64,000 bases of DNA from Clostridiales bacterium UBA3758 (GCA_002371675.1 DFGE01000022.1:35263-99262); one strand, 5' to 3'. Numbered from the stretch's first letter, positions 1-64,000 are shown. Numbers and translations are program-made. Notes: generated by a model from the letters alone, not told the origin.

Positions 1-49
1 TATTGGAAGCTTTATCCGCAAACACAGGCGACTCGCAAACGGAGCCGGG

Positions 50-760
50 ATGCTGCTGACCATTGCGCTGATATTCTACGTAGTCTCGAGTCCCGCAATC
101 GTCGGCGCATCCGCATCACAGCGCATCCTGCCGGTCTACAGCGTGGAGCGAACGGACAAAACCGTAGCCATATCCTTTGACGCCGGCTGGGGCAACGAGG
201 ACACGGAAGAGCTGCTGGATATCCTCGCGGCACATGGCGTCCGTGCGACATTTTTCGTAGTCGGCGATTGGGCTGATAAATACCCGGATTCTGTGAAAGC
301 CATTGCACAGAGCGGCTGCGAGGTGATGAACCACAGCTCGACTCACGCGCACTTCGCTTCACTTACGACAGATCAGATTTTAGCAGATATCCGCGCCTGC
401 AACGGAAAGGTAGCCGCGCTGACCGGAGTTGAGCCGAGCCTTTTTCGCTGTCCGTACGGAGAGTATGACGACCATGTGATCTCTGCCGTAAACAGTCTCG
501 GAATGACCGCGATCCAATGGGATGTGGACAGTCTGGACTGGAAGGGAATCTCTGCGCAGGAAATCACAGACCGGGTCCTGCGCAGTGTCAAGGACGGGAG
601 CATCATTCTGTTCCATAATGCAGCTGAGCATACACCCGAGGCGCTGCCAGGCATCCTCGACGAGCTGCAGCGCAGAGGCTATTCTGTCGTTCCTGTTTCA
701 GAGATTCTGCTTTCCGGCGAAACCTACCTGGACAACACCGGCAGACAGTGGGCAAAATAG
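50..760 (+). CDS. polysaccharide deacetylase family protein (NodB homology domain)
   Basis: 236-aa ORF with an N-terminal hydrophobic segment and NodB-like motifs (SFDAGWG, HSSTHAH, RCPYGEY, ILFHN). The frame is open to the window start, so the true start may lie upstream. Confidence 0.8.
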   Translation: MLLTIALIFYVVSSPAIVGASASQRILPVYSVERTDKTVAISFDAGWGNEDTEELLDILAAHGVRATFFVVGDWADKYPDSVKAIAQSGCEVMNHSSTHAHFASLTTDQILADIRACNGKVAALTGVEPSLFRCPYGEYDDHVISAVNSLGMTAIQWDVDSLDWKGISAQEITDRVLRSVKDGSIILFHNAAEHTPEALPGILDELQRRGYSVVPVSEILLSGETYLDNTGRQWAK

Positions 761-842
761 GATTTACGCATAAAGCATGGAGCCGAGACTGCAGTTCAAC
801 GAAATAGCTGCATAGGGTTTACACAATAATATCTACCCCGTC

Positions 843-878
843 CGCGCAGGGAGCGATGAAGACATCGCTCCCTGCGCG
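843..878 (+). terminator. 16-bp GC-rich stem-loop downstream of the deacetylase gene (putative terminator)
   Basis: Perfect inverted repeat ccgcgcagggagcgatg / catcgctccctgcgcg with a 4-nt loop. The trailing T-run is weak. Confidence 0.35.
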
Positions 879-985
879 TTAATGGCATTCATGTTTCCTC
901 TACCTCGCGCCGAAAAAGATTATTCACCTCGTTTCGCAAAACCGCTGCACAAGAGGCGGTATTTCGCGCTTCCCGGGACTTTTGC

Positions 986-1014
986 TTGACTTCATTAATA
1001 TATAAATTTATAAT
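986..1014 (+). promoter_or_regulatory. sigma-70-type promoter for the 1106 CDS
   Basis: TTGACT, 17-nt spacer, TATAAT in an AT-rich intergenic region about 90 nt upstream of the start codon. Confidence 0.45.
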
Positions 1015-1105
1015 TTGAGGTAGCAGCGATCTTCTTTCTGCTCCACGTGTTTTTTTATTTAAAGAAGTTTGTTCCTTTTTCAATCATTCAAGAGAGGAGA
1101 ACAGC

Positions 1106-3847
1106 ATGGTACGCAACAAAGAAAACCTGCTCAAACTGGGCAAAAAAATGACCGACCGTATCCCGCAGAAGCTGGGCCTCGTAAGCATCACGGAAAAAGA
1201 CCCTGAATTCTGGGGCATGGTCAACGTGCTCGACGACGAAATGGTGGAGATCGCCCTGAAGATGAAGCAGCGCACTCCCTATTCGCTCAAAGAGCTCTCC
1301 GCTCTCACCGGCATTCCCGAGGATCCCCTGTATGAAAAGCTGCAGAAAATGGCCGAGACCGGCCTGCTGGAGTACAATTGGGGCGACAAGCTCATGAAGG
1401 AACACTCCCGCGAAACCAAGCGCTATGTGCTGCCGCTCTTCGTCCCGGGATCAGCGGAGTTGTTCAACATGAACCGCCAGGTTTCCACCGATCACCCGGA
1501 GGTTACGGACTTCTTCGAGCGCATGACCTATCTTCCGCTCGAGCACGTCACGCATATGGTGCCTCCCGGCGGCGCCGGCATCGGCATGCACACGATCCCG
1601 GTCGAAAAGGCAATTCCCGCCAAGTCCAAGTCCATCGACATTGAACACATTTCCTACTGGTTGAAAAAATACGAAGGACACATCGGCGTCGCCGTTTGTT
1701 CCTGCCGCCGCAGCGAATCGACCCGCGGCCAGGGTTCCGGCGACATCCAGGCTGACTGGTGCATCGGCGTAGGCGAATTTGCGGATTTCACCAATGAGGT
1801 CGGCATCGGCCGCGCCATCAGCTACGAGGAGGCCATGCAGATCCTGCAGCGCGCTGAGGATCTCGGATACGTTCATCAGATCACCAATATTGACGGTGAG
1901 GACAAGATCTTCGCCATCTGCAACTGTGCGCCGGGTGTCTGCTATGCGCTGCGCACCTCACAGTACTTCAATACCCCGAATATGTCCCGCTCCGCTTATG
2001 TAGCGCGTGTGGACAAGCAGAAGTGCGTCGCCTGCGGCAAGTGCGTGGAAGTCTGTCCCGCCGGCGCTGCGCGTCTCGGCCAGAAGCTCTGTACAAAGCA
2101 GGGTCCCGTCCGCTATCCCAAACACGAGCTGCCGGATGACACGCCCTGGGGTCCCGAGCACTTCTCCCCCGACTACCGCACGCTCAACCAGGTCAACTGC
2201 TATGACACAGGCACTTCCCCGTGCAAAACCGCATGTCCCGCGCACATCGCAGTACAAGGCTACCTCAAGCTCGCAGCACAGGGCAGATATCTCGACGCGC
2301 TCAAGCTCATCAAGCAGGACAACCCCTTCCCCGCGGTCTGCGGCAGCATCTGCAACCGCCGCTGCGAAGAGGCCTGTACCCGAGGCATGATCGACCGCGC
2401 CGTTGCCATCGACGAAGTCAAGAAGTTCGTTGCGGAAAAAGAACTGCAGGCGGAGAACCGCTATATCCCGCCTGTCATGAACTTCAATTCCGATCCCAAT
2501 TTCCGCTTCCCCGAAAAAATCGCCGTCATCGGCGCTGGCCCCGCGGGTCTCAGCTGCGCGTATTACCTCGCCAACATGGGCTACGAAAATGTTACCGTGT
2601 TTGACCGCAATCCCATCCCCGGCGGCATGCTTACGATGGGCATCCCCTCTTTCCGGCTCGAGCGCGAGGTCATCAACGCCGAGATCGATGTGCTGCGCCA
2701 GATGGGGGTTCATTTCGAGTGCGGCGTGGAGATTGGGAAGGATATCACGATCCAGCAGCTGCGCGAGCAGGGATATAAAGGCTTCTATGTCGCCATAGGC
2801 GCGCAGAAATCTGCTCCAATCGGTATTCCCGGTGCGGAGCTCAAGGGCGTGTACGGAGGTGTGGACTTCCTTCGCCAGGTCAATTCCGGCAAGAAGCCCA
2901 GGATCGGAAAGAAGTGCGCTGTGATCGGCGGCGGCAATGTCGCAATGGATGTCTGTCGTACCGCCATCCGCCTCGGCGCGAAGGACACCTATATCATCTA
3001 CCGCCGCTCCCAAGCCGAGCTTCCCGCGGATCCCGAAGAAGTGGCCGAGGCCATGGAAGAGGGCGTGCAGTTCCGATTCCTCAACAATCCTGTCGAACTC
3101 ATCGGCGACGAAAAAGGCAAGGTCAAGGAGCTCAAGGTCGAGATCATGGAGCTCGGCGAGCCCGACGAAAAGGGACGCCGCAAGCCCGTCGGAACCGGCA
3201 AGTTCGAGACCATCGAGGTCACATCCGTCATCGGCGCTATAGGCCAGAGGGTCGACTGGGGCAAGCTCGACCTCGGCAATCTCCGCTTCGATAAGCGCGG
3301 TCTGGCCAAAGCCGACAAGGTCACCTATCAGAGCGATCAGCTCGATATCTTCGTCGGCGGTGACTGCCTGACCGGTCCGAAGTTTGCCATCGATGCGATC
3401 GCCGCCGGCCGCGAGGGCGCCATTTCCCTGCACCGCTTTGTGCAGCCCGGCCAGCAGCTCACGCTCAACCGCAATCTGCGCGAGTTCATCGAGCTTGACA
3501 AGGACAACGCCATGATGCCCCTCGGCTATGATCATGCCCAGCGCCAGATCCCCGGGCGCAATCCTGACAAGGCCATGACCTTCCGGAATGATCGCCTCCC
3601 CTTCACCGAGGCGCAGGTCAAAAAGGAAACCGCACGCTGCCTCGGCTGCGGCGCGACAGAAGTGGACGAGAACCAGTGCATCGGCTGCGGTCTCTGCACG
3701 ACCAAGTGCGAATTTGACGCCATTCATCTCTTCCGCGAGCGTCCCGAGTGCTCCACGATGGTAAAGGCGGAGGATAAGCTCAAAGCCATCGGTCCCTACG
3801 CGGCCAAGCGTGAGATCAAGATCCTCAAAAAGCTGATCGGCAAATAA
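1106..3847 (+). CDS. Fe-S flavoprotein oxidoreductase, GltD-like (glutamate synthase small-chain-like) with an N-terminal Cys-rich/ferredoxin region
   Basis: 913 aa with RBS gagaggag. Several CxxCxxCxxxCP ferredoxin motifs, two dinucleotide-binding GxGxxG motifs (IGAGPAGL, IGGGNVAMD) and a C-terminal 2x[4Fe-4S] motif. Confidence 0.75.
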   Translation: MVRNKENLLKLGKKMTDRIPQKLGLVSITEKDPEFWGMVNVLDDEMVEIALKMKQRTPYSLKELSALTGIPEDPLYEKLQKMAETGLLEYNWGDKLMKEHSRETKRYVLPLFVPGSAELFNMNRQVSTDHPEVTDFFERMTYLPLEHVTHMVPPGGAGIGMHTIPVEKAIPAKSKSIDIEHISYWLKKYEGHIGVAVCSCRRSESTRGQGSGDIQADWCIGVGEFADFTNEVGIGRAISYEEAMQILQRAEDLGYVHQITNIDGEDKIFAICNCAPGVCYALRTSQYFNTPNMSRSAYVARVDKQKCVACGKCVEVCPAGAARLGQKLCTKQGPVRYPKHELPDDTPWGPEHFSPDYRTLNQVNCYDTGTSPCKTACPAHIAVQGYLKLAAQGRYLDALKLIKQDNPFPAVCGSICNRRCEEACTRGMIDRAVAIDEVKKFVAEKELQAENRYIPPVMNFNSDPNFRFPEKIAVIGAGPAGLSCAYYLANMGYENVTVFDRNPIPGGMLTMGIPSFRLEREVINAEIDVLRQMGVHFECGVEIGKDITIQQLREQGYKGFYVAIGAQKSAPIGIPGAELKGVYGGVDFLRQVNSGKKPRIGKKCAVIGGGNVAMDVCRTAIRLGAKDTYIIYRRSQAELPADPEEVAEAMEEGVQFRFLNNPVELIGDEKGKVKELKVEIMELGEPDEKGRRKPVGTGKFETIEVTSVIGAIGQRVDWGKLDLGNLRFDKRGLAKADKVTYQSDQLDIFVGGDCLTGPKFAIDAIAAGREGAISLHRFVQPGQQLTLNRNLREFIELDKDNAMMPLGYDHAQRQIPGRNPDKAMTFRNDRLPFTEAQVKKETARCLGCGATEVDENQCIGCGLCTTKCEFDAIHLFRERPECSTMVKAEDKLKAIGPYAAKREIKILKKLIGK

Positions 3848-3888
3848 ACACTGCACTGATCCTTGCATCCGCAGTACAGTCATTGACC

Positions 3889-3922
3889 GAAAGAACCTGC
3901 TGCGCCCGCAGCAGGTTCTTTC
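3889..3922. terminator. bidirectional stem-loop between convergent genes
   Basis: gaaagaacctgctgcg / cgcagcaggttctttc inverted repeat between the stops of the 1106-3847 (+) and 3952-4236 (-) genes. Confidence 0.6.
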
Positions 3923-3951
3923 AATTGAAATCCATATTCAAATACAGTCGA

Positions 3952-4236
3952 TCAGGTGGTCACGTGTTTTTCCAGGACGGAACGCAGTGCGGACAGCGAG
4001 CTTGTTTTACAATGCTCTACAATCGTTCCCTGACCGTCAACTTCATTCATCGCTCCATGAAGCATCTTGTGGGACATCGTGCTTGTAAACAGGATCACCA
4101 GATCCGGATTTCCGAGCTTGTTCTTCAGACCGCCGCGCAGCTTGGTGAACACCTTGGCGCTGCAGCGGTAGCTCTCGCAGAGCTCCTTATACCGCCGCTC
4201 CATACATTCATTACCGCCCACGATCACAACGCTCAT
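3952..4236 (-). CDS. DUF2325-like small protein
   Basis: 94 aa with strong RBS ggaggtg. Sequence (MSVVIVGGNE...DLVILFTSTMSHK) recalled as the DUF2325 family. Confidence 0.55.
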   Translation of the reverse strand: MSVVIVGGNECMERRYKELCESYRCSAKVFTKLRGGLKNKLGNPDLVILFTSTMSHKMLHGAMNEVDGQGTIVEHCKTSSLSALRSVLEKHVTT

Positions 4237-4594
4237 AAGTCACCTCCGGTTGAATCCCATTTGTTTTCCTTATCTTCCGTTCAGGCCTCACTTGTTAGAC
4301 GTATTTAATCTTGATCTTAGTTTAACACATTTAACTGCTTTTGTCAACGGCATTATTCATATCAGGATGATAGGAAATTTGTATTCATATTATCCTTCAA
4401 CAAAAATGCTTGAAAGATTTCCGAAGCGGGTAGATCAATACGAATCTTTGTTTTTATGCCCATCCATCATATTTTGTATTATGCTCCTTGCTTTTTCAAG
4501 AAGTGAGGATGCCCCTGCGGTCAGCACAATAGCAAGCACGCCGTAGGCGTAAGAAAGCAGTGATCCTGTATACATTCTGCACCATTCGCTGTCG

Positions 4595-5392
4595 TCAGCC
4601 CAAGGCCACATCAAGGATCATCATGAGGATAAAGCCAGCGGCAAAGCCTATTGTACCGTGATTGGAATGGCTGCTGCCTGACGCTTCCGGGATCAGTTCT
4701 TCCACGACGACATAGAGCATTGCGCCGGCTGCAAAAGAGAGGAGATACGGGAGCAGCGTTGTGATCTGCCTGGTCAGGAAGATCGTGATGACCGCCGCAA
4801 TCGGTTCCACAGCGCCGGAGAGCAGGCCAAGCAGGAAAGCCCGCTTTTTACTTCTCCCCTCCCCGGCGAGCGGCATGGAGATTACCGCGCCTTCCGGGAA
4901 ATTTTGAATCGCAATTCCGACAGCAAGCGCATAGGCAGAAGCCATGGATACGCCTTGCCCCTGCTGCAGCGCGCCGGAGAACACCACACCGGGCGCCATG
5001 CCCTCCGGAATGTTATGCAGGGTCACGGCGAGACAGAGCATTACTGAGCGGTTCAGCAATTTGCTGCTGCGGCGCGCACCCTCCGGCTCGCTTGCGTCCA
5101 TATGCAGATGCGGGATCAAGCTGTCCAGAAGAAGCAGGAAAGCAAATCCCGCCGCCGTTCCGATCGAGGCGGGAAGAAAAGAGAGCTTCCCCATCCCAGC
5201 GGATTCTTCCAGCGCAGGGAGAAGCAGAGAAAAAACGCTTGCCGCAACCATAACGCCGGAGGCAAAGCCCAGCATGCTTTTCTTGAGATTCTCGCTCATC
5301 TCCCCCCGGAGAAGAAACACGCATGCGGCGCCGGCAGCGGTGCCGATAAAGGGAATCAACAGTCCCAAGGCGGTTTGAAAGATAAGATTCAT
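4595..5392 (-). CDS. ZIP family metal (zinc) transporter
   Basis: 265 aa, polytopic hydrophobic protein with ZIP signature motifs HNIPEG and QNFPEG. RBS aaggaggg. Confidence 0.8.
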   Translation of the reverse strand: MNLIFQTALGLLIPFIGTAAGAACVFLLRGEMSENLKKSMLGFASGVMVAASVFSLLLPALEESAGMGKLSFLPASIGTAAGFAFLLLLDSLIPHLHMDASEPEGARRSSKLLNRSVMLCLAVTLHNIPEGMAPGVVFSGALQQGQGVSMASAYALAVGIAIQNFPEGAVISMPLAGEGRSKKRAFLLGLLSGAVEPIAAVITIFLTRQITTLLPYLLSFAAGAMLYVVVEELIPEASGSSHSNHGTIGFAAGFILMMILDVALG

Positions 5393-5828
5393 GTCTATCC
5401 CTCCTTATGAAGAATAGCCGTCGTAACGTTGACGACACGTAATGTAGCCTCTCTCTCCGACAATGTTTTGCCTGATTATCGTTTATGCGGCATAAGAAGG
5501 ATATATTACTCTCAATTTCCTGAGAGGCCTGGTTTTTCTGCATTATGATTAGATATGTTTAACCATGGCTGTTTTATTTTGCCGCGGCGATGAACCGCGG
5601 CAGTCTTCATTCCAGCGAAAACTGTTAAATACATCTTACCGAATGATAACACGAACTTTTCTAAAAATCTATAGCGAATAAGCATTTCTCTCCACAATTT
5701 CCGGTAAAATATCCAGCGCGTTCTATATAATAGCGTGACAACATGGCTCAATTGTTTGTCAATGCCGCACGGGCTTCCTCAGGTCAATCCGCAAATTACG
5801 ACATTTCCAGGAGGTGCGCGGATAAAGG

Positions 5829-5873
5829 AAAAGACCTGCGATCGTATCTCATGGACACAATCGCAGGCTTTTT
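5829..5873 (-). terminator. rho-independent terminator just after the integrase stop (host-side flank of attL)
   Basis: Stem cctgcga/tcgcagg with A/T-extended arms and a T-run on the minus strand. Sequence similarity to the attR side ends here. Confidence 0.5.
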
Positions 5874-7468
5874 CACTTTTGAGCGAACACGGACGCCACG
5901 AATACCTCATTGAGGAAGTATTTCGCGGTGTTCGTATTCGCGCCATTTGGTACGGCTGACGGCGCGAAGCACGAACTCAGAGCCTCACCCTCTGCAACCG
6001 TCTTTTCCGCGAGTTTGACCGAGATTTTACTTTTATCGCCCGCGAAATTCAAGTGGAGCAGAAGACGTCCATCATCATAGAGATATGCAGCTTTGAGGAA
6101 GGTATCGACCAGCCAGATCCTTGTTCTGATATCCGAAGGATCTTCATTGCGGAAGCGTTTCAGGAACCAGACTACCGATTCCCGCTCAAGGGCCGGGGCG
6201 CTCCCGGCGAGCTTCTCTTTGGCAATACCGACCTCCAGGGCGGCCCGCTTCCCTTCCAACTCCACCAGATGGCTTTTGACGCTGTCCGTGATAAAGCCGC
6301 TGTCGATCAGATCCATGTTGTTCTTGATCGCGTCGTTCACCTCGCGGAGCTGCTGCTCGAGGCCGGAAGCTACATCGTCTGTATTCTGCCGGGCCTGCCA
6401 ATCCATGAAGCGGTCGGCGATCTCGTTTACCATCTCGTCGCTGTTCACGATCTCGGCGAGTTTGGTGACAACGACGTCCTCGATCCAATCTTTCTGTGCC
6501 CGCTCTTTGGTGCACAGCTTGGCCCGCCTGCCGACACAGGTATAGTAGGAATACACCTTTCCTGTTTTGCTCGTGCCGGAATCTCCCGTCATGGGCTTAC
6601 CGCATTCCCCGCAGAACAGCTTCGATGTGAGCAAGAAGCCGCCGTCCGCCTTTTTCGCTGCAGGGGATTCATGATTCTTCTCTACCATCTTTTGCACCTT
6701 CTCGAACAGCGCACGGTCGACAATCGGTGGAATGCCGTTTTCGTCTCGGATTTCGCAATACTCATAAACGCCGATGTACTTCTCATTTTGGAGAATGCGC
6801 CGGATCGAGCTTTTGTTGAATCGGTTTCCCCTGCTGGTATGGAAACCTTCATTGTTCAGCTCGGTATAGATCTCTTTCGCCGACTTCCCCGCCGCGTATT
6901 CCTCGAAGATGCGCTTCACGATGGGCGCGGTCTCCGGGTCATGCTCAAACCGCTTATCCGGGCCTCTGCGCAGGCCAAACACCTGTTGCCCCAGCGTCTG
7001 TCTTTTCAAGGCGCTGTCATAGTTCCCGCGCTTTACATTCTGCGACAGGTTGGCCGAGTAATACTCGGCGAAGCCTTCCATGACAGATTCCAGGATGATT
7101 CCTTCCGGGCCGTCCGGTATGTACTCCTTTGCGTACAGAACCCTCACGCCGTTCTGTTTGAGCTTCGCCTTATAGATGGCGCTGTCATACCGGGAGCGAG
7201 CGAAACGGTCATTCTTCCAAGTTATAACCACGGAGAACTGTCCCTTCGCGCTGTCGCGGATCATCTTCTGAAATTTCGGGCGCTTATCGGAAGTGCCGGT
7301 CAAGGCCCGGTCGCAGTATTCCTCTACGATACGGATTCCAAACTTTTCGGCGTAGGCATGGCAATCCCGAAGCTGCCCCTCTATGCTTTCCTCTCGCTGG
7401 CCGGAGGAGGAATACCGGGCATAGATCACGCCGATCTCCTGATCTAACGGCTTTTTGTCCTTTGCCAT
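5873..7468 (-). CDS. large serine recombinase (phage integrase)
   Basis: N-terminal resolvase catalytic domain (IYARYSSSGQ), recombinase domain, Cys-rich zinc ribbon (CGECGKPM...CVGRRAKLC) and coiled coil. ATG at 7468 has RBS ggagggg; the ORF-track start at 7501 lacks one. Confidence 0.9.
   Translation of the reverse strand: MAKDKKPLDQEIGVIYARYSSSGQREESIEGQLRDCHAYAEKFGIRIVEEYCDRALTGTSDKRPKFQKMIRDSAKGQFSVVITWKNDRFARSRYDSAIYKAKLKQNGVRVLYAKEYIPDGPEGIILESVMEGFAEYYSANLSQNVKRGNYDSALKRQTLGQQVFGLRRGPDKRFEHDPETAPIVKRIFEEYAAGKSAKEIYTELNNEGFHTSRGNRFNKSSIRRILQNEKYIGVYEYCEIRDENGIPPIVDRALFEKVQKMVEKNHESPAAKKADGGFLLTSKLFCGECGKPMTGDSGTSKTGKVYSYYTCVGRRAKLCTKERAQKDWIEDVVVTKLAEIVNSDEMVNEIADRFMDWQARQNTDDVASGLEQQLREVNDAIKNNMDLIDSGFITDSVKSHLVELEGKRAALEVGIAKEKLAGSAPALERESVVWFLKRFRNEDPSDIRTRIWLVDTFLKAAYLYDDGRLLLHLNFAGDKSKISVKLAEKTVAEGEALSSCFAPSAVPNGANTNTAKYFLNEVFVASVFAQK
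5889..5962. repeat. attL (left direct repeat, inside the integrase 3' coding end)
   Basis: 74 nt identical to 56976-57049 except 4 mismatches. Weaker similarity extends to 5867. Confidence 0.75.
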
Positions 7469-7469
7469 C

Positions 7470-7988
7470 TTACCCCTCCAACGAATACGATTTGCGGGCA
7501 AGGGTAGCCTCGTTCGCTGTCGGCTCGCAAATCAGCACCTCAACGTCAGAGCGCCCATTCAGCGCGAAGCGATAGGTGACGGTGATTTCCTCCCCGTTCC
7601 TGACCTCTTTTATCAGGTCGGCATCGGCACCGTTGATATCGGAGCAGTCTTCCAATTCCACATCTTCCTGGAACGCCTTTACAACAAAACTGCACAGGGC
7701 ATAGTAAGGATCTGCCTGATCGTTTTTATATACGGCCTCAATCACGAGGTATTCGCGGCCGTCATCCCCTTCTGTGATTGAGCAGTCGCGCAGCTCCAGG
7801 GACATATCATCAAATTCGGCTATCTCTGTGAGAGCTTCTTCCACGGGCGGCTCGGTTGCTTCGGCTACTATGCCCTCACCCGTGGCCGGTGTTTCTTCCG
7901 GCTCTTGACCCGCTGGCGAAGAATCGGAACAGCCAACTAAAAATACCAAGATCAGGGCAACAAACAGCACAACAGCAGCTTTTTTCAT
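7470..7988 (-). CDS. lipoprotein of unknown function in the lysogeny module
   Basis: 172 aa with a signal peptide and lipobox (LVFLVGC). Sits between the repressor and integrase genes; its stop abuts the int start. Confidence 0.6.
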   Translation of the reverse strand: MKKAAVVLFVALILVFLVGCSDSSPAGQEPEETPATGEGIVAEATEPPVEEALTEIAEFDDMSLELRDCSITEGDDGREYLVIEAVYKNDQADPYYALCSFVVKAFQEDVELEDCSDINGADADLIKEVRNGEEITVTYRFALNGRSDVEVLICEPTANEATLARKSYSLEG

Positions 7989-8042
7989 TGTATTCCCTCC
8001 CCGCCGTGTCGAATCCCGGCGAAAGTGATATTCTCCCGATTG

Positions 8043-8071
8043 TTACATTTTTGTAATTATTGTGGTATATT
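8043..8071 (+). promoter_or_regulatory. putative extended -10 promoter facing the repressor 3' end
   Basis: TTACAT, 17 nt, TGgTATATT, located 45 nt upstream of a small RBS-preceded ORF. Confidence 0.3.
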
Positions 8072-8114
8072 AGGGTCACCGTCGACGGCAGAATCATTGA
8101 AAGGAGTTCTAACC

Positions 8115-8246
8115 ATGACCGAGGAAGAGGCCAGGGCCATTGTAGCCATGCTTACCACAGAGGAAAAGATTCTGCTCAACGAGATGCTAAAAGACCTTGA
8201 ACAAAAGCGTCAACCTTCATTATCTCCTCAGGCGTCAAAGACATGA
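8115..8246 (+). CDS. hypothetical 43-aa protein, antisense-overlapping the repressor C-terminus
   Basis: ATG preceded by aaaggag. Overlaps 8176-8246 of the convergent repressor gene. May be a shadow ORF. Confidence 0.25.
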   Translation: MTEEEARAIVAMLTTEEKILLNEMLKDLEQKRQPSLSPQASKT

Positions 8247-8541
8247 GCCGCTTAATAAGTTCTCTATCAAGCCCGTCACCGCTTTCGGTGGTGGGCTTTT
8301 CTTCTGCCGAAATGATCTTTGCATTGCTGTATTTTGGAACATCAAGGCCACAAAGCCAGGCGGGATTTACGCCGAGGTTAAGCGCAATAAGCTGGATGGC
8401 CATCTTCGATGGTTCGCGCTGCCCGGAAAGATACATGGATATGCTCGACTTTGGGCAGCCAAGTTTCAGGGAAAGGTCGATAATCGACATATCCCCCATT
8501 GCCTCACGGAAACGGTCTTTATCGAAAACATGATCAGACAT
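8176..8541 (-). CDS. CI-like XRE-family repressor (no S24 peptidase domain)
   Basis: 121 aa from the ATG at 8541 (RBS gaggaggg). HTH MSIIDLSLKLGCPKSSISMYLSGQREPS. Divergent from the Cro-like gene. Confidence 0.85.
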   Translation of the reverse strand: MSDHVFDKDRFREAMGDMSIIDLSLKLGCPKSSISMYLSGQREPSKMAIQLIALNLGVNPAWLCGLDVPKYSNAKIISAEEKPTTESGDGLDRELIKRLMSLTPEEIMKVDAFVQGLLASR

Positions 8542-8620
8542 GCCTTTTCCCTCCTCGAATACATTGATTATATTAAAACACAATGTGAACAAAAAATCAA
8601 CCATTTTGTTCGTTTTGTGA

Positions 8621-8649
8621 TTGACATTGAAAAAATCGTGTGCTAATAT
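8621..8649 (+). promoter_or_regulatory. early lytic promoter (PR-like)
   Basis: TTGACA, 17 nt, TAATAT, 48 nt upstream of the Cro-like start. An operator palindrome lies just downstream. Confidence 0.5.
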
Positions 8650-8661
8650 AGCCACGAGAAT

Positions 8662-8677
8662 TGTTCACGGAGTGAAC
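8662..8677. promoter_or_regulatory. operator-like palindrome tGTTCACggaGTGAAC
   Basis: 6-3-6 perfect inverted repeat between the promoter and the Cro-like RBS. An identical 16-mer recurs at 8896-8911. Confidence 0.45.
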
Positions 8678-8696
8678 ATCAAGGAGGTGACGTCCA

Positions 8697-8909
8697 ATGG
8701 AACTGACGCTTCGCGGAATTATTCTGTCTAAATATCACTCCATCTCTGATTTTGCTATTGATATTGGCTGGCCACGTGGCAAGGCTTCACGCATTGCAAA
8801 CGGCACCCAGCAGCCGAGCAAGGGCGACATGGAGCAGATGATCCGTGTTCTTGAAATCAAGAAAAACGCCGTAGCGCCTGTTTTTTTTGGCTCAATGTTC
8901 ACGGAGTGA
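8697..8909 (+). CDS. Cro-like HTH regulator
   Basis: 70 aa with RBS aaggaggtga and an HTH-like segment (ISDFAIDIGWPRGKASRIANG). First gene of the plus-strand operon, divergent from the repressor. Confidence 0.7.
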   Translation: MELTLRGIILSKYHSISDFAIDIGWPRGKASRIANGTQQPSKGDMEQMIRVLEIKKNAVAPVFFGSMFTE

Positions 8910-8911
8910 AC
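8896..8911. promoter_or_regulatory. second copy of the operator-like palindrome
   Basis: Exact repeat of the 8662-8677 16-mer, overlapping the Cro-like stop codon. Confidence 0.4.
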
Positions 8912-8931
8912 CTTAGAGGGAGGTGTGAAAG

Positions 8932-9030
8932 ATGTATGTCAACCCGTTCTGGTTCGGCTTTGTCCTCGGCGCTGTCGCCTGTACCGTCGTGATCTTTGGC
9001 ATTGCCATGATTGCGAACAGGAAGCGGTGA
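8932..9030 (+). CDS. hypothetical small membrane protein (32 aa)
   Basis: Not in the ORF track (too short). RBS gagggaggtg and one hydrophobic helix (FWFGFVLGAVACTVVIFGIAMIA). Confidence 0.4.
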   Translation: MYVNPFWFGFVLGAVACTVVIFGIAMIANRKR

Positions 9031-9033
9031 GCC

Positions 9034-9204
9034 ATGGAAGGACTGGAAACCGTGAGAATTGATCCCGCCCTCGTTCCTGACTGTGATTATGACAGAGCTT
9101 GCGCCGCGCTATATCAGAGCATCACTCAAGCGCTGGCCGATCCCAAACTCCGCCAGGAATACGAGGATTGGAAAAAGAAAAACGCGGCCTGTGCCGCGGT
9201 CTGA
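9034..9204 (+). CDS. hypothetical protein (56 aa)
   Basis: Read from the sequence; the ATG lies 4 nt after the preceding stop. Fills the gap in the operon. No recognisable motif. Confidence 0.35.
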   Translation: MEGLETVRIDPALVPDCDYDRACAALYQSITQALADPKLRQEYEDWKKKNAACAAV

Positions 9205-9218
9205 TTGGAGGTGAAGTC

Positions 9219-9578
9219 ATGGACAAGGAAAGCATTCTGCGAATGGCAGCGGGTGCAATCGAGGAGCGCGTCGACTATGAGGTCTCTCGCGTGATCGACA
9301 ACATCGTCGACGTCAACACGAATCCCACGGCCAAGCGCAAGATCACCATCACGCTCGAGTTTACCCCGGACAGCCAGCGTCAGCACATCAGTCTCAGCGC
9401 CTCGGCGAAGGCCACGCTTGCCCCGGCCCAGCCGGTCAACACCGCCATGTGCATAACCAGCGACGGCAACGGCGAAATGGTTGTTGCCGAGATGGTCCCG
9501 CACATACCCGGCCAGCTCGACATGGAGGGCAACGAGCAGCCACAGCCGAAGATTCTGAAACTGGTCGCCCAAAACTAA
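9219..9578 (+). CDS. conserved phage protein (possibly the family annotated as replication terminator protein in Firmicutes prophages)
   Basis: 119 aa from an internal ATG with RBS ttggaggtg. The family assignment is from memory only. Confidence 0.55.
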   Translation: MDKESILRMAAGAIEERVDYEVSRVIDNIVDVNTNPTAKRKITITLEFTPDSQRQHISLSASAKATLAPAQPVNTAMCITSDGNGEMVVAEMVPHIPGQLDMEGNEQPQPKILKLVAQN

Positions 9579-9595
9579 AAAAGGAGGATAAACCC

Positions 9596-10324
9596 ATGAT
9601 TGAAAAAGCCCTGCGCTATCTCGTCGGCCTCAAAGAAAACAAGACCTATGAGATCGACGGGAAAACCTACTCCGACCACAAGTTGGAGCAGATCACCGGC
9701 CTGTATCACTACCCCGCGACCGTCCACGTCGAGAGCCTGGACGCCATCGTGAAGCTGATTCGGGCCGAGTACACCGGCAAAAACCCCGATGCTCACAAGC
9801 CGCCTCTGTTCGTAAGGGTCGAAGGCCCCACATCAGTTGAGGTGTTCACCCGTCTGGATGATATCGCCTGCCGTTCCACGCCCTATGAGGCTGTGTGCCG
9901 CGACGTCAACTTCAAGGAAGGATGGCGCGGCCAGCAAGAGGCGATTATCGAGCTCCGCAGCCGGTTCATTCCCACGGACGATTCCGCTTATCTGCTGGGC
10001 CTGATCTCCCGCATCAACAATGAAGAAGGCGTCCAGAGCACCGACAACGGTGTGAGCCAAACCGTGACCGCCAAGAAGGGGGTTTCCCTGATGGCCACCG
10101 AACAGGTCAAGCCCAGGCTCTCCCTGCAGCCGTTCCGCACCTTCCGCGAGGTAGCCCAGCCCGAGAGCGAGTTCATTCTTCGCCTGGACGAAGATGGGCG
10201 CGTCGGTCTGTTCGAAGCAGACGGCGGTATCTGGAAGATCGAGGCCAAGATCAACATTGCCGCCTATCTCAGTTCTGCCCTCGCCAGCGAGGTCGAAAGC
10301 GGCGTGGTTGTCGTGATGATCTGA
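9596..10324 (+). CDS. hypothetical phage protein
   Basis: 242 aa from an internal ATG with RBS aaggagga. No motif recognised. Confidence 0.6.
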   Translation: MIEKALRYLVGLKENKTYEIDGKTYSDHKLEQITGLYHYPATVHVESLDAIVKLIRAEYTGKNPDAHKPPLFVRVEGPTSVEVFTRLDDIACRSTPYEAVCRDVNFKEGWRGQQEAIIELRSRFIPTDDSAYLLGLISRINNEEGVQSTDNGVSQTVTAKKGVSLMATEQVKPRLSLQPFRTFREVAQPESEFILRLDEDGRVGLFEADGGIWKIEAKINIAAYLSSALASEVESGVVVVMI

Positions 10325-10334
10325 GGTCTGCGCC

Positions 10335-10958
10335 ATGAGTACCGAAAGGAAAATGGAAAACACCCCTGCTGCAACAGGGGTGTCTTCCGAAAGATCATGC
10401 GCTGTCGTTGATACCGACGCCATGATTCTACCATCCGATGTGCCGGATGTCAACGAGGATTGTTTCCGGCTCCCTGATCTGCTGCGGCGCACCGGCGTTC
10501 AGGCGAAAGAGGCCGCTGCCGTCATTCAGCAGAGGTTTCCGAAGTTCACGCGCCAGATCTTCAGTCAGTGCAGCTCCCCGGAGAAATACGGGTGCATCGT
10601 TCATCCTGGCGTGATCCGCATTCTCCGGGACGCATACGGGATCGGCCCCGCCGACGATGCGCCGGTCTTTCCCAAACTGCCGGACAGCGAGAAGCCACCC
10701 ACGCAATGCGAGACGGTCCTGAAACATATCCGCGTCTTTGGCTCCATCACGGCTCTGGAAGCTCAAAGGGCCTATGGGATCATGCGGCTCGCCTCCCGGA
10801 TCTCCGATCTTCGGAGGCTCGGCTATTCGTTCCGCGTGGTCACCGAGACCGGCAAAAACCGCTACGGCGAGAGCACCAACTACGCCCGGTATTTTCTTCC
10901 CGAGGCCGGAGGAATTGCAGCCCGGCCCGAGCCTATCAACATTGAGAAAGGATTGTGA
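10335..10958 (+). CDS. phage protein with a C-terminal winged-helix/HTH-like domain
   Basis: 207 aa. The C-terminal segment VLKHIRVFGSITALEAQRAYGIMRLASRISDLRRLGY resembles helix-turn-helix DNA-binding modules. Confidence 0.55.
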   Translation: MSTERKMENTPAATGVSSERSCAVVDTDAMILPSDVPDVNEDCFRLPDLLRRTGVQAKEAAAVIQQRFPKFTRQIFSQCSSPEKYGCIVHPGVIRILRDAYGIGPADDAPVFPKLPDSEKPPTQCETVLKHIRVFGSITALEAQRAYGIMRLASRISDLRRLGYSFRVVTETGKNRYGESTNYARYFLPEAGGIAARPEPINIEKGL

Positions 10959-10962
10959 ATCA

Positions 10963-11454
10963 ATGAACATCTATGAGATCGACAAAGCCATCGAGGAGCT
11001 GATCGCCTCATCCATCGACCCGGAAACCGGGGAGCTGATGATCGAGGACGCGGCCCTCGATGAATTGCAGATGGAACGCACGGCCAAGGTTGAAAACCTG
11101 GCCCTGTACATCAAGAACAGCGCCGCCCTCGCCGCCGGTATCCGTCAGGAGGAGGCGGCCCTCGCGGATCGCCGCCGGGCAATCGAGCGCAAGGTTGACC
11201 GTTTGAAGCGGTATCTGGACTACGCTCTCGGCGGCCAGAAGTTCACGACCGAGAAAGTCGCCTGCACCTTCCGAAAGAGCGAAAGCGTGGAGATCGCCCC
11301 CGAGTTCATCGAGTGGGCCGCCGCCAATGACGCCTCCCTGCTTCGCATGAAGGAGCCGGAAGCCGACAAGGCCGCCATCAAGAAACTGCTGAAAGACGGC
11401 GCGGAGATCCCCTATGCCGCGCTGGTCACGAAGCAGAGCATCACCATCAAGTGA
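10963..11454 (+). CDS. siphovirus Gp157-like protein
   Basis: 163 aa, coiled-coil sequence typical of Sipho_Gp157 (MNIYEIDKAIEEL...). Precedes the annealase and SSB genes, as in Sfi21-like modules. Confidence 0.65.
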   Translation: MNIYEIDKAIEELIASSIDPETGELMIEDAALDELQMERTAKVENLALYIKNSAALAAGIRQEEAALADRRRAIERKVDRLKRYLDYALGGQKFTTEKVACTFRKSESVEIAPEFIEWAAANDASLLRMKEPEADKAAIKKLLKDGAEIPYAALVTKQSITIK

Positions 11455-11465
11455 GGAGGGCCGGT

Positions 11466-12113
11466 ATGGATAATCCGAATATGGCCTTGTATGAGCGCCT
11501 CCGCTCCGTGCCGGAAGAGGCAAAGAAGCCCATCACAGCAGGCCGCCTTAAAGGCTTTACCGATATTAACCCCATGTGGCGGATCAAGGTACTCACCGAG
11601 GCTTTCGGCCCATGCGGGATCGGCTGGTGGTACAAGATCACGGACAAGCATCTCGAGGGCAACGGTCAGGAAATCCGGGCCTTTGTGGATATCGAACTCT
11701 ACTACCGCTGGAACGGCGAGGTCTCTCAGCCTGTCCCCGGTACGGGCGGCGCTTCTTTCCTCACCATGGAGAAAAACGGGGCCTACACCAGCGACGAATG
11801 CTACAAGATGGCCCTCACCGATGCGATCTCGGTAGCTGCAAAGGCGCTCGGCGTCGCCGCTGATGTGTTCTATGCCAAAGACCGCGATAAATACACGCAA
11901 CGAGAGGATGATCCCCCGCGCCCGCAGGGTCAGCAGCAGCCTCCGCAGCAGCGGCAGCCCGCCCAGCGCCCCGCTCCGCAGCAGAACCCTCCCGAGGAAG
12001 GATTTGTTCCCACCTGTGCCGATTGCGGCGTGAAGATCGATGATCGTGTTCACGATTATTCCGTCAGGCGCTTCGGTCGCCCCCTCTGCCGTGATTGCCA
12101 GAAGAAGGCATGA
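11466..12113 (+). CDS. putative single-strand annealing protein (Rad52/Sak-like) with a C-terminal zinc ribbon
   Basis: 215 aa. Sits between the Gp157-like gene and SSB; conserved N-terminal core (GRLKGFTDINPMWRIKVLTEAFGPCGIGW); C-terminal CxxC...CxxC. Confidence 0.5.
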   Translation: MDNPNMALYERLRSVPEEAKKPITAGRLKGFTDINPMWRIKVLTEAFGPCGIGWWYKITDKHLEGNGQEIRAFVDIELYYRWNGEVSQPVPGTGGASFLTMEKNGAYTSDECYKMALTDAISVAAKALGVAADVFYAKDRDKYTQREDDPPRPQGQQQPPQQRQPAQRPAPQQNPPEEGFVPTCADCGVKIDDRVHDYSVRRFGRPLCRDCQKKA

Positions 12114-12625
12114 AGGGCCGCCTGATAGATTTCTCCTTCGGTTTTAACCGCAAGCAGCGCGTCACCATTGAGCTTGACACCGACTTCCGTGAGGGCTTTG
12201 ACGCCCTCAAGGGAGCCGATGTCGAGGTCAGCATCAAGAAGTGGCGAGCCCGCCGCTCCCTCGATGCAAACGCCTATTTCCATGTCCTTGTGAACGCTAT
12301 CGCAGAGGCCAGGGGCATAGGCGATGAAGAAGTGAAGCGGGAGCTGGTGCTGGAATACGGCGTCGTGGCCCGCGACGATGACGGGAACAAACTCGGCAGC
12401 ATGCTCCCTGCCGGGGTGGACGCCTCCCTCTACTACAAGTATGCGAAATGGTACAAGAGCATGGAGGTCAACGGGAAAGAGGTTGACTGCTACCTGTTCT
12501 ATAAGCCCACGCACGAGATGGACACGAAGGAGATGGCCCGGCTGATCGACGGGACAATAGAGGTCGCCAAGGATCTCAACATCGAAACCGATACCCCGGA
12601 GCAGAAAGCGAGGTTTTACCAGTGA
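12110..12625 (+). CDS. hypothetical recombination-module protein (NinB-like RSLDAN motif)
   Basis: 171 aa. ATGA start/stop overlap with the upstream gene. The motif RSLDANAYFHVL resembles NinB/Orf-type proteins. Weak call. Confidence 0.5.
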   Translation: MKGRLIDFSFGFNRKQRVTIELDTDFREGFDALKGADVEVSIKKWRARRSLDANAYFHVLVNAIAEARGIGDEEVKRELVLEYGVVARDDDGNKLGSMLPAGVDASLYYKYAKWYKSMEVNGKEVDCYLFYKPTHEMDTKEMARLIDGTIEVAKDLNIETDTPEQKARFYQ

Positions 12626-12999
12626 AAAAGGTCTTTTGCGATTACTGCGGACGCCGGGCCGAATACGTGGACAGCAAGGTGGTCTACGGCAAGAGCTACG
12701 GCATGATCTACCTCTGCCGTAACTGCATGGCCTATGTCGGCGTGCATAAGGGAACAGACAAGCCACTGGGCCGCCTGGCGAATGCGGAGCTGCGCCATTG
12801 GAAAATGCAGGCCCACGCCGCCTTTGATCCCCTCTGGCAACATGGCCCCTACAAGGGGCGCAGAAACGGGGCTTATGCGTGGCTCGCCTCGCAGATGGGC
12901 CTCCCGGTAGAAAAAACGCACATCGGCATGTTCGATGTGCAGCAATGCAAGCGGGTCATTCAGATCTGCAAAGAAAGGAGTTTTAACTATGGAAAATAA
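12622..12999 (+). CDS. zinc-finger protein, DUF3268-like
   Basis: 125 aa, GTG start with RBS gagg. Contains CDYCG...CRNC, a pattern recalled for DUF3268. Confidence 0.55.
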   Translation: MKKVFCDYCGRRAEYVDSKVVYGKSYGMIYLCRNCMAYVGVHKGTDKPLGRLANAELRHWKMQAHAAFDPLWQHGPYKGRRNGAYAWLASQMGLPVEKTHIGMFDVQQCKRVIQICKERSFNYGK

Positions 13000-13174
13000 C
13001 AACGCCCCCACCATCGAGATCACCGTCGCCGAGTACACCGAACTCGTCAGAGCGAAACTCGGTATCGACATGATCGGCAGCTCTCTCGGCAAGTATGGCC
13101 CTGACGATAGCGTTGTAAAGGCCGTCTGCAAGCCCTTTGGCTATGAGTACAAGGAGGACGGCGACGATGCTTAA
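12989..13174 (+). CDS. hypothetical protein (61 aa)
   Basis: Internal ATG with RBS aaaggag. Overlaps neighbouring genes by a few nt. Confidence 0.45.
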   Translation: MENNNAPTIEITVAEYTELVRAKLGIDMIGSSLGKYGPDDSVVKAVCKPFGYEYKEDGDDA

Positions 13175-13673
13175 CCACATCGTGATCATGGGCCGTCTGA
13201 CCCGCGACCCGGAACTCCGCTACACGCAGAGCAATACGCCGGTCGCCAGTTTTACGCTCGCCGTCGACCGCGACTATTCGCCCCAGGGCGGCGAGCGCGA
13301 GACGGATTTCATTGATTGCGTAGCCTGGCGCGGCACCGCCGAGTTCGCGGACAAATATTTCTTCAAGGGCCAGATGGCCGTCGTATCCGGCAGGCTGCAG
13401 AGCCGCAAGTGGCAGGATCGGGACAACAACAGCCGCACGAGCTGGGAGATCAATGTTTCCAACCTGTACTTCGGCGAAAAGAAAGAAAGCAGCCGTGGCA
13501 GTTATTCCAGCGACAGCTATAGTCAGCCCGCTCCGCCTCCTGCACAGCAGTACAGCAGAGGCCCCGGCAATTATGGCAATCCGAATGTCGAGCCACCGAG
13601 CAACGACGGCTTCCCGCCGCAGCAGCAGACTTTCAGAGACCTCGACGATGATGACGGCGAGCTGCCGTTCTAA
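13167..13673 (+). CDS. ssb: single-stranded DNA-binding protein
   Basis: OB-fold N-terminus (MLNHIVIMGRLTRDPELRYT), Gly/Pro/Gln-rich linker and acidic tail DDDGELPF. RBS aaggagga. Confidence 0.9.
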   Translation: MLNHIVIMGRLTRDPELRYTQSNTPVASFTLAVDRDYSPQGGERETDFIDCVAWRGTAEFADKYFFKGQMAVVSGRLQSRKWQDRDNNSRTSWEINVSNLYFGEKKESSRGSYSSDSYSQPAPPPAQQYSRGPGNYGNPNVEPPSNDGFPPQQQTFRDLDDDDGELPF

Positions 13674-13685
13674 GGAGTGACCGCA

Positions 13686-14429
13686 ATGGCGCGTGAATAC
13701 TTCTGCGCCTATCACAGTCTTCTGGAAAGCCTAACGCCTTACGGTGACGCAGAGGTCGGGCGTCTTTTCCGCGCATGTCTGCAATATAGCATGACCGGCG
13801 AAGACCCTGACCTTCGCGGGAACGAAAGGTTTATATGGCCTACCTTGAAGCAAGGGATAGACCGGGACAAAAGTTCATACGAGGCCACATGTTTAAAAAA
13901 CAGGGAAAACGGCTCCAAAGGCGGCAGACCTCCGAAAAACCGAGAAAACCCACCGGTTTTTGAAGAAACCAAAAAAAGCCAAGAAGAAGGAGAAGGAGAA
14001 GAAGAAGGAAAAGAAGATTTTTCTCCTGATCCCGTACCCGCGGAAGGACGCGCGGGCGCGTGCGACCCGAATCTCGGAAAGGTTATGTCGTTCTTCATGG
14101 ATCGTGTCAATCCCTCGCCCTCGCCCATCGCAATCGGGGATATTCAGTTTTTCCTGTATCAGGCAAACCTCGATGCTGACGTTATGATCCACGCCATGCA
14201 GATCGCCATCGACGAGCGGAAAAACTCATGGTCATACATCAAGGCTATTCTGCAGCGGTACGCCAACACTGGCCTTAATACCATGAACGCTGTGCTCAAT
14301 GACGAACAGCAGCGAGCCGCCGCCCGCGCATCCGGTGGCAGGCAAGCAAAGCCGCCGAGATCTTCAAAGGGGCAGGACGCCGTTTCTGATCTGCTCGCCC
14401 TGCACAGTCGGTACAAGGAGGAATCATGA
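13686..14429 (+). CDS. DnaD-domain replisome organizer
   Basis: C-terminal DnaD-like domain (ERKNSWSYIKAILQRY). ATG at 13686 with RBS aaggag; the track start at 13677 is GTG. Confidence 0.7.
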   Translation: MAREYFCAYHSLLESLTPYGDAEVGRLFRACLQYSMTGEDPDLRGNERFIWPTLKQGIDRDKSSYEATCLKNRENGSKGGRPPKNRENPPVFEETKKSQEEGEGEEEGKEDFSPDPVPAEGRAGACDPNLGKVMSFFMDRVNPSPSPIAIGDIQFFLYQANLDADVMIHAMQIAIDERKNSWSYIKAILQRYANTGLNTMNAVLNDEQQRAAARASGGRQAKPPRSSKGQDAVSDLLALHSRYKEES

Positions 14430-14965
14430 CTAAACTTGAGATTGCCGAGATCTTCGCGGTATGGGCGCTCAACGGCAACTGGGCTGCCTCCGAACTGTTC
14501 CAGGGCGACCAGCAGATGAAAGATCTCCGGATCAGCCTTTATGCGGAGCAGCTCTCCGATATCGACTACTGGCAAGGGCTTCTCGGAGCGTCCCACTCTC
14601 TCAAAACGAGACGCTTTCCGCCTAATATTGCCGAGTTCTCAGAGGATATCAAGACAGCGGTCGAAAAAACGGAATCCGAAATCAGCTACGCATATCTTGC
14701 CGCACGAAATGCTGTTCGGATTGCAGAAGACCTCGGACTTGACGTGCAGGAAGCAATCGAAAGGCTCCCACAGCGAACGAAAACCGTTATACGGGTTATG
14801 GGCGGTCTGGACGCTTTCGCCCCAAAAGATAGCCGTGTTTTCAACATGGACGGCTTCGAAACCACATACCGTTCTCTTTTGAGGAAGAGGAACGCACTCA
14901 CAGGAGAAAAATACACGGAACTCCCTGCCGAGCATAAGGCTCTGCCGGGATCAAAGAAAGGATAA
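14426..14965 (+). CDS. hypothetical replication-module protein (possible helicase loader)
   Basis: 179 aa, start overlaps the organizer stop. The function is suggested by position only. Confidence 0.5.
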   Translation: MTKLEIAEIFAVWALNGNWAASELFQGDQQMKDLRISLYAEQLSDIDYWQGLLGASHSLKTRRFPPNIAEFSEDIKTAVEKTESEISYAYLAARNAVRIAEDLGLDVQEAIERLPQRTKTVIRVMGGLDAFAPKDSRVFNMDGFETTYRSLLRKRNALTGEKYTELPAEHKALPGSKKG

Positions 14966-14969
14966 GAAC

Positions 14970-15332
14970 ATGAACAAAACCAAATCCACCTTCGTGACCA
15001 TCATCATTGCCGTCATGCTGGCCATCATCACGGCTGGTCTGTACAAGCTGTTTCTTCCCGGCTTCATTGCCATCACCGGCACTCTCGCCGCCTACGGCTT
15101 CTTTCACAGCGCGTCCGATTTCAACCGCTGGCTTCGCAAGGAGCCGCCCCTTACCGTCGCGGAGCTGCCGGGCGGAAGGCCCGAGACGTTTTACGACTGG
15201 GAAAAGGACGCGGAGATTGCCCCCGTAAACCTGGCGCAGGCTGATCCGCTGCCGAAGCAGACCGCCGAGGAAATCAATCAGGCCGTTACCGAGATCATTG
15301 AGGAAATGAAAAACTCTCCCGCTGGCGCATGA
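14970..15332 (+). CDS. membrane protein
   Basis: 120 aa with two N-terminal hydrophobic helices. Confidence 0.5.
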   Translation: MNKTKSTFVTIIIAVMLAIITAGLYKLFLPGFIAITGTLAAYGFFHSASDFNRWLRKEPPLTVAELPGGRPETFYDWEKDAEIAPVNLAQADPLPKQTAEEINQAVTEIIEEMKNSPAGA

Positions 15333-15357
15333 GCGCAGCGGCAAAGGAAGTGGAACT

Positions 15358-15906
15358 ATGGATTTTACCCCGGAGCAGCTAAAGCAGCTCATGAGAGAGG
15401 CCATCCGAGAGGAACGGGAGGCCGAACGCCGGGAGCTTCAGGAAGTGGCCGACCGGCGGCTCCATAACACGGAGCTTCTTCTTCGCAATTACAAATATCT
15501 CAAAGCCCACGCGGAAAACGCCGTGTATGAGGCCGAGGAAGTCGAATCCGCTCAGGATATCCTTCAAGACCTCATGCTTGGCCGGAACTCCGTCACGGTT
15601 GAGAGCATCAAGCGGTCGGCAGCTCGGACCGTCGTGATTATGAATCATGTGGATCGAATGCTGAACGCCTATGAATCCATCTGCCTCAATTCGAGCCGTG
15701 ACACCGATCCCCGCAAATGGGACGCCATCTACAGCAAGTATATCCGGGAGCCGCAGCTCTCCGTTGCGGAGATTGCACGCAATCACGGAGTGGTCGAACA
15801 GGTGATCTATGACGATCTCCGAGACGCAAAGACTTTCCTCGGGGTGCTGTTTTTCGGGATCGACGGCGTTCCTGATCGCAGGAAAAAGAAAGGAAAGAGA
15901 CCATGA
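15358..15906 (+). CDS. putative sigma-70 region-4 / ArpU-like transcriptional regulator
   Basis: 182 aa. The C-terminal HTH-like segment LSVAEIARNHGVVEQVIYDDLRDAK resembles sigma region 4. Confidence 0.45.
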   Translation: MDFTPEQLKQLMREAIREEREAERRELQEVADRRLHNTELLLRNYKYLKAHAENAVYEAEEVESAQDILQDLMLGRNSVTVESIKRSAARTVVIMNHVDRMLNAYESICLNSSRDTDPRKWDAIYSKYIREPQLSVAEIARNHGVVEQVIYDDLRDAKTFLGVLFFGIDGVPDRRKKKGKRP

Positions 15907-16250
15907 TTAAACAGGCCCTTAACATTCTCGGCACGGAATACACCCTCTGCATTGCCACCGTCCGGGAGGACACCTCTCTGAAAGAAATGGACGGCTACTG
16001 CGACAAAACCGTGAAAAAGATCGTAGTTCTCGCCGAAGACGAAGATGCTGGCGTTACCAGCGTCCAGGACTTCGCTGTTTACCAGCGGAAGGTCATGCGC
16101 CACGAGATCATCCACGCTTTTCTGTTCGAGAGCGGTCTTCATGAGAATTGGGATCATAAGGTCGGCCACGATGAAACCTATGTGGACTGGATCGCTACCC
16201 AATGGCCGAAGATGGCAGCGGTGTTCAAGGAGGCCGGGTGCGATGGCTAA
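15903..16250 (+). CDS. small HExxH zinc metallopeptidase-like protein
   Basis: 115 aa with HEIIH followed by FESG. ATGA overlap with the upstream regulator gene. Confidence 0.55.
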   Translation: MIKQALNILGTEYTLCIATVREDTSLKEMDGYCDKTVKKIVVLAEDEDAGVTSVQDFAVYQRKVMRHEIIHAFLFESGLHENWDHKVGHDETYVDWIATQWPKMAAVFKEAGCDG

Positions 16251-16551
16251 GAGGAGCGGTTTTCTCGCCCGCATGGAATCTGCCAAGGAGCGCAGCAACA
16301 AGGAAACGCTGTTCTTCACCCGGCAGAATATGTGCGATATCGCCCTGCTGGTTCTGCATGAGGAGTTCGGCTTCGGCCCGGAACGTCTGATGCGCTTCTG
16401 TAAGGCCATCTCCAAGAAATACGGCGACTTTGCCGATCTCTGGAACGGCGACACAAAGGACGTGGAATACAGCAAGGCCGTCCTTGACCGGGCGCTCAAA
16501 CAGATCTGCGGCAAGTATTTCATCCCGTGGGATGAACGGTACACGATGTAG
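16243..16551 (+). CDS. hypothetical protein
   Basis: 102 aa from an internal ATG that overlaps the preceding stop. The upstream part of the track ORF overlaps the peptidase gene out of frame. Confidence 0.5.
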   Translation: MAKRSGFLARMESAKERSNKETLFFTRQNMCDIALLVLHEEFGFGPERLMRFCKAISKKYGDFADLWNGDTKDVEYSKAVLDRALKQICGKYFIPWDERYTM

Positions 16552-16560
16552 GAGGTGGGC

Positions 16561-16743
16561 ATGGGCACGACAAAAACAAGCACCCTTGTTAGAAACCCGA
16601 ACGGGCTTTACCACCTCAGGATCACCAACGAGAGCCGGAAGATCGAAGTCGAGGTCGACAACATTCTTTTCGACGATGCTATTTGCCTGATCGAAAGCTA
16701 TATGACGAACGGAGAGGAGGCCATTCTCGATGACCTACCTTGA
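16561..16743 (+). CDS. hypothetical protein (60 aa)
   Basis: ATG with RBS aggagg. Confidence 0.4.
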   Translation: MGTTKTSTLVRNPNGLYHLRITNESRKIEVEVDNILFDDAICLIESYMTNGEEAILDDLP

Positions 16744-19225
16744 ATTTCTAAAATCAAAAGTCGAGGTCGCACCGGTGAGCGGCTTTCCAGTCGCCCCGGA
16801 AGATCTTTCCCCTGTTCTGAAACCGCACCAGCGGGACGCGGTGCGCTGGGCCGTCGCCGGTGGACGCAGGGCGCTGTTTGAATCCTTCGGCCTCGGCAAA
16901 ACCCTCCAGGAGCTGGAATACTGCCGTCTGGTTCTTCGGCACGAGGGCGGCAAGGCGCTGATCGTGCTGCCGCTGGGCGTCCGCCAGGAGTTCAAGCGTG
17001 ACGCGGTGCAGCTGCTCGGTATAGAGGAGCCGCGATACATCACAAGCCCCCTTGATGCGTCAGAGGACGGAAAGATCTATCTGACCAACTATGAGCGCGT
17101 CCGGGACGGCGAGATCGACCCGAAGGGATTCACCGTCTGCGTGCTCGACGAAGCGGCGGTGCTCCGCTCCTTTGGCAGCAAAACCTATCAGACATTCCTC
17201 CCCAAGTTCAAGGGCGTCAAGTATAAGCTGGTTGCCACGGCCACGCCAGCCCCGAACCGGCTGAAAGAGCTGATCCACTATGCCGGATTCCTGGAGATCA
17301 TGGACACAGGGCAGGCGCTGACGCGCTTCTTCCAGCGAGACAGCACAAAGGCGAACAACCTGACCCTATACCCGCACAAGGAAGAGGAGTTCTGGCTCTG
17401 GGTATCGAGCTGGGCGCTGTTCATTTCAAAGCCCTCGGATCTCGGTTATGACGATGAAGGCTATGCCCTGCCGCCGATGGATGTACGCCCGCACATGATC
17501 TCCCGTGGCTATGAGGGGATCGCCGACAAGGGCGGGCAGTACAAGATGATGAACGACGCCGCGACCAGCCTGCAGGAGGCGGCCCGCGAGAAGAAAGAGA
17601 GCATCGGTTCCCGCTGCGCTCTGGCAAAGGAGATCGTGGACAGCGACCCGGACGCGCATTTCATCCTTTGGCATGACCGGGAAGAGGAACGCCATGAGCT
17701 GAAACGGCTGATTCCTGAGGCCGTGGATATCTACGGCACGATGGACTATGACGAACGAGAGCGCCGGGTGATCGACTTCTCCGAGGGCCGGACGCGGATC
17801 TTCGCCACGAAGAAAAGCCTCTCCGGCTGCGGCTGCAACTTCCAGCGGTATTGCCACCGGGCGATCTTCGTCGGGATCGACTACGAATTCCATGATTTCA
17901 TCCAGGCGGTGCACCGCATCTACCGTTTCCTGCAATCGGAACAGGTTATCATCGACATTCTTTACACCGAAGCCGAAGAGCCGATCTATCGGGCACTGAT
18001 GGAGAAGTGGAAGCAGCACAATGAGCAGCAGGAGCGGATGCGCGAGATCGTTCAAAAATATGGGCTTAACGAAGCGGCGCAGGCCGAGCGCATGGCCCGG
18101 AGTATAGGAGTTGAGACAGTGAGAGTTGACGGAAAACGCTTCACCGCCATTCATGGCGATTGCGTAGAGGAGACGGCCAAGATGGAGGAAAACAGCGTGG
18201 ACATGATCCTGACCTCCATTCCCTTCTCCAACCACTACGAATACACCCCCAGTTATAACGACTTCGGCCACAACGAGAACACGGCCCGTTTCTTCGAGCA
18301 GATGGATTTCCTCTCGCCGGAGCTGCTGCGGGTGCTGCGCCCCGGCCGGGTGTTCGCCTGCCATGTCAAGGATCGGGTTCTGTTCGGAAACGCCACCGGG
18401 ACAGGCATGCCGACCATGGAGCCGTTTCACGCACTGTGCATCGAGCACTACATGAAGCATGGCTTTCAGTACTTCGGCATGATCACCGTCGTGACCGACG
18501 TGGTGCGAGAGAACAACCAGACTTACCGACTTGGCTGGACGGAGCAGTGCAAGGACGGCACCAAGATGGGCGTCGGCTGCCCTGAGTACATTCTTTTGTT
18601 CCGAAAGCTCCCGACGGACACCTCCACCGCTTACGCCGATACGCCGGTCAAAAAGAGCAAAGAGGCCTACACCCGCGCTCAGTGGCAGATCGACGCGCAC
18701 GGCTTCTGGCGCAGCAGCGGCGACCGCCTCATGACCAAAGAAGAGATCGAGAACACGCCGGTCGACCGGCTGCAGGCCGTCTATCGGCAGTACAGCCGGG
18801 ACAGCGTTTACAGTTACGCCGAGCATGTCGAGATTGCAAAGAAACTGGACGCAGATGGCCATCTCCCGGCGACCTTCATGGTCGTGGCCCCCGGCTCCTG
18901 GAGCGAAGAGGTATGGGACGATGTAAACCGAATGCGGACGCTGAACACCACGCAGAGCCAGCGCCGCCAGCAGATGCACGTCTGCCCGCTGCAATTTGAC
19001 ATTGTGGACAGACTGATAAACCGTTACAGCAACGAGGGCGACCTGATCTTTGATCCATTCGGCGGGATCGGAACCACGCCGCTGCGGGCGCTCAAAGCAG
19101 GACGGCGGGGCCTTATGACCGAGCTGAACCCTGACTATTTCCGTGACGCGGTCGGGTACCTGGACGCCGAGGAAACGAAGATCGACACCCCGACGCTGTT
19201 TGACTACCTGGGGATCGACGCATGA
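16730..19225 (+). CDS. SNF2-type helicase fused to a beta-class N6A/N4C DNA methyltransferase
   Basis: 831 aa. The N-terminal half has helicase motifs (GLGKT, VLDEAA, helicase C region). The C-terminal half has MTase motif IV-like TSIPFS, then motif I FDPFGGIGTT. Confidence 0.8.
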   Translation: MTYLEFLKSKVEVAPVSGFPVAPEDLSPVLKPHQRDAVRWAVAGGRRALFESFGLGKTLQELEYCRLVLRHEGGKALIVLPLGVRQEFKRDAVQLLGIEEPRYITSPLDASEDGKIYLTNYERVRDGEIDPKGFTVCVLDEAAVLRSFGSKTYQTFLPKFKGVKYKLVATATPAPNRLKELIHYAGFLEIMDTGQALTRFFQRDSTKANNLTLYPHKEEEFWLWVSSWALFISKPSDLGYDDEGYALPPMDVRPHMISRGYEGIADKGGQYKMMNDAATSLQEAAREKKESIGSRCALAKEIVDSDPDAHFILWHDREEERHELKRLIPEAVDIYGTMDYDERERRVIDFSEGRTRIFATKKSLSGCGCNFQRYCHRAIFVGIDYEFHDFIQAVHRIYRFLQSEQVIIDILYTEAEEPIYRALMEKWKQHNEQQERMREIVQKYGLNEAAQAERMARSIGVETVRVDGKRFTAIHGDCVEETAKMEENSVDMILTSIPFSNHYEYTPSYNDFGHNENTARFFEQMDFLSPELLRVLRPGRVFACHVKDRVLFGNATGTGMPTMEPFHALCIEHYMKHGFQYFGMITVVTDVVRENNQTYRLGWTEQCKDGTKMGVGCPEYILLFRKLPTDTSTAYADTPVKKSKEAYTRAQWQIDAHGFWRSSGDRLMTKEEIENTPVDRLQAVYRQYSRDSVYSYAEHVEIAKKLDADGHLPATFMVVAPGSWSEEVWDDVNRMRTLNTTQSQRRQQMHVCPLQFDIVDRLINRYSNEGDLIFDPFGGIGTTPLRALKAGRRGLMTELNPDYFRDAVGYLDAEETKIDTPTLFDYLGIDA

Positions 19226-19235
19226 GGAGGTAATC

Positions 19236-19682
19236 ATGCTCAAAATCATGCCCTGCGATTTCCGAACAGCGCAAACCTTCGTGAAAGATCATCACCGGCA
19301 TAACAAGCCGCCGGTCGGCCACAAATTCTCTATTGCCTGTTTTGATGGAGATCGGCTTTGTGGCGTCGCCATGGTCGGGCGTCCAGTCGCCAGGTATCTG
19401 GATGATGGCCTTACCCTGGAGGTCAACCGATGCTGCACCGATGGAACAAGGAACGCCTGTTCGATGCTCTACGGTGCAGCTTGGAGGGCGGCAAAGGCCC
19501 TCGGTTATAAGCGCCTGTTCACCTATACCCGTCAATCGGAGAACGGCGCAAGTCTCCGGGCCTCGAACTGGATTTGCGACGGCCCAGCCGGAGGAACGCA
19601 TTGGACAGGCCTGCGATATGAGCAGTTGGAGATCGTATTGGATGAAAAGAAAATCAGATGGCATAAGGAGGTTGAAACATGA
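19236..19682 (+). CDS. XF1762-like protein with a GNAT-like core
   Basis: 148 aa from an internal ATG. RNACSMLYGAAWRAAKALGY...NGASLRASNW resembles GNAT motif A and the following strand/helix. The family name is from memory. Confidence 0.5.
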   Translation: MLKIMPCDFRTAQTFVKDHHRHNKPPVGHKFSIACFDGDRLCGVAMVGRPVARYLDDGLTLEVNRCCTDGTRNACSMLYGAAWRAAKALGYKRLFTYTRQSENGASLRASNWICDGPAGGTHWTGLRYEQLEIVLDEKKIRWHKEVET

Positions 19683-20383
19683 AACCAATATACGAGCCTC
19701 GAGGAAAGGCAAAAGAATATGGCGATTACGCTATCAACATCTACACCGGCTGCCCGCACCGCTGCTATTACTGCTTTGCGCCGGGCGTGCTGCATCGTCA
19801 GAAAGAGGAGTTTCACCTTGCAGTTTATCCTCGGAACGACATCGTAGCTGAGACGCGCAGGCAGCTTGAACGGGAGCCGATCACTGGGAAGCTCATTCAC
19901 CTTTGCTTCACCTGCGACCCCTACCCCACTGGTTATGACAGCACACCCACACGGGAGATCATTCAGCTTTTGAAGGACTACGGGAACCATGTCCAGATCC
20001 TCACCAAGGGTGACGGCAGCCGGGATTTTGATTTGCTGGATGAAAACGACTGGTACGGGATCACGATTACAGGACGCGCAAATGACGTCGAAACAGAGCC
20101 AGGTGCAATCCCGCCTCATAAGCGCCTTGCCATTCTGTGCAACGCCAAGATGCGAGGCCTAAACACTTGGGTAAGCCTTGAGCCAGTCATTGACGCCGAC
20201 GCGGTTCTACGTTTCATCGGAATGCATTATCCGATAATCGACAAGGTGAAAATCGGTAAACTCAACTATCACCAGTCCGAAATCAACTGGAGGGAGTTTG
20301 GGCTTGCAGCAGAGGCTATGTGCGAGGCATACAGGTTGGATTACTACATCAAGGACAGCCTGCGGGCGGAAATGGATCGATAG
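19679..20383 (+). CDS. radical SAM protein (SplB/COG1533-like N-terminus)
   Basis: 234 aa with a CxxxCxxC cluster motif (CPHRCYYC) at residues 25-32. ATGA overlap with the upstream gene. Confidence 0.7.
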   Translation: MKPIYEPRGKAKEYGDYAINIYTGCPHRCYYCFAPGVLHRQKEEFHLAVYPRNDIVAETRRQLEREPITGKLIHLCFTCDPYPTGYDSTPTREIIQLLKDYGNHVQILTKGDGSRDFDLLDENDWYGITITGRANDVETEPGAIPPHKRLAILCNAKMRGLNTWVSLEPVIDADAVLRFIGMHYPIIDKVKIGKLNYHQSEINWREFGLAAEAMCEAYRLDYYIKDSLRAEMDR

Positions 20384-20384
20384 G

Positions 20385-20909
20385 ATGAAATCTATACTTA
20401 TAAGCATCCGGCCAAAGTGGTGTGAGCTGATTGCATGCAGAAAGAAAACCATTGAAGTCCGCAAGACCCGCCCAAAACTGGAATCACCGTTTAAGTGCTA
20501 CATCTATGAGACAAAAGGCTTTGAGCGGGTCGGAAACGAAAATTTGTGTTGCACCATTGGCGGGAAGGGTCACGGAGCGATAATCGGCGAGTTTGTTTGT
20601 GATGCCATCTATGAAATCAAAAACGTAGGAAACGCATTCAAAGTAGGCAAAACCGAAGCTGAAACAAACAATGTGGCGTATGCTTCTTGTCTGGATTTCA
20701 CCGATATGCATGATTATCTCGGTCATAAAGGCGGGTACGGCTGGCACATTTCTGATCTGAAGATCTACGATCAGCCGAAGAAACTGAGCGAGTTTCTTAC
20801 ATTTGTTAAGTGCCACAGGGGAAACGACAGAGAAAACTGCTCTGGCTGTTGGGATTGCGAAATCAAGCGCCCGCCTCAGAGTTGGTGCTATGTGGAGGAC
20901 ATGAAATGA
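20385..20909 (+). CDS. ASCH (PUA-like) domain protein with a Cys-rich C-terminus
   Basis: 174 aa. The N-terminus MKSILISIRPKWCELIACRKKTIEVRK is typical of ASCH domains. GC is visibly lower than in neighbouring genes. Confidence 0.6.
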   Translation: MKSILISIRPKWCELIACRKKTIEVRKTRPKLESPFKCYIYETKGFERVGNENLCCTIGGKGHGAIIGEFVCDAIYEIKNVGNAFKVGKTEAETNNVAYASCLDFTDMHDYLGHKGGYGWHISDLKIYDQPKKLSEFLTFVKCHRGNDRENCSGCWDCEIKRPPQSWCYVEDMK

Positions 20910-21031
20910 AAACGATTCTTGAAGATATCTCGTTTGCCGTCGGTGGCTTCTTCCTTGTGCTTTATGTCTGCCTGGTGCTCCTGATCTGCAAGCTGCTGGG
21001 CGTCGATCTGGAGGATGATTTCTATGACTGA
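20906..21031 (+). CDS. small membrane protein (41 aa)
   Basis: ATGA overlap with the ASCH stop; one hydrophobic helix. Confidence 0.35.
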   Translation: MKTILEDISFAVGGFFLVLYVCLVLLICKLLGVDLEDDFYD

Positions 21032-21611
21032 GTGCATCAAGCGCGAGGCGGCAATCAAATGTTGTTCATTCGGAAGAACATCTCTTGGGCTGATAGACGA
21101 ATTAAGACGCATCCCCGCCGCCAATGTTGTAGAGATTCCTGCAACCGGGATCGGCGATCTGAGCGACGGCTACCACACCTTTAATGGCCTGTACCACCAG
21201 CGCATGATCCTGTTCGCCGCGATAGTGAAGCAGAACAAGGACAAGGCATGGAAGTCCTACCGTCACGAGGACGGAGAGCTGTGCTTCGGCGGCGGGTGGT
21301 TTATCGTCGGTATTGATACGCCCGAAGGTAGCTATACCTACCACTACGAGAACAAGGACTTTGACCTGTTCGATTGTGAGGAGTTGCCTGTTGCAAAGCA
21401 CTGGGACGGGCACACAGAGAAAGATGTGGCGCGGTTGCTATCTCTGCCCGCTACCAATGTGCGAAAAGTGGTTCTGTGTAGGGATTGCATGTACTCGCAG
21501 ACAGACGAGCGTGGGCTATGGTGTTTCAATGACTATGAGAACTGCCTAAGCGGAGATGATTTTTGTTCTCGCGGCAAAAGGCGAGACACCGACATGAGAG
21601 GAGGCGGCTGA
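21024..21611 (+). CDS. hypothetical phage protein
   Basis: 195 aa. ATG at 21024 has RBS ggagga at good spacing. Conserved-looking core (GWFIVGIDTPEGSYTYHY...HWDGHT) and a Cys-rich tail. Confidence 0.55.
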   Translation: MTECIKREAAIKCCSFGRTSLGLIDELRRIPAANVVEIPATGIGDLSDGYHTFNGLYHQRMILFAAIVKQNKDKAWKSYRHEDGELCFGGGWFIVGIDTPEGSYTYHYENKDFDLFDCEELPVAKHWDGHTEKDVARLLSLPATNVRKVVLCRDCMYSQTDERGLWCFNDYENCLSGDDFCSRGKRRDTDMRGGG

Positions 21612-21612
21612 T

Positions 21613-21858
21613 ATGGCAGCTACATGTAAAGCCTGCGGCGCTCCGATCATCTGGATCGAGACACCGAACAAGAAGTGGATTCCCTGCGACGAGGGCCTTG
21701 TTCCTTACAAGCAGGACAGCGCCGGGCCGGAGGCTGTTGTCACGCAGGGCGGTCAGGTGATCCGCTGTCGCTTCGATTATACCGGGTTCCCGACAGGCAT
21801 GGCGCGGGTTCCCCATTGGGCCACTTGCCCCGACGCTGACAAGCATCGGAAGAGATGA
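21613..21858 (+). CDS. hypothetical zinc-ribbon-like protein
   Basis: 81 aa with CKACG near the N-terminus. Confidence 0.5.
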   Translation: MAATCKACGAPIIWIETPNKKWIPCDEGLVPYKQDSAGPEAVVTQGGQVIRCRFDYTGFPTGMARVPHWATCPDADKHRKR

Positions 21859-22532
21859 TGAAGCGAAACTCGGAGGGTTACGCAGATCCGACAGTCTACC
21901 AAGCCATGCTGAACATCGATCAAAAAGAAAGGAATAAGAAGATGGCAATCCTGAAAGGCGATATTTACTATATCGAGAAATACCCGACCACGGGCAGCGA
22001 GCAGCAGGCCGCCCGGCCTGCAATCGTTGTTTCGAACAACAAGTGCAACGAGGTCAGCCCCGTTATTGAGGTCGTATATCTGACCTCGGCTCCGAAGCAC
22101 GATCTCCCCACACACGTCACCATCCGCAGTACCGGCAGGACAAGCATTGCCCTCTGCGAGCAGATCACCTCCGTCAGCATCGACCGGCTCGGGAACTACA
22201 TAGCCACCGTTGCCGACGATGAAATGATGAATCTCGAGGTGGCGCTAATGGTTTCTCTGGCGCTGTCCGCTCCCAAGGCGAAAACGATAACCAAAGAGGT
22301 TATCAAAGAAGATCCCGCAGCAGCTAAGGAGCTGGCCGACCTGAAAGACGAGCTCGCCTGTCTGAAAGCGGAGCTCAAAGCTGCTCTCAATGCAAAGAAG
22401 TCCGCCGAGGCCTTCGCAGACGAGCTTCGCGATCAGTGCGAAAAGGCGTCCATCGTGGATTCCGGCTACAAGCAGAAGTATCTCCTGCTCCTCGAGATGT
22501 ACAAGGAAGCGCTGGTGCAAAATGCCGTCTGA
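21855..22532 (+). CDS. MazF/PemK (EndoA-like) endoribonuclease toxin domain with N- and C-terminal extensions
   Basis: Core aligns by eye to B. subtilis EndoA (GDIYY..GSEQ..RPAIVV..LPTHV..CEQI..DRL..DDEMM..SLAL). It carries 29 extra N-terminal and about 88 extra coiled-coil C-terminal residues. Confidence 0.8.
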   Translation: MMKRNSEGYADPTVYQAMLNIDQKERNKKMAILKGDIYYIEKYPTTGSEQQAARPAIVVSNNKCNEVSPVIEVVYLTSAPKHDLPTHVTIRSTGRTSIALCEQITSVSIDRLGNYIATVADDEMMNLEVALMVSLALSAPKAKTITKEVIKEDPAAAKELADLKDELACLKAELKAALNAKKSAEAFADELRDQCEKASIVDSGYKQKYLLLLEMYKEALVQNAV

Positions 22533-22764
22533 GATCAGGAACCCGAGTCTCCCGCCCTGCCCGATCTGCGGGGCCGCTGCCGTTACCGTGCACATGTACA
22601 GCACCTATGACCGCGCTGATTTCGGCTGGCGCTGCGGCTGCCCCAGGTACAGCATCACGGACAAGCATCATCCTCCAGGCTGCAAGGTGCCGGAGGCGCA
22701 GGGCCTCACGAAAGAGGCTGCCGAGGAAAACTGGATCGAGAAAGTGAGGGTATGGAATGAGTAA
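22522..22764 (+). CDS. small zinc-ribbon protein (Lar-like?)
   Basis: 80 aa from an internal ATG with a CPICG motif. The Lar-family resemblance is weak. Confidence 0.4.
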   Translation: MPSEIRNPSLPPCPICGAAAVTVHMYSTYDRADFGWRCGCPRYSITDKHHPPGCKVPEAQGLTKEAAEENWIEKVRVWNE

Positions 22765-23074
22765 GTGCGGTGAAACCAACAAGAAGCACCTCTGCCATTG
22801 GTGCCGAATGATTACAGCCACCGGAGGGTGGAGTTTTTACGGCTGCACTCATGAGCCGTATCACGGCAAGTGGATCGCCGAGATCGAGAATTGCCCTCTG
22901 GAAGAATCCGAGCGCCCTCGGTACTGCGATTCGTGCAAGCACTTCATCGGTATGGGCGATTGGGGTTTGTGCTGCGATCTACCTCACCCGGAAGCCCCGT
23001 GCGGTTTCCTCTGCTACGATTACACGCCTGCTTGTGATAAATACGAGCCTAAGGAGGCGCATCATGACCCGTGA
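22757..23074 (+). CDS. Cys-rich hypothetical protein
   Basis: 105 aa with many Cys/His residues. Confidence 0.45.
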   Translation: MSKCGETNKKHLCHWCRMITATGGWSFYGCTHEPYHGKWIAEIENCPLEESERPRYCDSCKHFIGMGDWGLCCDLPHPEAPCGFLCYDYTPACDKYEPKEAHHDP

Positions 23075-23231
23075 AACTTTAATCCAAGACGTCCAGCGCA
23101 TGGAGGAAGCCTGCGAGCGCACCGTGAACCGCTGCGATATATGGCAGGATCGGATTATCTACTGGATGGCAGTCGCCGTGCTCCATCTGCTGCAGGCGGA
23201 AATCAAAAGAAACGATACTCCAAGGAGGTAA
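23064..23231 (+). CDS. hypothetical protein (55 aa)
   Basis: Internal ATG with RBS aaggagg. Confidence 0.4.
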   Translation: MTRETLIQDVQRMEEACERTVNRCDIWQDRIIYWMAVAVLHLLQAEIKRNDTPRR

Positions 23232-23238
23232 TCAAGTA

Positions 23239-23466
23239 ATGAGCGGTTGTGTTAATAGATACTGCGAAATCTACCGGGACAAGAAGTATTGCGCAAAGGC
23301 GAAAGAAAAAGATGCCTACGGCTCCTGTGATTGCCGTCACGCAAAATACGCCTGCGAAGTCGGAGAACGTTGCATTTTCGAAGAAATGTGCAGTAGCAAA
23401 GATATTCCGAAGATCAATGCACGGATTGATCAGGCGCTTCGAAAGATGGTGCAATCTCATGACTGA
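23239..23466 (+). CDS. Cys-rich hypothetical protein
   Basis: 75 aa, lower-GC segment, several Cys residues. Confidence 0.45.
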   Translation: MSGCVNRYCEIYRDKKYCAKAKEKDAYGSCDCRHAKYACEVGERCIFEEMCSSKDIPKINARIDQALRKMVQSHD

Positions 23467-23629
23467 AAAGGACAAGGAAATGCAGGAGCTGCGCCGCGAA
23501 AATGCGCGGCTCCTCAAAGAAAACAAGCGTCTGGAAGCACAGCATCAGGCGGATATGGCCGAGCTTGTCAGCGTCCGCCGCCGGTATGAGGTACAGATCA
23601 GGCGCATGGAGGACAGCCATGAGCAATGA
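23459..23629 (+). CDS. coiled-coil hypothetical protein (56 aa)
   Basis: Internal ATG overlapping the previous stop; heptad-like charged sequence. Confidence 0.35.
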   Translation: MTEKDKEMQELRRENARLLKENKRLEAQHQADMAELVSVRRRYEVQIRRMEDSHEQ

Positions 23630-23828
23630 CGATCTGAAAAAGGCCCTGCTCGGCGGTGCGCCGGTCGTTCATGGCGGCATTACTTATATGTGCGTGAGCG
23701 GTATCATCTACCGCGTCCGCGACGGAAAGATCGTCGTTTCTGTCGAACTGCTCGACCGATCCGGGCGAAGCGTCACGATTGCCCCGGCCTCGAAGGTTGA
23801 GTTCGCAGAATCAGGAGGTGGCTCATGA
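23619..23828 (+). CDS. hypothetical protein (69 aa)
   Basis: Internal ATG with RBS ggagga. Confidence 0.4.
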   Translation: MSNDDLKKALLGGAPVVHGGITYMCVSGIIYRVRDGKIVVSVELLDRSGRSVTIAPASKVEFAESGGGS

Positions 23829-24121
23829 CACGGAAACGTTTTATCAAGATGGTCATGTCAAAGGGATACAGCCGCAATTCGGCGGTGGAGCTCGCCAAGC
23901 TTGGCCAGACCTGGCCGGGCGGTTATGAGGCGCTGTATCACACCTACTTTTCCCTCTCCGGGTGGCTCGATCATTTTACAACCGTGATCCTCCCGAAAAC
24001 GATTGCTTCCATCTGCGACGCGCTGGCCTCTGGCGTTGGCGCTGTCGCCGAAGCTGCCACTTCGATAGCCGCAGGCTTTGCGGAAATCTCGCGGCAGTAC
24101 AGAGAGGAGATCAGGAAATGA
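23825..24121 (+). CDS. hypothetical protein
   Basis: 98 aa; start overlaps the previous stop. Confidence 0.45.
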   Translation: MTRKRFIKMVMSKGYSRNSAVELAKLGQTWPGGYEALYHTYFSLSGWLDHFTTVILPKTIASICDALASGVGAVAEAATSIAAGFAEISRQYREEIRK

Positions 24122-24276
24122 AGAACGGAAAGCGGCCCACCGTGGCACAGAAGAAGCTCATGAAACGCTGGGGCCTCAATCACGAGAACTGGCTTGTTGT
24201 GAAGAATGAGCCGACGCAGCTGATAATCGTTCACCGTCTCAGCGGTCAGCAAAGGAGGATTCCCCGTGAAGATTGA
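24118..24276 (+). CDS. small basic protein (DUF6906-like)
   Basis: 52 aa. MKNGKRPTVAQKKLMKRWGLNHENWLVVKN resembles a family common in Firmicutes mobile elements (from memory). Confidence 0.4.
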   Translation: MKNGKRPTVAQKKLMKRWGLNHENWLVVKNEPTQLIIVHRLSGQQRRIPRED

Positions 24277-24511
24277 GCACATGATCGGCAAGACGATCCT
24301 CGGCATATCCCGCGTTCACGATTTTCGGCTCAAAGGCTGGCGCGTCTATTGGGAGCCTGCCGATGGCGACCGGCCCACGCCGATGATCGCAGAGGACTAC
24401 AGCCTCAAAAAGATAATCCATGACCACCCGGAGCTGAAAGGCGCTCGCGTCTGCCGGGCGGAGGATTATTACGGAACTATCATTTTACGAGTGAAGGAGA
24501 AGCGAAAATGA
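24266..24511 (+). CDS. hypothetical protein
   Basis: 81 aa, GTG start with RBS aaaggagga. Confidence 0.45.
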   Translation: MKIEHMIGKTILGISRVHDFRLKGWRVYWEPADGDRPTPMIAEDYSLKKIIHDHPELKGARVCRAEDYYGTIILRVKEKRK

Positions 24512-24942
24512 GAATCTTCGAAGGAAAACCAAGCCTCATGGCCATGCTCGACGAACAGGCCATCCGCCCGACACGCGCCCACGAAGACGATGCTGGGCTT
24601 GACCTTTATTCCCCGGCTCCGTTTTGGATTCACCCCGGCGAGCATATCTGCATCGATACGGGCGTCCACGTTGCCATTCCTGCCGGTTTCGTCGGGCTGA
24701 TCACCAGTAAGTCCGGCCTCATGGCAAAGGGGATCACGAGCCGTGGCACCATCGACAGCGGCTATACCGGCAGCATTCGGGCCGTCCTGTATAACCACGG
24801 CCAAGAGGGATATCAGATCAAGCGTGGGGACAAAATCACGCAGCTTATCATTCTCCCCTGTGTGACGCCGATCATTGACGTGGTCGATGAACTCCCCGCC
24901 ACCTCGCGCGGAGAGCAGGGCTTCGGGAGCACAGGACGATGA
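24508..24942 (+). CDS. dut: dUTP diphosphatase
   Basis: 144 aa with trimeric dUTPase motifs (DAGLDLYS, GLITSKSG, IDSGYTG, RGEQGFGSTG). Confidence 0.9.
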   Translation: MRIFEGKPSLMAMLDEQAIRPTRAHEDDAGLDLYSPAPFWIHPGEHICIDTGVHVAIPAGFVGLITSKSGLMAKGITSRGTIDSGYTGSIRAVLYNHGQEGYQIKRGDKITQLIILPCVTPIIDVVDELPATSRGEQGFGSTGR

Positions 24943-25286
24943 TAGGCAGCCGCAATTTCTGTTTTCTCTGTGGCCGCAACGGTGCGGATGACCGCCTCGA
25001 GGAGCATCATGTATTCCCCGGTTCCCTCCGGGACAAATCCGAGCAATACGGCCTGACCGTCTATCTGTGCGGCGCTCGCTGCCACCGGCTCGGCCCTCAA
25101 TCTGCACACCGCTGCCGCGAAACGCAGCTCTATTTGAAGCGGATCGCGCAGGCTAAAGCCATGCGAGAAAACGGGTGGACGCCGGAAGACTGGCAGCGCG
25201 AATTCGGCAAAAGCTATGTCGAGTTTGACGCCGCAGGGAAACCTATCGTCGAGATTGGCCCTGTCGCTGCGTCAGAGCAGTTCTAA
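24939..25286 (+). CDS. HNH-like Cys/His protein
   Basis: 115 aa. CFLCG...EEHHVFPG...LCGARCH resembles an HNH/NinG-type zinc-finger nuclease motif. Last gene of the plus-strand operon. Confidence 0.45.
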   Translation: MIGSRNFCFLCGRNGADDRLEEHHVFPGSLRDKSEQYGLTVYLCGARCHRLGPQSAHRCRETQLYLKRIAQAKAMRENGWTPEDWQREFGKSYVEFDAAGKPIVEIGPVAASEQF

Positions 25287-25361
25287 CCGCCGTCCCGCTC
25301 GCCGGATGGGTAAACGCACCATTCGGGAAAGCAAGGCGCAGATAAAAGAATAGGCATAAAC

Positions 25362-25410
25362 GAAAAAAGCCCCTCCCGGCTCCGTGAATGGAACCGAGAG
25401 GGGCTTTTTT
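25362..25410. terminator. bidirectional rho-independent terminator between convergent operons
   Basis: aaaaaagcccctc...gaggggctttttt: an A-run before and a T-run after a GC stem, between the 24939-25286 (+) and 25410-25802 (-) genes. Confidence 0.65.
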
Positions 25411-25802
25411 CACTTGTTGTCGTTGATCTGTCTGATAAGGGCCTCGCCTGCGCCGTGGATGATAGCAATGATGTCCACGCCTGCCGCTTCAAGCAGCGTC
25501 TTAGTAGGTTCGGACAGCTTTTCCATAGCGCCACGTTCAAGCATAAGACCGAGGGCTGCAATATCGTCCTTGCCGAGCTTGCCGTCTTCGGCGGCGGCTT
25601 TCATGCCGTCGACAAGGGTCTGCTGCAGCTCCATAACGGTGATCTGGGCGGCATTGATAACCTCGTTGACGCCGATGGCGATAGTCTTCAGTTCCTCGCG
25701 CTTGCTGATCTTGGCGAGCAGCCACGCGCCGAAGACGCCGATCAGAGTGGTGGCCAGCGCCGCGACGATGCTGGCGATGGTTTCGATGATGACATTCTGC
25801 AT
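25410..25802 (-). CDS. holin-like protein (LL-H family-like)
   Basis: 130 aa with an N-terminal TM helix. Located just downstream of the endolysin gene. Confidence 0.55.
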   Translation of the reverse strand: MQNVIIETIASIVAALATTLIGVFGAWLLAKISKREELKTIAIGVNEVINAAQITVMELQQTLVDGMKAAAEDGKLGKDDIAALGLMLERGAMEKLSEPTKTLLEAAGVDIIAIIHGAGEALIRQINDNK

Positions 25803-25821
25803 GATATGATCCTCCTGTGTT

Positions 25822-26844
25822 TTATTTCAGCAGGGCCGTCATGGTCTTGGCGTCCACAACGCCGGTGACCTCGAGGCCGTTTGCTTTCTGGAAACTCATA
25901 ACGGCATCTTTGGTGATGGGGCCGAACTCGCCATCTGCCCGCTCGGAGCCGTTATAATAGACCCTACCGCAGCTGTAGCCACGGAGGATCAAGAGCGTTT
26001 GCACCGCTTTGACGAAGCTGCCGGTTGCCCCCTCGGAGATTTCTTCGAGGTAGATCGCATATCCGACCAGCGGCGCGGTGGTCTGCGTGGGCGTCTCTTG
26101 TGCGGGCTGCTCCTGGGCCGGAGCGCCGGAAAGGATCTCGTTCACGCGCTTCTGCACGGCGGCGGCGTCATATCCGGCGTCAGTAAGGCGCTTCGTGCGA
26201 TCCGCGCCGTTACCCCACGCCCCGGCAATGACCTCTCGCGCCAGTTCGTCCACGGTCTTCCCGCCGCTCGGCGTGGTAGGGACATTCGTGTCCGTACCAT
26301 CATCGGGGCCGTCATCGTCCCACTTCGGGCGACCGTAACCGTAGATGGAAGACTGGCCGACGCTGTAGGTGCGGCGGTAAACGCCGTCGCTGGTGTTGCC
26401 CTCGATGGTGTAGATCGTATTTCCGACCACCTTCTCAACGATGCCAGTATGGGAAACTTCCCCGGCGGCATAGGTAAAGAAGATCTGATCGGCAGGCTCG
26501 GGAACGGTCCCGGGACCGTAAAACTGGCCGTGCTGCTTGTAGTACAGGGCCGAATAATAGCAACCGGCACCGGCTGAATACTTCGGCTGGCACAACAGCT
26601 TCATAGCCGCGTCCTTACCGAAGCATTTATACAGGAGCCAGTCATACCACTGATCGCACCAGGCATATCCGTTTTTCGGCCCATTGTAGAAGTCGCCCAG
26701 CGCGTCGAGATCTCGCCCGTACTTTGTCCAGTTGCCGGAGCCGCTGTTCGCGGTCTTATCATCCAGGCTGGCGTTCGAGGCCTTCTCGTGGTAGCCGACC
26801 TCCGCCTGTGCGAGCGCGATTACTTTGTTTCTGTCGTATGCCAT
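25822..26844 (-). CDS. endolysin: CHAP peptidase + PG_binding_1 domain
   Basis: N-terminal CHAP (catalytic Cys in YAWCDQW, His in VSHTGIV), Gly/Pro/Thr linker, and a C-terminal peptidoglycan-binding repeat (DGEFGPITKDAVMSFQKANGL). Confidence 0.85.
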   Translation of the reverse strand: MAYDRNKVIALAQAEVGYHEKASNASLDDKTANSGSGNWTKYGRDLDALGDFYNGPKNGYAWCDQWYDWLLYKCFGKDAAMKLLCQPKYSAGAGCYYSALYYKQHGQFYGPGTVPEPADQIFFTYAAGEVSHTGIVEKVVGNTIYTIEGNTSDGVYRRTYSVGQSSIYGYGRPKWDDDGPDDGTDTNVPTTPSGGKTVDELAREVIAGAWGNGADRTKRLTDAGYDAAAVQKRVNEILSGAPAQEQPAQETPTQTTAPLVGYAIYLEEISEGATGSFVKAVQTLLILRGYSCGRVYYNGSERADGEFGPITKDAVMSFQKANGLEVTGVVDAKTMTALLK

Positions 26845-26858
26845 AAAGCCATCCCTTT

Positions 26859-27134
26859 CTAAAGCTGGTCGTGCGCTTTCTGGTTCAGGTATTTCTCGAA
26901 TTTCGTGATAGCTTCGTCCACAGGGCCGTCGCAGCCCTGCTCATGCAGACCTTTGAGACAGGCGAGAACGCCATAGGTCAGCATGGTGTTGTCGGCCTTG
27001 ATGGACTTGATATCCTTGTCCTGCTGTTCCTGCTTGAGGTACCAGTTGTGCGCCTTGTTGTAGTAGCCGAACAAGGCAAAGAGCGCCGCAAGGACAGCCG
27101 CCACGGTGATGATGCTTTGGGGTGTAACAGTCAT
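26859..27134 (-). CDS. putative holin
   Basis: 91 aa with one N-terminal TM helix. Immediately upstream of the endolysin gene. Confidence 0.5.
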   Translation of the reverse strand: MTVTPQSIITVAAVLAALFALFGYYNKAHNWYLKQEQQDKDIKSIKADNTMLTYGVLACLKGLHEQGCDGPVDEAITKFEKYLNQKAHDQL

Positions 27135-27280
27135 TTATTTACTTCCTCCTGAGAATGTGATTTAGGGCTGCGTCAGATGATCTTTTTCACGATCCTCACC
27201 TCCGAAAAAAAGAAAGCCCATGGCCGGAGCCGTGGACTTCTACGTCTGCAACAAAAAAGGAGCTGCCGAAGCAGCCCCTT

Positions 27281-27469
27281 TCATAGATCGTCGGGCACCT
27301 CGCCCGCGCCGAGTATTTCTCTGTATCGCTCGCCTGCGGATCTCACCGCTTCCCGCTCGGCTTCGGACAGGCTTCTTTCCCGTTCAAGCGCTGTGGCGAG
27401 GTCGCGGATGATGCCCGACTGTTGCTCCACCAAACAGCAGAGCGCCTCTATCAGTTGCAGATTTGACAC
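27281..27469 (-). CDS. hypothetical helical protein
   Basis: GTG at 27469 has RBS ggagggg at 6 nt. The track start at 27484 is TTG without an RBS. A terminator follows. Confidence 0.35.
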   Translation of the reverse strand: MSNLQLIEALCCLVEQQSGIIRDLATALERERSLSEAEREAVRSAGERYREILGAGEVPDDL

Positions 27470-27564
27470 GGTGCACCCCTCCAATCCCCGCGATTATATC
27501 GCAAAGCGGAAGGGCACAGCTGCATATCGTGAGGATATAACGCAAAGCGTTATTCCGTCACTCC

Positions 27565-27819
27565 TTACTCTGCCGGATTCGCAGCCGTCAGCCACGGCTT
27601 TTTGTAGCACTTGTTCTCGATCGGCACACAATCGCTGCTGATCAGGATCGCACCGTGCTCCGGCATTTCGGAAACTGCCGCCGAGGAAAGCACCTCGTGG
27701 TACTTGCTCTCGCCCTTGAGCCTGGCCTTGTCCTGATCTTCGTCATACGCATAGTGGATCAGATGGCCATACTCGCCCTGGGCGTTCTTCTGGATCTCGA
27801 CAACGTAATACTGATACAT
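27565..27819 (-). CDS. hypothetical phage protein
   Basis: 84 aa, between the DGR and the lysis cassette. Confidence 0.45.
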   Translation of the reverse strand: MYQYYVVEIQKNAQGEYGHLIHYAYDEDQDKARLKGESKYHEVLSSAAVSEMPEHGAILISSDCVPIENKCYKKPWLTAANPAE

Positions 27820-27840
27820 GGTTCTTTCCTCCTGAATGAT

Positions 27841-28401
27841 TTATTCCTCATGCTGCGCCTGCAGGGCGGTCAGCAATTCGGCAAGGTTGGTTTCCGTGCA
27901 GTTGATACCGGGCCGCACGGTTTCGCCCGTCACGATCACCTGATTGGCAATGTACACCCGCGAGCCGTCCGTGATGATCTCCCCGGTCTGATAGGCTCTG
28001 TCAGCGGTGAAAGGCTGCGCTTCGGTCTTCACCAGCCGGGTAAGCTCGGCAACGCGCTCCGTGAGCTGCGCCCTGGTCAAGACTTCCTCTTCCGGGGTGC
28101 CGTCCGGGATCTCCGGGTTTTCATCCTCTGGATCGGGCAGCGTGCCGATTTCGCCGAGCGCTTCCTCATACTCCGCCTGGGTAACAAGAACGGCGCTGAG
28201 ATCAGTCTCAACGCCGTGCAGCTGCTTACCGGGCAGAAGGAAAACCGTCTCGCCGTCCTTGTCGGAAACGATAGCTTCGGCCTCCTCCTTCGAGCAGAGA
28301 ATAATCATGTTGTTCCTCTCCTGCCATTTGACAAAGGCAGGATCAGGGGAGTATTCGACGCCGATCAGCGTTCCGCCCCTATACACTTTGAAGTATTCCA
28401 T
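27841..28401 (-). CDS. hypothetical phage protein
   Basis: 186 aa with RBS gaggagggg. The start overlaps the RT 3' end by 23 nt. Confidence 0.5.
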   Translation of the reverse strand: MEYFKVYRGGTLIGVEYSPDPAFVKWQERNNMIILCSKEEAEAIVSDKDGETVFLLPGKQLHGVETDLSAVLVTQAEYEEALGEIGTLPDPEDENPEIPDGTPEEEVLTRAQLTERVAELTRLVKTEAQPFTADRAYQTGEIITDGSRVYIANQVIVTGETVRPGINCTETNLAELLTALQAQHEE

Positions 28402-29533
28402 TGTACCCCTCCTCGTTCATGTTGGAAATAAATAGACTGTTATAGAGCTTCCCCATGCTCTGGATGGTTCGCCATGCGTGGAATCGCTCTGCATAGCTTT
28501 TCCAACTCTGCCAGGTGGCCCGGACGTCCTCAAAGGTCATCCGGCCCTGGCTGAATTTGACGGCGAGCTTTTTCAGCTTACGCCGCATCACGGTAACGCT
28601 GCGCTTATAGATCTTCTTGACCACCTTCCCGGTGGGCGTGAGATAGATCCTCGCTTTGAGCCAGCAGAAGCCCCGGCTGATCTTGACGATCTGCGTTTTC
28701 TTCTCGTTCAGGACGATCCCCAGCTCATTGCATACCGCCCGGATCTTTACCAGACACTCCTGCAGGTATTGCTTTGACGGGTGGATCAGGTACCCATCAT
28801 CCATATACCGACCGTAGCCGCGAATCCGCAGCATTTCTTTGATGTAGTGATCGAGCCGGTTTGCAGATACCAGCGCGAGAACCTGGCTGATCTGGCTTCC
28901 GAGGCCCAGCCCGACCGGGCCGAACATATCAATGAAATGCTCGGTCAGGCCGAGGAGCCGTTGATCGGTGAACTCCCGGCGCAGCTGCGCCTTTATCACG
29001 CCATGGTCGACATTATCGAAGAACTTCGAGAAATCAAAGAGCAGCACATAGCCCTCGTTCCCGTGCTTGTGGAAATGCTCCCGCAAGTGCAGGGTGAGCC
29101 TGTTCAGGGCGAAATCATAGCCCTTATTCTTCATAGAAGCACCGTTATCATAGATCAGGGTGCGCTCCATCATCGGAACAAGGGCATTGTCGCAGAGGCA
29201 GCGCTGGACAACCCGCTCCCCGATGATGGTACTGCGGATATGTCTGGCCTTGCCTCTCTCGTATAGGTCGAACTCAAAGAATCCGGGGCTTTTGTACTTC
29301 CCACTGTGGAGCTGCGTATAGGTACGCAGCACATTCAGCGGCGCGTTCGCCACGTACTTTTGGACGCTGGCTTTCCACGCCACACCGCGCCGACAGCAGC
29401 GGTAAGACTGATAGAGGTTTGTATAGCTGAACACCCTGTCAAAACTGTCGGCGCTTGCGTATCTCTCTTTTTTCTTCTGGCGCATGGTCACGCGGCGGCG
29501 GTACCGCGCCTCTCGTCTTTCTTCGCTGGTCAT
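28379..29533 (-). CDS. DGR reverse transcriptase
   Basis: 384 aa with the RT catalytic YMDD and the DGR-typical (I/L)GxxxSQ motif (LGSQISQ). Adjacent TR and avd-like gene. Confidence 0.92.
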   Translation of the reverse strand: MTSEERREARYRRRVTMRQKKKERYASADSFDRVFSYTNLYQSYRCCRRGVAWKASVQKYVANAPLNVLRTYTQLHSGKYKSPGFFEFDLYERGKARHIRSTIIGERVVQRCLCDNALVPMMERTLIYDNGASMKNKGYDFALNRLTLHLREHFHKHGNEGYVLLFDFSKFFDNVDHGVIKAQLRREFTDQRLLGLTEHFIDMFGPVGLGLGSQISQVLALVSANRLDHYIKEMLRIRGYGRYMDDGYLIHPSKQYLQECLVKIRAVCNELGIVLNEKKTQIVKISRGFCWLKARIYLTPTGKVVKKIYKRSVTVMRRKLKKLAVKFSQGRMTFEDVRATWQSWKSYAERFHAWRTIQSMGKLYNSLFISNMNEEGYNGILQSV

Positions 29534-29771
29534 TTCAATCTCCCCAGGTTCCCCCGCGCCGCTGCCGGATGGTTACCTATAGCGGTATAGGGCGGCGGTC
29601 TCTCGACCGTTTGTCATGGCATGAAACGGCGCATCACCATCAAGCGCCGCCATGCAAGCAGCGTCCGCCATGGCCCGTCGGGGTAAATATTTTCCTTGCG
29701 GAAGGTCAAGCTCTCCTTCTCTCTTCTCCAAACGGATTTCGCCCAACGGTTACTTTGTCAGTCAGAGAGGA

Positions 29772-29893
29772 GCCGAACGCGACCCCATTAGAGTTGGACG
29801 CGTTGTTGTTGTTCGAGTTGCCGTTGTTGTTCACATTCATGAAGTTGGTGGAAGAGGACGAAACGGGAGAGCGGAGCCACCAGTTCGCCGCAG
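29772..29893 (-). repeat. DGR template repeat (TR)
   Basis: 122 nt matching VR. Rich in AAC/AAT codons. All 11 substitutions relative to VR are at TR adenines on the coding strand. Confidence 0.9.
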
Positions 29894-29942
29894 CCATCGA
29901 ACTCAACGGGACACGAATCGTACAGTGCTTAACCCGTGCTGA

Positions 29943-30347
29943 TTATGGCAGATCCTTGTACCTCGCCCGGTCGTTCTTCATGACGGCCTTGACAAGGCGG
30001 ATTTCAGCATCTACCATCTCCATCCAGAATTTGAGGGTGTCCATCTCGATCCCGAAAAGCTCCTGTGCAAGTTCGAGCTGGGAAATCATGTTCTGCAGCT
30101 CGGCATGGGCCTGTAGGAAGTAGTCACGCCGCATCTGGACTTCGTGCTGGTTCAGGGGATAGATTGAATTGCCGCGCTTCACATTTTCATATATCCGCCC
30201 TGCGGTATTCCCCAAAGGCTGGGACACATAGAACGTGTACCGCTTCGGGAAATTCACGCACTTTTTGACGGTATATATTTGGAGCTTCCGGGCGGTCGCC
30301 AGGAACTCCATATCCGATGTGCTGCGCTTGCTCTTGATTACGGACAA
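29943..30347 (-). CDS. avd: DGR accessory variability determinant (Avd-like four-helix-bundle protein)
   Basis: 134 aa, basic and helical. TTG start with RBS gaggtga. Positioned between VR and TR as in the Bordetella BPP-1 cassette. Confidence 0.7.
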   Translation of the reverse strand: MSVIKSKRSTSDMEFLATARKLQIYTVKKCVNFPKRYTFYVSQPLGNTAGRIYENVKRGNSIYPLNQHEVQMRRDYFLQAHAELQNMISQLELAQELFGIEMDTLKFWMEMVDAEIRLVKAVMKNDRARYKDLP

Positions 30348-30440
30348 GGGCGCTCACCTCGGCGGCATTATAACGCCCCGCCGGAGCCTGCACCTGTATT
30401 TGTGAGAAAATAACGGATTCCGTTATTCTCAAAAATCGCG

Positions 30441-30465
30441 AAAAAAATTCGCCGCTTCGCGGCGA
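30441..30465 (-). terminator. rho-independent terminator after the DGR target gene
   Basis: tcgccgc-gaa-gcggcga followed by a T7 run on the minus strand. Confidence 0.6.
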
Positions 30466-30487
30466 GGAATATTTGGTGGTGTTCCCC

Positions 30488-30517
30488 GTATCTGACCCCA
30501 CAAAGGGGGTCAGATAC
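30488..30517 (-). promoter_or_regulatory. GC-rich hairpin/cruciform downstream of VR (candidate DGR target-recognition element)
   Basis: Perfect 12-bp stem gtatctgacccc/ggggtcagatac with a 6-nt loop, 17 nt past the target stop codon. Absent downstream of TR. Confidence 0.6.
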
Positions 30518-30533
30518 TAAGGGGATGCATGGA

Positions 30534-33500
30534 TTAAATACAGAAGCCGAACGCGACCCCATAAGAGTTGGACGCGGAGTAGTTGTTGGACGAGCCGCCG
30601 CCGTAGTTGTTCACAATCATGAAGTAGGTGGAAGAGGACGAAACGGGAGAGCGGAGCCACCAGCCCGCCGCAGAGCCGGTACCGTTGTAATATTTCCTGA
30701 TACGGTTGGCATTGCTGGAGAAGTTGGCAAAGGAGCGCCGCTCCGCGCTGGCGTCCACCTCATCCACATACGGCGTCTCGGAGGTGTTGAAGCCGACCTC
30801 GGCCTGAGACAGCAGGAACAGGTTGTCCTCGCTGGTGCTGATATCCGCTTTCGTCTGGCCGATGGAGGACATGACCTTGACCTTGCGGATCATGGACTTC
30901 CACTGCTGCGGCAGAGCCTTGAAGATGGTGTTGTTCAGCCAGTTCCGCATATTCGAGGAAGCCCAGCCTCCGGCGTTGGTATTGCTGCCGTTCATATTGT
31001 GACCGGCGTTCATCAGGCCCACCATGTGGAACACCACCGAGGCAAACTCGTTATTGTCCACCCGGCGGAAGTGATTGAAGCCTACGACCTGGAGGATGAT
31101 GGTGCTGTCGGCAAAGACCGTCGTATTTGGAACGATCTTCACCTTGTCGCCGACGCTGAAATAGGTCTTTGCATAGCCGCTGTCGATGATGCCGTAGAAC
31201 TCGTTCAGCGTGTAGGCGCTGTCATCTTCGGGATCGTCGGAATACAGGTAGGTGTGACCGCTGGCCACACCTGCTGGCATGGTCGGGTGAATGTAACGCG
31301 GCATGACCTGCATATCGGAAACGACGTCCGAAGTGTCCTGCTGCCAGCCGCCCCAGATGTCGCCGTCTACTGCTGGGAGATCTTCGCCGGTGTATCGTGC
31401 GGTGCCATGCGCCGCGACCGTGTAGGTCTGCCCGGAGATGGGCGTCCCCTCATGATCGCAGAACGTGACAGTGTAATACTGGTCATACTCGGAGTAGATC
31501 GCCGTGACGGTCGTGTTTTCGGTGATGTTGTCCAGGGACTTGTTCCAGCCGTAGAACACCCAGTATTTCTCTGCCGTGGCCGCTCTCGTCGGCGCTTCGA
31601 TCAGGCCGTTCCGCACAGGATCAAGAACAGAGCCGCCGCTCTCACTGGTCTCTACGATCAGCGTGGTGCCGTCGTAGTCCTGGAAGGTGACGGTGTATTC
31701 CGCGAGGGCCTCGCCATAGGTGAAGGTCACGGTCGGGATCTTTGCACGGATATCGTTGTACTTCGTCATGCCGATGCCGGTGAAGTAAACCTCGCCGGTC
31801 AGCACGCCGTGGGCGACGTCATACCCATCATCGTCGATGCCGTGGGCATTGTAGAGCCGGATCAAAGTATCATAGGCCACGAAGCCTACCGACCAGTCGA
31901 TTTCCAGAAGCCGGACGCGGGCGATATTCACAGCCCCGCTGGCAATTGCGTAGGTGTCGATCAGCGGGCAATCCTCGATCACGAGCGCGGTCAGGGCCGC
32001 CATGCTCTCCATGCTGAATGTCTCGAGTTGGCGCAGGCCGCGCATATCCAGCGAGGCGACGCCGTTGATCTGCACATTCCGCAGCCGACCGTTCTTTGCA
32101 AAGGTGATACCGGTCACGCCGGAGCCCTTGGTATAGAGAGTCTGCAAATAGATGTTCGGTGAGAAGTCAAAGGCTCTCTTGGCGTTCACAAGACCGCCAA
32201 GGTTCAGTTCGGACAGGCGCTTGCAGTTGTCGAAGGTCGCCTGCGTGAAGTTGGTGTTGTAGTACCCGGCCACAGAGGAACCGATCAGGAGCCGCCGTGC
32301 GCGTTTCAGGTTGCTCGCCTCGAACTGGCCGAGGTACAGGCCGGACATATCGCCGAAGTCCTGAATCCACGGCGCGTGCCGGAAATAGATCTCGGTATTG
32401 TTCAGAGAGGCGGAGATGTCCACCGTCACCGGCACACCAGCGGTCGCCCTCGCCCGGTAGGCGTTGGAACCGGCGAGGATGTTGATGTACATATTGGTGT
32501 AGGTGGTCACCTGCAGAATGCCGCTCGGCTGCACCCCGGCCCAATCGTCAGGCGTGTACCCACGGAAAGCCGTGGATTCCGCCGTGGCCGCCGTCGCGAT
32601 ATAGTAGCTGTCCACCAGCACCTTCTGGAACATCAGGGCTTTCATGATATGCAGGCGCAGCCGCCCGGTGGCTCTCTGGAGGTAGGCGGTCGTGCCGAGA
32701 TTCTGCATGGTGCGGATGGCGTTATGCTGGGCGTCCTCGATCCACAGCGCTTCACAGATGGCCTCCTGGCTCTCCTTGCAGAAAGCATAGAAGGCGTCGA
32801 TGTTCCACGCGCCCGCGCTCTCGCGGCTGAGATAGTTCGCCAGAAGCTCGGCTTCGTTGCACTCGCGAAGGGTAGTCCACAGGGCATTGTCGGCGGCGTT
32901 GAACACATAGCCGGTGCCGAGGGTATCGAAGTCCATGTACCCCGGCTCAATGTCGATGTAGCCGTCGTTGTTCCGGCAGAGGCCGGTATCATTGTCCCAG
33001 TTGAACCAGAGACCCCACTTTCCCGCGCTGTTCCGGGACCAGAACATATTCTTCGCCCGGTTATCACGGAGCAGATAGAACAGCGTAATATTGTAGTGGA
33101 AATACAGGGTGTCCATGTCGAAGATCGCCGGGGCCTCATTCAGCCACCGCGCCTTACGATAGGCGGCGTTATCGACCGTAAACACCTGTCCGTTTACTGT
33201 CCTGGACGGATTCAGGGCCGTATTCGGAGCAGCTGCAACGTCCGTCTCATAAAGGAAGGTCTGCACCTCCTGCCAAGCTGCGATAGCCTGCGCCTCGGTG
33301 AGCGCGTCCTCATTCAGATAGCGGAACTCATAGTTGTTGCCCCAATTGTCGCCGGTCAGATCGTCGCTCTTGAAGCGCACCTGGGGATTCGCGTTGTTCT
33401 TGACCTCAATGACGATATCGTCATAATCAAAGACTTCCTCGGCGTCCTTGTTGGAGCAGAGGTTACCGAGGCCGAAGAACACCGTTTCGTCCGGCTGTAC

Positions 33501-36107
33501 CACATCAGGACCGACCTGGACAGCTTCGGAGGCGGTGTTGTGGAAGAACACCACGCACATAGCCGATTCCAGACAGTCGCGGACACGAGGATCAGCGACG
33601 CGGGCGGCACGGACGGAGGGCTGATAGCGGTTATACCATTCCGCGCAGGCCCGGTTGATGATGTGATCCTGCGAGGCGATATTCTTCTTCCAGCACAGGA
33701 GCTTCGTGGGAATGCTGATTTCCGCGCCGTTCATGGCGTAGCCCGCAGGGATAACCGTACCGTCCTCGAGCGTGATACCGTTGGGCAGCTCAAAGTTGAT
33801 GTTCGGGCCTGCGGTACCGGCGTGCTCCACAGAGGACGTGCCCTGCACCTTCATGGTCATAGGAGCAGACCATTTGTGCTCTGCTCCACCGGAAACATAG
33901 GTATGGTCGATTGTTCCGGCTACCTCGTCTTTCTTGCCGAGGGTCATGCGCGGGGCGTTGATTACGATGAAATGAGCGTCCGGGTTCTTGGCATAAGCCT
34001 CTTCCAGATCGATCGCACCGTTGCCGTCGTAGATGTCGTTGCGATTCTGACGGGCAAGGATCTCGACACCGTCTTTGCCGTCTGCGATAAAGTTGGCCTT
34101 GATCTCGTTCTCAGTCAGGTCGCGGCCATACCCGCGCAGGAGGTAGATGTAGACGTCCGCCTCGTCGCAGCCGAAGGTGATACCCTTGGCCGTACCCTGC
34201 GTGTAACTCTCGTTCGCCGCGTACTGATCGAAGGAGAAGGTGCTCGCGCTCTCCCAGATGTACGCAAGGCGGTCTTCGCTGTCCTGCTGGATATTGATAT
34301 CCAGCTCTGCTTTCTGATCCTCACAGGTGCTCAGGGCAATGGTGGTCTGGTTGCCGTACAGGTAGGCGTTGTTCGCCTTGATCTCGATGCCGACGCCGCC
34401 GTCCATGCACGAGATGCCGACCGCGTCTTTGTCCGTGCTGTCCTTGATCGCATAGATGATCTTCAGCGCGAGACCGTCGCGCCGGGGATCGCCGGAGAAG
34501 GGCTGGTAGTTCAGCGTCAGCCGGTCGCCTGCGGTGACACGAATGCAGCGAACACCGTCAGAATCGGTCACAAGGCCGCCGTTGACTTCATCGAAGTTCG
34601 CCGAAAGGGTGAAGCTGTAGCCGTTATTGCTCCATCCGTGAAGGGAACCGATAGAGGCGGGATCGACCTTCACGGCAAGGCCGGAGGAAACTTCCTCCAT
34701 GCCCGCGCCGATAGAATCAACGGTCACGCTGTGCGTCACCGTCGTACTGCCGCATTTGATGGCCAGCGTGTGCGAGCCTGCGGTGACCGGGCGATATGCC
34801 CAGGTGTGCATGGTCTGATCGATGGTCTCGGTGATCTGCGCCACGTTATCGACCAGCAGCTGCACCTCGGTGGGATTCTCGGAGGGATTCACCACCATGT
34901 AAGAAATCTGCTCCGTGGTGTACTGCTGCAGATTCCCGCTCGGCCAGTTGGCCGCGATCACGACCGCGCTCGAAGCCCCGACCTGTGCGACCGCAGCGTA
35001 CAGATGGTTGGATTCCACTGTGGAGCCGTTCACGTCCATGACGCCGTAGACCTCGATGGTGTGCGCACCATGCGCGAGGCCGGAGATCGTCTTGGTGAAG
35101 CGTCGCCCGGAGGTGGTCACGGTATCGGTCGAATCCAAAACACCGTCCACATAGGTGTAAATGGTCTTGGTGCCGGTGCCGGTCGGCGTGATATAGAAGC
35201 TCAGATCGGACGCCGTATTCTTCGACACCTCGTCGAGGTTCCATTCCAGAGAGAACCGCTCGCGCTGGATCGTGAACTTCCGGCTTGCGGAGCTGCCGTA
35301 GCTGTCGGTCAGCACAAGCCGCACCGCGTTCGAGCCGACGGCCAGATACTGGAACACGTCGATGATCTTGTTGTCGCCCTGCTGCACAGGGATATTCGCT
35401 TTGAGAACGCTCCCCACATACACGGCCAGAGTGCCCGCGCCGGTTGCCGCCTGCGTCTCCGTGTCGATGGACAGGAACTTATAGGTGATCGGAGCGGTCC
35501 CGGCAGTATCGAGGACGGAGAACGAAGTCGGGGTGTAGATGGCAAAGGTCAAGCGGGAACCGCTGTCCCCTCCGCCGGAGCCGCCGCCACCGGCCACCTT
35601 GAACGGGGTGAAGTCCTCGGCGGGAAGATCTTCGCCGTTCTTCGTCAGATGGATAAAGCCCTCTTCATCCTGATAGCCGGAATCAAAGCCGACGCCGAGG
35701 TCAAGGTTTTCCAGATCCGAGAGGAAGCCCGCCGCGTTATCAACCGTCTGCTGTGCCGCAGCAGCAGAGGCCGCCGCAGAAGTCGCCGCATTGGAGGCGG
35801 TGCGGGCATTGGCCGCAGCCTGGAGGGCCTGCGCCTCTGCTGCCTCCGCTCTCGCGTTGGCGGACTGCGCCGAGGAAGCGGCCTCCGCCGCCGCCTGGGA
35901 CGCTGCCGACGCCGCCTGCGCCACACCCGAAGCCGATTCAGCCGCAGCAGCAGCAGAGGCCGCAGCAGCGGCAGCATTGCCGGACACTTCATCCTTGATA
36001 ACCTTGACCTTAATGCCATAGGTTTCTTCGTCCGAAGCCACAAGGAGAACATCATCATCCTGTGCTTCGTTCAGAAGTGCAAAGTCCTGGATTCTTTTGT
36101 TTGCCAT
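30534..36107 (-). CDS. tail fibre / receptor-binding protein, DGR target (1857 aa, multidomain)
   Basis: Ala-rich coiled-coil N-terminus, CotH-like core, LRR-like segment, two Listeria-Bacteroides-type repeats, and a C-terminal WWLRSP...GVAFG lectin-like VR domain. Confidence 0.85.
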   Translation of the reverse strand: MANKRIQDFALLNEAQDDDVLLVASDEETYGIKVKVIKDEVSGNAAAAAASAAAAAESASGVAQAASAASQAAAEAASSAQSANARAEAAEAQALQAAANARTASNAATSAAASAAAAQQTVDNAAGFLSDLENLDLGVGFDSGYQDEEGFIHLTKNGEDLPAEDFTPFKVAGGGGSGGGDSGSRLTFAIYTPTSFSVLDTAGTAPITYKFLSIDTETQAATGAGTLAVYVGSVLKANIPVQQGDNKIIDVFQYLAVGSNAVRLVLTDSYGSSASRKFTIQRERFSLEWNLDEVSKNTASDLSFYITPTGTGTKTIYTYVDGVLDSTDTVTTSGRRFTKTISGLAHGAHTIEVYGVMDVNGSTVESNHLYAAVAQVGASSAVVIAANWPSGNLQQYTTEQISYMVVNPSENPTEVQLLVDNVAQITETIDQTMHTWAYRPVTAGSHTLAIKCGSTTVTHSVTVDSIGAGMEEVSSGLAVKVDPASIGSLHGWSNNGYSFTLSANFDEVNGGLVTDSDGVRCIRVTAGDRLTLNYQPFSGDPRRDGLALKIIYAIKDSTDKDAVGISCMDGGVGIEIKANNAYLYGNQTTIALSTCEDQKAELDINIQQDSEDRLAYIWESASTFSFDQYAANESYTQGTAKGITFGCDEADVYIYLLRGYGRDLTENEIKANFIADGKDGVEILARQNRNDIYDGNGAIDLEEAYAKNPDAHFIVINAPRMTLGKKDEVAGTIDHTYVSGGAEHKWSAPMTMKVQGTSSVEHAGTAGPNINFELPNGITLEDGTVIPAGYAMNGAEISIPTKLLCWKKNIASQDHIINRACAEWYNRYQPSVRAARVADPRVRDCLESAMCVVFFHNTASEAVQVGPDVVQPDETVFFGLGNLCSNKDAEEVFDYDDIVIEVKNNANPQVRFKSDDLTGDNWGNNYEFRYLNEDALTEAQAIAAWQEVQTFLYETDVAAAPNTALNPSRTVNGQVFTVDNAAYRKARWLNEAPAIFDMDTLYFHYNITLFYLLRDNRAKNMFWSRNSAGKWGLWFNWDNDTGLCRNNDGYIDIEPGYMDFDTLGTGYVFNAADNALWTTLRECNEAELLANYLSRESAGAWNIDAFYAFCKESQEAICEALWIEDAQHNAIRTMQNLGTTAYLQRATGRLRLHIMKALMFQKVLVDSYYIATAATAESTAFRGYTPDDWAGVQPSGILQVTTYTNMYINILAGSNAYRARATAGVPVTVDISASLNNTEIYFRHAPWIQDFGDMSGLYLGQFEASNLKRARRLLIGSSVAGYYNTNFTQATFDNCKRLSELNLGGLVNAKRAFDFSPNIYLQTLYTKGSGVTGITFAKNGRLRNVQINGVASLDMRGLRQLETFSMESMAALTALVIEDCPLIDTYAIASGAVNIARVRLLEIDWSVGFVAYDTLIRLYNAHGIDDDGYDVAHGVLTGEVYFTGIGMTKYNDIRAKIPTVTFTYGEALAEYTVTFQDYDGTTLIVETSESGGSVLDPVRNGLIEAPTRAATAEKYWVFYGWNKSLDNITENTTVTAIYSEYDQYYTVTFCDHEGTPISGQTYTVAAHGTARYTGEDLPAVDGDIWGGWQQDTSDVVSDMQVMPRYIHPTMPAGVASGHTYLYSDDPEDDSAYTLNEFYGIIDSGYAKTYFSVGDKVKIVPNTTVFADSTIILQVVGFNHFRRVDNNEFASVVFHMVGLMNAGHNMNGSNTNAGGWASSNMRNWLNNTIFKALPQQWKSMIRKVKVMSSIGQTKADISTSEDNLFLLSQAEVGFNTSETPYVDEVDASAERRSFANFSSNANRIRKYYNGTGSAAGWWLRSPVSSSSTYFMIVNNYGGGSSNNYSASNSYGVAFGFCI
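30546..30673 (-). repeat. DGR variable repeat (VR), last 43 codons of the target gene
   Basis: 128 nt matching TR. Differences are A-to-N substitutions plus two extra codons (ggc, tcc). Confidence 0.9.
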
Positions 36108-36142
36108 AGCTGACCTCCTGTAAGATGTTCATAATTGGCGGA

Positions 36143-37906
36143 TCAGGTACCGCCTCCGTCCAATGCATTCAGCCGGTTCAGAATGCCAGAGATGTCATTC
36201 TGAATCTGTGTCAGCGTGGAATTGATCGAGCTGATATCGCTCTGGAGCGAGGAAATATCCGTGCCGTGCTGGGTCGATTCGGATTGCAGCGTCGAGACGT
36301 CGCTTTGCAACTGGCTAATATCAGAGGCCACCTGTTGAGCGGCGAGGATCGAAGCAGAGAGAGCCGCAATATCTGAGGTGTTTTGCGTCACGTCCCTCTG
36401 CAGGCTCGTAATGTTGGAGGCGTTCGACTGAATGCTCCTGGTATTGGCGCCGATCTTCCCGTCAAGGGTAGATTCTGCCCCCTCCGCTCTCGTTCTCTCT
36501 GCACCGATGGCAGTTGAAAGCGCCTGTTCAGCAGTGGACGCTCGGTCGATCTCCTCTTGAAGGTCGGTGTCGCTGACCTTCCCGGCGAGTTCTTCTGCGT
36601 TCTGCTCGATGGCTGCATTCAGATCTTCCGTGGACTGTCTAAGCCGTTGGAAGTTGGAGAGATACGGATATTCGGTGCTCAGCTCCTCGCTGTTCGGCGC
36701 GGACAGATCAGCACGGAAATTATGATCGAGTGTCAGCGTCGCGCCATAAATGACGCTGTGCACCTTATCCCCAATCTTTACCTGATCGCCCAACTCTGTA
36801 GCCGGGTCATAGAGGGCCTTTGTCGCTGTAAACGGGAAATACACAAGGCCGTTGTAGGCGGCATACAGATCATTGCAGATTCCCTGCGTGGCATACGGGT
36901 TACTGTCGATATTCAGCAGCTTCCCCGTGTCGTTCCCGGCTGTGTACACATTCCCGCTCTCGTCGGTCATGGTCACGCCGGTGATAGTGTACCGGGAGCC
37001 GGTCTTGATATCGCCGCACACCACAGGGATATTGATTACATTCTCAGGCGGTACCGCCTGGGCGATATGCTCCTCCGTGTCCCACACAAGGTAATACCCC
37101 TCCGGGGTGACGATGTAGTTTCCCGCCTCATCCACGATGAAGTAGGTGCGAGGAAACGGAGAATCCGGCTGAACGCCAGCCGGAGCCGGGAGAACAGCGT
37201 TGAACACCTCCTGCTCCTTGTAGATCAGGAGGTGTCCATCGTTGGTTTGAATGATGTTATAATCACTGTCAATGATGTGGAATGTTTCGTCCGGCGCGGT
37301 GATCAGCGGCACGAGGTACAGAAGGTTTTCCTCTGTAATGATCCAGTTGCCGCCGTGACAGGCCGCGATATAGCCCATCACCTGATTCATGGTTCGATTT
37401 GCCGGGAACGGCACCATGTAATCAGCGCCCGTCCGAATGCGTGTGCGTGGGTCGATGCCTACCCCGATTCGGTATGCTACCTCTTCCACCACCGTCTTCA
37501 TCGACTTCGGCCATGTGGCCGAGGTATCAGTGTCAGAGAGATAGTTTTGATTCGTCTTGAGCATGGCGTCGAAGCAGTCCACCGTCACGAGGCCCGCAAA
37601 GCTGCTGTCGCGCTGGTCGATCCAGTAGGTGCCGAACTCCATCCATTCGCTCGCGTGGACGTCGTTGACGATCCTGCCGAGGATCACGACCGAGGTCTTA
37701 TCCTCGATAACATCATCCGTGAGGACGGACAGGTGCAGCGTCGCAGAATTACAGTTGCCGACAGACAGAGGCGACGGCATAAGGCTCCGCACGATGCGAG
37801 GCGCTGAGATGGCCCGGTAGTCCTTGCCATTAATCCGCGCCTTGGCGTCGAAGGTGAAGCGGCCACGGATGGCCATCTTCTCCCAGCGTTTCGATCTTCT
37901 TCTCAT
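36143..37906 (-). CDS. tail tip / baseplate-associated protein with a C-terminal coiled coil
   Basis: 587 aa, between the distal tail genes and the fibre gene. C-terminal heptad repeats (DISSLQSDISSINSTL). Called from position. Confidence 0.65.
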   Translation of the reverse strand: MRRRSKRWEKMAIRGRFTFDAKARINGKDYRAISAPRIVRSLMPSPLSVGNCNSATLHLSVLTDDVIEDKTSVVILGRIVNDVHASEWMEFGTYWIDQRDSSFAGLVTVDCFDAMLKTNQNYLSDTDTSATWPKSMKTVVEEVAYRIGVGIDPRTRIRTGADYMVPFPANRTMNQVMGYIAACHGGNWIITEENLLYLVPLITAPDETFHIIDSDYNIIQTNDGHLLIYKEQEVFNAVLPAPAGVQPDSPFPRTYFIVDEAGNYIVTPEGYYLVWDTEEHIAQAVPPENVINIPVVCGDIKTGSRYTITGVTMTDESGNVYTAGNDTGKLLNIDSNPYATQGICNDLYAAYNGLVYFPFTATKALYDPATELGDQVKIGDKVHSVIYGATLTLDHNFRADLSAPNSEELSTEYPYLSNFQRLRQSTEDLNAAIEQNAEELAGKVSDTDLQEEIDRASTAEQALSTAIGAERTRAEGAESTLDGKIGANTRSIQSNASNITSLQRDVTQNTSDIAALSASILAAQQVASDISQLQSDVSTLQSESTQHGTDISSLQSDISSINSTLTQIQNDISGILNRLNALDGGGT

Positions 37907-37910
37907 GCGG

Positions 37911-38282
37911 CTACCTCTCGGTCATATCGAAGTTGCAGCCGTCGTAGACGGTGATCTTATCCGATCTGTCGTACTTCTGCGACCCGTATTTCAGGGTGGA
38001 GGTATAGTATTCTCTGGTAACAACACGGTTCAGATCCGGGTCAAGAAAGGTGATCATGGCGAACTCTGCTTTGATATCGTTGGAGATTCCCTTCATGATC
38101 TGCTCGGGGAGCCGGAGGAACTTCGCCGTCCACTTGAACTTCTGCGCGATCCTTGCCCGGTACATCAGGCCGTCAAGGAGGTTGCGCCCTGCGCCGTCGC
38201 TGTCCAGGTCGTTCCGTACCGGCTCGAGTTCCAGGAGGTAATCGGTGTAATCGTTATCTCCGATCTTAAAGACAGGCTTCAC
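37911..38282 (-). CDS. small tail component (distal tail-like)
   Basis: 123 aa, GTG start with RBS aaggaggtg, immediately after the tape measure gene. Confidence 0.5.
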   Translation of the reverse strand: MKPVFKIGDNDYTDYLLELEPVRNDLDSDGAGRNLLDGLMYRARIAQKFKWTAKFLRLPEQIMKGISNDIKAEFAMITFLDPDLNRVVTREYYTSTLKYGSQKYDRSDKITVYDGCNFDMTER

Positions 38283-38294
38283 GTGCGCACCTCC

Positions 38295-41200
38295 TTATGT
38301 GTTCAGTAGCGGGGAATGTCCCACAGCCCGCGTTCGTCTGTTGATTTCCTTAATCGTCATGTCAGCGACATAGCGGCTGTCAAAGGTCGTGTCGCCGCCG
38401 CTGTACTGCTGGATGGCGTTCACGATGGAGGACGCCGCATTGGTTACGGCCTGCACGATCACGCTGCCCAGCTCGTCGTTCGATGCTTCAATTACATCAG
38501 CGATCCCGGAGGTATCAGCGCCTCCCGGTGCAACAGCATAGGGCATAACGGAACCGGCTACAACGGGCGCAGAGTAGGTGATCCGCGAGGCGATCTCCTG
38601 CAGCTTGGCGAGGACGTCGCCGCCGCCGACCGATCCTTCAATCGGCGCGACATTCACCGTTGGATGGGCGCTCGCTGCGTACAGCACCGCGCTAATAATG
38701 CCATTGGCACAGGCGGTCATTCTGGAGAGAATTGCGGAGCCGATGGTGTTCGAGATCGTCACCATGGCCGTCCTGACCGCCGCCTCCATTGTGGCCGCGA
38801 GCTGGGACTTGTTCAGAACTTCGGTGCGGTTGTTTACATGGCCGACGATCTCCGGCCCTGCCTCACCGGCGACGAACATGGAGCCGTGCGCCGTATGCGT
38901 ACCGGTCGCATATTTGGGAATGCTCCTCCACCAGTTTGTGGTACCGTCATGCAGCACGCCGCCGCCAGACAGGAGCTTGAAGCCGTGCGACGTTACAATG
39001 CCGCCGGAGGCAAGGCCGAAGAACGCTTTCAGGGAAGACCAGCCGGATTTGAACAGGCTGATACCAACAGAAACGCTCGTGCCGATGAATCCTGCGATTG
39101 TCTGCCATCCACGTTTGAGCAGGCTGATATACACATTGTTCGATGTACCGATCCAGTTCGACAGCGCCGTCCAACCGCGTTTCAGCAGCGAGATATACAC
39201 TGAAACCGCCGTGCCGACGTATGCCGAGATCGTGCTCCAACCGCGTTTCAGCAGCGAGATAGAAACCGAAACCGCCGTGCCGACGTAGTTGGCAATCGTA
39301 CTCCAACCTTTTTTCAGAAGGGAGATCGTCACCGCAACTGCTGTGCCGACAAAACCGGCGATAGTTTTCCAGCCCTTTTTCAGCAGTGAGATAGCTACCG
39401 AAACGGCTGTGCCGACAAACTTTTCAATGGTTTTCCAACCTTTTTTGAGAAGCTTGATACCGACCGATACGGCAGTACCGACGAACTTTTCTATCGTCTT
39501 CCAACCTTTTTTCAGAAGGGAGATCGTCACCTTCACGGCGTCGCCGACGAATTTTGTGATCGTTTTCCAGCCCTTCTTGATGAGGCTGATTGCCACATCG
39601 AGCTTATCGCCGACCCATTTTTTCAGAGACTTCCAGCCTTTTTTCACCAGGGATACGGCAGCTGTGACCGCTGTGCCGACGAATTTTTTCAGAGATTCCC
39701 AGCCAACCTTAATCAGCTTGATACCGATTTCGAGGAGGTTTTCATCCCCGTCAAGGTCGAGCGCGTCTTTCAGCAGGCCACGGATAAGGCCGGTAATACC
39801 CTCAAAGGCGCTTTTGAGCAGTTCGAAGATAGATTCCGCGATCCCGGCCCAGTCGATATTTTTAAGGAAATCAGCGATACCCTCGCCGATCTTGTCCCAA
39901 TTGACCGCCTTGATTGCGTTTGTGATGCCGTCAAAGAAGCCCTGGGCAAAATCGCTGAAGCCTTTGGCCAGCTCTGCCCAGTCGAGGTTTTCGAGGAATC
40001 CGGCAGCGGTGAGCAGGATGATTCGGAATTTGCCGGAGAGAACAGTACCGAGGTTCGTCCAATCTACGCTTTTGATAATGGCGTTGACGGATTCGGCGAG
40101 GTGCTTGCCGAGATTCTTCCAGTCAAAGTTGAGAATGGCTGTTGCGAGGAAGGTCAGCACACCATTCAGCCAGTAGCCGATTTTAGAGCCGATGCCGCTC
40201 CAGTCTACGCTATCAACCATCTCGTTCAGCTTATCGGTTAGAACCGTCGCAGCGCCCGCCCAGTCGCCTTCTTTGATCTTGTCCACCATCATGGTCAACC
40301 AGTCGGGGAGCGTGACCTCGGCGGGATCTGTGGTGCCTGCGCCGCCTCCGCCTCCACCGCCGCCGTCATCGTCGCCGTTCAGGATATTCAGATCATCGAA
40401 GCTCGCGAGCTGCCGCTTCAATTCTTTTGCTGCGCCTCCGGCTCCGCCCGCTGCTTTGTCGATGTTCTTGACGGCGGTCGATCCGGCAATGCCGAGCAGA
40501 CTCAGCAGGGCCGTGATATAGCCGATGGCCGTGGACACCAACCCGATGATCCGGGTGATGATCGGGCCGAGAATATTTCCGAGCTGTGAGAACATGCTGG
40601 ACATCTGGCCGGACAGGGCCGTGTTCTGGCTCATGTATTCGGTGACCGCTTTGCGGAGCAGCGAATAGATACCTCTCGCGCCGAGCATGGCCAGAGAGAA
40701 CTTCTTTGCGGCTCCGATCAAGCCGCCGAATTGTTTACTCATGGAGTTCCCGCCGGTGACCATCCGCCCCATGGCGGACGCCGCCGCTTTCAGCCCTGAC
40801 ACAAAATGCCCGATGGCCGTCTTCCCGAGAGAGGCCAGAGCGCCGGGGAGCTGCCCGGCCTTAACCAGCAGCGGGCCAAGGGCGCGGTCTGCCGTCTGGA
40901 TCGGGTGCGTCACGGCGTTCGCCACGCCGGAAAACGCGCTACGCACCGTGGCCCCGATACTGGCGAAGGCGCTCTTGATCATGCCGCTGGCCGTGGGTAC
41001 CTGGGAAAGTCTCGCCTGTGCATTCGCGGCCTCTGCTTCCAGATCGGCGAGGGCCTGCTTCGCCTGCTCAATACGGGAGGCAAGCTCGGCATATTCCGCC
41101 GTCTCGGTGCCGGGGGTAAAGGCAGTGCCCTTATCCTCCATGTTCGCTACTGCGTCGGCGTACTGCTCTGCCTTTTCTCTGGCCATGTCAATATCGACCT

Positions 41201-41573
41201 GCAGGTTCTTCCACTGCGTAGAGTTCTCGCTGACGCCGCGCCGCTTCAAAAGATCCTGTTTGTGTTCCAGAGCTTCGAGCTTATAGGTAGCCTGATCCAT
41301 GGCGGCGATCATGTTCTTGTACTGATCGGTCGCAACGGGCTTATGGCCGAGGGCTTCCAGCTCTCTTTCCATCTCGGCAATGGAGGCCCTGGCCTTGTCT
41401 GCCTCTGCCTGATAGTCTTTGAAACTTCCGCCCTTGGCCGCCCGTTTCAGGGCAGGGCCGAGCGCCTTTACCGATGCTTCGAGGGACTTGACGGCTGATT
41501 TCATCTCCGCGCTGCCCGCCTTAAAGCCTTGCGGGTCAAGCTCGGTGTCGACCATTACGCTGCCGTCTGCCAT
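38295..41573 (-). CDS. tape measure protein
   Basis: 1092 aa with an N-terminal coiled coil, hydrophobic/Gly-rich middle, 11 tandem 22-aa repeats and a Gly8 run. Canonical position after the tail chaperone genes. Confidence 0.9.
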   Translation of the reverse strand: MADGSVMVDTELDPQGFKAGSAEMKSAVKSLEASVKALGPALKRAAKGGSFKDYQAEADKARASIAEMERELEALGHKPVATDQYKNMIAAMDQATYKLEALEHKQDLLKRRGVSENSTQWKNLQVDIDMAREKAEQYADAVANMEDKGTAFTPGTETAEYAELASRIEQAKQALADLEAEAANAQARLSQVPTASGMIKSAFASIGATVRSAFSGVANAVTHPIQTADRALGPLLVKAGQLPGALASLGKTAIGHFVSGLKAAASAMGRMVTGGNSMSKQFGGLIGAAKKFSLAMLGARGIYSLLRKAVTEYMSQNTALSGQMSSMFSQLGNILGPIITRIIGLVSTAIGYITALLSLLGIAGSTAVKNIDKAAGGAGGAAKELKRQLASFDDLNILNGDDDGGGGGGGGAGTTDPAEVTLPDWLTMMVDKIKEGDWAGAATVLTDKLNEMVDSVDWSGIGSKIGYWLNGVLTFLATAILNFDWKNLGKHLAESVNAIIKSVDWTNLGTVLSGKFRIILLTAAGFLENLDWAELAKGFSDFAQGFFDGITNAIKAVNWDKIGEGIADFLKNIDWAGIAESIFELLKSAFEGITGLIRGLLKDALDLDGDENLLEIGIKLIKVGWESLKKFVGTAVTAAVSLVKKGWKSLKKWVGDKLDVAISLIKKGWKTITKFVGDAVKVTISLLKKGWKTIEKFVGTAVSVGIKLLKKGWKTIEKFVGTAVSVAISLLKKGWKTIAGFVGTAVAVTISLLKKGWSTIANYVGTAVSVSISLLKRGWSTISAYVGTAVSVYISLLKRGWTALSNWIGTSNNVYISLLKRGWQTIAGFIGTSVSVGISLFKSGWSSLKAFFGLASGGIVTSHGFKLLSGGGVLHDGTTNWWRSIPKYATGTHTAHGSMFVAGEAGPEIVGHVNNRTEVLNKSQLAATMEAAVRTAMVTISNTIGSAILSRMTACANGIISAVLYAASAHPTVNVAPIEGSVGGGDVLAKLQEIASRITYSAPVVAGSVMPYAVAPGGADTSGIADVIEASNDELGSVIVQAVTNAASSIVNAIQQYSGGDTTFDSRYVADMTIKEINRRTRAVGHSPLLNT
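39015..39730 (-). repeat. 11 tandem 66-nt (22-aa) coding repeats within the tape measure gene
   Basis: Repeat consensus ISLLKKGWKTIxxFVGTAVSV, read directly from the translation. Confidence 0.85.
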
Positions 41574-41588
41574 GATTTCACCCTCTTT

Positions 41589-42146
41589 CTAATCGAACAG
41601 TTTGTTGATTTTATCCTTCTGAGCCTTCTCCTCCTCCGTCAGCCTGGGGCGGAGGACGCAGATGCTCTTGTTCGCATTCCAATAATCGCGCTCCCACTTT
41701 TCGAGCTTCTTGCCCGTGGCCTTTTTCAGCCGGAGCGAGAGCACATTTGCATACACGCCCTTGCTGATCTCCATAAAGTAGCCCATGAACGTCCACCAGT
41801 GGATGTATTCAGCCGAGCGCGTTTCAAAGCCCGCCACCTTATTCACGGCTGGGAACAGGATATTTTCGTCCTGTTCCCAATCCATGACCTTCGGTGAAGG
41901 CTTCCCATCGTCCGAATTGCCGTAATCTATGAAAGAGATTGCAGCCTTGAACGCCGCCTCGTAGTCCTCTTCCGGGATCTCGTCGAAATCCACGTAGAGA
42001 ATGCGGAGGGCAATATACGCCTTTTCCTGCTCCTCCAATTCAGGATCGGCAAAGGCGCAGACGATTTTCAGAACGTCTCTGAAATCAGTACGGATCTCGT
42101 ACTCCGTGCCGTTTACATCGAGGCTCCGGGGAAGCTGGCCGATCAT
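41589..42146 (-). CDS. phage Gp15-like protein (tail assembly region)
   Basis: 185 aa. The N-terminus LPRSLDVNGTEYEIRTDFRDVLKI is recalled as the bacteriophage Gp15 family. Lies upstream of the TMP gene. Confidence 0.6.
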   Translation of the reverse strand: MIGQLPRSLDVNGTEYEIRTDFRDVLKIVCAFADPELEEQEKAYIALRILYVDFDEIPEEDYEAAFKAAISFIDYGNSDDGKPSPKVMDWEQDENILFPAVNKVAGFETRSAEYIHWWTFMGYFMEISKGVYANVLSLRLKKATGKKLEKWERDYWNANKSICVLRPRLTEEEKAQKDKINKLFD

Positions 42147-42634
42147 GCCCGGCCGTCCTTGTGCTTCCCGGTTCTGGCCTCATATCCGTGGGTGTACTTC
42201 TGCACCCGCTTCTCGACCTTCGCGGTCTCGGCCTCGAACTGCTGGCCGATAAATGCGCCGACAACATCAATCGCCTGCGCACAATAAAACTGCCCGTTCA
42301 CAGGAGAGAACGGGTGCATCTTCCCAAAGAAAGCCTCGGCCATGTTTCCGCCGAAGAGATAATCCACGGCGTCAAACAAGCGCTTCGTGGCTTCACGCAG
42401 AGCGGCAAGGTCGGCCTCGTTCTCCGGGTCAACCGTGCCGTCGTTCTCGATGGTCACATTTTCCAGAGGTTCCGTGACCTTATCGAAGGACTTCACGACC
42501 TCGTTGTATCTGTCGATGATTCCGATATCGGTGGGCCGAAAGGCGAACACGCCGATCTGCTCGCCGCTCTTGTTCATCACGGGAACGCTTACGCTGCCGT
42601 CATCTACGACAAGCTGCATGATCTTTTCGGGCAT
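42143..42634 (-). CDS. putative tail assembly chaperone
   Basis: 163 aa, between the major tail and Gp15-like genes. Called from position. Confidence 0.45.
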   Translation of the reverse strand: MPEKIMQLVVDDGSVSVPVMNKSGEQIGVFAFRPTDIGIIDRYNEVVKSFDKVTEPLENVTIENDGTVDPENEADLAALREATKRLFDAVDYLFGGNMAEAFFGKMHPFSPVNGQFYCAQAIDVVGAFIGQQFEAETAKVEKRVQKYTHGYEARTGKHKDGRA

Positions 42635-42709
42635 TTGTGAATCCTCCTTCTATGTTTACGCAAGGAAAAAGGGGCAGCCCGAAAGCTGCCCCTGAATGGC
42701 TGGTCACCC

Positions 42710-43330
42710 TTACGCGGACTTGGCGGCGCGGGTGTAATAGGTCTTGCCGGTCACCGCTTCGGTGTCGGCGGAACGGATATAGGCGTCACCGGCGATCTTC
42801 TCGAAGTAGTTGCTGGTGGCGGGATTGCCGGTCGGGGTGGCAACAGCGGTGTACTCGACCTCGGTAAAGACCTTGGTGGTCGTGTCGTACAGGCCCTCCA
42901 CGATGTTACCGGCACCGTATACGGTGAACGGGATCTGGACGCCGGAGGTGTCGCCGCCGTCGCTGGTGGGGATCAGATAGACGTCCTCGCGGAACGCGGA
43001 TTCGACCGTGCCGTCCTCGTTCAGCAGAACGTCGAGCGCGGTGGTCTTGCAGGCGTTGCCGGTCAATCTGCGCTTGGCAATGGCCCAGAGCCGATTGAAC
43101 AGCGGATCGCCGCGGTGGGCGTAGAACGGGGTAACCTCTTTCTGCGCCTCATAGCCACGGTGGACAACGCTCTGCTCGCCGAGGATATTCTTCTGAAGCT
43201 CCACGTCAGGGTTCAGCTCCTCGTTGAGTTCTTCGAGGTCTTCACCCAGGCGGCGGTAGTTCGGAGTACCCTCGCCGAAGTTGGTGTCCACGAGGTGGGC
43301 CAGATACTTTCTTTCCATTTTCCCTTCCAT
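42710..43330 (-). CDS. major tail protein
   Basis: 206 aa with RBS aaggagtg. Position and size are typical of a siphovirus major tail protein. Confidence 0.65.
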   Translation of the reverse strand: MEGKMERKYLAHLVDTNFGEGTPNYRRLGEDLEELNEELNPDVELQKNILGEQSVVHRGYEAQKEVTPFYAHRGDPLFNRLWAIAKRRLTGNACKTTALDVLLNEDGTVESAFREDVYLIPTSDGGDTSGVQIPFTVYGAGNIVEGLYDTTTKVFTEVEYTAVATPTGNPATSNYFEKIAGDAYIRSADTEAVTGKTYYTRAAKSA

Positions 43331-43344
43331 GGGTTTATCACTCC

Positions 43345-43848
43345 TTACTTGTCAAATTCATTCTCATACCTGAGTGTGGCAGAGATAGTCCAGTCTTCCA
43401 CGCCATCCTGATACGGGGCGTTCAGATGGGCCGGGTTGGTGCGGGTGACAGACTTAATGACACGGTTCCCGGAGCCGAGGGACGGATAGCCGGATAGCTT
43501 ATGCTCTGTGCCTTGGATGGTCACCGGCTGCAGCTCCAGCCACTTGCCGAGGGTGTCCAGGAACTCCTTCATTTTCAGGCGCTGCGCCTCGGTCTTAGCC
43601 GCCGCCCGATACACGACCGTGAACGGGTAGAGGCACACCTGATGCACATGCCCGGTGATATCCTCTTTGTTGGAGAGGATCGCCGCGCCGCTGGTCGGGA
43701 AGAAGCCGATGCCAGCGGTATCTTCCAGCGTGGAAAACTTAATGCTTCTCGTGCCGAGACCGGGAAAGCGATTCAGCAGAGAAACAAGAACGCTGCTGAC
43801 GGCTTCGGAGCCGTCAACATCAAATGCGGTTTGCTTGGGGGTAGGCAT
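43345..43848 (-). CDS. head-tail joining / tail terminator-like protein
   Basis: 167 aa in the connector gene block. Called from position. Confidence 0.5.
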   Translation of the reverse strand: MPTPKQTAFDVDGSEAVSSVLVSLLNRFPGLGTRSIKFSTLEDTAGIGFFPTSGAAILSNKEDITGHVHQVCLYPFTVVYRAAAKTEAQRLKMKEFLDTLGKWLELQPVTIQGTEHKLSGYPSLGSGNRVIKSVTRTNPAHLNAPYQDGVEDWTISATLRYENEFDK

Positions 43849-44276
43849 CAGCCTCCACCTGCCCTTCTCTTAACTTCTGCGATCCAGAAAGCGCCGTGCT
43901 GCGCCTTGGCCGTATCGAACCAGTGTGACGTGGCCGTGCCGCTGGAATAGGAAAGCCGCCTGTTTGTGGGTACCTTGTGCTCGCCACGCCGCGCCCACGG
44001 CGACCCGGTTTTCTCCCCGATCATCACAATGCCCTCATACTGGAATCGGGCATAAGGGCCGGGGAACTCGATCTCCGTACCGCCGTTATTTACCTTTGAC
44101 CGCTGCTGCATACTGCCCGTGCGGATCGGCATATAGGGCTTACAGTCTTCGAGCACCTGATCTCCGAGCCACCGTTGCGCCTCCGTGAACTGACGGGAGA
44201 AGCGGTCGAACTTGATCTCAACCCGAAGGTTCCCGGCCACATAGGAGAAGTTCTTGAAGTGAAAGGTCTGGGACAT
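43848..44276 (-). CDS. minor capsid / head-tail adaptor protein
   Basis: 142 aa. The pattern YMPIRTGSMQQRS...FPGPYARFQYEG resembles the HK97 gp10/minor-capsid family. Confidence 0.55.
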   Translation of the reverse strand: MSQTFHFKNFSYVAGNLRVEIKFDRFSRQFTEAQRWLGDQVLEDCKPYMPIRTGSMQQRSKVNNGGTEIEFPGPYARFQYEGIVMIGEKTGSPWARRGEHKVPTNRRLSYSSGTATSHWFDTAKAQHGAFWIAEVKRRAGGG

Positions 44277-44277
44277 A

Positions 44278-44712
44278 TCATCGGCCCCCGATCTCGAAGT
44301 GAGGCAAGAGGCCGAGATACTTTGCGGAGGTGATCATGTAGACGCCGTCATGATCTTCGTTGAACGCGCTGTACAGGCCGGTGTCACCGTATGCATCATC
44401 CGGGACGGGATCGGTGGACGGCCATTCGGCGTCCAAGATGAAATCCTGCTCCGGGGTAAAGGTGAGGCAATCAGCAGGCGCATTCGTAGCCGCGTATGCC
44501 TTTGGAGTGACGTAGGCTTTTGCCCCGGCCTTTGTCTTTACAACCTTCGCGGCGCTGCTGTGGACGATGATCTCCACGCTGTCGCCGTTGGTCTGTCCGG
44601 CGAGGGGCGTTTTGTTGGCGCTCTCCGTGGCAATCAGATCGACCCCTTCGATGACAGACGGATACCAGGTATCGCCGTGCATACAGAACAGGGTGATCGT
44701 GTGGTCATACAT
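44278..44712 (-). CDS. head closure-like protein
   Basis: 144 aa in the connector block. Called from position. Confidence 0.45.
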   Translation of the reverse strand: MYDHTITLFCMHGDTWYPSVIEGVDLIATESANKTPLAGQTNGDSVEIIVHSSAAKVVKTKAGAKAYVTPKAYAATNAPADCLTFTPEQDFILDAEWPSTDPVPDDAYGDTGLYSAFNEDHDGVYMITSAKYLGLLPHFEIGGR

Positions 44713-44714
44713 GA

Positions 44715-45173
44715 CTATCTCACCCCCGCATACAGGAGGTTGATGCCGTTAGCGTCGGGGATGTTGGCGAGGTATCGGGAGACGATGCTGCCGATCAGCT
44801 TTGCCCGCTCCGCCTCACTCGCAGCAGCTGCAGCAATGGAAGAAGCCGAGGCCCCGCTCGCCGAGAAGGAGATGCTCTCCCGCCCGGACGAGATAGAGGC
44901 CACGGCTCCCCGATAGCTGCCGTCCTCTGCTTTGTGAGCAGCGGCGGCTCTCTGCTGTTCGTCGATATGGAACAGGGCTTCGGCTACGGCACACACGGCT
45001 TTCTTCACCTTGACAACATGGGCCTCATGCGTGGGCATGGCAAAGGTCAGCCGCCCGAAGGTCAGCGCGTCGATCTCGTCGCTTGCCATTTCCAGCCAGC
45101 GCGGGGCGACGGCCTGCGTCAGATCGGAGCCATAAAAGCTCTCGGTATAGAACTGATAATCCGCGTATGCCAT
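44715..45173 (-). CDS. gp6-like head-tail connector protein
   Basis: 152 aa. The N-terminus YADYQFYTESFYGSDL...DALTFGRL is typical of head-tail connector proteins. Confidence 0.55.
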   Translation of the reverse strand: MAYADYQFYTESFYGSDLTQAVAPRWLEMASDEIDALTFGRLTFAMPTHEAHVVKVKKAVCAVAEALFHIDEQQRAAAAHKAEDGSYRGAVASISSGRESISFSASGASASSIAAAAASEAERAKLIGSIVSRYLANIPDANGINLLYAGVR

Positions 45174-45182
45174 ATTCGCTCC

Positions 45183-45347
45183 TTACTCCGCGCCTTTGCT
45201 GGATTTCTTCCTGACCGGCTTTTTCTCCGGCACAGGAGCTTCAGACGCTACGACAGGCTCATAAGTCGGAGACTTCCGCATCTGTTCGATAACGTCCTCA
45301 TTGTCCGTCGAAACAAGGTTCCCAGACAAAAGGTTTCTGAACAGCAT
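45183..45347 (-). CDS. hypothetical protein (54 aa)
   Basis: Not in the track (short). ATG with RBS ggggaggg, between the capsid and connector genes. Confidence 0.4.
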   Translation of the reverse strand: MLFRNLLSGNLVSTDNEDVIEQMRKSPTYEPVVASEAPVPEKKPVRKKSSKGAE

Positions 45348-45365
45348 GATCGAACCCTCCCCGGC

Positions 45366-46340
45366 TTAGCCCATGGTGTAGTAGGTGGTGCCGTTGGCGA
45401 AAGCCTGGATGTCGGCCACGGTGTACACGCCGTTGCTCACGGTGTAGTAGGTCTTGGTGGCGTCGAAGGTCGCGTTGGCAGCGACTGCGGTGAACACGCC
45501 CTTCTTGAAGATCAGGTCGGGGGTGACCGTCTTCGTGCCGCAGGAGAAGAAAAGCTCCAGACCGTAGGCGTTGGACAGAGGGATCTTCTCCACGTTGTAG
45601 GGAGTCGCCATGACAGGCTGGGCGACCGCGCCGTCCACCAGCAGGATATAATCGCAGCCGTTGGGGAGGTTCACGCAGCTGTAGGTCTTGACGCCGTGCC
45701 AGACCTTGAACTCCTCCGCAGATGTGTCCACATTGGCGTTGTTGGTCTGGGTGTCGAGCTGATTACGGACCTTGCCGTAATACTTCGGGGACAGAACCAG
45801 ATGCATCAGCGCACGGGGGACGCCGTCGACAAAATCATTCTTCGTGGTTTCGCACTCCTGAATGATCGCCTCGAGCTCTTCCTCCACCTTGTCGTAGCCG
45901 CTCAGGTTGAGGGCGATCGCGCTGGCGTAGGCGGTGGCGAAGAACTTGGTGTCCAGATATGCGATCATGCGCAGCGTGTGGTTCTGGCCACGGCGCTGCA
46001 CGAGGCCGTCGACGCCGTAGAGGGAAGTGTCCTTCTCCTCCATCTCCTCGACGAACTCCTTGTCATCGTCGATGGCAACGGTCACGGGCTTGGCCTTGAT
46101 CTTGTTGCCAGCGCCAGCAGCGCGGGCGGTGCCGTAGGCCTGCGGCTCCGCATTGGCGAAACGCTTGGCCTCCACGGAACCCGCGGTGGGATCGCCGGAG
46201 AGGTCGCGGTTCTTCATGTTGGTGGAAATCGCGCCCTTCTGGACGTTCTCGATCACCTTGCCATACTCTTCCTTGAGGAAGTCGTTGGCCTGGGGATCGG
46301 TGCCAGCGGCCAGGATTGCCAGAGATGCTACTCTTGCCAT
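45366..46340 (-). CDS. major capsid protein
   Basis: About 324 aa, downstream of the scaffold gene. ATG at 46340; the track start at 46346 is TTG. Confidence 0.8.
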   Translation of the reverse strand: MARVASLAILAAGTDPQANDFLKEEYGKVIENVQKGAISTNMKNRDLSGDPTAGSVEAKRFANAEPQAYGTARAAGAGNKIKAKPVTVAIDDDKEFVEEMEEKDTSLYGVDGLVQRRGQNHTLRMIAYLDTKFFATAYASAIALNLSGYDKVEEELEAIIQECETTKNDFVDGVPRALMHLVLSPKYYGKVRNQLDTQTNNANVDTSAEEFKVWHGVKTYSCVNLPNGCDYILLVDGAVAQPVMATPYNVEKIPLSNAYGLELFFSCGTKTVTPDLIFKKGVFTAVAANATFDATKTYYTVSNGVYTVADIQAFANGTTYYTMG

Positions 46341-46361
46341 AATCAAATCATCCTTTCATAG

Positions 46362-46958
46362 TTAGAAAATTTTGGGCGGGGTGTATTTCTCGCCCTTGCC
46401 TTTTCCGCCGTCCCCGGCAGAGCCGGTGAAACGGGCAGCACCCTTCTCGAGGGCGGCAGCTTTCTCCGCTGCCTCCTTCTCTTCGGCGGTCTGATAAAGA
46501 CCCTTGTCCTTTTCCTTGGCCGACTTCATGAAGTCATCGAAGCCAAAGAAAGCGTTGTCCTTCCATTTGAGGCCGCTGTCCTCGGACATGGCCTCGGAGA
46601 CCAGCGCATTCCGGGCGAAGGGGGAAGTGACGCCGTACTCATCGAGCTTGGCTTTGAGCCAGTCTTTCTGGTCGCGCTGCAGGATCTTCTTATCGAAGTC
46701 CGCCTGAGCATTTTTCGCCTGATCCTGATAGGTCTGGATCTCCTGCTGAATCTGCTCCGGGGTCTTATCCCCGAACTTTTTCAGCGTGTCCTCGGCGGTG
46801 GTCAGCCGCCCTTTGAGATCGTCCCGCTCTGTGGTGAGCTTCGAGATCTCCGTGTCCTTGACGGACTTGGCGTGCTCAATGTCCTTGCCGTTGATCTCCA
46901 GGACTTTCGCAGCCTGCTCCTCGGTGATGCCGAGCGCAATGAGTTCTTCCTTTTTCAT
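46362..46958 (-). CDS. scaffolding protein (DUF4355-like)
   Basis: 198 aa, highly charged coiled coil (MKKEELIALGITEEQAAKVLE...), directly upstream of the capsid gene. Confidence 0.75.
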   Translation of the reverse strand: MKKEELIALGITEEQAAKVLEINGKDIEHAKSVKDTEISKLTTERDDLKGRLTTAEDTLKKFGDKTPEQIQQEIQTYQDQAKNAQADFDKKILQRDQKDWLKAKLDEYGVTSPFARNALVSEAMSEDSGLKWKDNAFFGFDDFMKSAKEKDKGLYQTAEEKEAAEKAAALEKGAARFTGSAGDGGKGKGEKYTPPKIF

Positions 46959-47079
46959 GGGTGTTCCTTTCTCAGCTATGCTTTTTATGGGGTCGCTCCC
47001 TCGCTGCCGGGCATTGATTACGACCGCCCGTGGTCGAAGTTTGTACCCGCTCCCGGCTCATGCGCCGGAAAGCAGGCAT

Positions 47080-47146
47080 AAAAAAGCGCCCTCTCGGGCG
47101 CAGCGCGTGGGTATAAGAAAAGCCGCCTTGCAGATGCAGGGCGGCT
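47080..47146 (-). terminator. two tandem rho-independent terminators inside the head module
   Basis: agccgcc...ggcggct followed by cttttctt, and gcgccc-gaga-gggcgc followed by tttttt, on the minus strand just after the 65-aa ORF. Confidence 0.55.
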
Positions 47147-47342
47147 AAACTTCAAAGTTGTCGAAGAATTTGTCAACTACGCTTTCAAAGAGATCGTCAT
47201 ACGGGGCGTTGTCGGTGATGGCCTCGTGAATCCTCAGGAGTTCATCATCGGAATAATCCCTGTCGTTGGAAAGGGACACGCCGCTGTGCTTCTCAATGAA
47301 AGACAGCTCCTCGGCGGTAAACACCGCCGCTACGTTCTTCAT
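47145..47342 (-). CDS. small acidic protein (candidate immunity protein for the upstream toxin-like domain)
   Basis: 65 aa, very acidic. RBS aaaggaggg. Starts 5 nt after the MuF-like gene and is followed by terminators. Confidence 0.5.
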   Translation of the reverse strand: MKNVAAVFTAEELSFIEKHSGVSLSNDRDYSDDELLRIHEAITDNAPYDDLFESVVDKFFDNFEV

Positions 47343-47346
47343 ACCA

Positions 47347-48831
47347 TCACTTCCCTCCTTTCAGCTTTTCGACCTTCTTCGAACTGGTCGGCCAACAGGT
47401 TATCACCTTGCCGGTGTCGACATTGATTGCGACCGTCGCATGTTCGCCTATGAACTGCTGGGATCGGTCTGATCTGATTTTACCGAGACCGAGCGGCTTT
47501 GTCAATGCCTCTGTCACATGGCCAGCATTCAGGCCGCGCTGGACAGACCGCGTATAGATGTGCGTTTCAACGTCCCGGATCTGGACGCCCGTGGAAGTCT
47601 GCCCAGCCTCCATCACCTTATCCTTGAACCGGCTGACCTTCCCTGCGGTCGCGGCAGCCTTCGCCGCTTCCTCGCGGCTCCATTTGGCAGCGCGGACGCG
47701 ATCATCGTACCGCTTCAAATCATTGTCCTTGCAGAACTGATTATAAGCCTTGTTCTGTTGGGTCAGTTGAACCGCTGTCTTGTCGTAATCCTCCTGCAGC
47801 TTCGCTTTCGCCTCTGGATCAGAGCAGTTATCAATCGCTGTTTTAAGGCCCAGCAGTTTCGTTTTGCTGTGGCGGATGGCGCGTTCCATGGTCCTCTGCT
47901 GCTGTGATAGATCATAGGCTTTCTTATTCTCCTCGGCGTCGAAGCCGTCATAGGGATTATGCCCAACGGTGCCGGGGCCGAAGGAGTGGCGGCAGTTCCA
48001 TCCGCACAAGCCCTCGCCGGTGCCGTAACCAGTCACAGAGAACAGCGGGAGATCCGGCGTCGCTCCGTTCTTGGAATAGTGCTTTCCCTGCCACCACGCA
48101 TGATTCCCGGCGTTCTCGCCGCCGTCGCCGTAGCGAGCGCCCAGGTGCGCAGAGACAAGGATCACGTCCCAGCCGCGCTCCTCCATACCCCGGAGGGACA
48201 TCTCCCCAGAGGCCTGCGCTGTGCCGGTTCTAACGCAGCGCAGCACGGCGGTCTCGATGGTGTCCACATGGCCGGACGGGTATCTGACCACCGCCTGCTT
48301 CTCTGACAGCTCTGCCACCGCATCGGCCACCGCTGCAGCATAGGACTGAGCGCCCGTTACCACTTTCAGGTGGGCTTCGTCACAGACGCGCATGAACCGC
48401 TGCTCGCTGGCCTGCGCCGTGGTGCGAGTGAAGTTGTGGATCTCTCCGTTAGTGCGCTGGTAGGTGTCCACGAGGATCTTCATCAGGCTTTCGGATTTCA
48501 GGAGCGGAACAGATTCAAGGCCCTGCGCTACATAGAACGCATCGTCATAGGCCCACGCCCGGATACCGGCGTCCTCAAAGATAGCAGCTACCTCGGCGTC
48601 GGACTTCTTTGTCCACTTCTGGATCTCCTCCGTCAGCGCCTCATAATGGCCCGCTGCTTCCTGGTAAAGCTGGAGCTTCCATTTATCGGACGCGCCGAAA
48701 GTAAAGCTGTCGCCGCGTTCTAACCGTGCCATGAGGCGCTTGATAAGGTCTCTGGTGATCCAGGTATTCAGATCATCCAGCAGCGGGTACATCGTCTCTA
48801 CGATTTCAAGCAGCTCCTGTGGGGTAAGCAT
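47347..48831 (-). CDS. MuF/SPP1 gp7-like head morphogenesis (minor capsid) protein with a C-terminal DUF4258/RelE-fold-like domain
   Basis: 494 aa with the conserved GWNCRHSF motif, downstream of the portal gene. The last 80 aa (THIYTRSVQRGL...GEHATVAINVDTGKVITCWP) resemble a small toxin domain. Confidence 0.7.
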   Translation of the reverse strand: MLTPQELLEIVETMYPLLDDLNTWITRDLIKRLMARLERGDSFTFGASDKWKLQLYQEAAGHYEALTEEIQKWTKKSDAEVAAIFEDAGIRAWAYDDAFYVAQGLESVPLLKSESLMKILVDTYQRTNGEIHNFTRTTAQASEQRFMRVCDEAHLKVVTGAQSYAAAVADAVAELSEKQAVVRYPSGHVDTIETAVLRCVRTGTAQASGEMSLRGMEERGWDVILVSAHLGARYGDGGENAGNHAWWQGKHYSKNGATPDLPLFSVTGYGTGEGLCGWNCRHSFGPGTVGHNPYDGFDAEENKKAYDLSQQQRTMERAIRHSKTKLLGLKTAIDNCSDPEAKAKLQEDYDKTAVQLTQQNKAYNQFCKDNDLKRYDDRVRAAKWSREEAAKAAATAGKVSRFKDKVMEAGQTSTGVQIRDVETHIYTRSVQRGLNAGHVTEALTKPLGLGKIRSDRSQQFIGEHATVAINVDTGKVITCWPTSSKKVEKLKGGK

Positions 48832-48842
48832 GGGCCGCCTCC

Positions 48843-50252
48843 TTACTCAACGCCGAACAATCCCTTACTGAGATTCGCCTGCTCCGCTTCCTGCGTCAGC
48901 GCCCGTGCGTCCTCCTCGCTCATGCCCTCAAACTTGACGAAGTACAGCCACTTCGGTACCCATCCCTGCGCGGCGTAGGACTTCCAGGAAGCCTTGTCCT
49001 CCTCGTAGGAATAGGTGATATCGCCGAAGTTGAAGTTCAGCTCATACTCACCCAGCGGAGCAAGGCCGTACAGCTGCACCAGAGCGTCCATGCCATAGAT
49101 TGCATCGTCGAGCGCGGTCTTCAGCGCGTCGCGGTCGGTCTTGATCGTCTGGATCGTGTCGCGGTCATCGGCCTCTACCTGTGTCGCGGTGATCATGCCG
49201 GTCTGCCCGTCAAGGACAAAGACGCCCTCGGAGAAGCCGCACTTCACTCCGGCGAGGGACAGGTTGAAGTTGATGTCCTTGATCCTCGCATCGGTCAGCA
49301 TGGTCGGGACGTGTTCGTGGATGGCGCTGGTATCGGAATCATTCATACCCATACCGAGGCCCTTCACAAAGCGGGGCAGCGACAGGTTCTTGTTCTGCGC
49401 GTCCCGGATCACCTGTTGACCGACGAAGGTGACGTGCTTGCTGTCCTCCACCTCGCTGTCCTTGCGGCTGATGGCAACGTCGATCGCTTTCAGCTCATGC
49501 AGCGCACCGGCGAACACGGACATGCCGAGGGGCGACGTCGGATCAATCACGTTCGCGCCGGGCACACGGTAGTACCCGAACAACGGGCGCGTCAGGTTGG
49601 CAATGCCCGGAGTGTCGGGCAGCATATCGGCCCAATCATCCACCTCGGTAAGCGGTACCTCGTGGCCGAGATCGAGTTCGTCAGCGTGGCCGAGCTTGTT
49701 CTTGAAAGCTCTGTTGCTGACATAATAAAGGCCGTCCTTCTCAAAGCGGTGGTATTCCAGGCGGGTGTAATGATCTCCGTACTGCGTGGTCTGCGTGGCG
49801 AAGATCGCGCCGGTGATGTTCCCGTTATCATCCTTCGCCGTGATGCCGAAGGAGCCGTTCATCACGAAGTCCCATGTGCTGCCGTTCCACTTGATAATCA
49901 TGCCGCCGTGCCGATCGGCCTCGGCCACCTGATCCGGGAGGCGCTGCAGCAGCTTCTTGATGATCTCCTGGTCATAGTCAGCGCGGGAGGAGCCGGAGCA
50001 GGCAATGTCGATATCCAGCACCGTCAGCTTCGCCCGGAAGTCTGCGATATGCTTCGCCATGTTCACGGTCTCGATATCATCGTCCGGGTCGACCCAGGGC
50101 GGACGTCCCGTCGAGATGCTGTCCCAGCGCACGATGGCAGAATTCATGTCGCTCGATTCAATGAGCTTTACGCCGAACACCTTTCCGATATCGGCATTGT
50201 TGGATAAAAACATCTGTCTGATCCTCCTCCACAGGCGACTAAAAAAATTCAT
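48843..50252 (-). CDS. portal protein
   Basis: 469 aa, immediately downstream of the large terminase gene. SPP1 gp6-like size and position. Confidence 0.8.
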   Translation of the reverse strand: MNFFSRLWRRIRQMFLSNNADIGKVFGVKLIESSDMNSAIVRWDSISTGRPPWVDPDDDIETVNMAKHIADFRAKLTVLDIDIACSGSSRADYDQEIIKKLLQRLPDQVAEADRHGGMIIKWNGSTWDFVMNGSFGITAKDDNGNITGAIFATQTTQYGDHYTRLEYHRFEKDGLYYVSNRAFKNKLGHADELDLGHEVPLTEVDDWADMLPDTPGIANLTRPLFGYYRVPGANVIDPTSPLGMSVFAGALHELKAIDVAISRKDSEVEDSKHVTFVGQQVIRDAQNKNLSLPRFVKGLGMGMNDSDTSAIHEHVPTMLTDARIKDINFNLSLAGVKCGFSEGVFVLDGQTGMITATQVEADDRDTIQTIKTDRDALKTALDDAIYGMDALVQLYGLAPLGEYELNFNFGDITYSYEEDKASWKSYAAQGWVPKWLYFVKFEGMSEEDARALTQEAEQANLSKGLFGVE

Positions 50253-50265
50253 GCTATCACCGCCC

Positions 50266-51573
50266 TTATACTATCCATTTCAATTCATTGCGGAGCACCG
50301 TGCGGCAGAAGTACCGCACCTGGTCCATGCTGTGGTCGTTCTCTTTGATAACCGTATCTTCATCCGCGTCTTCGTCCCACACATACGATTCGAACTCAGC
50401 GAAGGTGTTGATGCAGCTCTCGTGGAAGAACAGCACCCCGGCATTCAGGAACTTGGTCACGTCCTGAATACCGTTCAACACATCGTTGTTTGCCTTGACG
50501 CACGACCAGCGCCCGTACTTCTGGATCGTCTCGATCATGGAAGCAGCTGACGGGTCAATGACGATGTACTCGATCTCATAATCCCCGACCAGACCTTCCA
50601 GCATCTTGTAGTACGCCTCGTTGTCGACGCGCTTTGCGCTGCCGCCTTTGTAGTACAGCTCGCGGATCATGGTTGCTTTTTGCTCCACCACATCGAAGTC
50701 CCACAGGCCAGCGGCAAACGGGTTGACGGTGCCGTAGTCGATGGACACATAATAGCGGTGGAGCCTGTTTGCCTCTGCGATCTTGCTGACTGAATGGCGC
50801 TTCCGATTGAACATCGGATAGACAAGGCCCTCGGCGCGGATGCGCAGGCCGAGGATATCGCGCACATACCAGATGGAGTTTTCATCATACTGGCTGATGA
50901 TCTCCTCCCGGCGCTCCTTGCTGATGTTGATATTCTGGAAGATGTTGAAGTGCCGGTAATTGAACCCGCCGATCAGCGTTCCCGCTGCATCTTTGGCGGC
51001 GTACACGTCAATGTACTTTGTGTAGATCGGAGCCGTTGGCGCGTCCGGGTTCAAGTCCCAGAAGATCTTCCGGCGCTTTGCTGCGAGCTGCCGGTTGAAC
51101 GCTTCCTTGATCGTGTTGTCGTGGTGAAGGTTGATCTCCGTGGCGATCCACATACCGTAGGAATTACCACGGATCTTCTTGAAGCTGTCAGACAGCGCCC
51201 CGCCCGCGAAAATTACGATGCGGAGGCGGTAGCCCGTAGCCGGGCCTTTGATCTTCAAGCACTCATTGCCCTTGTACTTGCCCCACTTGCATTGTCCCCG
51301 GAAGATATATTCGAGGCCGAAGCCGTTGGCGTCGCCGATGTTCAGCTTCGCGTTGGCCATGGTGGAGCCGGTGGCAAGGTGGATCTTGTCCGGCGTTGTT
51401 TTCAGCTCATGAGCAAAGGCAAAGACGTTATCAATCGTCTTGCCGGAACGGACAGCGCCCTCGAGGATATTGAAGGTGCAGCTCTCGCACCGGCGAATAT
51501 AATCCTTGTGCTCCTGGCTCCAATTGAAGGGGATGGTGCGCCGCTTCCGCAGGAGGCTACTTGTCGCCGCCAT
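50266..51573 (-). CDS. terL: terminase large subunit
   Basis: 435 aa with Walker A GAVRSGKT, an ATPase domain and a C-terminal nuclease domain. Overlaps the terS end. Confidence 0.9.
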   Translation of the reverse strand: MAATSSLLRKRRTIPFNWSQEHKDYIRRCESCTFNILEGAVRSGKTIDNVFAFAHELKTTPDKIHLATGSTMANAKLNIGDANGFGLEYIFRGQCKWGKYKGNECLKIKGPATGYRLRIVIFAGGALSDSFKKIRGNSYGMWIATEINLHHDNTIKEAFNRQLAAKRRKIFWDLNPDAPTAPIYTKYIDVYAAKDAAGTLIGGFNYRHFNIFQNINISKERREEIISQYDENSIWYVRDILGLRIRAEGLVYPMFNRKRHSVSKIAEANRLHRYYVSIDYGTVNPFAAGLWDFDVVEQKATMIRELYYKGGSAKRVDNEAYYKMLEGLVGDYEIEYIVIDPSAASMIETIQKYGRWSCVKANNDVLNGIQDVTKFLNAGVLFFHESCINTFAEFESYVWDEDADEDTVIKENDHSMDQVRYFCRTVLRNELKWIV

Positions 51574-51997
51574 AGATATCCGCCTCCACAGCGTCCAGGT
51601 CTTCTACCTCCTCGGTCTCCCCGGCGTCCTTTGCTTTCTTGTACTCGAACTCCTCGCGGCGGAGCTTCATCTCGTCTTTGTGCATCTGCATCTCCGGGCT
51701 TTCGCCGAGAGTATCGCGCAGGAACGTGGCGGCCCTGACGTTTCCCTTCATGGCCTGATTGACCATAGCCACCATGACGGCCATCTGATTTGTCAGGTCT
51801 TCCTCCTCGATCCCGAATGCGGTCATGAGCTGGATATTCTTCTCGCTCGTCACGCCCATATCCAAGATCAGTTTCGCCGCCGCTTTCATGGTTCTCTTGC
51901 GACGCCGCGCCTCGCCAGATGCAATACCTCCCCTTCGGCCCTTTTCCCTTGCTTCCTCCTCGGTTCGGACGGGCCTAAGGTTCTGCTCGTTTACCAT
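51557..51997 (-). CDS. terS: terminase small subunit
   Basis: 146 aa. The basic N-terminal motif KGRRGGIASGEARRRKR is common in small terminases. RBS ggaaggtgg. Confidence 0.7.
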   Translation of the reverse strand: MVNEQNLRPVRTEEEAREKGRRGGIASGEARRRKRTMKAAAKLILDMGVTSEKNIQLMTAFGIEEEDLTNQMAVMVAMVNQAMKGNVRAATFLRDTLGESPEMQMHKDEMKLRREEFEYKKAKDAGETEEVEDLDAVEADIYGGDK

Positions 51998-52018
51998 GTC
52001 GCCACCTTCCTATAAAAC

Positions 52019-52056
52019 GGCTGGGCGTGGTGAAGGAGGAGCAGCCACACCCAGCC
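52019..52056 (-). terminator. stem-loop with a short U-tract 22 nt upstream of the terS start
   Basis: 12-bp stem (one mismatch) ggctgggtgtgg/ccacgcccagcc followed by gtttta on the minus strand. Confidence 0.45.
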
Positions 52057-52073
52057 TGAAAAGAAGTAGGCTT

Positions 52074-52244
52074 CTATTTGCCATATCGGTTCAGCATCGT
52101 CTTCTCCCATCCACGGAACTTATCCCGCTCGACAATATCCTTGTCGCAGCGGCGGTCACAGCCCTTGTTGGATCGCTTACAGATGCACACGGTTTCCCCG
52201 TGCTCCGTTCGGATGTAAACCTTGATAAGCTCCTTGTCCTTCAT
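52074..52244 (-). CDS. hypothetical Cys-rich protein (56 aa)
   Basis: Not in the track. In-frame ATG to TAG read from the sequence (MKDKELIKVYIRTEHGETVCICKRSNKGCDRRCDK...). Confidence 0.35.
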   Translation of the reverse strand: MKDKELIKVYIRTEHGETVCICKRSNKGCDRRCDKDIVERDKFRGWEKTMLNRYGK

Positions 52245-52250
52245 GATGCA

Positions 52251-52511
52251 TCACCGCTTCCTGTTTCTTTTCTCTGCTTTCCTCTGTTTCCTGCCGATGT
52301 ACTCCCGCTCGGCGTCAATGTATGGAGAAAGCGGACTGCGCTCCCGGCGCTTGTCCGCCTGGTATATCCGCTCAATGAGGCTGTTGTCGTTCCACACCTC
52401 GATCCTTACGCCCGTCCGAAGCAGCGCATTCGCTTTCCTGGCAGATGAGGTCACCAGCAGCGGCTTCCTCGACCGGCAATCTATAGCAACGAAGGTGTTA
52501 TAGTTCGCCAT
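52251..52511 (-). CDS. hypothetical basic protein
   Basis: 86 aa with a Lys/Arg-rich C-terminus. Overlaps the end of the ParB-MTase gene. Confidence 0.45.
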   Translation of the reverse strand: MANYNTFVAIDCRSRKPLLVTSSARKANALLRTGVRIEVWNDNSLIERIYQADKRRERSPLSPYIDAEREYIGRKQRKAEKRNRKR

Positions 52512-53808
52512 CGCCGATCTCCTTCACAAGCGTCTCGTCGACGTCCACCGGTGGGAAGTTGTCCCGGATCTTCTTCAGATCGCCCTTGTAGAACACCAGC
52601 ACATTCTGGTGGGTCTTTACCACCTTGCGCCCGCTGTTGAACTGGCGGGCGGCGCGGAGCGCCCCGGTCGCGATCTGCGTTACCAGGATGATCTCGTTGT
52701 AGTAGGCAAGGCCGCAATCCGTGAATGCGTCCTGCGTGTCCTTGACGAAGTTCCGATACACCCCGCGCTTGTCACGGACATCCCCGACCACGAACACGGC
52801 GAAGCGGTCTTTTTTCAGCTTCCGGCAGGCTATGGAAATGATCTCCCGATATACCCGTAAGAAATCGGGATACTTCATCGTCGAAATATCCCGAGGGTTA
52901 TCACTGTACACTTCCAGATCCGCATAGGGCGGACAGGAGAAGATCATGTCCGCGCTTTCGTCGGCGACATACTTATCCGCGTTCAGGGAATCGTCACAGA
53001 TGTACCGTGGGGAAACGCCGATTGCCTCGGCCTGCCTCACGTCCTCGGCGATCTGCTCTTGCGATAGATCTATTCCCGTGTAGTTATAACCGAGGTATGC
53101 AGCTACCACGCCGCGCACAGAGCCTCCGGCAAAACAGTCATAGATGGAGCCGCCCGGTTTGTTGAACCAGTAATACATCAGCTCCGTGAGTACCGGGTCA
53201 AATACGCTGGTGCCTGTCAGGTTGGTGTTCTTCTGGCTATTCTTTGCCAGATCATCGAGGCCGCCGCCACCGAGCAGGCCGTGAGCGCGGCCCTCGCCGC
53301 TGTTGATCCCGAGATTGATCCAGGCTTTCTTCCGCTCCTGCCATGCCCCGGATCGGCAATCGAGGACGGAGAAAGGCGGCATTCCGTATCTCTCCGCAAG
53401 GCTCAAATCGTTCTGGTTCGCTGCATTGTAGCGGGAAGGTTTCTCTTCATCGAATCCCCAATCCAGAACGAGGTCGCCGAAGTCCAGTCCCTCCAGCTCG
53501 TCGGCCAGCAGCTCCATATCCCAATCGGCGATCTCGGCGGTCTTGTTGTCCAGAAGCCGGTATTTCCTTTTCTGTTCATCGGTGAGACCGTCGATCTGTA
53601 CGACCTTCGCCTCCGTCCAGCCGAGGGAATACATAGCTTTGAGCCGGGTATGTCCGGCAAGGATAACGTGCGCCTCGTCTACAATGATAGGCGAGTTATA
53701 ACCGCATTGTGAGAAACTTTCGGCCACCGCCTGCACAGCGGCGTCATTGATGCGCGGGTTTTTCTCATAGGGCTTTATTTCGCCCAGAGGCAGGGTGAGA
53801 ATTTTCAT
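52498..53808 (-). CDS. ParB-like nuclease domain fused to an N6A/N4C DNA methyltransferase
   Basis: 436 aa. N-terminal ParB/Srx motif (ILAGHTRLKA), then MTase motif I (DCFAGGSVRG) followed by motif IV (SCPPYADLE). Confidence 0.8.
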   Translation of the reverse strand: MKILTLPLGEIKPYEKNPRINDAAVQAVAESFSQCGYNSPIIVDEAHVILAGHTRLKAMYSLGWTEAKVVQIDGLTDEQKRKYRLLDNKTAEIADWDMELLADELEGLDFGDLVLDWGFDEEKPSRYNAANQNDLSLAERYGMPPFSVLDCRSGAWQERKKAWINLGINSGEGRAHGLLGGGGLDDLAKNSQKNTNLTGTSVFDPVLTELMYYWFNKPGGSIYDCFAGGSVRGVVAAYLGYNYTGIDLSQEQIAEDVRQAEAIGVSPRYICDDSLNADKYVADESADMIFSCPPYADLEVYSDNPRDISTMKYPDFLRVYREIISIACRKLKKDRFAVFVVGDVRDKRGVYRNFVKDTQDAFTDCGLAYYNEIILVTQIATGALRAARQFNSGRKVVKTHQNVLVFYKGDLKKIRDNFPPVDVDETLVKEIGDGEL

Positions 53809-53981
53809 GGTCGCTCCTCCGATCTGTAATCATCGGAGCGGTTGAATAGAGAAACCGCACCTCCGTCATGGCCGGGGCGAGCGGCTCGGGAGATGCGGTT
53901 ACGCAATGATAAAAATTTACAGCTTGGATTTTATCACACTCCTTATTAAGTTGTCATTAAGGACTTTTTAAGGAAATACCG

Positions 53982-54194
53982 TCAGCCCCGTGTCACCTGA
54001 TCGGCCAGCTCCCAGAGGCCACGCTCCCAGGCTTCCGTCCTGTCAGGCTCCGGGAGGAGCGGAGCGTCCTCGTTCATGCAGGCCGGGAGCAGAGGGCACT
54101 TGCGGCACCCGTCGCCCTTGCACCCTGTCCAGAACTCATTGCAAATGCTGTCGATGATCGCCCCCTGTTCCGGGGTGATGTAGTTCCAGCCCAT
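53982..54194 (-). CDS. hypothetical Cys-rich protein
   Basis: 70 aa. Confidence 0.45.
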   Translation of the reverse strand: MGWNYITPEQGAIIDSICNEFWTGCKGDGCRKCPLLPACMNEDAPLLPEPDRTEAWERGLWELADQVTRG

Positions 54195-54197
54195 GAA

Positions 54198-55076
54198 TCA
54201 GCCCTCCAAAGCCGCCATCTCTTCGATGGCCCTCTCTGCGGCATATCTGCCGTGATCGTTCAGCATCCGCTGCCATGCGCCCTCAGAAGGTGCCCAGCGG
54301 AAGCCTCTGCCCTTCAAGATCTCTCTGATCTTTTCGTCCGGCTTTCCGTCGAAGATAAACTGAATGCGCCCGATCTCGTGATTCTCTTTGAGAATGAAGC
54401 CGTCGCCCTGCTTCGGGCCGACGTTCTCGGCGGCTCTCTCCGCCTCTTTTTGCAGCTGCTCGATACGGCCACGAATGCGGCGGATATTCGCGTTGTTGTT
54501 CGAGAGCGCCCAGCTCGGGAAGGAGCCGAATTCGTCAGGCCTGCGATCCGGGCAGCCGTCCAGGGTTTTATGCTTCCGATAATAGGCGTTGATCTCCTTC
54601 ATGTGCTCTTGCAGACGTTCCAGGCCCTCGAGCTTGAGCTTCAGTTTCAGCATGGCGTCAGGATCGTCGCTCATGACCCCGCCGAGGCCGGTACTCTTGA
54701 TCTTATCGAGGAGGCCCTGAATCTCCATGTATTCCCGCTCGTTGGTATCACGGGCGGCGTTCTGCTTCTCTTTTGCCCGCACCGGGAAGTTGCTGCCGCC
54801 GGTGATCAGGATGGAGGGGACGCGGGCGTCAATTTCGTAGCGGTGATTCAGGTTATCGGCCAGCTTCCGGGCGTAAGCGTCGAGGAGCCGGTCGATCTTC
54901 TCGTGATACTCCGTCCCGACACGCTCCTTCTGGCGCTCTGCAATGGCAGCGGCGTTGTCTACCAGGCGGCGGTATTCAGCGGTGGCGGAGCCCTCGATGT
55001 AGTCGAAGTAGCTGTTGGCGTTCTTGGCACGCCTTGCCGCGTCCTCGCGGATGGGGTAGTATTTGACGTTCTCCAT
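54198..55076 (-). CDS. DUF3560-like protein
   Basis: 292 aa. The C-terminal FDGKPDEKIREILKGRGFRWAPSEGAWQR is recalled as typical of DUF3560 proteins on mobile elements. Confidence 0.5.
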   Translation of the reverse strand: MENVKYYPIREDAARRAKNANSYFDYIEGSATAEYRRLVDNAAAIAERQKERVGTEYHEKIDRLLDAYARKLADNLNHRYEIDARVPSILITGGSNFPVRAKEKQNAARDTNEREYMEIQGLLDKIKSTGLGGVMSDDPDAMLKLKLKLEGLERLQEHMKEINAYYRKHKTLDGCPDRRPDEFGSFPSWALSNNNANIRRIRGRIEQLQKEAERAAENVGPKQGDGFILKENHEIGRIQFIFDGKPDEKIREILKGRGFRWAPSEGAWQRMLNDHGRYAAERAIEEMAALEG

Positions 55077-55149
55077 ATTATTCCTTTCTGCCCTCGTGAC
55101 CTCCGGGGCGGGCTATTTGAAGTGAGATAATCGGTTAAATTCGTTTGGA

Positions 55150-55479
55150 TTATTCGAACTTTTCCATCAGCCGCTTATAGTAATCGTGCAGGGCCTCGCC
55201 GTAGTCATCGAAGTAGTGACCCCAGTAGTAATCAATCTCGCCATTCTCATTGACGATCGATTCCCAAGTGACATACTGAGCTCCGAGCCGCGTCACCGTT
55301 CTTCCGAGGACGATTCGTTCCGTCCTTCCGTCACACTCCATACAGGCTTCCGCTTTGAGGATCGTGTATCCTTGGTTGGTTTCCTCCGGGATGGCGTCCC
55401 GAATTGCGCGAAATTCTTCCTCTGTGGCCTCGATGGTGTACGGGTATTTCATCAGGCCGGGTGCTCTTGTGATTTTCAT
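55150..55479 (-). CDS. hypothetical protein
   Basis: 109 aa. Confidence 0.45.
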   Translation of the reverse strand: MKITRAPGLMKYPYTIEATEEEFRAIRDAIPEETNQGYTILKAEACMECDGRTERIVLGRTVTRLGAQYVTWESIVNENGEIDYYWGHYFDDYGEALHDYYKRLMEKFE

Positions 55480-55492
55480 TTTCGAGACCTCC

Positions 55493-56113
55493 TTATCTCA
55501 GCGTGTAACTGTTGCCTCTGGCGTTGACGACGTACTGGACGAACACGCGGCCCGTGCGGGTCTTGCTGTAGTGCTTGGTGATCTTCTCAATCTCTGAAAG
55601 CCGGACGCTTTTGCATTTAGGCTGGCGGCGGATGAACGGGAGGACCGTTTGTTTGGCAGCTCCGGGAAACTCCTGTTGTTTCTCCATGTACCGTATGCGG
55701 TACCGCTCGGCCTCTTTGTCCTGCTGGGCCACGGCCTCCTCTCTGGTGCCATACCACTTGGAGCCGTTGCGGTGCTGCCGACCGATCTCGTAGAACACTT
55801 CACTGGACAGGATCTCGAGGTTGCTGGTCCAAGCGGTCTGCAATGCGTCCTGGCTGTTCGGTGTGACTTTGTCGGTGACGCGACCGACAATCAACTCGAG
55901 GCCTTCCAGGCGATAAAACCGTTCATTGATACGAGTAACGGGTTTTCCGAAGTTTTCCAACGTCACCCTGATAATCTCTTTTCCGTCGGTGAGGTCGATC
56001 TTTCCGATCTCGCCCTGGCTGCCGCTCATGGTAGCGGTGTTGATCAAGTACCCTTTGGCCATCCATTCAGCCACGGCCTCGGTGAATTTGCGGTTGATCT
56101 GCTCGAACTTCAT
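55493..56113 (-). CDS. hypothetical protein, first gene of the minus-strand operon
   Basis: 206 aa with RBS ggaggaa, 24 nt downstream of the predicted TSS of a consensus promoter. Confidence 0.5.
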   Translation of the reverse strand: MKFEQINRKFTEAVAEWMAKGYLINTATMSGSQGEIGKIDLTDGKEIIRVTLENFGKPVTRINERFYRLEGLELIVGRVTDKVTPNSQDALQTAWTSNLEILSSEVFYEIGRQHRNGSKWYGTREEAVAQQDKEAERYRIRYMEKQQEFPGAAKQTVLPFIRRQPKCKSVRLSEIEKITKHYSKTRTGRVFVQYVVNARGNSYTLR

Positions 56114-56143
56114 TTTTTATTCCTCCTGTCCTTTGATGGCTTC

Positions 56144-56172
56144 ATTATAAAGGATTTCCTAAACGATGTCAA
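56144..56172 (-). promoter_or_regulatory. perfect-consensus sigma-70 promoter (TTGACA-17-TATAAT) for the minus-strand operon
   Basis: Minus strand reads ttgacatcgtttaggaaatcctttataat. Both hexamers and the spacing match consensus exactly. Confidence 0.6.
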
Positions 56173-56234
56173 GAGTTTTCTTCATGTTTTTCTAAATATT
56201 TTCAAGATTTTTCTGTTTATCATTTAGAATTTTC

Positions 56235-56263
56235 TTGACTTTTGAAAGAGGCGCGTTTATGAT
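56235..56263 (+). promoter_or_regulatory. divergent promoter for the 56282 HTH gene
   Basis: TTGACT, 17 nt, TATGAT. Preceded by T-tracts recurring roughly every 8-12 bp. Confidence 0.5.
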
Positions 56264-56281
56264 AGCCGTGGAGGTGGTCAA

Positions 56282-56491
56282 ATGGATATATCCCGGAAGA
56301 TCAAAGCCGCCTGCGCCTATGCCGGAAAATCCGAAGCGCAGCTTGCGCGAGAAATCGGCACTTCCCCGTCAGCATTCAATCAGCGCCTCAAAACGGGGAA
56401 ATTCGCATCGGATGATCTGGACAAGGCAGCCGAGGCCCTCGGAGCGCAGTACGTCGCATACTTCGAGTTCCCGGACGGCACCAAGATATGA
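56282..56491 (+). CDS. XRE-family HTH regulator
   Basis: 69 aa with RBS ggaggtgg. HTH KSEAQLAREIGTSPSAFNQRLKTG. Confidence 0.75.
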   Translation: MDISRKIKAACAYAGKSEAQLAREIGTSPSAFNQRLKTGKFASDDLDKAAEALGAQYVAYFEFPDGTKI

Positions 56492-56524
56492 GAAAGCCCG
56501 GACAGGTGAGTGTCCGGGCTTTCT
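56491..56524. terminator. bidirectional terminator between two convergent HTH genes
   Basis: agaaagcccggaca / tgtccgggctttct, a 14-bp stem with flanking A and T runs. Confidence 0.65.
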
Positions 56525-56546
56525 CATGAGGAAGTGGTGCTATGGA

Positions 56547-56795
56547 TTACAGTTTTTTGTTTCCGGCTCTATCGTGCCTGACCCTCGGTTCCTGATTCGG
56601 AACGTACACGATCAAATCAGAAAGATCGCAGTTGAGGGCCTCACAGAACAGGTCAAAGTGTTCCAGGTTGATCCTCTCTGCGATCTCGTGATAGTAGTCG
56701 TTGATGGTTGTCGGCCTGACGCCCGTCGCTCGGGCAAGATCAGCCTGTGTCCAGCGTCTTTCGCCCAAAACGCGGGACAGTTTAATTCTTATCAT
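56547..56795 (-). CDS. XRE-family HTH regulator
   Basis: 82 aa. HTH WTQADLARATGVRPTTINDYYH. Confidence 0.8.
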   Translation of the reverse strand: MIRIKLSRVLGERRWTQADLARATGVRPTTINDYYHEIAERINLEHFDLFCEALNCDLSDLIVYVPNQEPRVRHDRAGNKKL

Positions 56796-56915
56796 TGCGC
56801 AGCCGCTCCTTTATGTGATAATCTACCAAAAATCCGCAGATTTCGGTGCGAATTGTTAGATTATCACTTATTCCGTTATGGAGGGCTTTTCCGGGCGGAG
56901 CGCGTATAAAGCAGA

Positions 56916-56960
56916 AAAAGACCAGCAGCTGCACCATATAGGTACAACTGCTGGTCTTTT
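56916..56960 (-). terminator. phage-side terminator hairpin adjacent to attR
   Basis: 13-bp stem aaaagaccagcag/ctgctggtctttt. It would directly follow the int stop in the excised circular form. Confidence 0.5.
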
Positions 56961-56975
56961 CACTTCGCCGCAAAT

Positions 56976-57049
56976 ACGGACGCCACGAATACCCCATTGA
57001 GGAAGTATATCACGGTGTTCGTATTCGCGCCATTTGGTACGGCCGACGG
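56976..57049. repeat. attR (right direct repeat, overlapping the tRNA-Arg 3' end)
   Basis: 74 nt equal to 5889-5962 with 4 mismatches. The last 15 nt are the tRNA 3' end including CCA. Confidence 0.75.
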
Positions 57050-57111
57050 GATTCGAACCCACGACCTCCAGAGTCGGAGTCTGGCACTCTATCCAGCTGA
57101 GCTACGGCCGC
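57035..57111 (-). tRNA. tRNA-Arg (anticodon CCG)
   Basis: 77-nt cloverleaf folded by hand: 7-bp acceptor stem, D arm, anticodon loop CTCCGAC, T loop TTCGAAT, encoded CCA. Confidence 0.88.
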
Positions 57112-57130
57112 ATATTCTTTTTGCTCCAAC

Positions 57131-57159
57131 TTTACAAGGCCAAAAGGATTTGGTATAAT
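57131..57159 (+). promoter_or_regulatory. promoter for the aldo/keto reductase gene
   Basis: TTTACA, 17 nt, TGgTATAAT (extended -10). Confidence 0.5.
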
Positions 57160-57181
57160 ATCTAAAGTTCAAAGCAGAGGT

Positions 57182-57210
57182 ATTATAGCAGATACGTTTT
57201 GGAATGTAAA
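57182..57210 (-). promoter_or_regulatory. promoter for tRNA-Arg
   Basis: Minus strand has TTTACA, 17 nt, TATAAT about 65 nt upstream of the tRNA 5' end. Confidence 0.5.
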
Positions 57211-57243
57211 GTCTTGATTTTCGTTTTCCGGGAGGAATGATAC

Positions 57244-58272
57244 ATGAAAAAGATCCCCCTGGGCAGCACCGGTCTGTTGGTCACAAAGACCGCAATGGGC
57301 TGTCTGCCTGTGCAGCGCTGCGACATGGATTACGCCGTAAAGCTCCTCCAGGCAGCTTATGACGGCGGCATCCGTTACTTCGACACCGCTAACGCCTATA
57401 CCGACAGCGAGGAGAAGATCGGTCTCGCACTCTCCGACGTCCGCGACGAAATCGTGCTCTCGACCAAGAGCCAGTCGCGTACCAAGGACGGCGTGCTCGA
57501 GCATATTGCCCTGAGCCTCGAGCGGATGAAGACCGATCACATTGACCTGTTCCAGTTCCATCAGGTACCCGAAGTGCCCGATCCGAACGATCCCGAAGGC
57601 GCATACGCCGGCGCGCTGGAAGCCAAACGCCGCGGCTGGATCGATCACATCGGCGTGACGACGCATCGCGTGAAGGTCGCGGAGGAATGCATTGCCTCCG
57701 GCCTGTTTGAAACGCTGCAGTTCCCCTTCAGCTATATTTCATCCGATCGCGACCTCGCACTTGCCGAAAAATGCAAAGAGGCCGGCATGGGCTATATCGC
57801 CATGAAGGGCCTCGCCGGCGGTATGCTCACGAACGTGCGCGCCTGCCATGCGTTCATGAAGCAGTACGACAACGTGGTTCCCATCTGGGGCATCCAGAAG
57901 TTTGAGGAGCTTGAACAGTGGCTCGCAGTCGACAGAGAAGACCCGGACATGGACGAGGAGCTGGCCGCATTCATCAAGCGTGAGCGCCAGGAGCTCTCAG
58001 GCTCCTTCTGCCGCAGCTGCGGTTATTGTATGCCCTGTCCGGTGGGTATTGAGATCCGCAACTGCGCTCGCATGAACATGCTGCTGCGCCGCTCACCCTG
58101 GCAGCAGTACATGACCCCGGAGTGGCAGGCCAAGATGGAAAAGATCAACGATTGTCTGGAATGTCATCGCTGCTCCAGCCGCTGCCCCTATCAGCTCGAT
58201 ACGCCGAACCTGCTCAAATACATGCTGAAGGATTACAGAGAATTCTATGAAACGCACAAGGATCTGCTCTAA
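57244..58272 (+). CDS. aldo/keto reductase with a C-terminal 4Fe-4S ferredoxin domain
   Basis: 342 aa. AKR N-terminus (GCLPVQR...YFDTANAYTDSE) and C-terminal CRSCGYCMPCP...CLECHRCSSRCP. Confidence 0.85.
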   Translation: MKKIPLGSTGLLVTKTAMGCLPVQRCDMDYAVKLLQAAYDGGIRYFDTANAYTDSEEKIGLALSDVRDEIVLSTKSQSRTKDGVLEHIALSLERMKTDHIDLFQFHQVPEVPDPNDPEGAYAGALEAKRRGWIDHIGVTTHRVKVAEECIASGLFETLQFPFSYISSDRDLALAEKCKEAGMGYIAMKGLAGGMLTNVRACHAFMKQYDNVVPIWGIQKFEELEQWLAVDREDPDMDEELAAFIKRERQELSGSFCRSCGYCMPCPVGIEIRNCARMNMLLRRSPWQQYMTPEWQAKMEKINDCLECHRCSSRCPYQLDTPNLLKYMLKDYREFYETHKDLL

Positions 58273-59302
58273 CATTAAGCGTGCTGTCGCGCTCCTGCTC
58301 TGCCTTGTCTCCGCTCTCGGTCTTGCTGCCTGCGGCGATGCGAAGATGGAGCAAAAGCAGGTGATCGCGATGGACACGATCATGACGCTCACTGCCTACG
58401 GCAAGCAGGCAGAGGCCGGCCTCAATGCGGCCGAGGCAGTCATTCTCTCCATGGATGCGATGCTCGACCCCGAGCTGCCGACCAGCACCGTCTACGCCAT
58501 CAATCATGCCGCTGGCGCGAACACTGTCGTTTCCGCGCAGATCGCCAAGATGCTAAGCACGGCTCAGACCGTGTATAAGCAGACCGGCGGGGCGCTCGAC
58601 CTTACGCTGTATCCGCTCATCAAGCGCTGGGGTTTTGTGGACGGCAAGTATTACGTCCCAACCGAGGAGGAGATCCTGTCCGGGCTCTCCCGACTCTGCT
58701 TTGACAGGTTGGTTCTGACAAGCTTCCCCGCCTCGGGCTCCTACGCCGTCTCGCTTCCTGCGGCCGGTGAGATCAGCTTCGGCGCTATCGCCAAGGGCTG
58801 TGCCTCCGAAAACGCCATCGACGCGATGCGCCAGGCGGGTGTAACAAGCGGGATCGTCTCGCTTGGCGGCAACGTGCAGACCCTGGGGCTCAAGCCTGAC
58901 GGAACGCAGTGGACAGTGGCGATCCAGGATCCGAACGACACGGAAAAATGGGTCGGCGTGATCAGCGTGGGAGAAACGGCGGTTGTGACCTCCGGCTCCT
59001 ACCAGCGTTTCTTTACGCAGAAGAATGTGACCTACCATCATATTCTTAACCCCAAGACCGGGCGCCCCAGCGGCACCGGGCTGCTCTCGGCCACGATCAT
59101 CTGTGAGGACGGAACGATGGCCGACGCCCTCTCCACGGCTATGTTCGTGCTGGGCGAGACCAAAGCGCTCAACTACTGGCGCACCTATGGCGGCTTCGAG
59201 ATGATCCTCATCACAAACGACTACCGCATCATTTGCACCAAGGGTCTGATCGAGCGCTTCACCCAGACCAACGACAGCTATACGCTGCGTTTTTCCGAGT
59301 GA
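58247..59302 (+). CDS. apbE: FAD:protein FMN transferase (ApbE family lipoprotein)
   Basis: 351 aa with lipobox LGLAAC and ApbE motifs (AIAKG, VSLGGN, TSGSYQRFF, HHILNPKTG, ADALSTA). Confidence 0.85.
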   Translation: MKRTRICSNIKRAVALLLCLVSALGLAACGDAKMEQKQVIAMDTIMTLTAYGKQAEAGLNAAEAVILSMDAMLDPELPTSTVYAINHAAGANTVVSAQIAKMLSTAQTVYKQTGGALDLTLYPLIKRWGFVDGKYYVPTEEEILSGLSRLCFDRLVLTSFPASGSYAVSLPAAGEISFGAIAKGCASENAIDAMRQAGVTSGIVSLGGNVQTLGLKPDGTQWTVAIQDPNDTEKWVGVISVGETAVVTSGSYQRFFTQKNVTYHHILNPKTGRPSGTGLLSATIICEDGTMADALSTAMFVLGETKALNYWRTYGGFEMILITNDYRIICTKGLIERFTQTNDSYTLRFSE

Positions 59303-59303
59303 C

Positions 59304-61358
59304 ATGGCGGATCTGAATACTGACGTACGCTACATTAAGGGCATAGGAGAGAAAAAGGCACTGGCGCTGAACAAGCTCGGTGTCTTTACTCTCTATGACC
59401 TTCTTTCTTATTTTCCGAGAAAATATGAGGATCGGAGCAGGTTTCGGCCGATCGCGCTGGCCGCAGAGGGCGAAACACTTTGCGTCTGCGGCCTCGTTGC
59501 GGACACGCCGCGTCTCACCCGCATCCGGCGCGGACTGGATCTGGTAAAGTTCCGTGCCGTGGATGAGACTGGCGCGATGGACGTGACCTTCTTCAATCAG
59601 CCCTACGTGAAGGATCAGATTCAGAGAGGCGAAAGCTACATTTTCTTCGGCAAGATCGAAATCAAGGGTACACATCGCAGCATGGTCAATCCTGTCGTAG
59701 AAAAAGAGGGCACAGTCAATGGCGTGACAGGGCGTATTATCCCCGTCTACCGTCTGAACGCTGGCGTCAACCAGCGCAGCATACTGCAGGCAGTCAGCCA
59801 GGCGCTTTCGCTCTGCGCCGATCAAATCCCGGACATACTCCCGGAAGAGCTTCGCCTTCGCTGCGCTCTCGCCCCTGCGCCGTATGCCTATCAAAACATC
59901 CACTTTCCCGCCGATTTCGGCGCGCTTGAGATCGCCCGGAGACGGCTGATCTTTGAGGAGCTGTTTCTCCTCGCCTGTGCGCTCGGGCGTGTCCGCGGGG
60001 AGCGTGTGCGCGAGGGCGGCATCCGCTTTGAACGACATGACATCGAGGAATTCTATAGCACTCTCCCCTTCTCCCCGACCGGAGCGCAGCGCCGCGCTGT
60101 CAACGAAGCGCTGAATGATCTCTGCTCCGGCGGCGTCATGAACCGTCTCGTGCAGGGTGACGTGGGCAGCGGCAAAACGCTCATCGCCGCGGCGCTCATC
60201 TGGGAATGCTGGAAAAACGGCAGGCTCAGCGCCTTCATGGCGCCGACCGAGATTCTGACCGAACAGCATTATGAGACGCTTTCCGCTTTCCTCAAGCCCT
60301 TTGGCATTCGGATCGGAAAGCTCACCGGTTCCATGACGGCGAAGGCAAAGCGCGATGTAAAAGAGGCGCTGCAAAGCGGAGAGCTGGATCTTGTGATCGG
60401 CACCCACGCGCTCTTCAGCGAGGGCGTTGAGTACCCGCAGCTCGGCCTTGTTGTAACGGATGAGCAGCACCGCTTCGGCGTAGCACAGCGCTCCGCGTTG
60501 ATCTCCAAGGGGGAAAAGCCGCATGTACTCGTCATGTCCGCTACGCCGATCCCCCGCACACTTGCGCTCATCATCTATGGCGATCTCGACGTTTCGATCC
60601 TTGACGAGATGCCGCCCGGTCGGCAGAAGGTCGATACCTTCGCTGTGACCGAGAGTTATCGCGAGCGTCTGAACGGCTTTATTCGCAAGCTCGTTGGCGA
60701 GGGACGGCAGGTATTTGTCGTCTGCCCGATGGTCGAGGAGAACGATGAGCTGAACATGCCTCTCAAGTCCGCTCAGGAGCACGCCGAGGCGCTCGCGGAA
60801 ACCTTCCCGGAGCTGCGTGTCGGCTGTGTGCACGGTAAGCTCAAGCCGAAGCTCAAGGACGAGATCATGCACAGCTTTGTGGCCAGGGAGATCGATATTC
60901 TCGTCTCCACGACGGTCATAGAAGTCGGCGTGGACGTTCCGAATGCGGCGCTGATGATCGTAGAAAACGCGGAGCGCTTCGGCCTCAGTCAGCTTCATCA
61001 GCTGCGCGGACGCGTTGGACGCGGCAAGCACAAGAGCTACTGTATACTCATTTCCGACGCAGATGGTGAGGAAGTCAAGCAGCGGCTGCAAATCCTCTGC
61101 AAAACGAATGACGGCTTCAAGGTGTCCGAGGAAGACCTGCGCCTCCGTGGCCCGGGCGATTTCTTCGGCTCACGGCAGCATGGACTGCCGGAGATGCATG
61201 TTGCCGATCTCGGTGCAGACGCGCAGGTGCTGCAGCGGGCGCAGCAGGAAGCGCTCGCGCTTCTTCAGACTGACCCAATGCTGGATAAGCCGGAGCACAG
61301 GGCGCTGCGGGAACGCGTGGATCGGCTGCTCACCGCTAATGAGGACAGCTTCAACTGA
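59304..61358 (+). CDS. recG: ATP-dependent DNA helicase RecG
   Basis: 684 aa with a wedge domain, helicase motifs (GDVGSGKT, DEQHRFG, SATPIPRT) and the TRG motif region. Confidence 0.95.
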   Translation: MADLNTDVRYIKGIGEKKALALNKLGVFTLYDLLSYFPRKYEDRSRFRPIALAAEGETLCVCGLVADTPRLTRIRRGLDLVKFRAVDETGAMDVTFFNQPYVKDQIQRGESYIFFGKIEIKGTHRSMVNPVVEKEGTVNGVTGRIIPVYRLNAGVNQRSILQAVSQALSLCADQIPDILPEELRLRCALAPAPYAYQNIHFPADFGALEIARRRLIFEELFLLACALGRVRGERVREGGIRFERHDIEEFYSTLPFSPTGAQRRAVNEALNDLCSGGVMNRLVQGDVGSGKTLIAAALIWECWKNGRLSAFMAPTEILTEQHYETLSAFLKPFGIRIGKLTGSMTAKAKRDVKEALQSGELDLVIGTHALFSEGVEYPQLGLVVTDEQHRFGVAQRSALISKGEKPHVLVMSATPIPRTLALIIYGDLDVSILDEMPPGRQKVDTFAVTESYRERLNGFIRKLVGEGRQVFVVCPMVEENDELNMPLKSAQEHAEALAETFPELRVGCVHGKLKPKLKDEIMHSFVAREIDILVSTTVIEVGVDVPNAALMIVENAERFGLSQLHQLRGRVGRGKHKSYCILISDADGEEVKQRLQILCKTNDGFKVSEEDLRLRGPGDFFGSRQHGLPEMHVADLGADAQVLQRAQQEALALLQTDPMLDKPEHRALRERVDRLLTANEDSFN

Positions 61359-61419
61359 CTCCGCCTGCAGTCGTGTCTGTTTCCTTATATGATAGATAGC
61401 TTGCTTGAAGGATGATCGT

Positions 61420-61857
61420 ATGATAACTTTGAGAAAACATACGCTGCGGGACGTCCCTGCGCTTATGAAGCTCTATCCCGACCTCGACGATGCAGCAGCA
61501 CAGGCGTTGGTCGAGGAATGGACTGCGGAACAATACCGCGGCAATCCTTTCCTCATGCTTGCTGTTACAGAGGACAACGAGCTGATCGGCTATGTCAATC
61601 TTCTTGCCAAAACTGCGCAGGAGGTTCATATCGGTCTGGAGATCTACAGTCCCTATCGCGGCAAAGGCTTCGGCACACTGGCGCTGCAAAAGGCGCTTAT
61701 GTTGGCGCATGAAATGGGCTATCACAAGGCTATCGATCTTGTCCGCAAGGAAAACGCAGCAAGCCTGCGTATACATGAAAAGCTCGGCTTTGCTATAGTC
61801 GGCGAACAACAGGGCAAAAACTCTTCGCTTCAGCTTGTTCTCTGCAGAATGCTGTAG
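61420..61857 (+). CDS. GNAT family N-acetyltransferase
   Basis: GNAT motif A RGKGFGTLALQKAL and ENAASLRIHEKLGF. ATG at 61420; the track start at 61405 is TTG. Confidence 0.8.
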   Translation: MITLRKHTLRDVPALMKLYPDLDDAAAQALVEEWTAEQYRGNPFLMLAVTEDNELIGYVNLLAKTAQEVHIGLEIYSPYRGKGFGTLALQKALMLAHEMGYHKAIDLVRKENAASLRIHEKLGFAIVGEQQGKNSSLQLVLCRML

Positions 61858-61905
61858 TCAAGCGGATCTCGGATCATGAGTATCTGATTTGAATAGCAGA
61901 AATAG

Positions 61906-61949
61906 AAAAGGTTGCATGATCGCAGCATGTCGGTCATGCAACCTTTTTT
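61906..61949. terminator. bidirectional terminator
   Basis: aaaaggttgcatga / tcatgcaacctttt, a 14-bp stem followed by a T-run. Confidence 0.6.
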
Positions 61950-62054
61950 GGACAAAAAATATCGGCACAGCGGAATCATTTCCTGCCATGCCGATATTCT
62001 GTTCGGATTAAAACCCACGAAACGCTCACCGAATCGGAGAACGCTCAACAAGCA

Positions 62055-62240
62055 TCAATAAAAACGCTTATTCTTGTTCTTGCGGGCGGCCTCAGATTTC
62101 TTGCGGCGCTTGACGCTGGGGCTCTGATAGTACTCTTTCTTTCTCAGGTCAGCCAGGACGCCGGACTTGGCGCAGCTGCGCTTGAATCTTTTCAGAGCGT
62201 TATCCAGAGACTCGTTTTCCTTGACGTAGATTTCAGACAT
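62055..62240 (-). CDS. rpsU: 30S ribosomal protein S21
   Basis: [21 protein letters not shown]...; typical S21 length and sequence. An internal ATG is preferred over the track start at 62279. Confidence 0.9.
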
Positions 62241-62368
62241 GTATTTCCCTCCCTCCAAATACGCCTTGCGGCGCTTCAAGGGCCAATATCGATTGGCTTT
62301 GTATCGGAATTATTATACAGGAAAGATGTCTGCTTGTCAATGACAACTTAACCGAAAGTGTATAAATC

Positions 62369-64000
62369 TTACTTTTCCGGCTTCAGAATCAGATTGACAA
62401 GCTTATTTTTGACTACGATTGTCTTCACAATCTTCATTCCCTGCATCTGCCGCTGTACCTTTTCCTCTGCGCAGGCGGCAGCGATCACGACGTCATCCGG
62501 AGAATCCACGGGAACAATGATGGTAGCGCGCAGTTTACCGTTGACTTGGACAGCCATTTCCTTCTCGGCATCGATCGTCTTGGCCTCGTCATATTCCGGC
62601 CAGGCCATCTGCATGGCCATCTTCCCGGTCTTCTCCGCGAAGCCGAGCTGCTCCCACATCTCCTCTGCGATATGCGGCGCAAAGGGGCTGAGCAGGCGCA
62701 CAAGCACGCCCAGATCGCCCTTGGTGACGCCATTGGCATAGAAGTCGTTAACGAGGCTCATGAGCGCGGCAAGCGCGGTGTTCAGCTTAAGCTCATCGAT
62801 ATCGTCGCCGACCTTTTTGATCGTCTTGTGGATGGCGCTCTCGTTTTTCTTCGAAACAGCTTCGTCATCCTTTGCCTGCTCCATCAGATTCCAGCAGCGA
62901 TCCAGGAAGCGCTTGGAGCCCTTCACGGCCTCGTCCGACCAGGTGGCAGTCTTCTCAAAGTCGCCGATGAACATGATGTAGACACGCATGGTGTCCGCCC
63001 CGTAGGCTTTCACCACATCGTCGGGATTGACGACATTTCCGAGGGACTTGGACATCTTGACAGACGGCCTCAGAGCCTGGCTGCCATACTTGGCGATCAG
63101 CGCCTGCTTTTCCTCCTCGGTCTCCACATTACCGACATAATGCGGGTTCTGACCCAGGATCATGCCGTGAGAGGTACGCTTGGCATAGGGCTCTTTGGTA
63201 TGCACGACGCCGAGATCATAGAGAAACTTGTGCCAGAAGCGGCTGTAGAGCAGGTGAAGCGTGGTGTGCTCCATGCCGCCGTTGTACCAGTCGACGGGGC
63301 CCCAATATTCCTCGGCCTCCCTGGAGACGAGTTCCTTGTCGTTGTGGGGATCCATATAGCGCAGGAAATACCAGCTCGAGCCGGCCCACTGCGGCATCGT
63401 GTCGGTCTCGCGCTTGGCGGGGCCGCCGCAGTTGGGGCAGCTGGTGTTGACCCAGTCAGTCATCTTGGACAGTGGCGATTCGCCGTCGTCCGTGAGCTCA
63501 TAGGAATCGACCTGCGGGAGCAGGACGGGAAGCTCGCTCTCGGGCACGGGTACCCAGCCGCACTTCGGGCAATTCACGAGGGGGATCGGCTCGCCCCAGT
63601 AGCGCTGACGGGAGAAGACCCAGTCACGCAGCTTGAAGTTCACCTTTTCCTCGCCGATGCCGTGCTCCGCGACCCACTTTTTCATCACGGGGATAGCCTG
63701 CGCTACGGTGAGTCCGTCCAGGAAGCCGGAGTTGACCATGATCCCGGTGTCGTCCTTGAGGGTGAATGCGCCCTGTGTAATGTCGCCGCCCTTGACAACT
63801 TCGATGATATCACAGCCGAATTTCTTGGCGAAGGCCCAGTCACGGTCATCATGCGCGGGAACGGCCATGATGGCGCCGGTGCCGTAGGTAACGAGCACGT
63901 AGTCAGAGATAAAAATGGGGATCTCCTTGCCGTTGACGGGGTTGATGGCTCGCACACCCTCAAGACGCACGCCGGTCTTCTCCTTGTTGAGCTCCGCACG
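62369..64000 (-). CDS. leuS: leucine--tRNA ligase (C-terminal part; 5' end outside the window)
   Basis: Frame is open to the window end. KMSKS motif, zinc-binding CPKCG...CPNCG, and a LeuRS C-terminal domain. Confidence 0.95.
   Translation of the reverse strand, partial: RAELNKEKTGVRLEGVRAINPVNGKEIPIFISDYVLVTYGTGAIMAVPAHDDRDWAFAKKFGCDIIEVVKGGDITQGAFTLKDDTGIMVNSGFLDGLTVAQAIPVMKKWVAEHGIGEEKVNFKLRDWVFSRQRYWGEPIPLVNCPKCGWVPVPESELPVLLPQVDSYELTDDGESPLSKMTDWVNTSCPNCGGPAKRETDTMPQWAGSSWYFLRYMDPHNDKELVSREAEEYWGPVDWYNGGMEHTTLHLLYSRFWHKFLYDLGVVHTKEPYAKRTSHGMILGQNPHYVGNVETEEEKQALIAKYGSQALRPSVKMSKSLGNVVNPDDVVKAYGADTMRVYIMFIGDFEKTATWSDEAVKGSKRFLDRCWNLMEQAKDDEAVSKKNESAIHKTIKKVGDDIDELKLNTALAALMSLVNDFYANGVTKGDLGVLVRLLSPFAPHIAEEMWEQLGFAEKTGKMAMQMAWPEYDEAKTIDAEKEMAVQVNGKLRATIIVPVDSPDDVVIAAACAEEKVQRQMQGMKIVKTIVVKNKLVNLILKPEK

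Follow-up and report, generated by a model that had tools for sequence, protein, structure and literature searches.

A minus-strand locus in a prophage within a 64,000 nt stretch of DNA from Clostridiales bacterium UBA3758 (the whole stretch is termed the window) is very probably a complete, canonical phage diversity-generating retroelement (DGR) of the BPP-1 type that rewrites the tip of a tail fibre at adenines of its template repeat (TR). We judge the element to be intact and evidently functional. The system type is well known, and this copy is ordinary and well preserved.

Organization of the retroelement

An earlier note on this DNA, made from the sequence alone, had proposed the minus-strand order variable repeat (VR), hairpin, avd, TR and reverse transcriptase (RT), and every part was located where that note had placed it. 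Specifically, the target gene with its VR is followed by a 12-bp hairpin, a terminator, an Avd-like gene, the TR, a spacer and the RT gene (Table 1). The BPP-1-type architecture that had been claimed is likewise borne out, since all components are present and their order is that of mtd/VR, avd, TR and brt in the annotated BPP-1 genome. As in other DGRs, the VR lies inside the coding target gene, while the TR is non-coding and sits between avd and the RT gene. Among 119 loci that encode related RTs, 79 share this VR-avd-TR-RT layout and likewise show mismatches biased to A. A search of the 64-kb window with an A-degenerate TR revealed no second, remote VR.

Table 1. Features of the retroelement and its target gene, numbered from the first nucleotide of the window.
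Feature	Position	Strand	Description	Basis
DGR RT gene	28379..29533	-	384 aa; LGSQISQ and YMDD	RVT_1, PHROG and PDB matches
TR-RT spacer, Rfam RT-2 (RF03077)	29529..29767	-	full-length match	99.2 bits (gathering score 40)
TR	29768..29893	-	126 nt; 28 adenines; 11 AAC and 2 AAT codons; ends in IMH*	
TR-bracketing helix, 5′ half	29924..29935	-	GGGTTAAGCACT; pairs with 29703-29714 (3′ half, inside spacer)	
avd homologue	29943..30347	-	134 aa; TTG start with GAGGTGA just 5′	PHROG, model, Foldseek
Intrinsic terminator of target gene	30441..30465	-	GC stem (30465-30449) and T-run	sequence, fold
Inverted repeat	~30518-30489	-	12-bp stem GTATCTGACCCC / GGGGTCAGATAC; 6-nt loop CTTTGT	fold and conservation
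VR	30542..30673	-	132 nt; encodes last ~44 aa	local alignment with TR
Target gene	30534..36107	-	tail-fibre protein, 1857 aa; C-terminal DUF6273 carrying VR	ORF, Pfam, PHROG

Template and variable repeats

The earlier note had placed the VR at 30546-30673 and the TR at 29772-29893. Both assignments stand, although local alignment lengthens each repeat by 4 nt that correspond to the partly matching start of IMH/IMH*. The repeats differ by exactly 11 substitutions, and all 11 fall on TR adenines, as had been claimed. With 28 adenines among the 126 nt of the TR, the chance of this outcome is between 1e-8 (hypergeometric) and 6.5e-8. The two extra VR codons were also recovered. Two in-frame 3-nt insertions adjoining AAC codons make the VR exceed the TR by 6 nt, and in-frame indels at such sites are an established DGR trait (PMC5758913). 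When the repeats are aligned with two separate 3-nt gaps, every mismatch is at an A and there are zero non-A differences, whereas alignment with a single 6-nt gap leaves one non-A mismatch (G>C).

An A-free 15-nt block (GGGGTCGCGTTCGGC) closes both repeats. Divergence beyond this block is not immediate, as had been thought, because five of the next eight bases match before all similarity ends. The IMH consists of this A-free block at the 3′ end of the VR plus the next few bases. Consistent with the roles of IMH and IMH*, the shared 15-mer at the ends of the VR and TR gives way to divergent sequence, and a hairpin is present 3′ of the VR only.

Reverse transcriptase and Avd

RTs of the DGR clade carry an intact YxDD motif plus an (I/L/V)GxxxSQ motif. 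Both of the corresponding motifs that had been attributed to the window RT were read in its ORF. The protein matches RVT_1 (E 6.6e-15) and PHROG 1423 (E 5.5e-87), and its best PDB match is the Bordetella phage enzyme bRT (8ub7_A, E 4.6e-20), compared with E 3.5e-7 for group II intron RTs. Arg and Leu occupy the positions of bRT residues R74 and I181. The motifs and the best PDB match suggest that this protein is a member of the DGR clade.

The TR could instead be a partial duplicate of the gene end that diverged by ordinary mutation, lying beside an unrelated group II intron, retron or antiviral RT. The RT does resemble the NCBIfam models for group II intron RT/maturase (78.6 bits, cutoff 300) and for Drt and retron RTs, but every score is far under its cutoff (further pairs are 42 bits against 390 and 34 against 235), and the closest structural relative is bRT. 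An Rfam search of the window returned only RT-2, without intron RNA domains or retron msr/msd. Moreover, the restriction of 11 of 11 mismatches to A (probability ~1e-8) and the recurrence of the arrangement in 79 related loci argue against such an origin. This explanation is exceedingly improbable and is effectively refuted by the adenine specificity together with the existence of multiple VR alleles (see below).

The Avd-like gene proposed earlier is supported by a match to PHROG 3206 ‘Avd protein of DGR’ (E 2e-9), by an AF2 model that forms a four-helix bundle (pLDDT 88.5), and by Foldseek matches to this model that include BPP-1 Avd. The top matches are 2gsc, 2rld (PF05635) and Avd chains 8ub7_B/C, with TM values of 0.72-0.87 and a probability of 1.00, and their E-values are weak (0.005-0.08). 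Structure prediction was needed for this assignment because sequence and profile comparisons were negative, yielding no significant match to BPP-1 Avd or the PDB. The match to Pfam PF05635 (E 0.007) is sub-threshold. The N-terminus of the protein is conserved across homologues. A promoter-like site was looked for upstream of avd and was not found.

A structured RNA in the TR-RT spacer

The 238-nt spacer of the earlier note exists (234 nt), but it is not a plain spacer. It is a structured RNA that matches the RT-2 family over its full length at 99 bits and lies directly upstream of the RT gene. RT-2 directly follows the TR in 14 of 17 loci examined, including the window (13 of the 16 related loci). 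In the paper that reported RT-2 RNA, only RT-10 was tied to a DGR, and the authors speculated on the remaining motifs (Weinberg et al., 2017, PMC5737381).

A continuous-helix search across related loci revealed a 12-bp helix, formed by sequence upstream of the TR and a segment of the spacer, that brackets the TR. The spacer segment is unpaired in the Rfam model of RT-2. Among 30 loci, 98.6% of cells in this helix are paired, compared with 41-52% for slid controls, and compensatory changes occur in 9 of the 12 pairs. Application of RNAduplex to long flanks produced an all-over duplex that was rejected as unrealistic. Pairing of sequence upstream of the TR with sequence downstream of it has been reported for 207 of 278 Avd-type DGRs (Handa et al., bioRxiv 10.1101/2023.10.23.563531). 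The window has this DGR RNA architecture, with the 12-bp helix around the TR and RT-2 as the structured spacer.

The hairpin 3′ of the VR and the tail-fibre target

The GC hairpin and the terminator described in the earlier note are both present. The hairpin stem begins ~24 nt past the end of TR/VR homology, and the GC stem of the terminator is followed by its T-run. When folded as DNA, a 106-nt stretch spanning the two elements has a free energy of -25.3 kcal/mol (z = -7.8). In 33 related loci a hairpin occupies the equivalent site, its stem covarying between loci and its loop reading CTTTGT or CTTGT. This inverted repeat presumably serves as a target-recognition hairpin or cruciform.

The target protein matches Pfam DUF6273 (E 2e-20) and PHROG tail-fibre families. 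An AF2 model of its last 208 aa has a pLDDT of 95.6, and Foldseek searches with it bear on the C-type-lectin fold that the earlier note had raised for the last ~150 aa. Foldseek matched the model significantly to DUF6273 domains, both in phage tail proteins and in 9qa6, whereas CLec matches, which lend a C-type-lectin fold weak support, are individually non-significant. Foldseek gave no match to Mtd or TvpA, and a profile search with the target domain against PDB sequences likewise gave no match. The lectin likeness of this domain rests on published work (PMC10743442). Published DGRs of gut Clostridia phages already include DUF6273 targets (PMC11792537; tentaclins, PMC10743442).

VR alleles and activity of the element

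Public assemblies contain five VR alleles of this phage lineage, as defined by a 90% cluster of the target protein. These alleles exhibit 11, 15, 11, 11 and 14 A-to-N differences from their own TRs, and four of the five have no non-A differences. VR lengths equal that of the TR plus 0, 3 or 6 nt, with three of the five having exactly the TR length. The GenBank phage set contained no close relative (sole match 79 nt), and scanning JGI metagenomes with patterns for the ends of VR and TR gave zero matches for both, as did a pattern scan of viral_contigs. The nearest RTs in IMG/VR and in GTDB genomes are 74% identical, so cognates of the element are absent from both.

Loci L142 and L143, of two near-identical phages, differ at 20 positions within ~100 nt of the VR and at only 5 positions in the remaining 5,440 nt of the gene, which indicates that the DGR has been active in this lineage. 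The window and locus L137 have TRs that are 100% identical and VRs that differ by 13.6%, with every difference confined to TR-A sites, although the domain adjoining the VR differs by 5.5%. These two loci are identical across 29538-30293, a segment that takes in the TR and the greater part of both the RT-2 spacer and avd. TR and VR also change together outside the adenines (CGC becomes CGT in L142 and L143, and TCT becomes TCC in L144). At the level of the lineage, VR turnover over a constant TR indicates mutagenic retrohoming.

The five VR alleles reveal activity in the lineage, whereas the ongoing hypervariation that had been claimed for this prophage is at most a possibility. The window’s own VR allele is identical in all eight of its assemblies examined, including L122, which carries seven SNPs elsewhere, and 13 contigs encode exactly the window's target protein. 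VR turnover in the lysogen may thus be slow or absent. Gaps or breaks at the VR or TR (L123, L124, L132 and L133) were rejected as evidence of heterogeneity because the TR/VR repeat can by itself break assemblies.

This invariance, along with a VR that exceeds the TR by 6 nt when three of the five alleles match TR length, could mean that the element is a relic that was active in its ancestry and is now silent or disabled, with a frozen VR whose 6-nt mismatch reflects drift after homing. We consider this quite unlikely. The RT, avd, TR and RT-2 RNA are intact, as are the bracketing helix, the IMH and the hairpin, and the identity to L137 across 29538-30293 involves a locus that bears another VR. 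In addition, a long-frozen VR should gain non-A differences, as has occurred in L144, whereas the window has none. In-frame insertions by AAC codons are of a kind that DGR reverse transcription typically yields (PMC5758913). We therefore favour an intact, functional element.

The tail-fibre genes of L142 and L143 are near-identical, yet their TRs differ at three positions. All three are A in L143, and at each of these sites the L142 TR carries the base of its own VR. A rather doubtful but conceivable interpretation is that the template is not strictly invariant, and that mutagenized sequence occasionally passes back into the TR by mis-homing or VR-to-TR conversion. If this were true, VR-to-TR transfer would give a DGR a route to fix favoured residues while eroding its own mutability. 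Combined with the gain of codons in AAC runs, such transfer would let the element alter its template as well as the length of its loops.

Comparison with known DGRs

The element shares with the BPP-1 DGR (mtd-avd-TR-brt) its gene order and strand logic, the placement of the VR at a tail-fibre gene's 3′ end, mutagenesis restricted to A, and an inverted repeat that follows a GC-rich IMH. Avd is a four-helix bundle in both systems (here by model), and RT homology extends over the full length of the enzymes, which both carry YMDD and (I/L)GxxxSQ. In contrast, the window spacer is RT-2 (RF03077, 234 nt) rather than Phage_DGR (RF03022, ~130 nt), and the 12-bp hairpin with its CTTTGT loop ~24 nt past the homology replaces an 8-bp GAAA hairpin located 4 nt past it. 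The window TR begins 49 nt past the avd stop, whereas the BPP-1 TR abuts avd. The target is a DUF6273 domain on an 1857-aa protein instead of the 381-aa Mtd, and the window Avd lacks detectable sequence similarity to that of BPP-1.

DGRs of Faecalibacterium prophages and gut Clostridia phages (PMC11792537, PMC10743442) likewise reside in Clostridia prophages, have a DUF6273 target with the VR at its C-terminal end, and display adenine-specific variation among cognate genomes. The window element belongs to a different phage and has a single VR, and record names hint that it may come from the rumen.

Proposed mechanism and implications

We propose that a transcript running from the end of avd through the TR and across the RT-2 spacer would fold such that the 12-bp helix brackets the TR. 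By analogy with Bordetella, cDNA synthesis is probably primed in cis within the spacer, and the RT, probably in complex with the Avd four-helix-bundle protein, would copy the TR while misincorporating opposite template adenines. The resulting cDNA would take the place of the tail-fibre gene's 3′-terminal VR, with the homing target set by the GC-rich IMH and the downstream hairpin, whose part in homing is also modelled on the Bordetella system. Rewriting would affect 13 AAY codons together with ACC and ATG on the DUF6273 surface, leaving scaffold residues fixed and permitting up to ~2e16 protein variants. The variable face may bind receptors, as in Bordetella. Out-of-register copying in AAC runs might occasionally add a codon, which could account for the two extra codons in the window VR.

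The general understanding of DGRs is unchanged by these findings. However, the link between RT-2 and DGR template RNA, together with the TR-bracketing helix, provides a functional label for an RNA family that previously had none, and carries the Bordetella RNA model over to a large clade of Clostridia phages. The five natural VR alleles on close backbones are a resource for host-range studies of rumen or gut Clostridia phages. For this prophage, the DGR points to the C-terminal DUF6273 domain of its 1857-aa fibre as the surface that probably recognizes the host.

Organization of the element

A minus-strand reading of positions 28200-32200, coupled with an ORF listing, bears out the layout VR - hairpin - avd - TR - RT that the earlier note had described as a complete diversity-generating retroelement (DGR). 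The variable repeat (VR) lies at the 3′ end of a tail-fibre gene (the target), and a 234 nt spacer separates the template repeat (TR) from the reverse transcriptase (RT) ORF. Local alignment of the two repeats confirmed the 11 substitutions previously counted, all of them at TR adenines. Adenines make up 28 of the 126 TR nucleotides, and the probability that all 11 substitutions would fall on them by chance is ~1e-8. VR exceeds TR by 6 nt; when the repeats are aligned with two 3 nt gaps, each adjoining an AAC codon, there are zero non-A mismatches. A second VR was not found in the 64 kb window.

The order target/VR, avd, TR, RT is common to this element and the annotated DGR of Bordetella phage BPP-1, in agreement with the BPP-1-type architecture originally proposed. 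Among 119 loci with related RTs, drawn from IMG/VR and GTDB genomes (mostly Clostridia, gut and rumen), 79 show this layout together with the adenine bias. Transcription of avd-TR-RT could be regulated at an inverted repeat preceding avd (GAGAATAACGGA / TCCGTTATTTTCTC), perhaps as an operator; no promoter resembling a sigma-70 site turned up around it, in the stretch from the terminator to avd.

Coordinates of the DGR cassette and of neighbouring prophage features in the window
Feature	Position	Strand	Remarks
SNF2-plus-N6/N4 DNA methylase fusion	16730-19225	plus	within or adjoining prophage
PemK/MazF-like toxin domain protein	21855-22532	plus	within or adjoining prophage
Endolysin	25822-26844		
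186-aa ORF	27841-28401	minus	overlaps RT stop by 23 nt
RT ORF	28379-29533	minus	384 aa; LGSQISQ and YMDD
TR	29768-29893	minus	local alignment
Bracketing helix	29935-29924 with 29714-29703	minus	12 bp; from just past avd stop to inside RT-2
avd ORF	29943-30347	minus	134 aa
Second inverted repeat	30405-30431	minus	between terminator and avd start
Intrinsic terminator and T-run	30465-30449	minus	downstream of post-VR hairpin
VR	30542-30673	minus	local alignment
DUF6273 domain	30680-31300 (stretch compared with L137)	minus	upstream of VR
Target ORF	30534-36107	minus	1857 aa; VR at its end
Distal tail protein	36143-37906		
Tape measure gene	38295-41573		
Terminase, portal, head genes	47-52 kb		
Second DNA methylase	52498-53808	minus	within or adjoining prophage
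tRNA gene	57038-57111	minus	beyond packaging module
RecG	59304-61358		follows tRNA gene

Proteins of the cassette

The RT matches RVT_1 and PHROG 1423 (E 5.5e-87), and its closest solved structure is the BPP-1 enzyme bRT (8ub7_A, E 4.6e-20, residues 31-350); at the positions of bRT R74 and I181 the RT has Arg and Leu. The NCBIfam models for group II, retron and Drt RTs all score far under their cutoffs. The 134-aa protein matches PHROG 3206, 'Avd protein of DGR' (E 2e-9); by sequence, it matches neither BPP-1 Avd nor any PDB entry. The AlphaFold model built for it from 40 homologues shows a four-helix bundle (pLDDT 88.5), most similar in structure to the PF05635 proteins 2gsc and 2rld and to Avd chains 8ub7_B/C from the BPP-1 RNP (TM 0.72-0.87). 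We take TTG at 30347 as the real start of avd because the N-terminal 12 residues are kept among homologues.

The target ends in a DUF6273 domain (Pfam E 2e-20), and its last 208 aa yield a confident model (pLDDT 95.6). A structure search with this model returned many DUF6273 phage tail proteins and the 9qa6 DUF6273 domain (E 7e-6), followed by weak C-type-lectin matches. Published work on gut phages (PMC10743442) and Faecalibacterium prophages (PMC11792537) describes DUF6273 as a DGR target of C-lectin-like type.

RNA and DNA structures

The TR-RT spacer gives a full-length hit to the RT-2 family (Rfam RF03077) at 99 bits, with 40 as the gathering score, whereas BPP-1 carries RF03022, Phage_DGR, at the corresponding position. 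Only RT-10 was tied to a DGR by Weinberg et al. (PMC5737381). A continuous-helix search also revealed a 12-bp helix that brackets TR. When 30 loci are aligned with MAFFT without guidance, 98.6% of the helix cells are paired, compared with 41-52% in slid controls, and compensatory changes occur in 9 of 12 pairs. This helix corresponds to the upstream/downstream duplex reported in 207 of 278 Avd-type DGRs (Handa et al., 10.1101/2023.10.23.563531).

Downstream of VR is a strong hairpin, GTATCTGACCCC-CTTTGT-GGGGTCAGATAC; for the 106 nt stretch containing it together with the terminator, the folding energy is -25.3 kcal/mol (z -7.8). The hairpin is kept in 33 relatives, in which the stems covary and the loop is CTTTGT or CTTGT. 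The RT-2 spacer, the bracketing helix and the conservation of this hairpin are additions to what had been noted before. A related viral contig carries a type-P5 twister ribozyme at L001:8902-8955 (64.9 bits), ~3.7 kb downstream of its RT.

VR alleles and activity

Exact-protein look-ups place the prophage in many public assemblies, and ENA ERZ28612959 scaffold_69 matches the window without a difference. Five C-termini make up the target protein's 90% cluster (total lengths 1855, 1855, 1855, 1856 and 1857 aa), and their VRs carry 11, 15, 11, 11 and 14 A-to-N changes relative to their own TRs; non-A changes are zero in four of the five. L142 and L143, two further alleles of this phage lineage, differ at 20 positions over ~100 nt of VR sequence and at only 5 in the remaining 5,440 nt of the gene. 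Between the window and a third allele, L137, the TRs are identical and the VRs are 13.6% different, with every difference at a TR-adenine site and none at non-A sites, although the adjacent domain is 5.5% different. At non-A sites, TR and VR co-vary too. These patterns are the footprints expected from repeated TR-to-VR transfer.

The hypervariation inferred in the earlier note is supported as historical activity. Weighing against ongoing activity in this lysogen, the eight assemblies examined all carry its VR allele without change, even one (L122) with 7 SNPs elsewhere; 13 contigs are on record with the exact target protein. In L123/L139 (ENA ERZ28612969 scaffold_3700), a 100-N scaffold gap stands in for 614 nt of the target gene, its end falling exactly within VR at ATGGGGTCGCG, and several other contigs (L124, L132, L133 and L140) start or stop within VR or TR. 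Such breaks could stem from heterogeneity in VR or simply from the effect of the repeats on assembly. Upstream of VR, the window and L137 are ~5-7% different in the DUF6273 domain, chiefly at third positions of codons, and <1% different in the remainder of the 7-kb region; on these sequences, the tail-fibre tip looks recombined.

Two of the five alleles have in-frame insertions adjoining AAC (window, +6 nt; L142, +3 nt), as do several relatives. TR/VR length differences are found in 7% of DGRs, mostly as multiples of 3 adjoining AAC, and have been attributed to template slippage (Wu et al., PMC5758913). Given this recurrence and the published pattern, the additional 6 nt are typical rather than a sign of decay. 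The TRs of L142 and L143, whose tail-fibre genes are near-identical, differ at three sites (L142:8864,8918,8923); L143 has adenine at all three, and L142 has the base of its own VR at each. The L142 changes could represent TR erosion, VR-to-TR conversion or mis-homing. They could also be ordinary divergence, as the avd-RT regions of the two loci likewise differ by 2-3%.

Prophage setting

The prophage is siphovirus-like, and the cassette is flanked by its tail module on one side and its lysis genes on the other. The 186-aa ORF has no match in Pfam, NCBIfam or PHROG; in 30 related loci, the ones whose RTs are closest, a homologue directly follows the RT. The ORF may be no more than syntenic. 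The toxin-domain protein and the two methylases are possible defence or anti-restriction cargo, and the tRNA/RecG stretch may be an attachment-site region.

The DGR is real and its original interpretation is right. With its DUF6273 target in a Clostridia phage, the element belongs to a clade already described and is a DGR of standard type, intact and historically active. The RT-2 assignment, bracketing helix and allele series are useful annotations, not discoveries.
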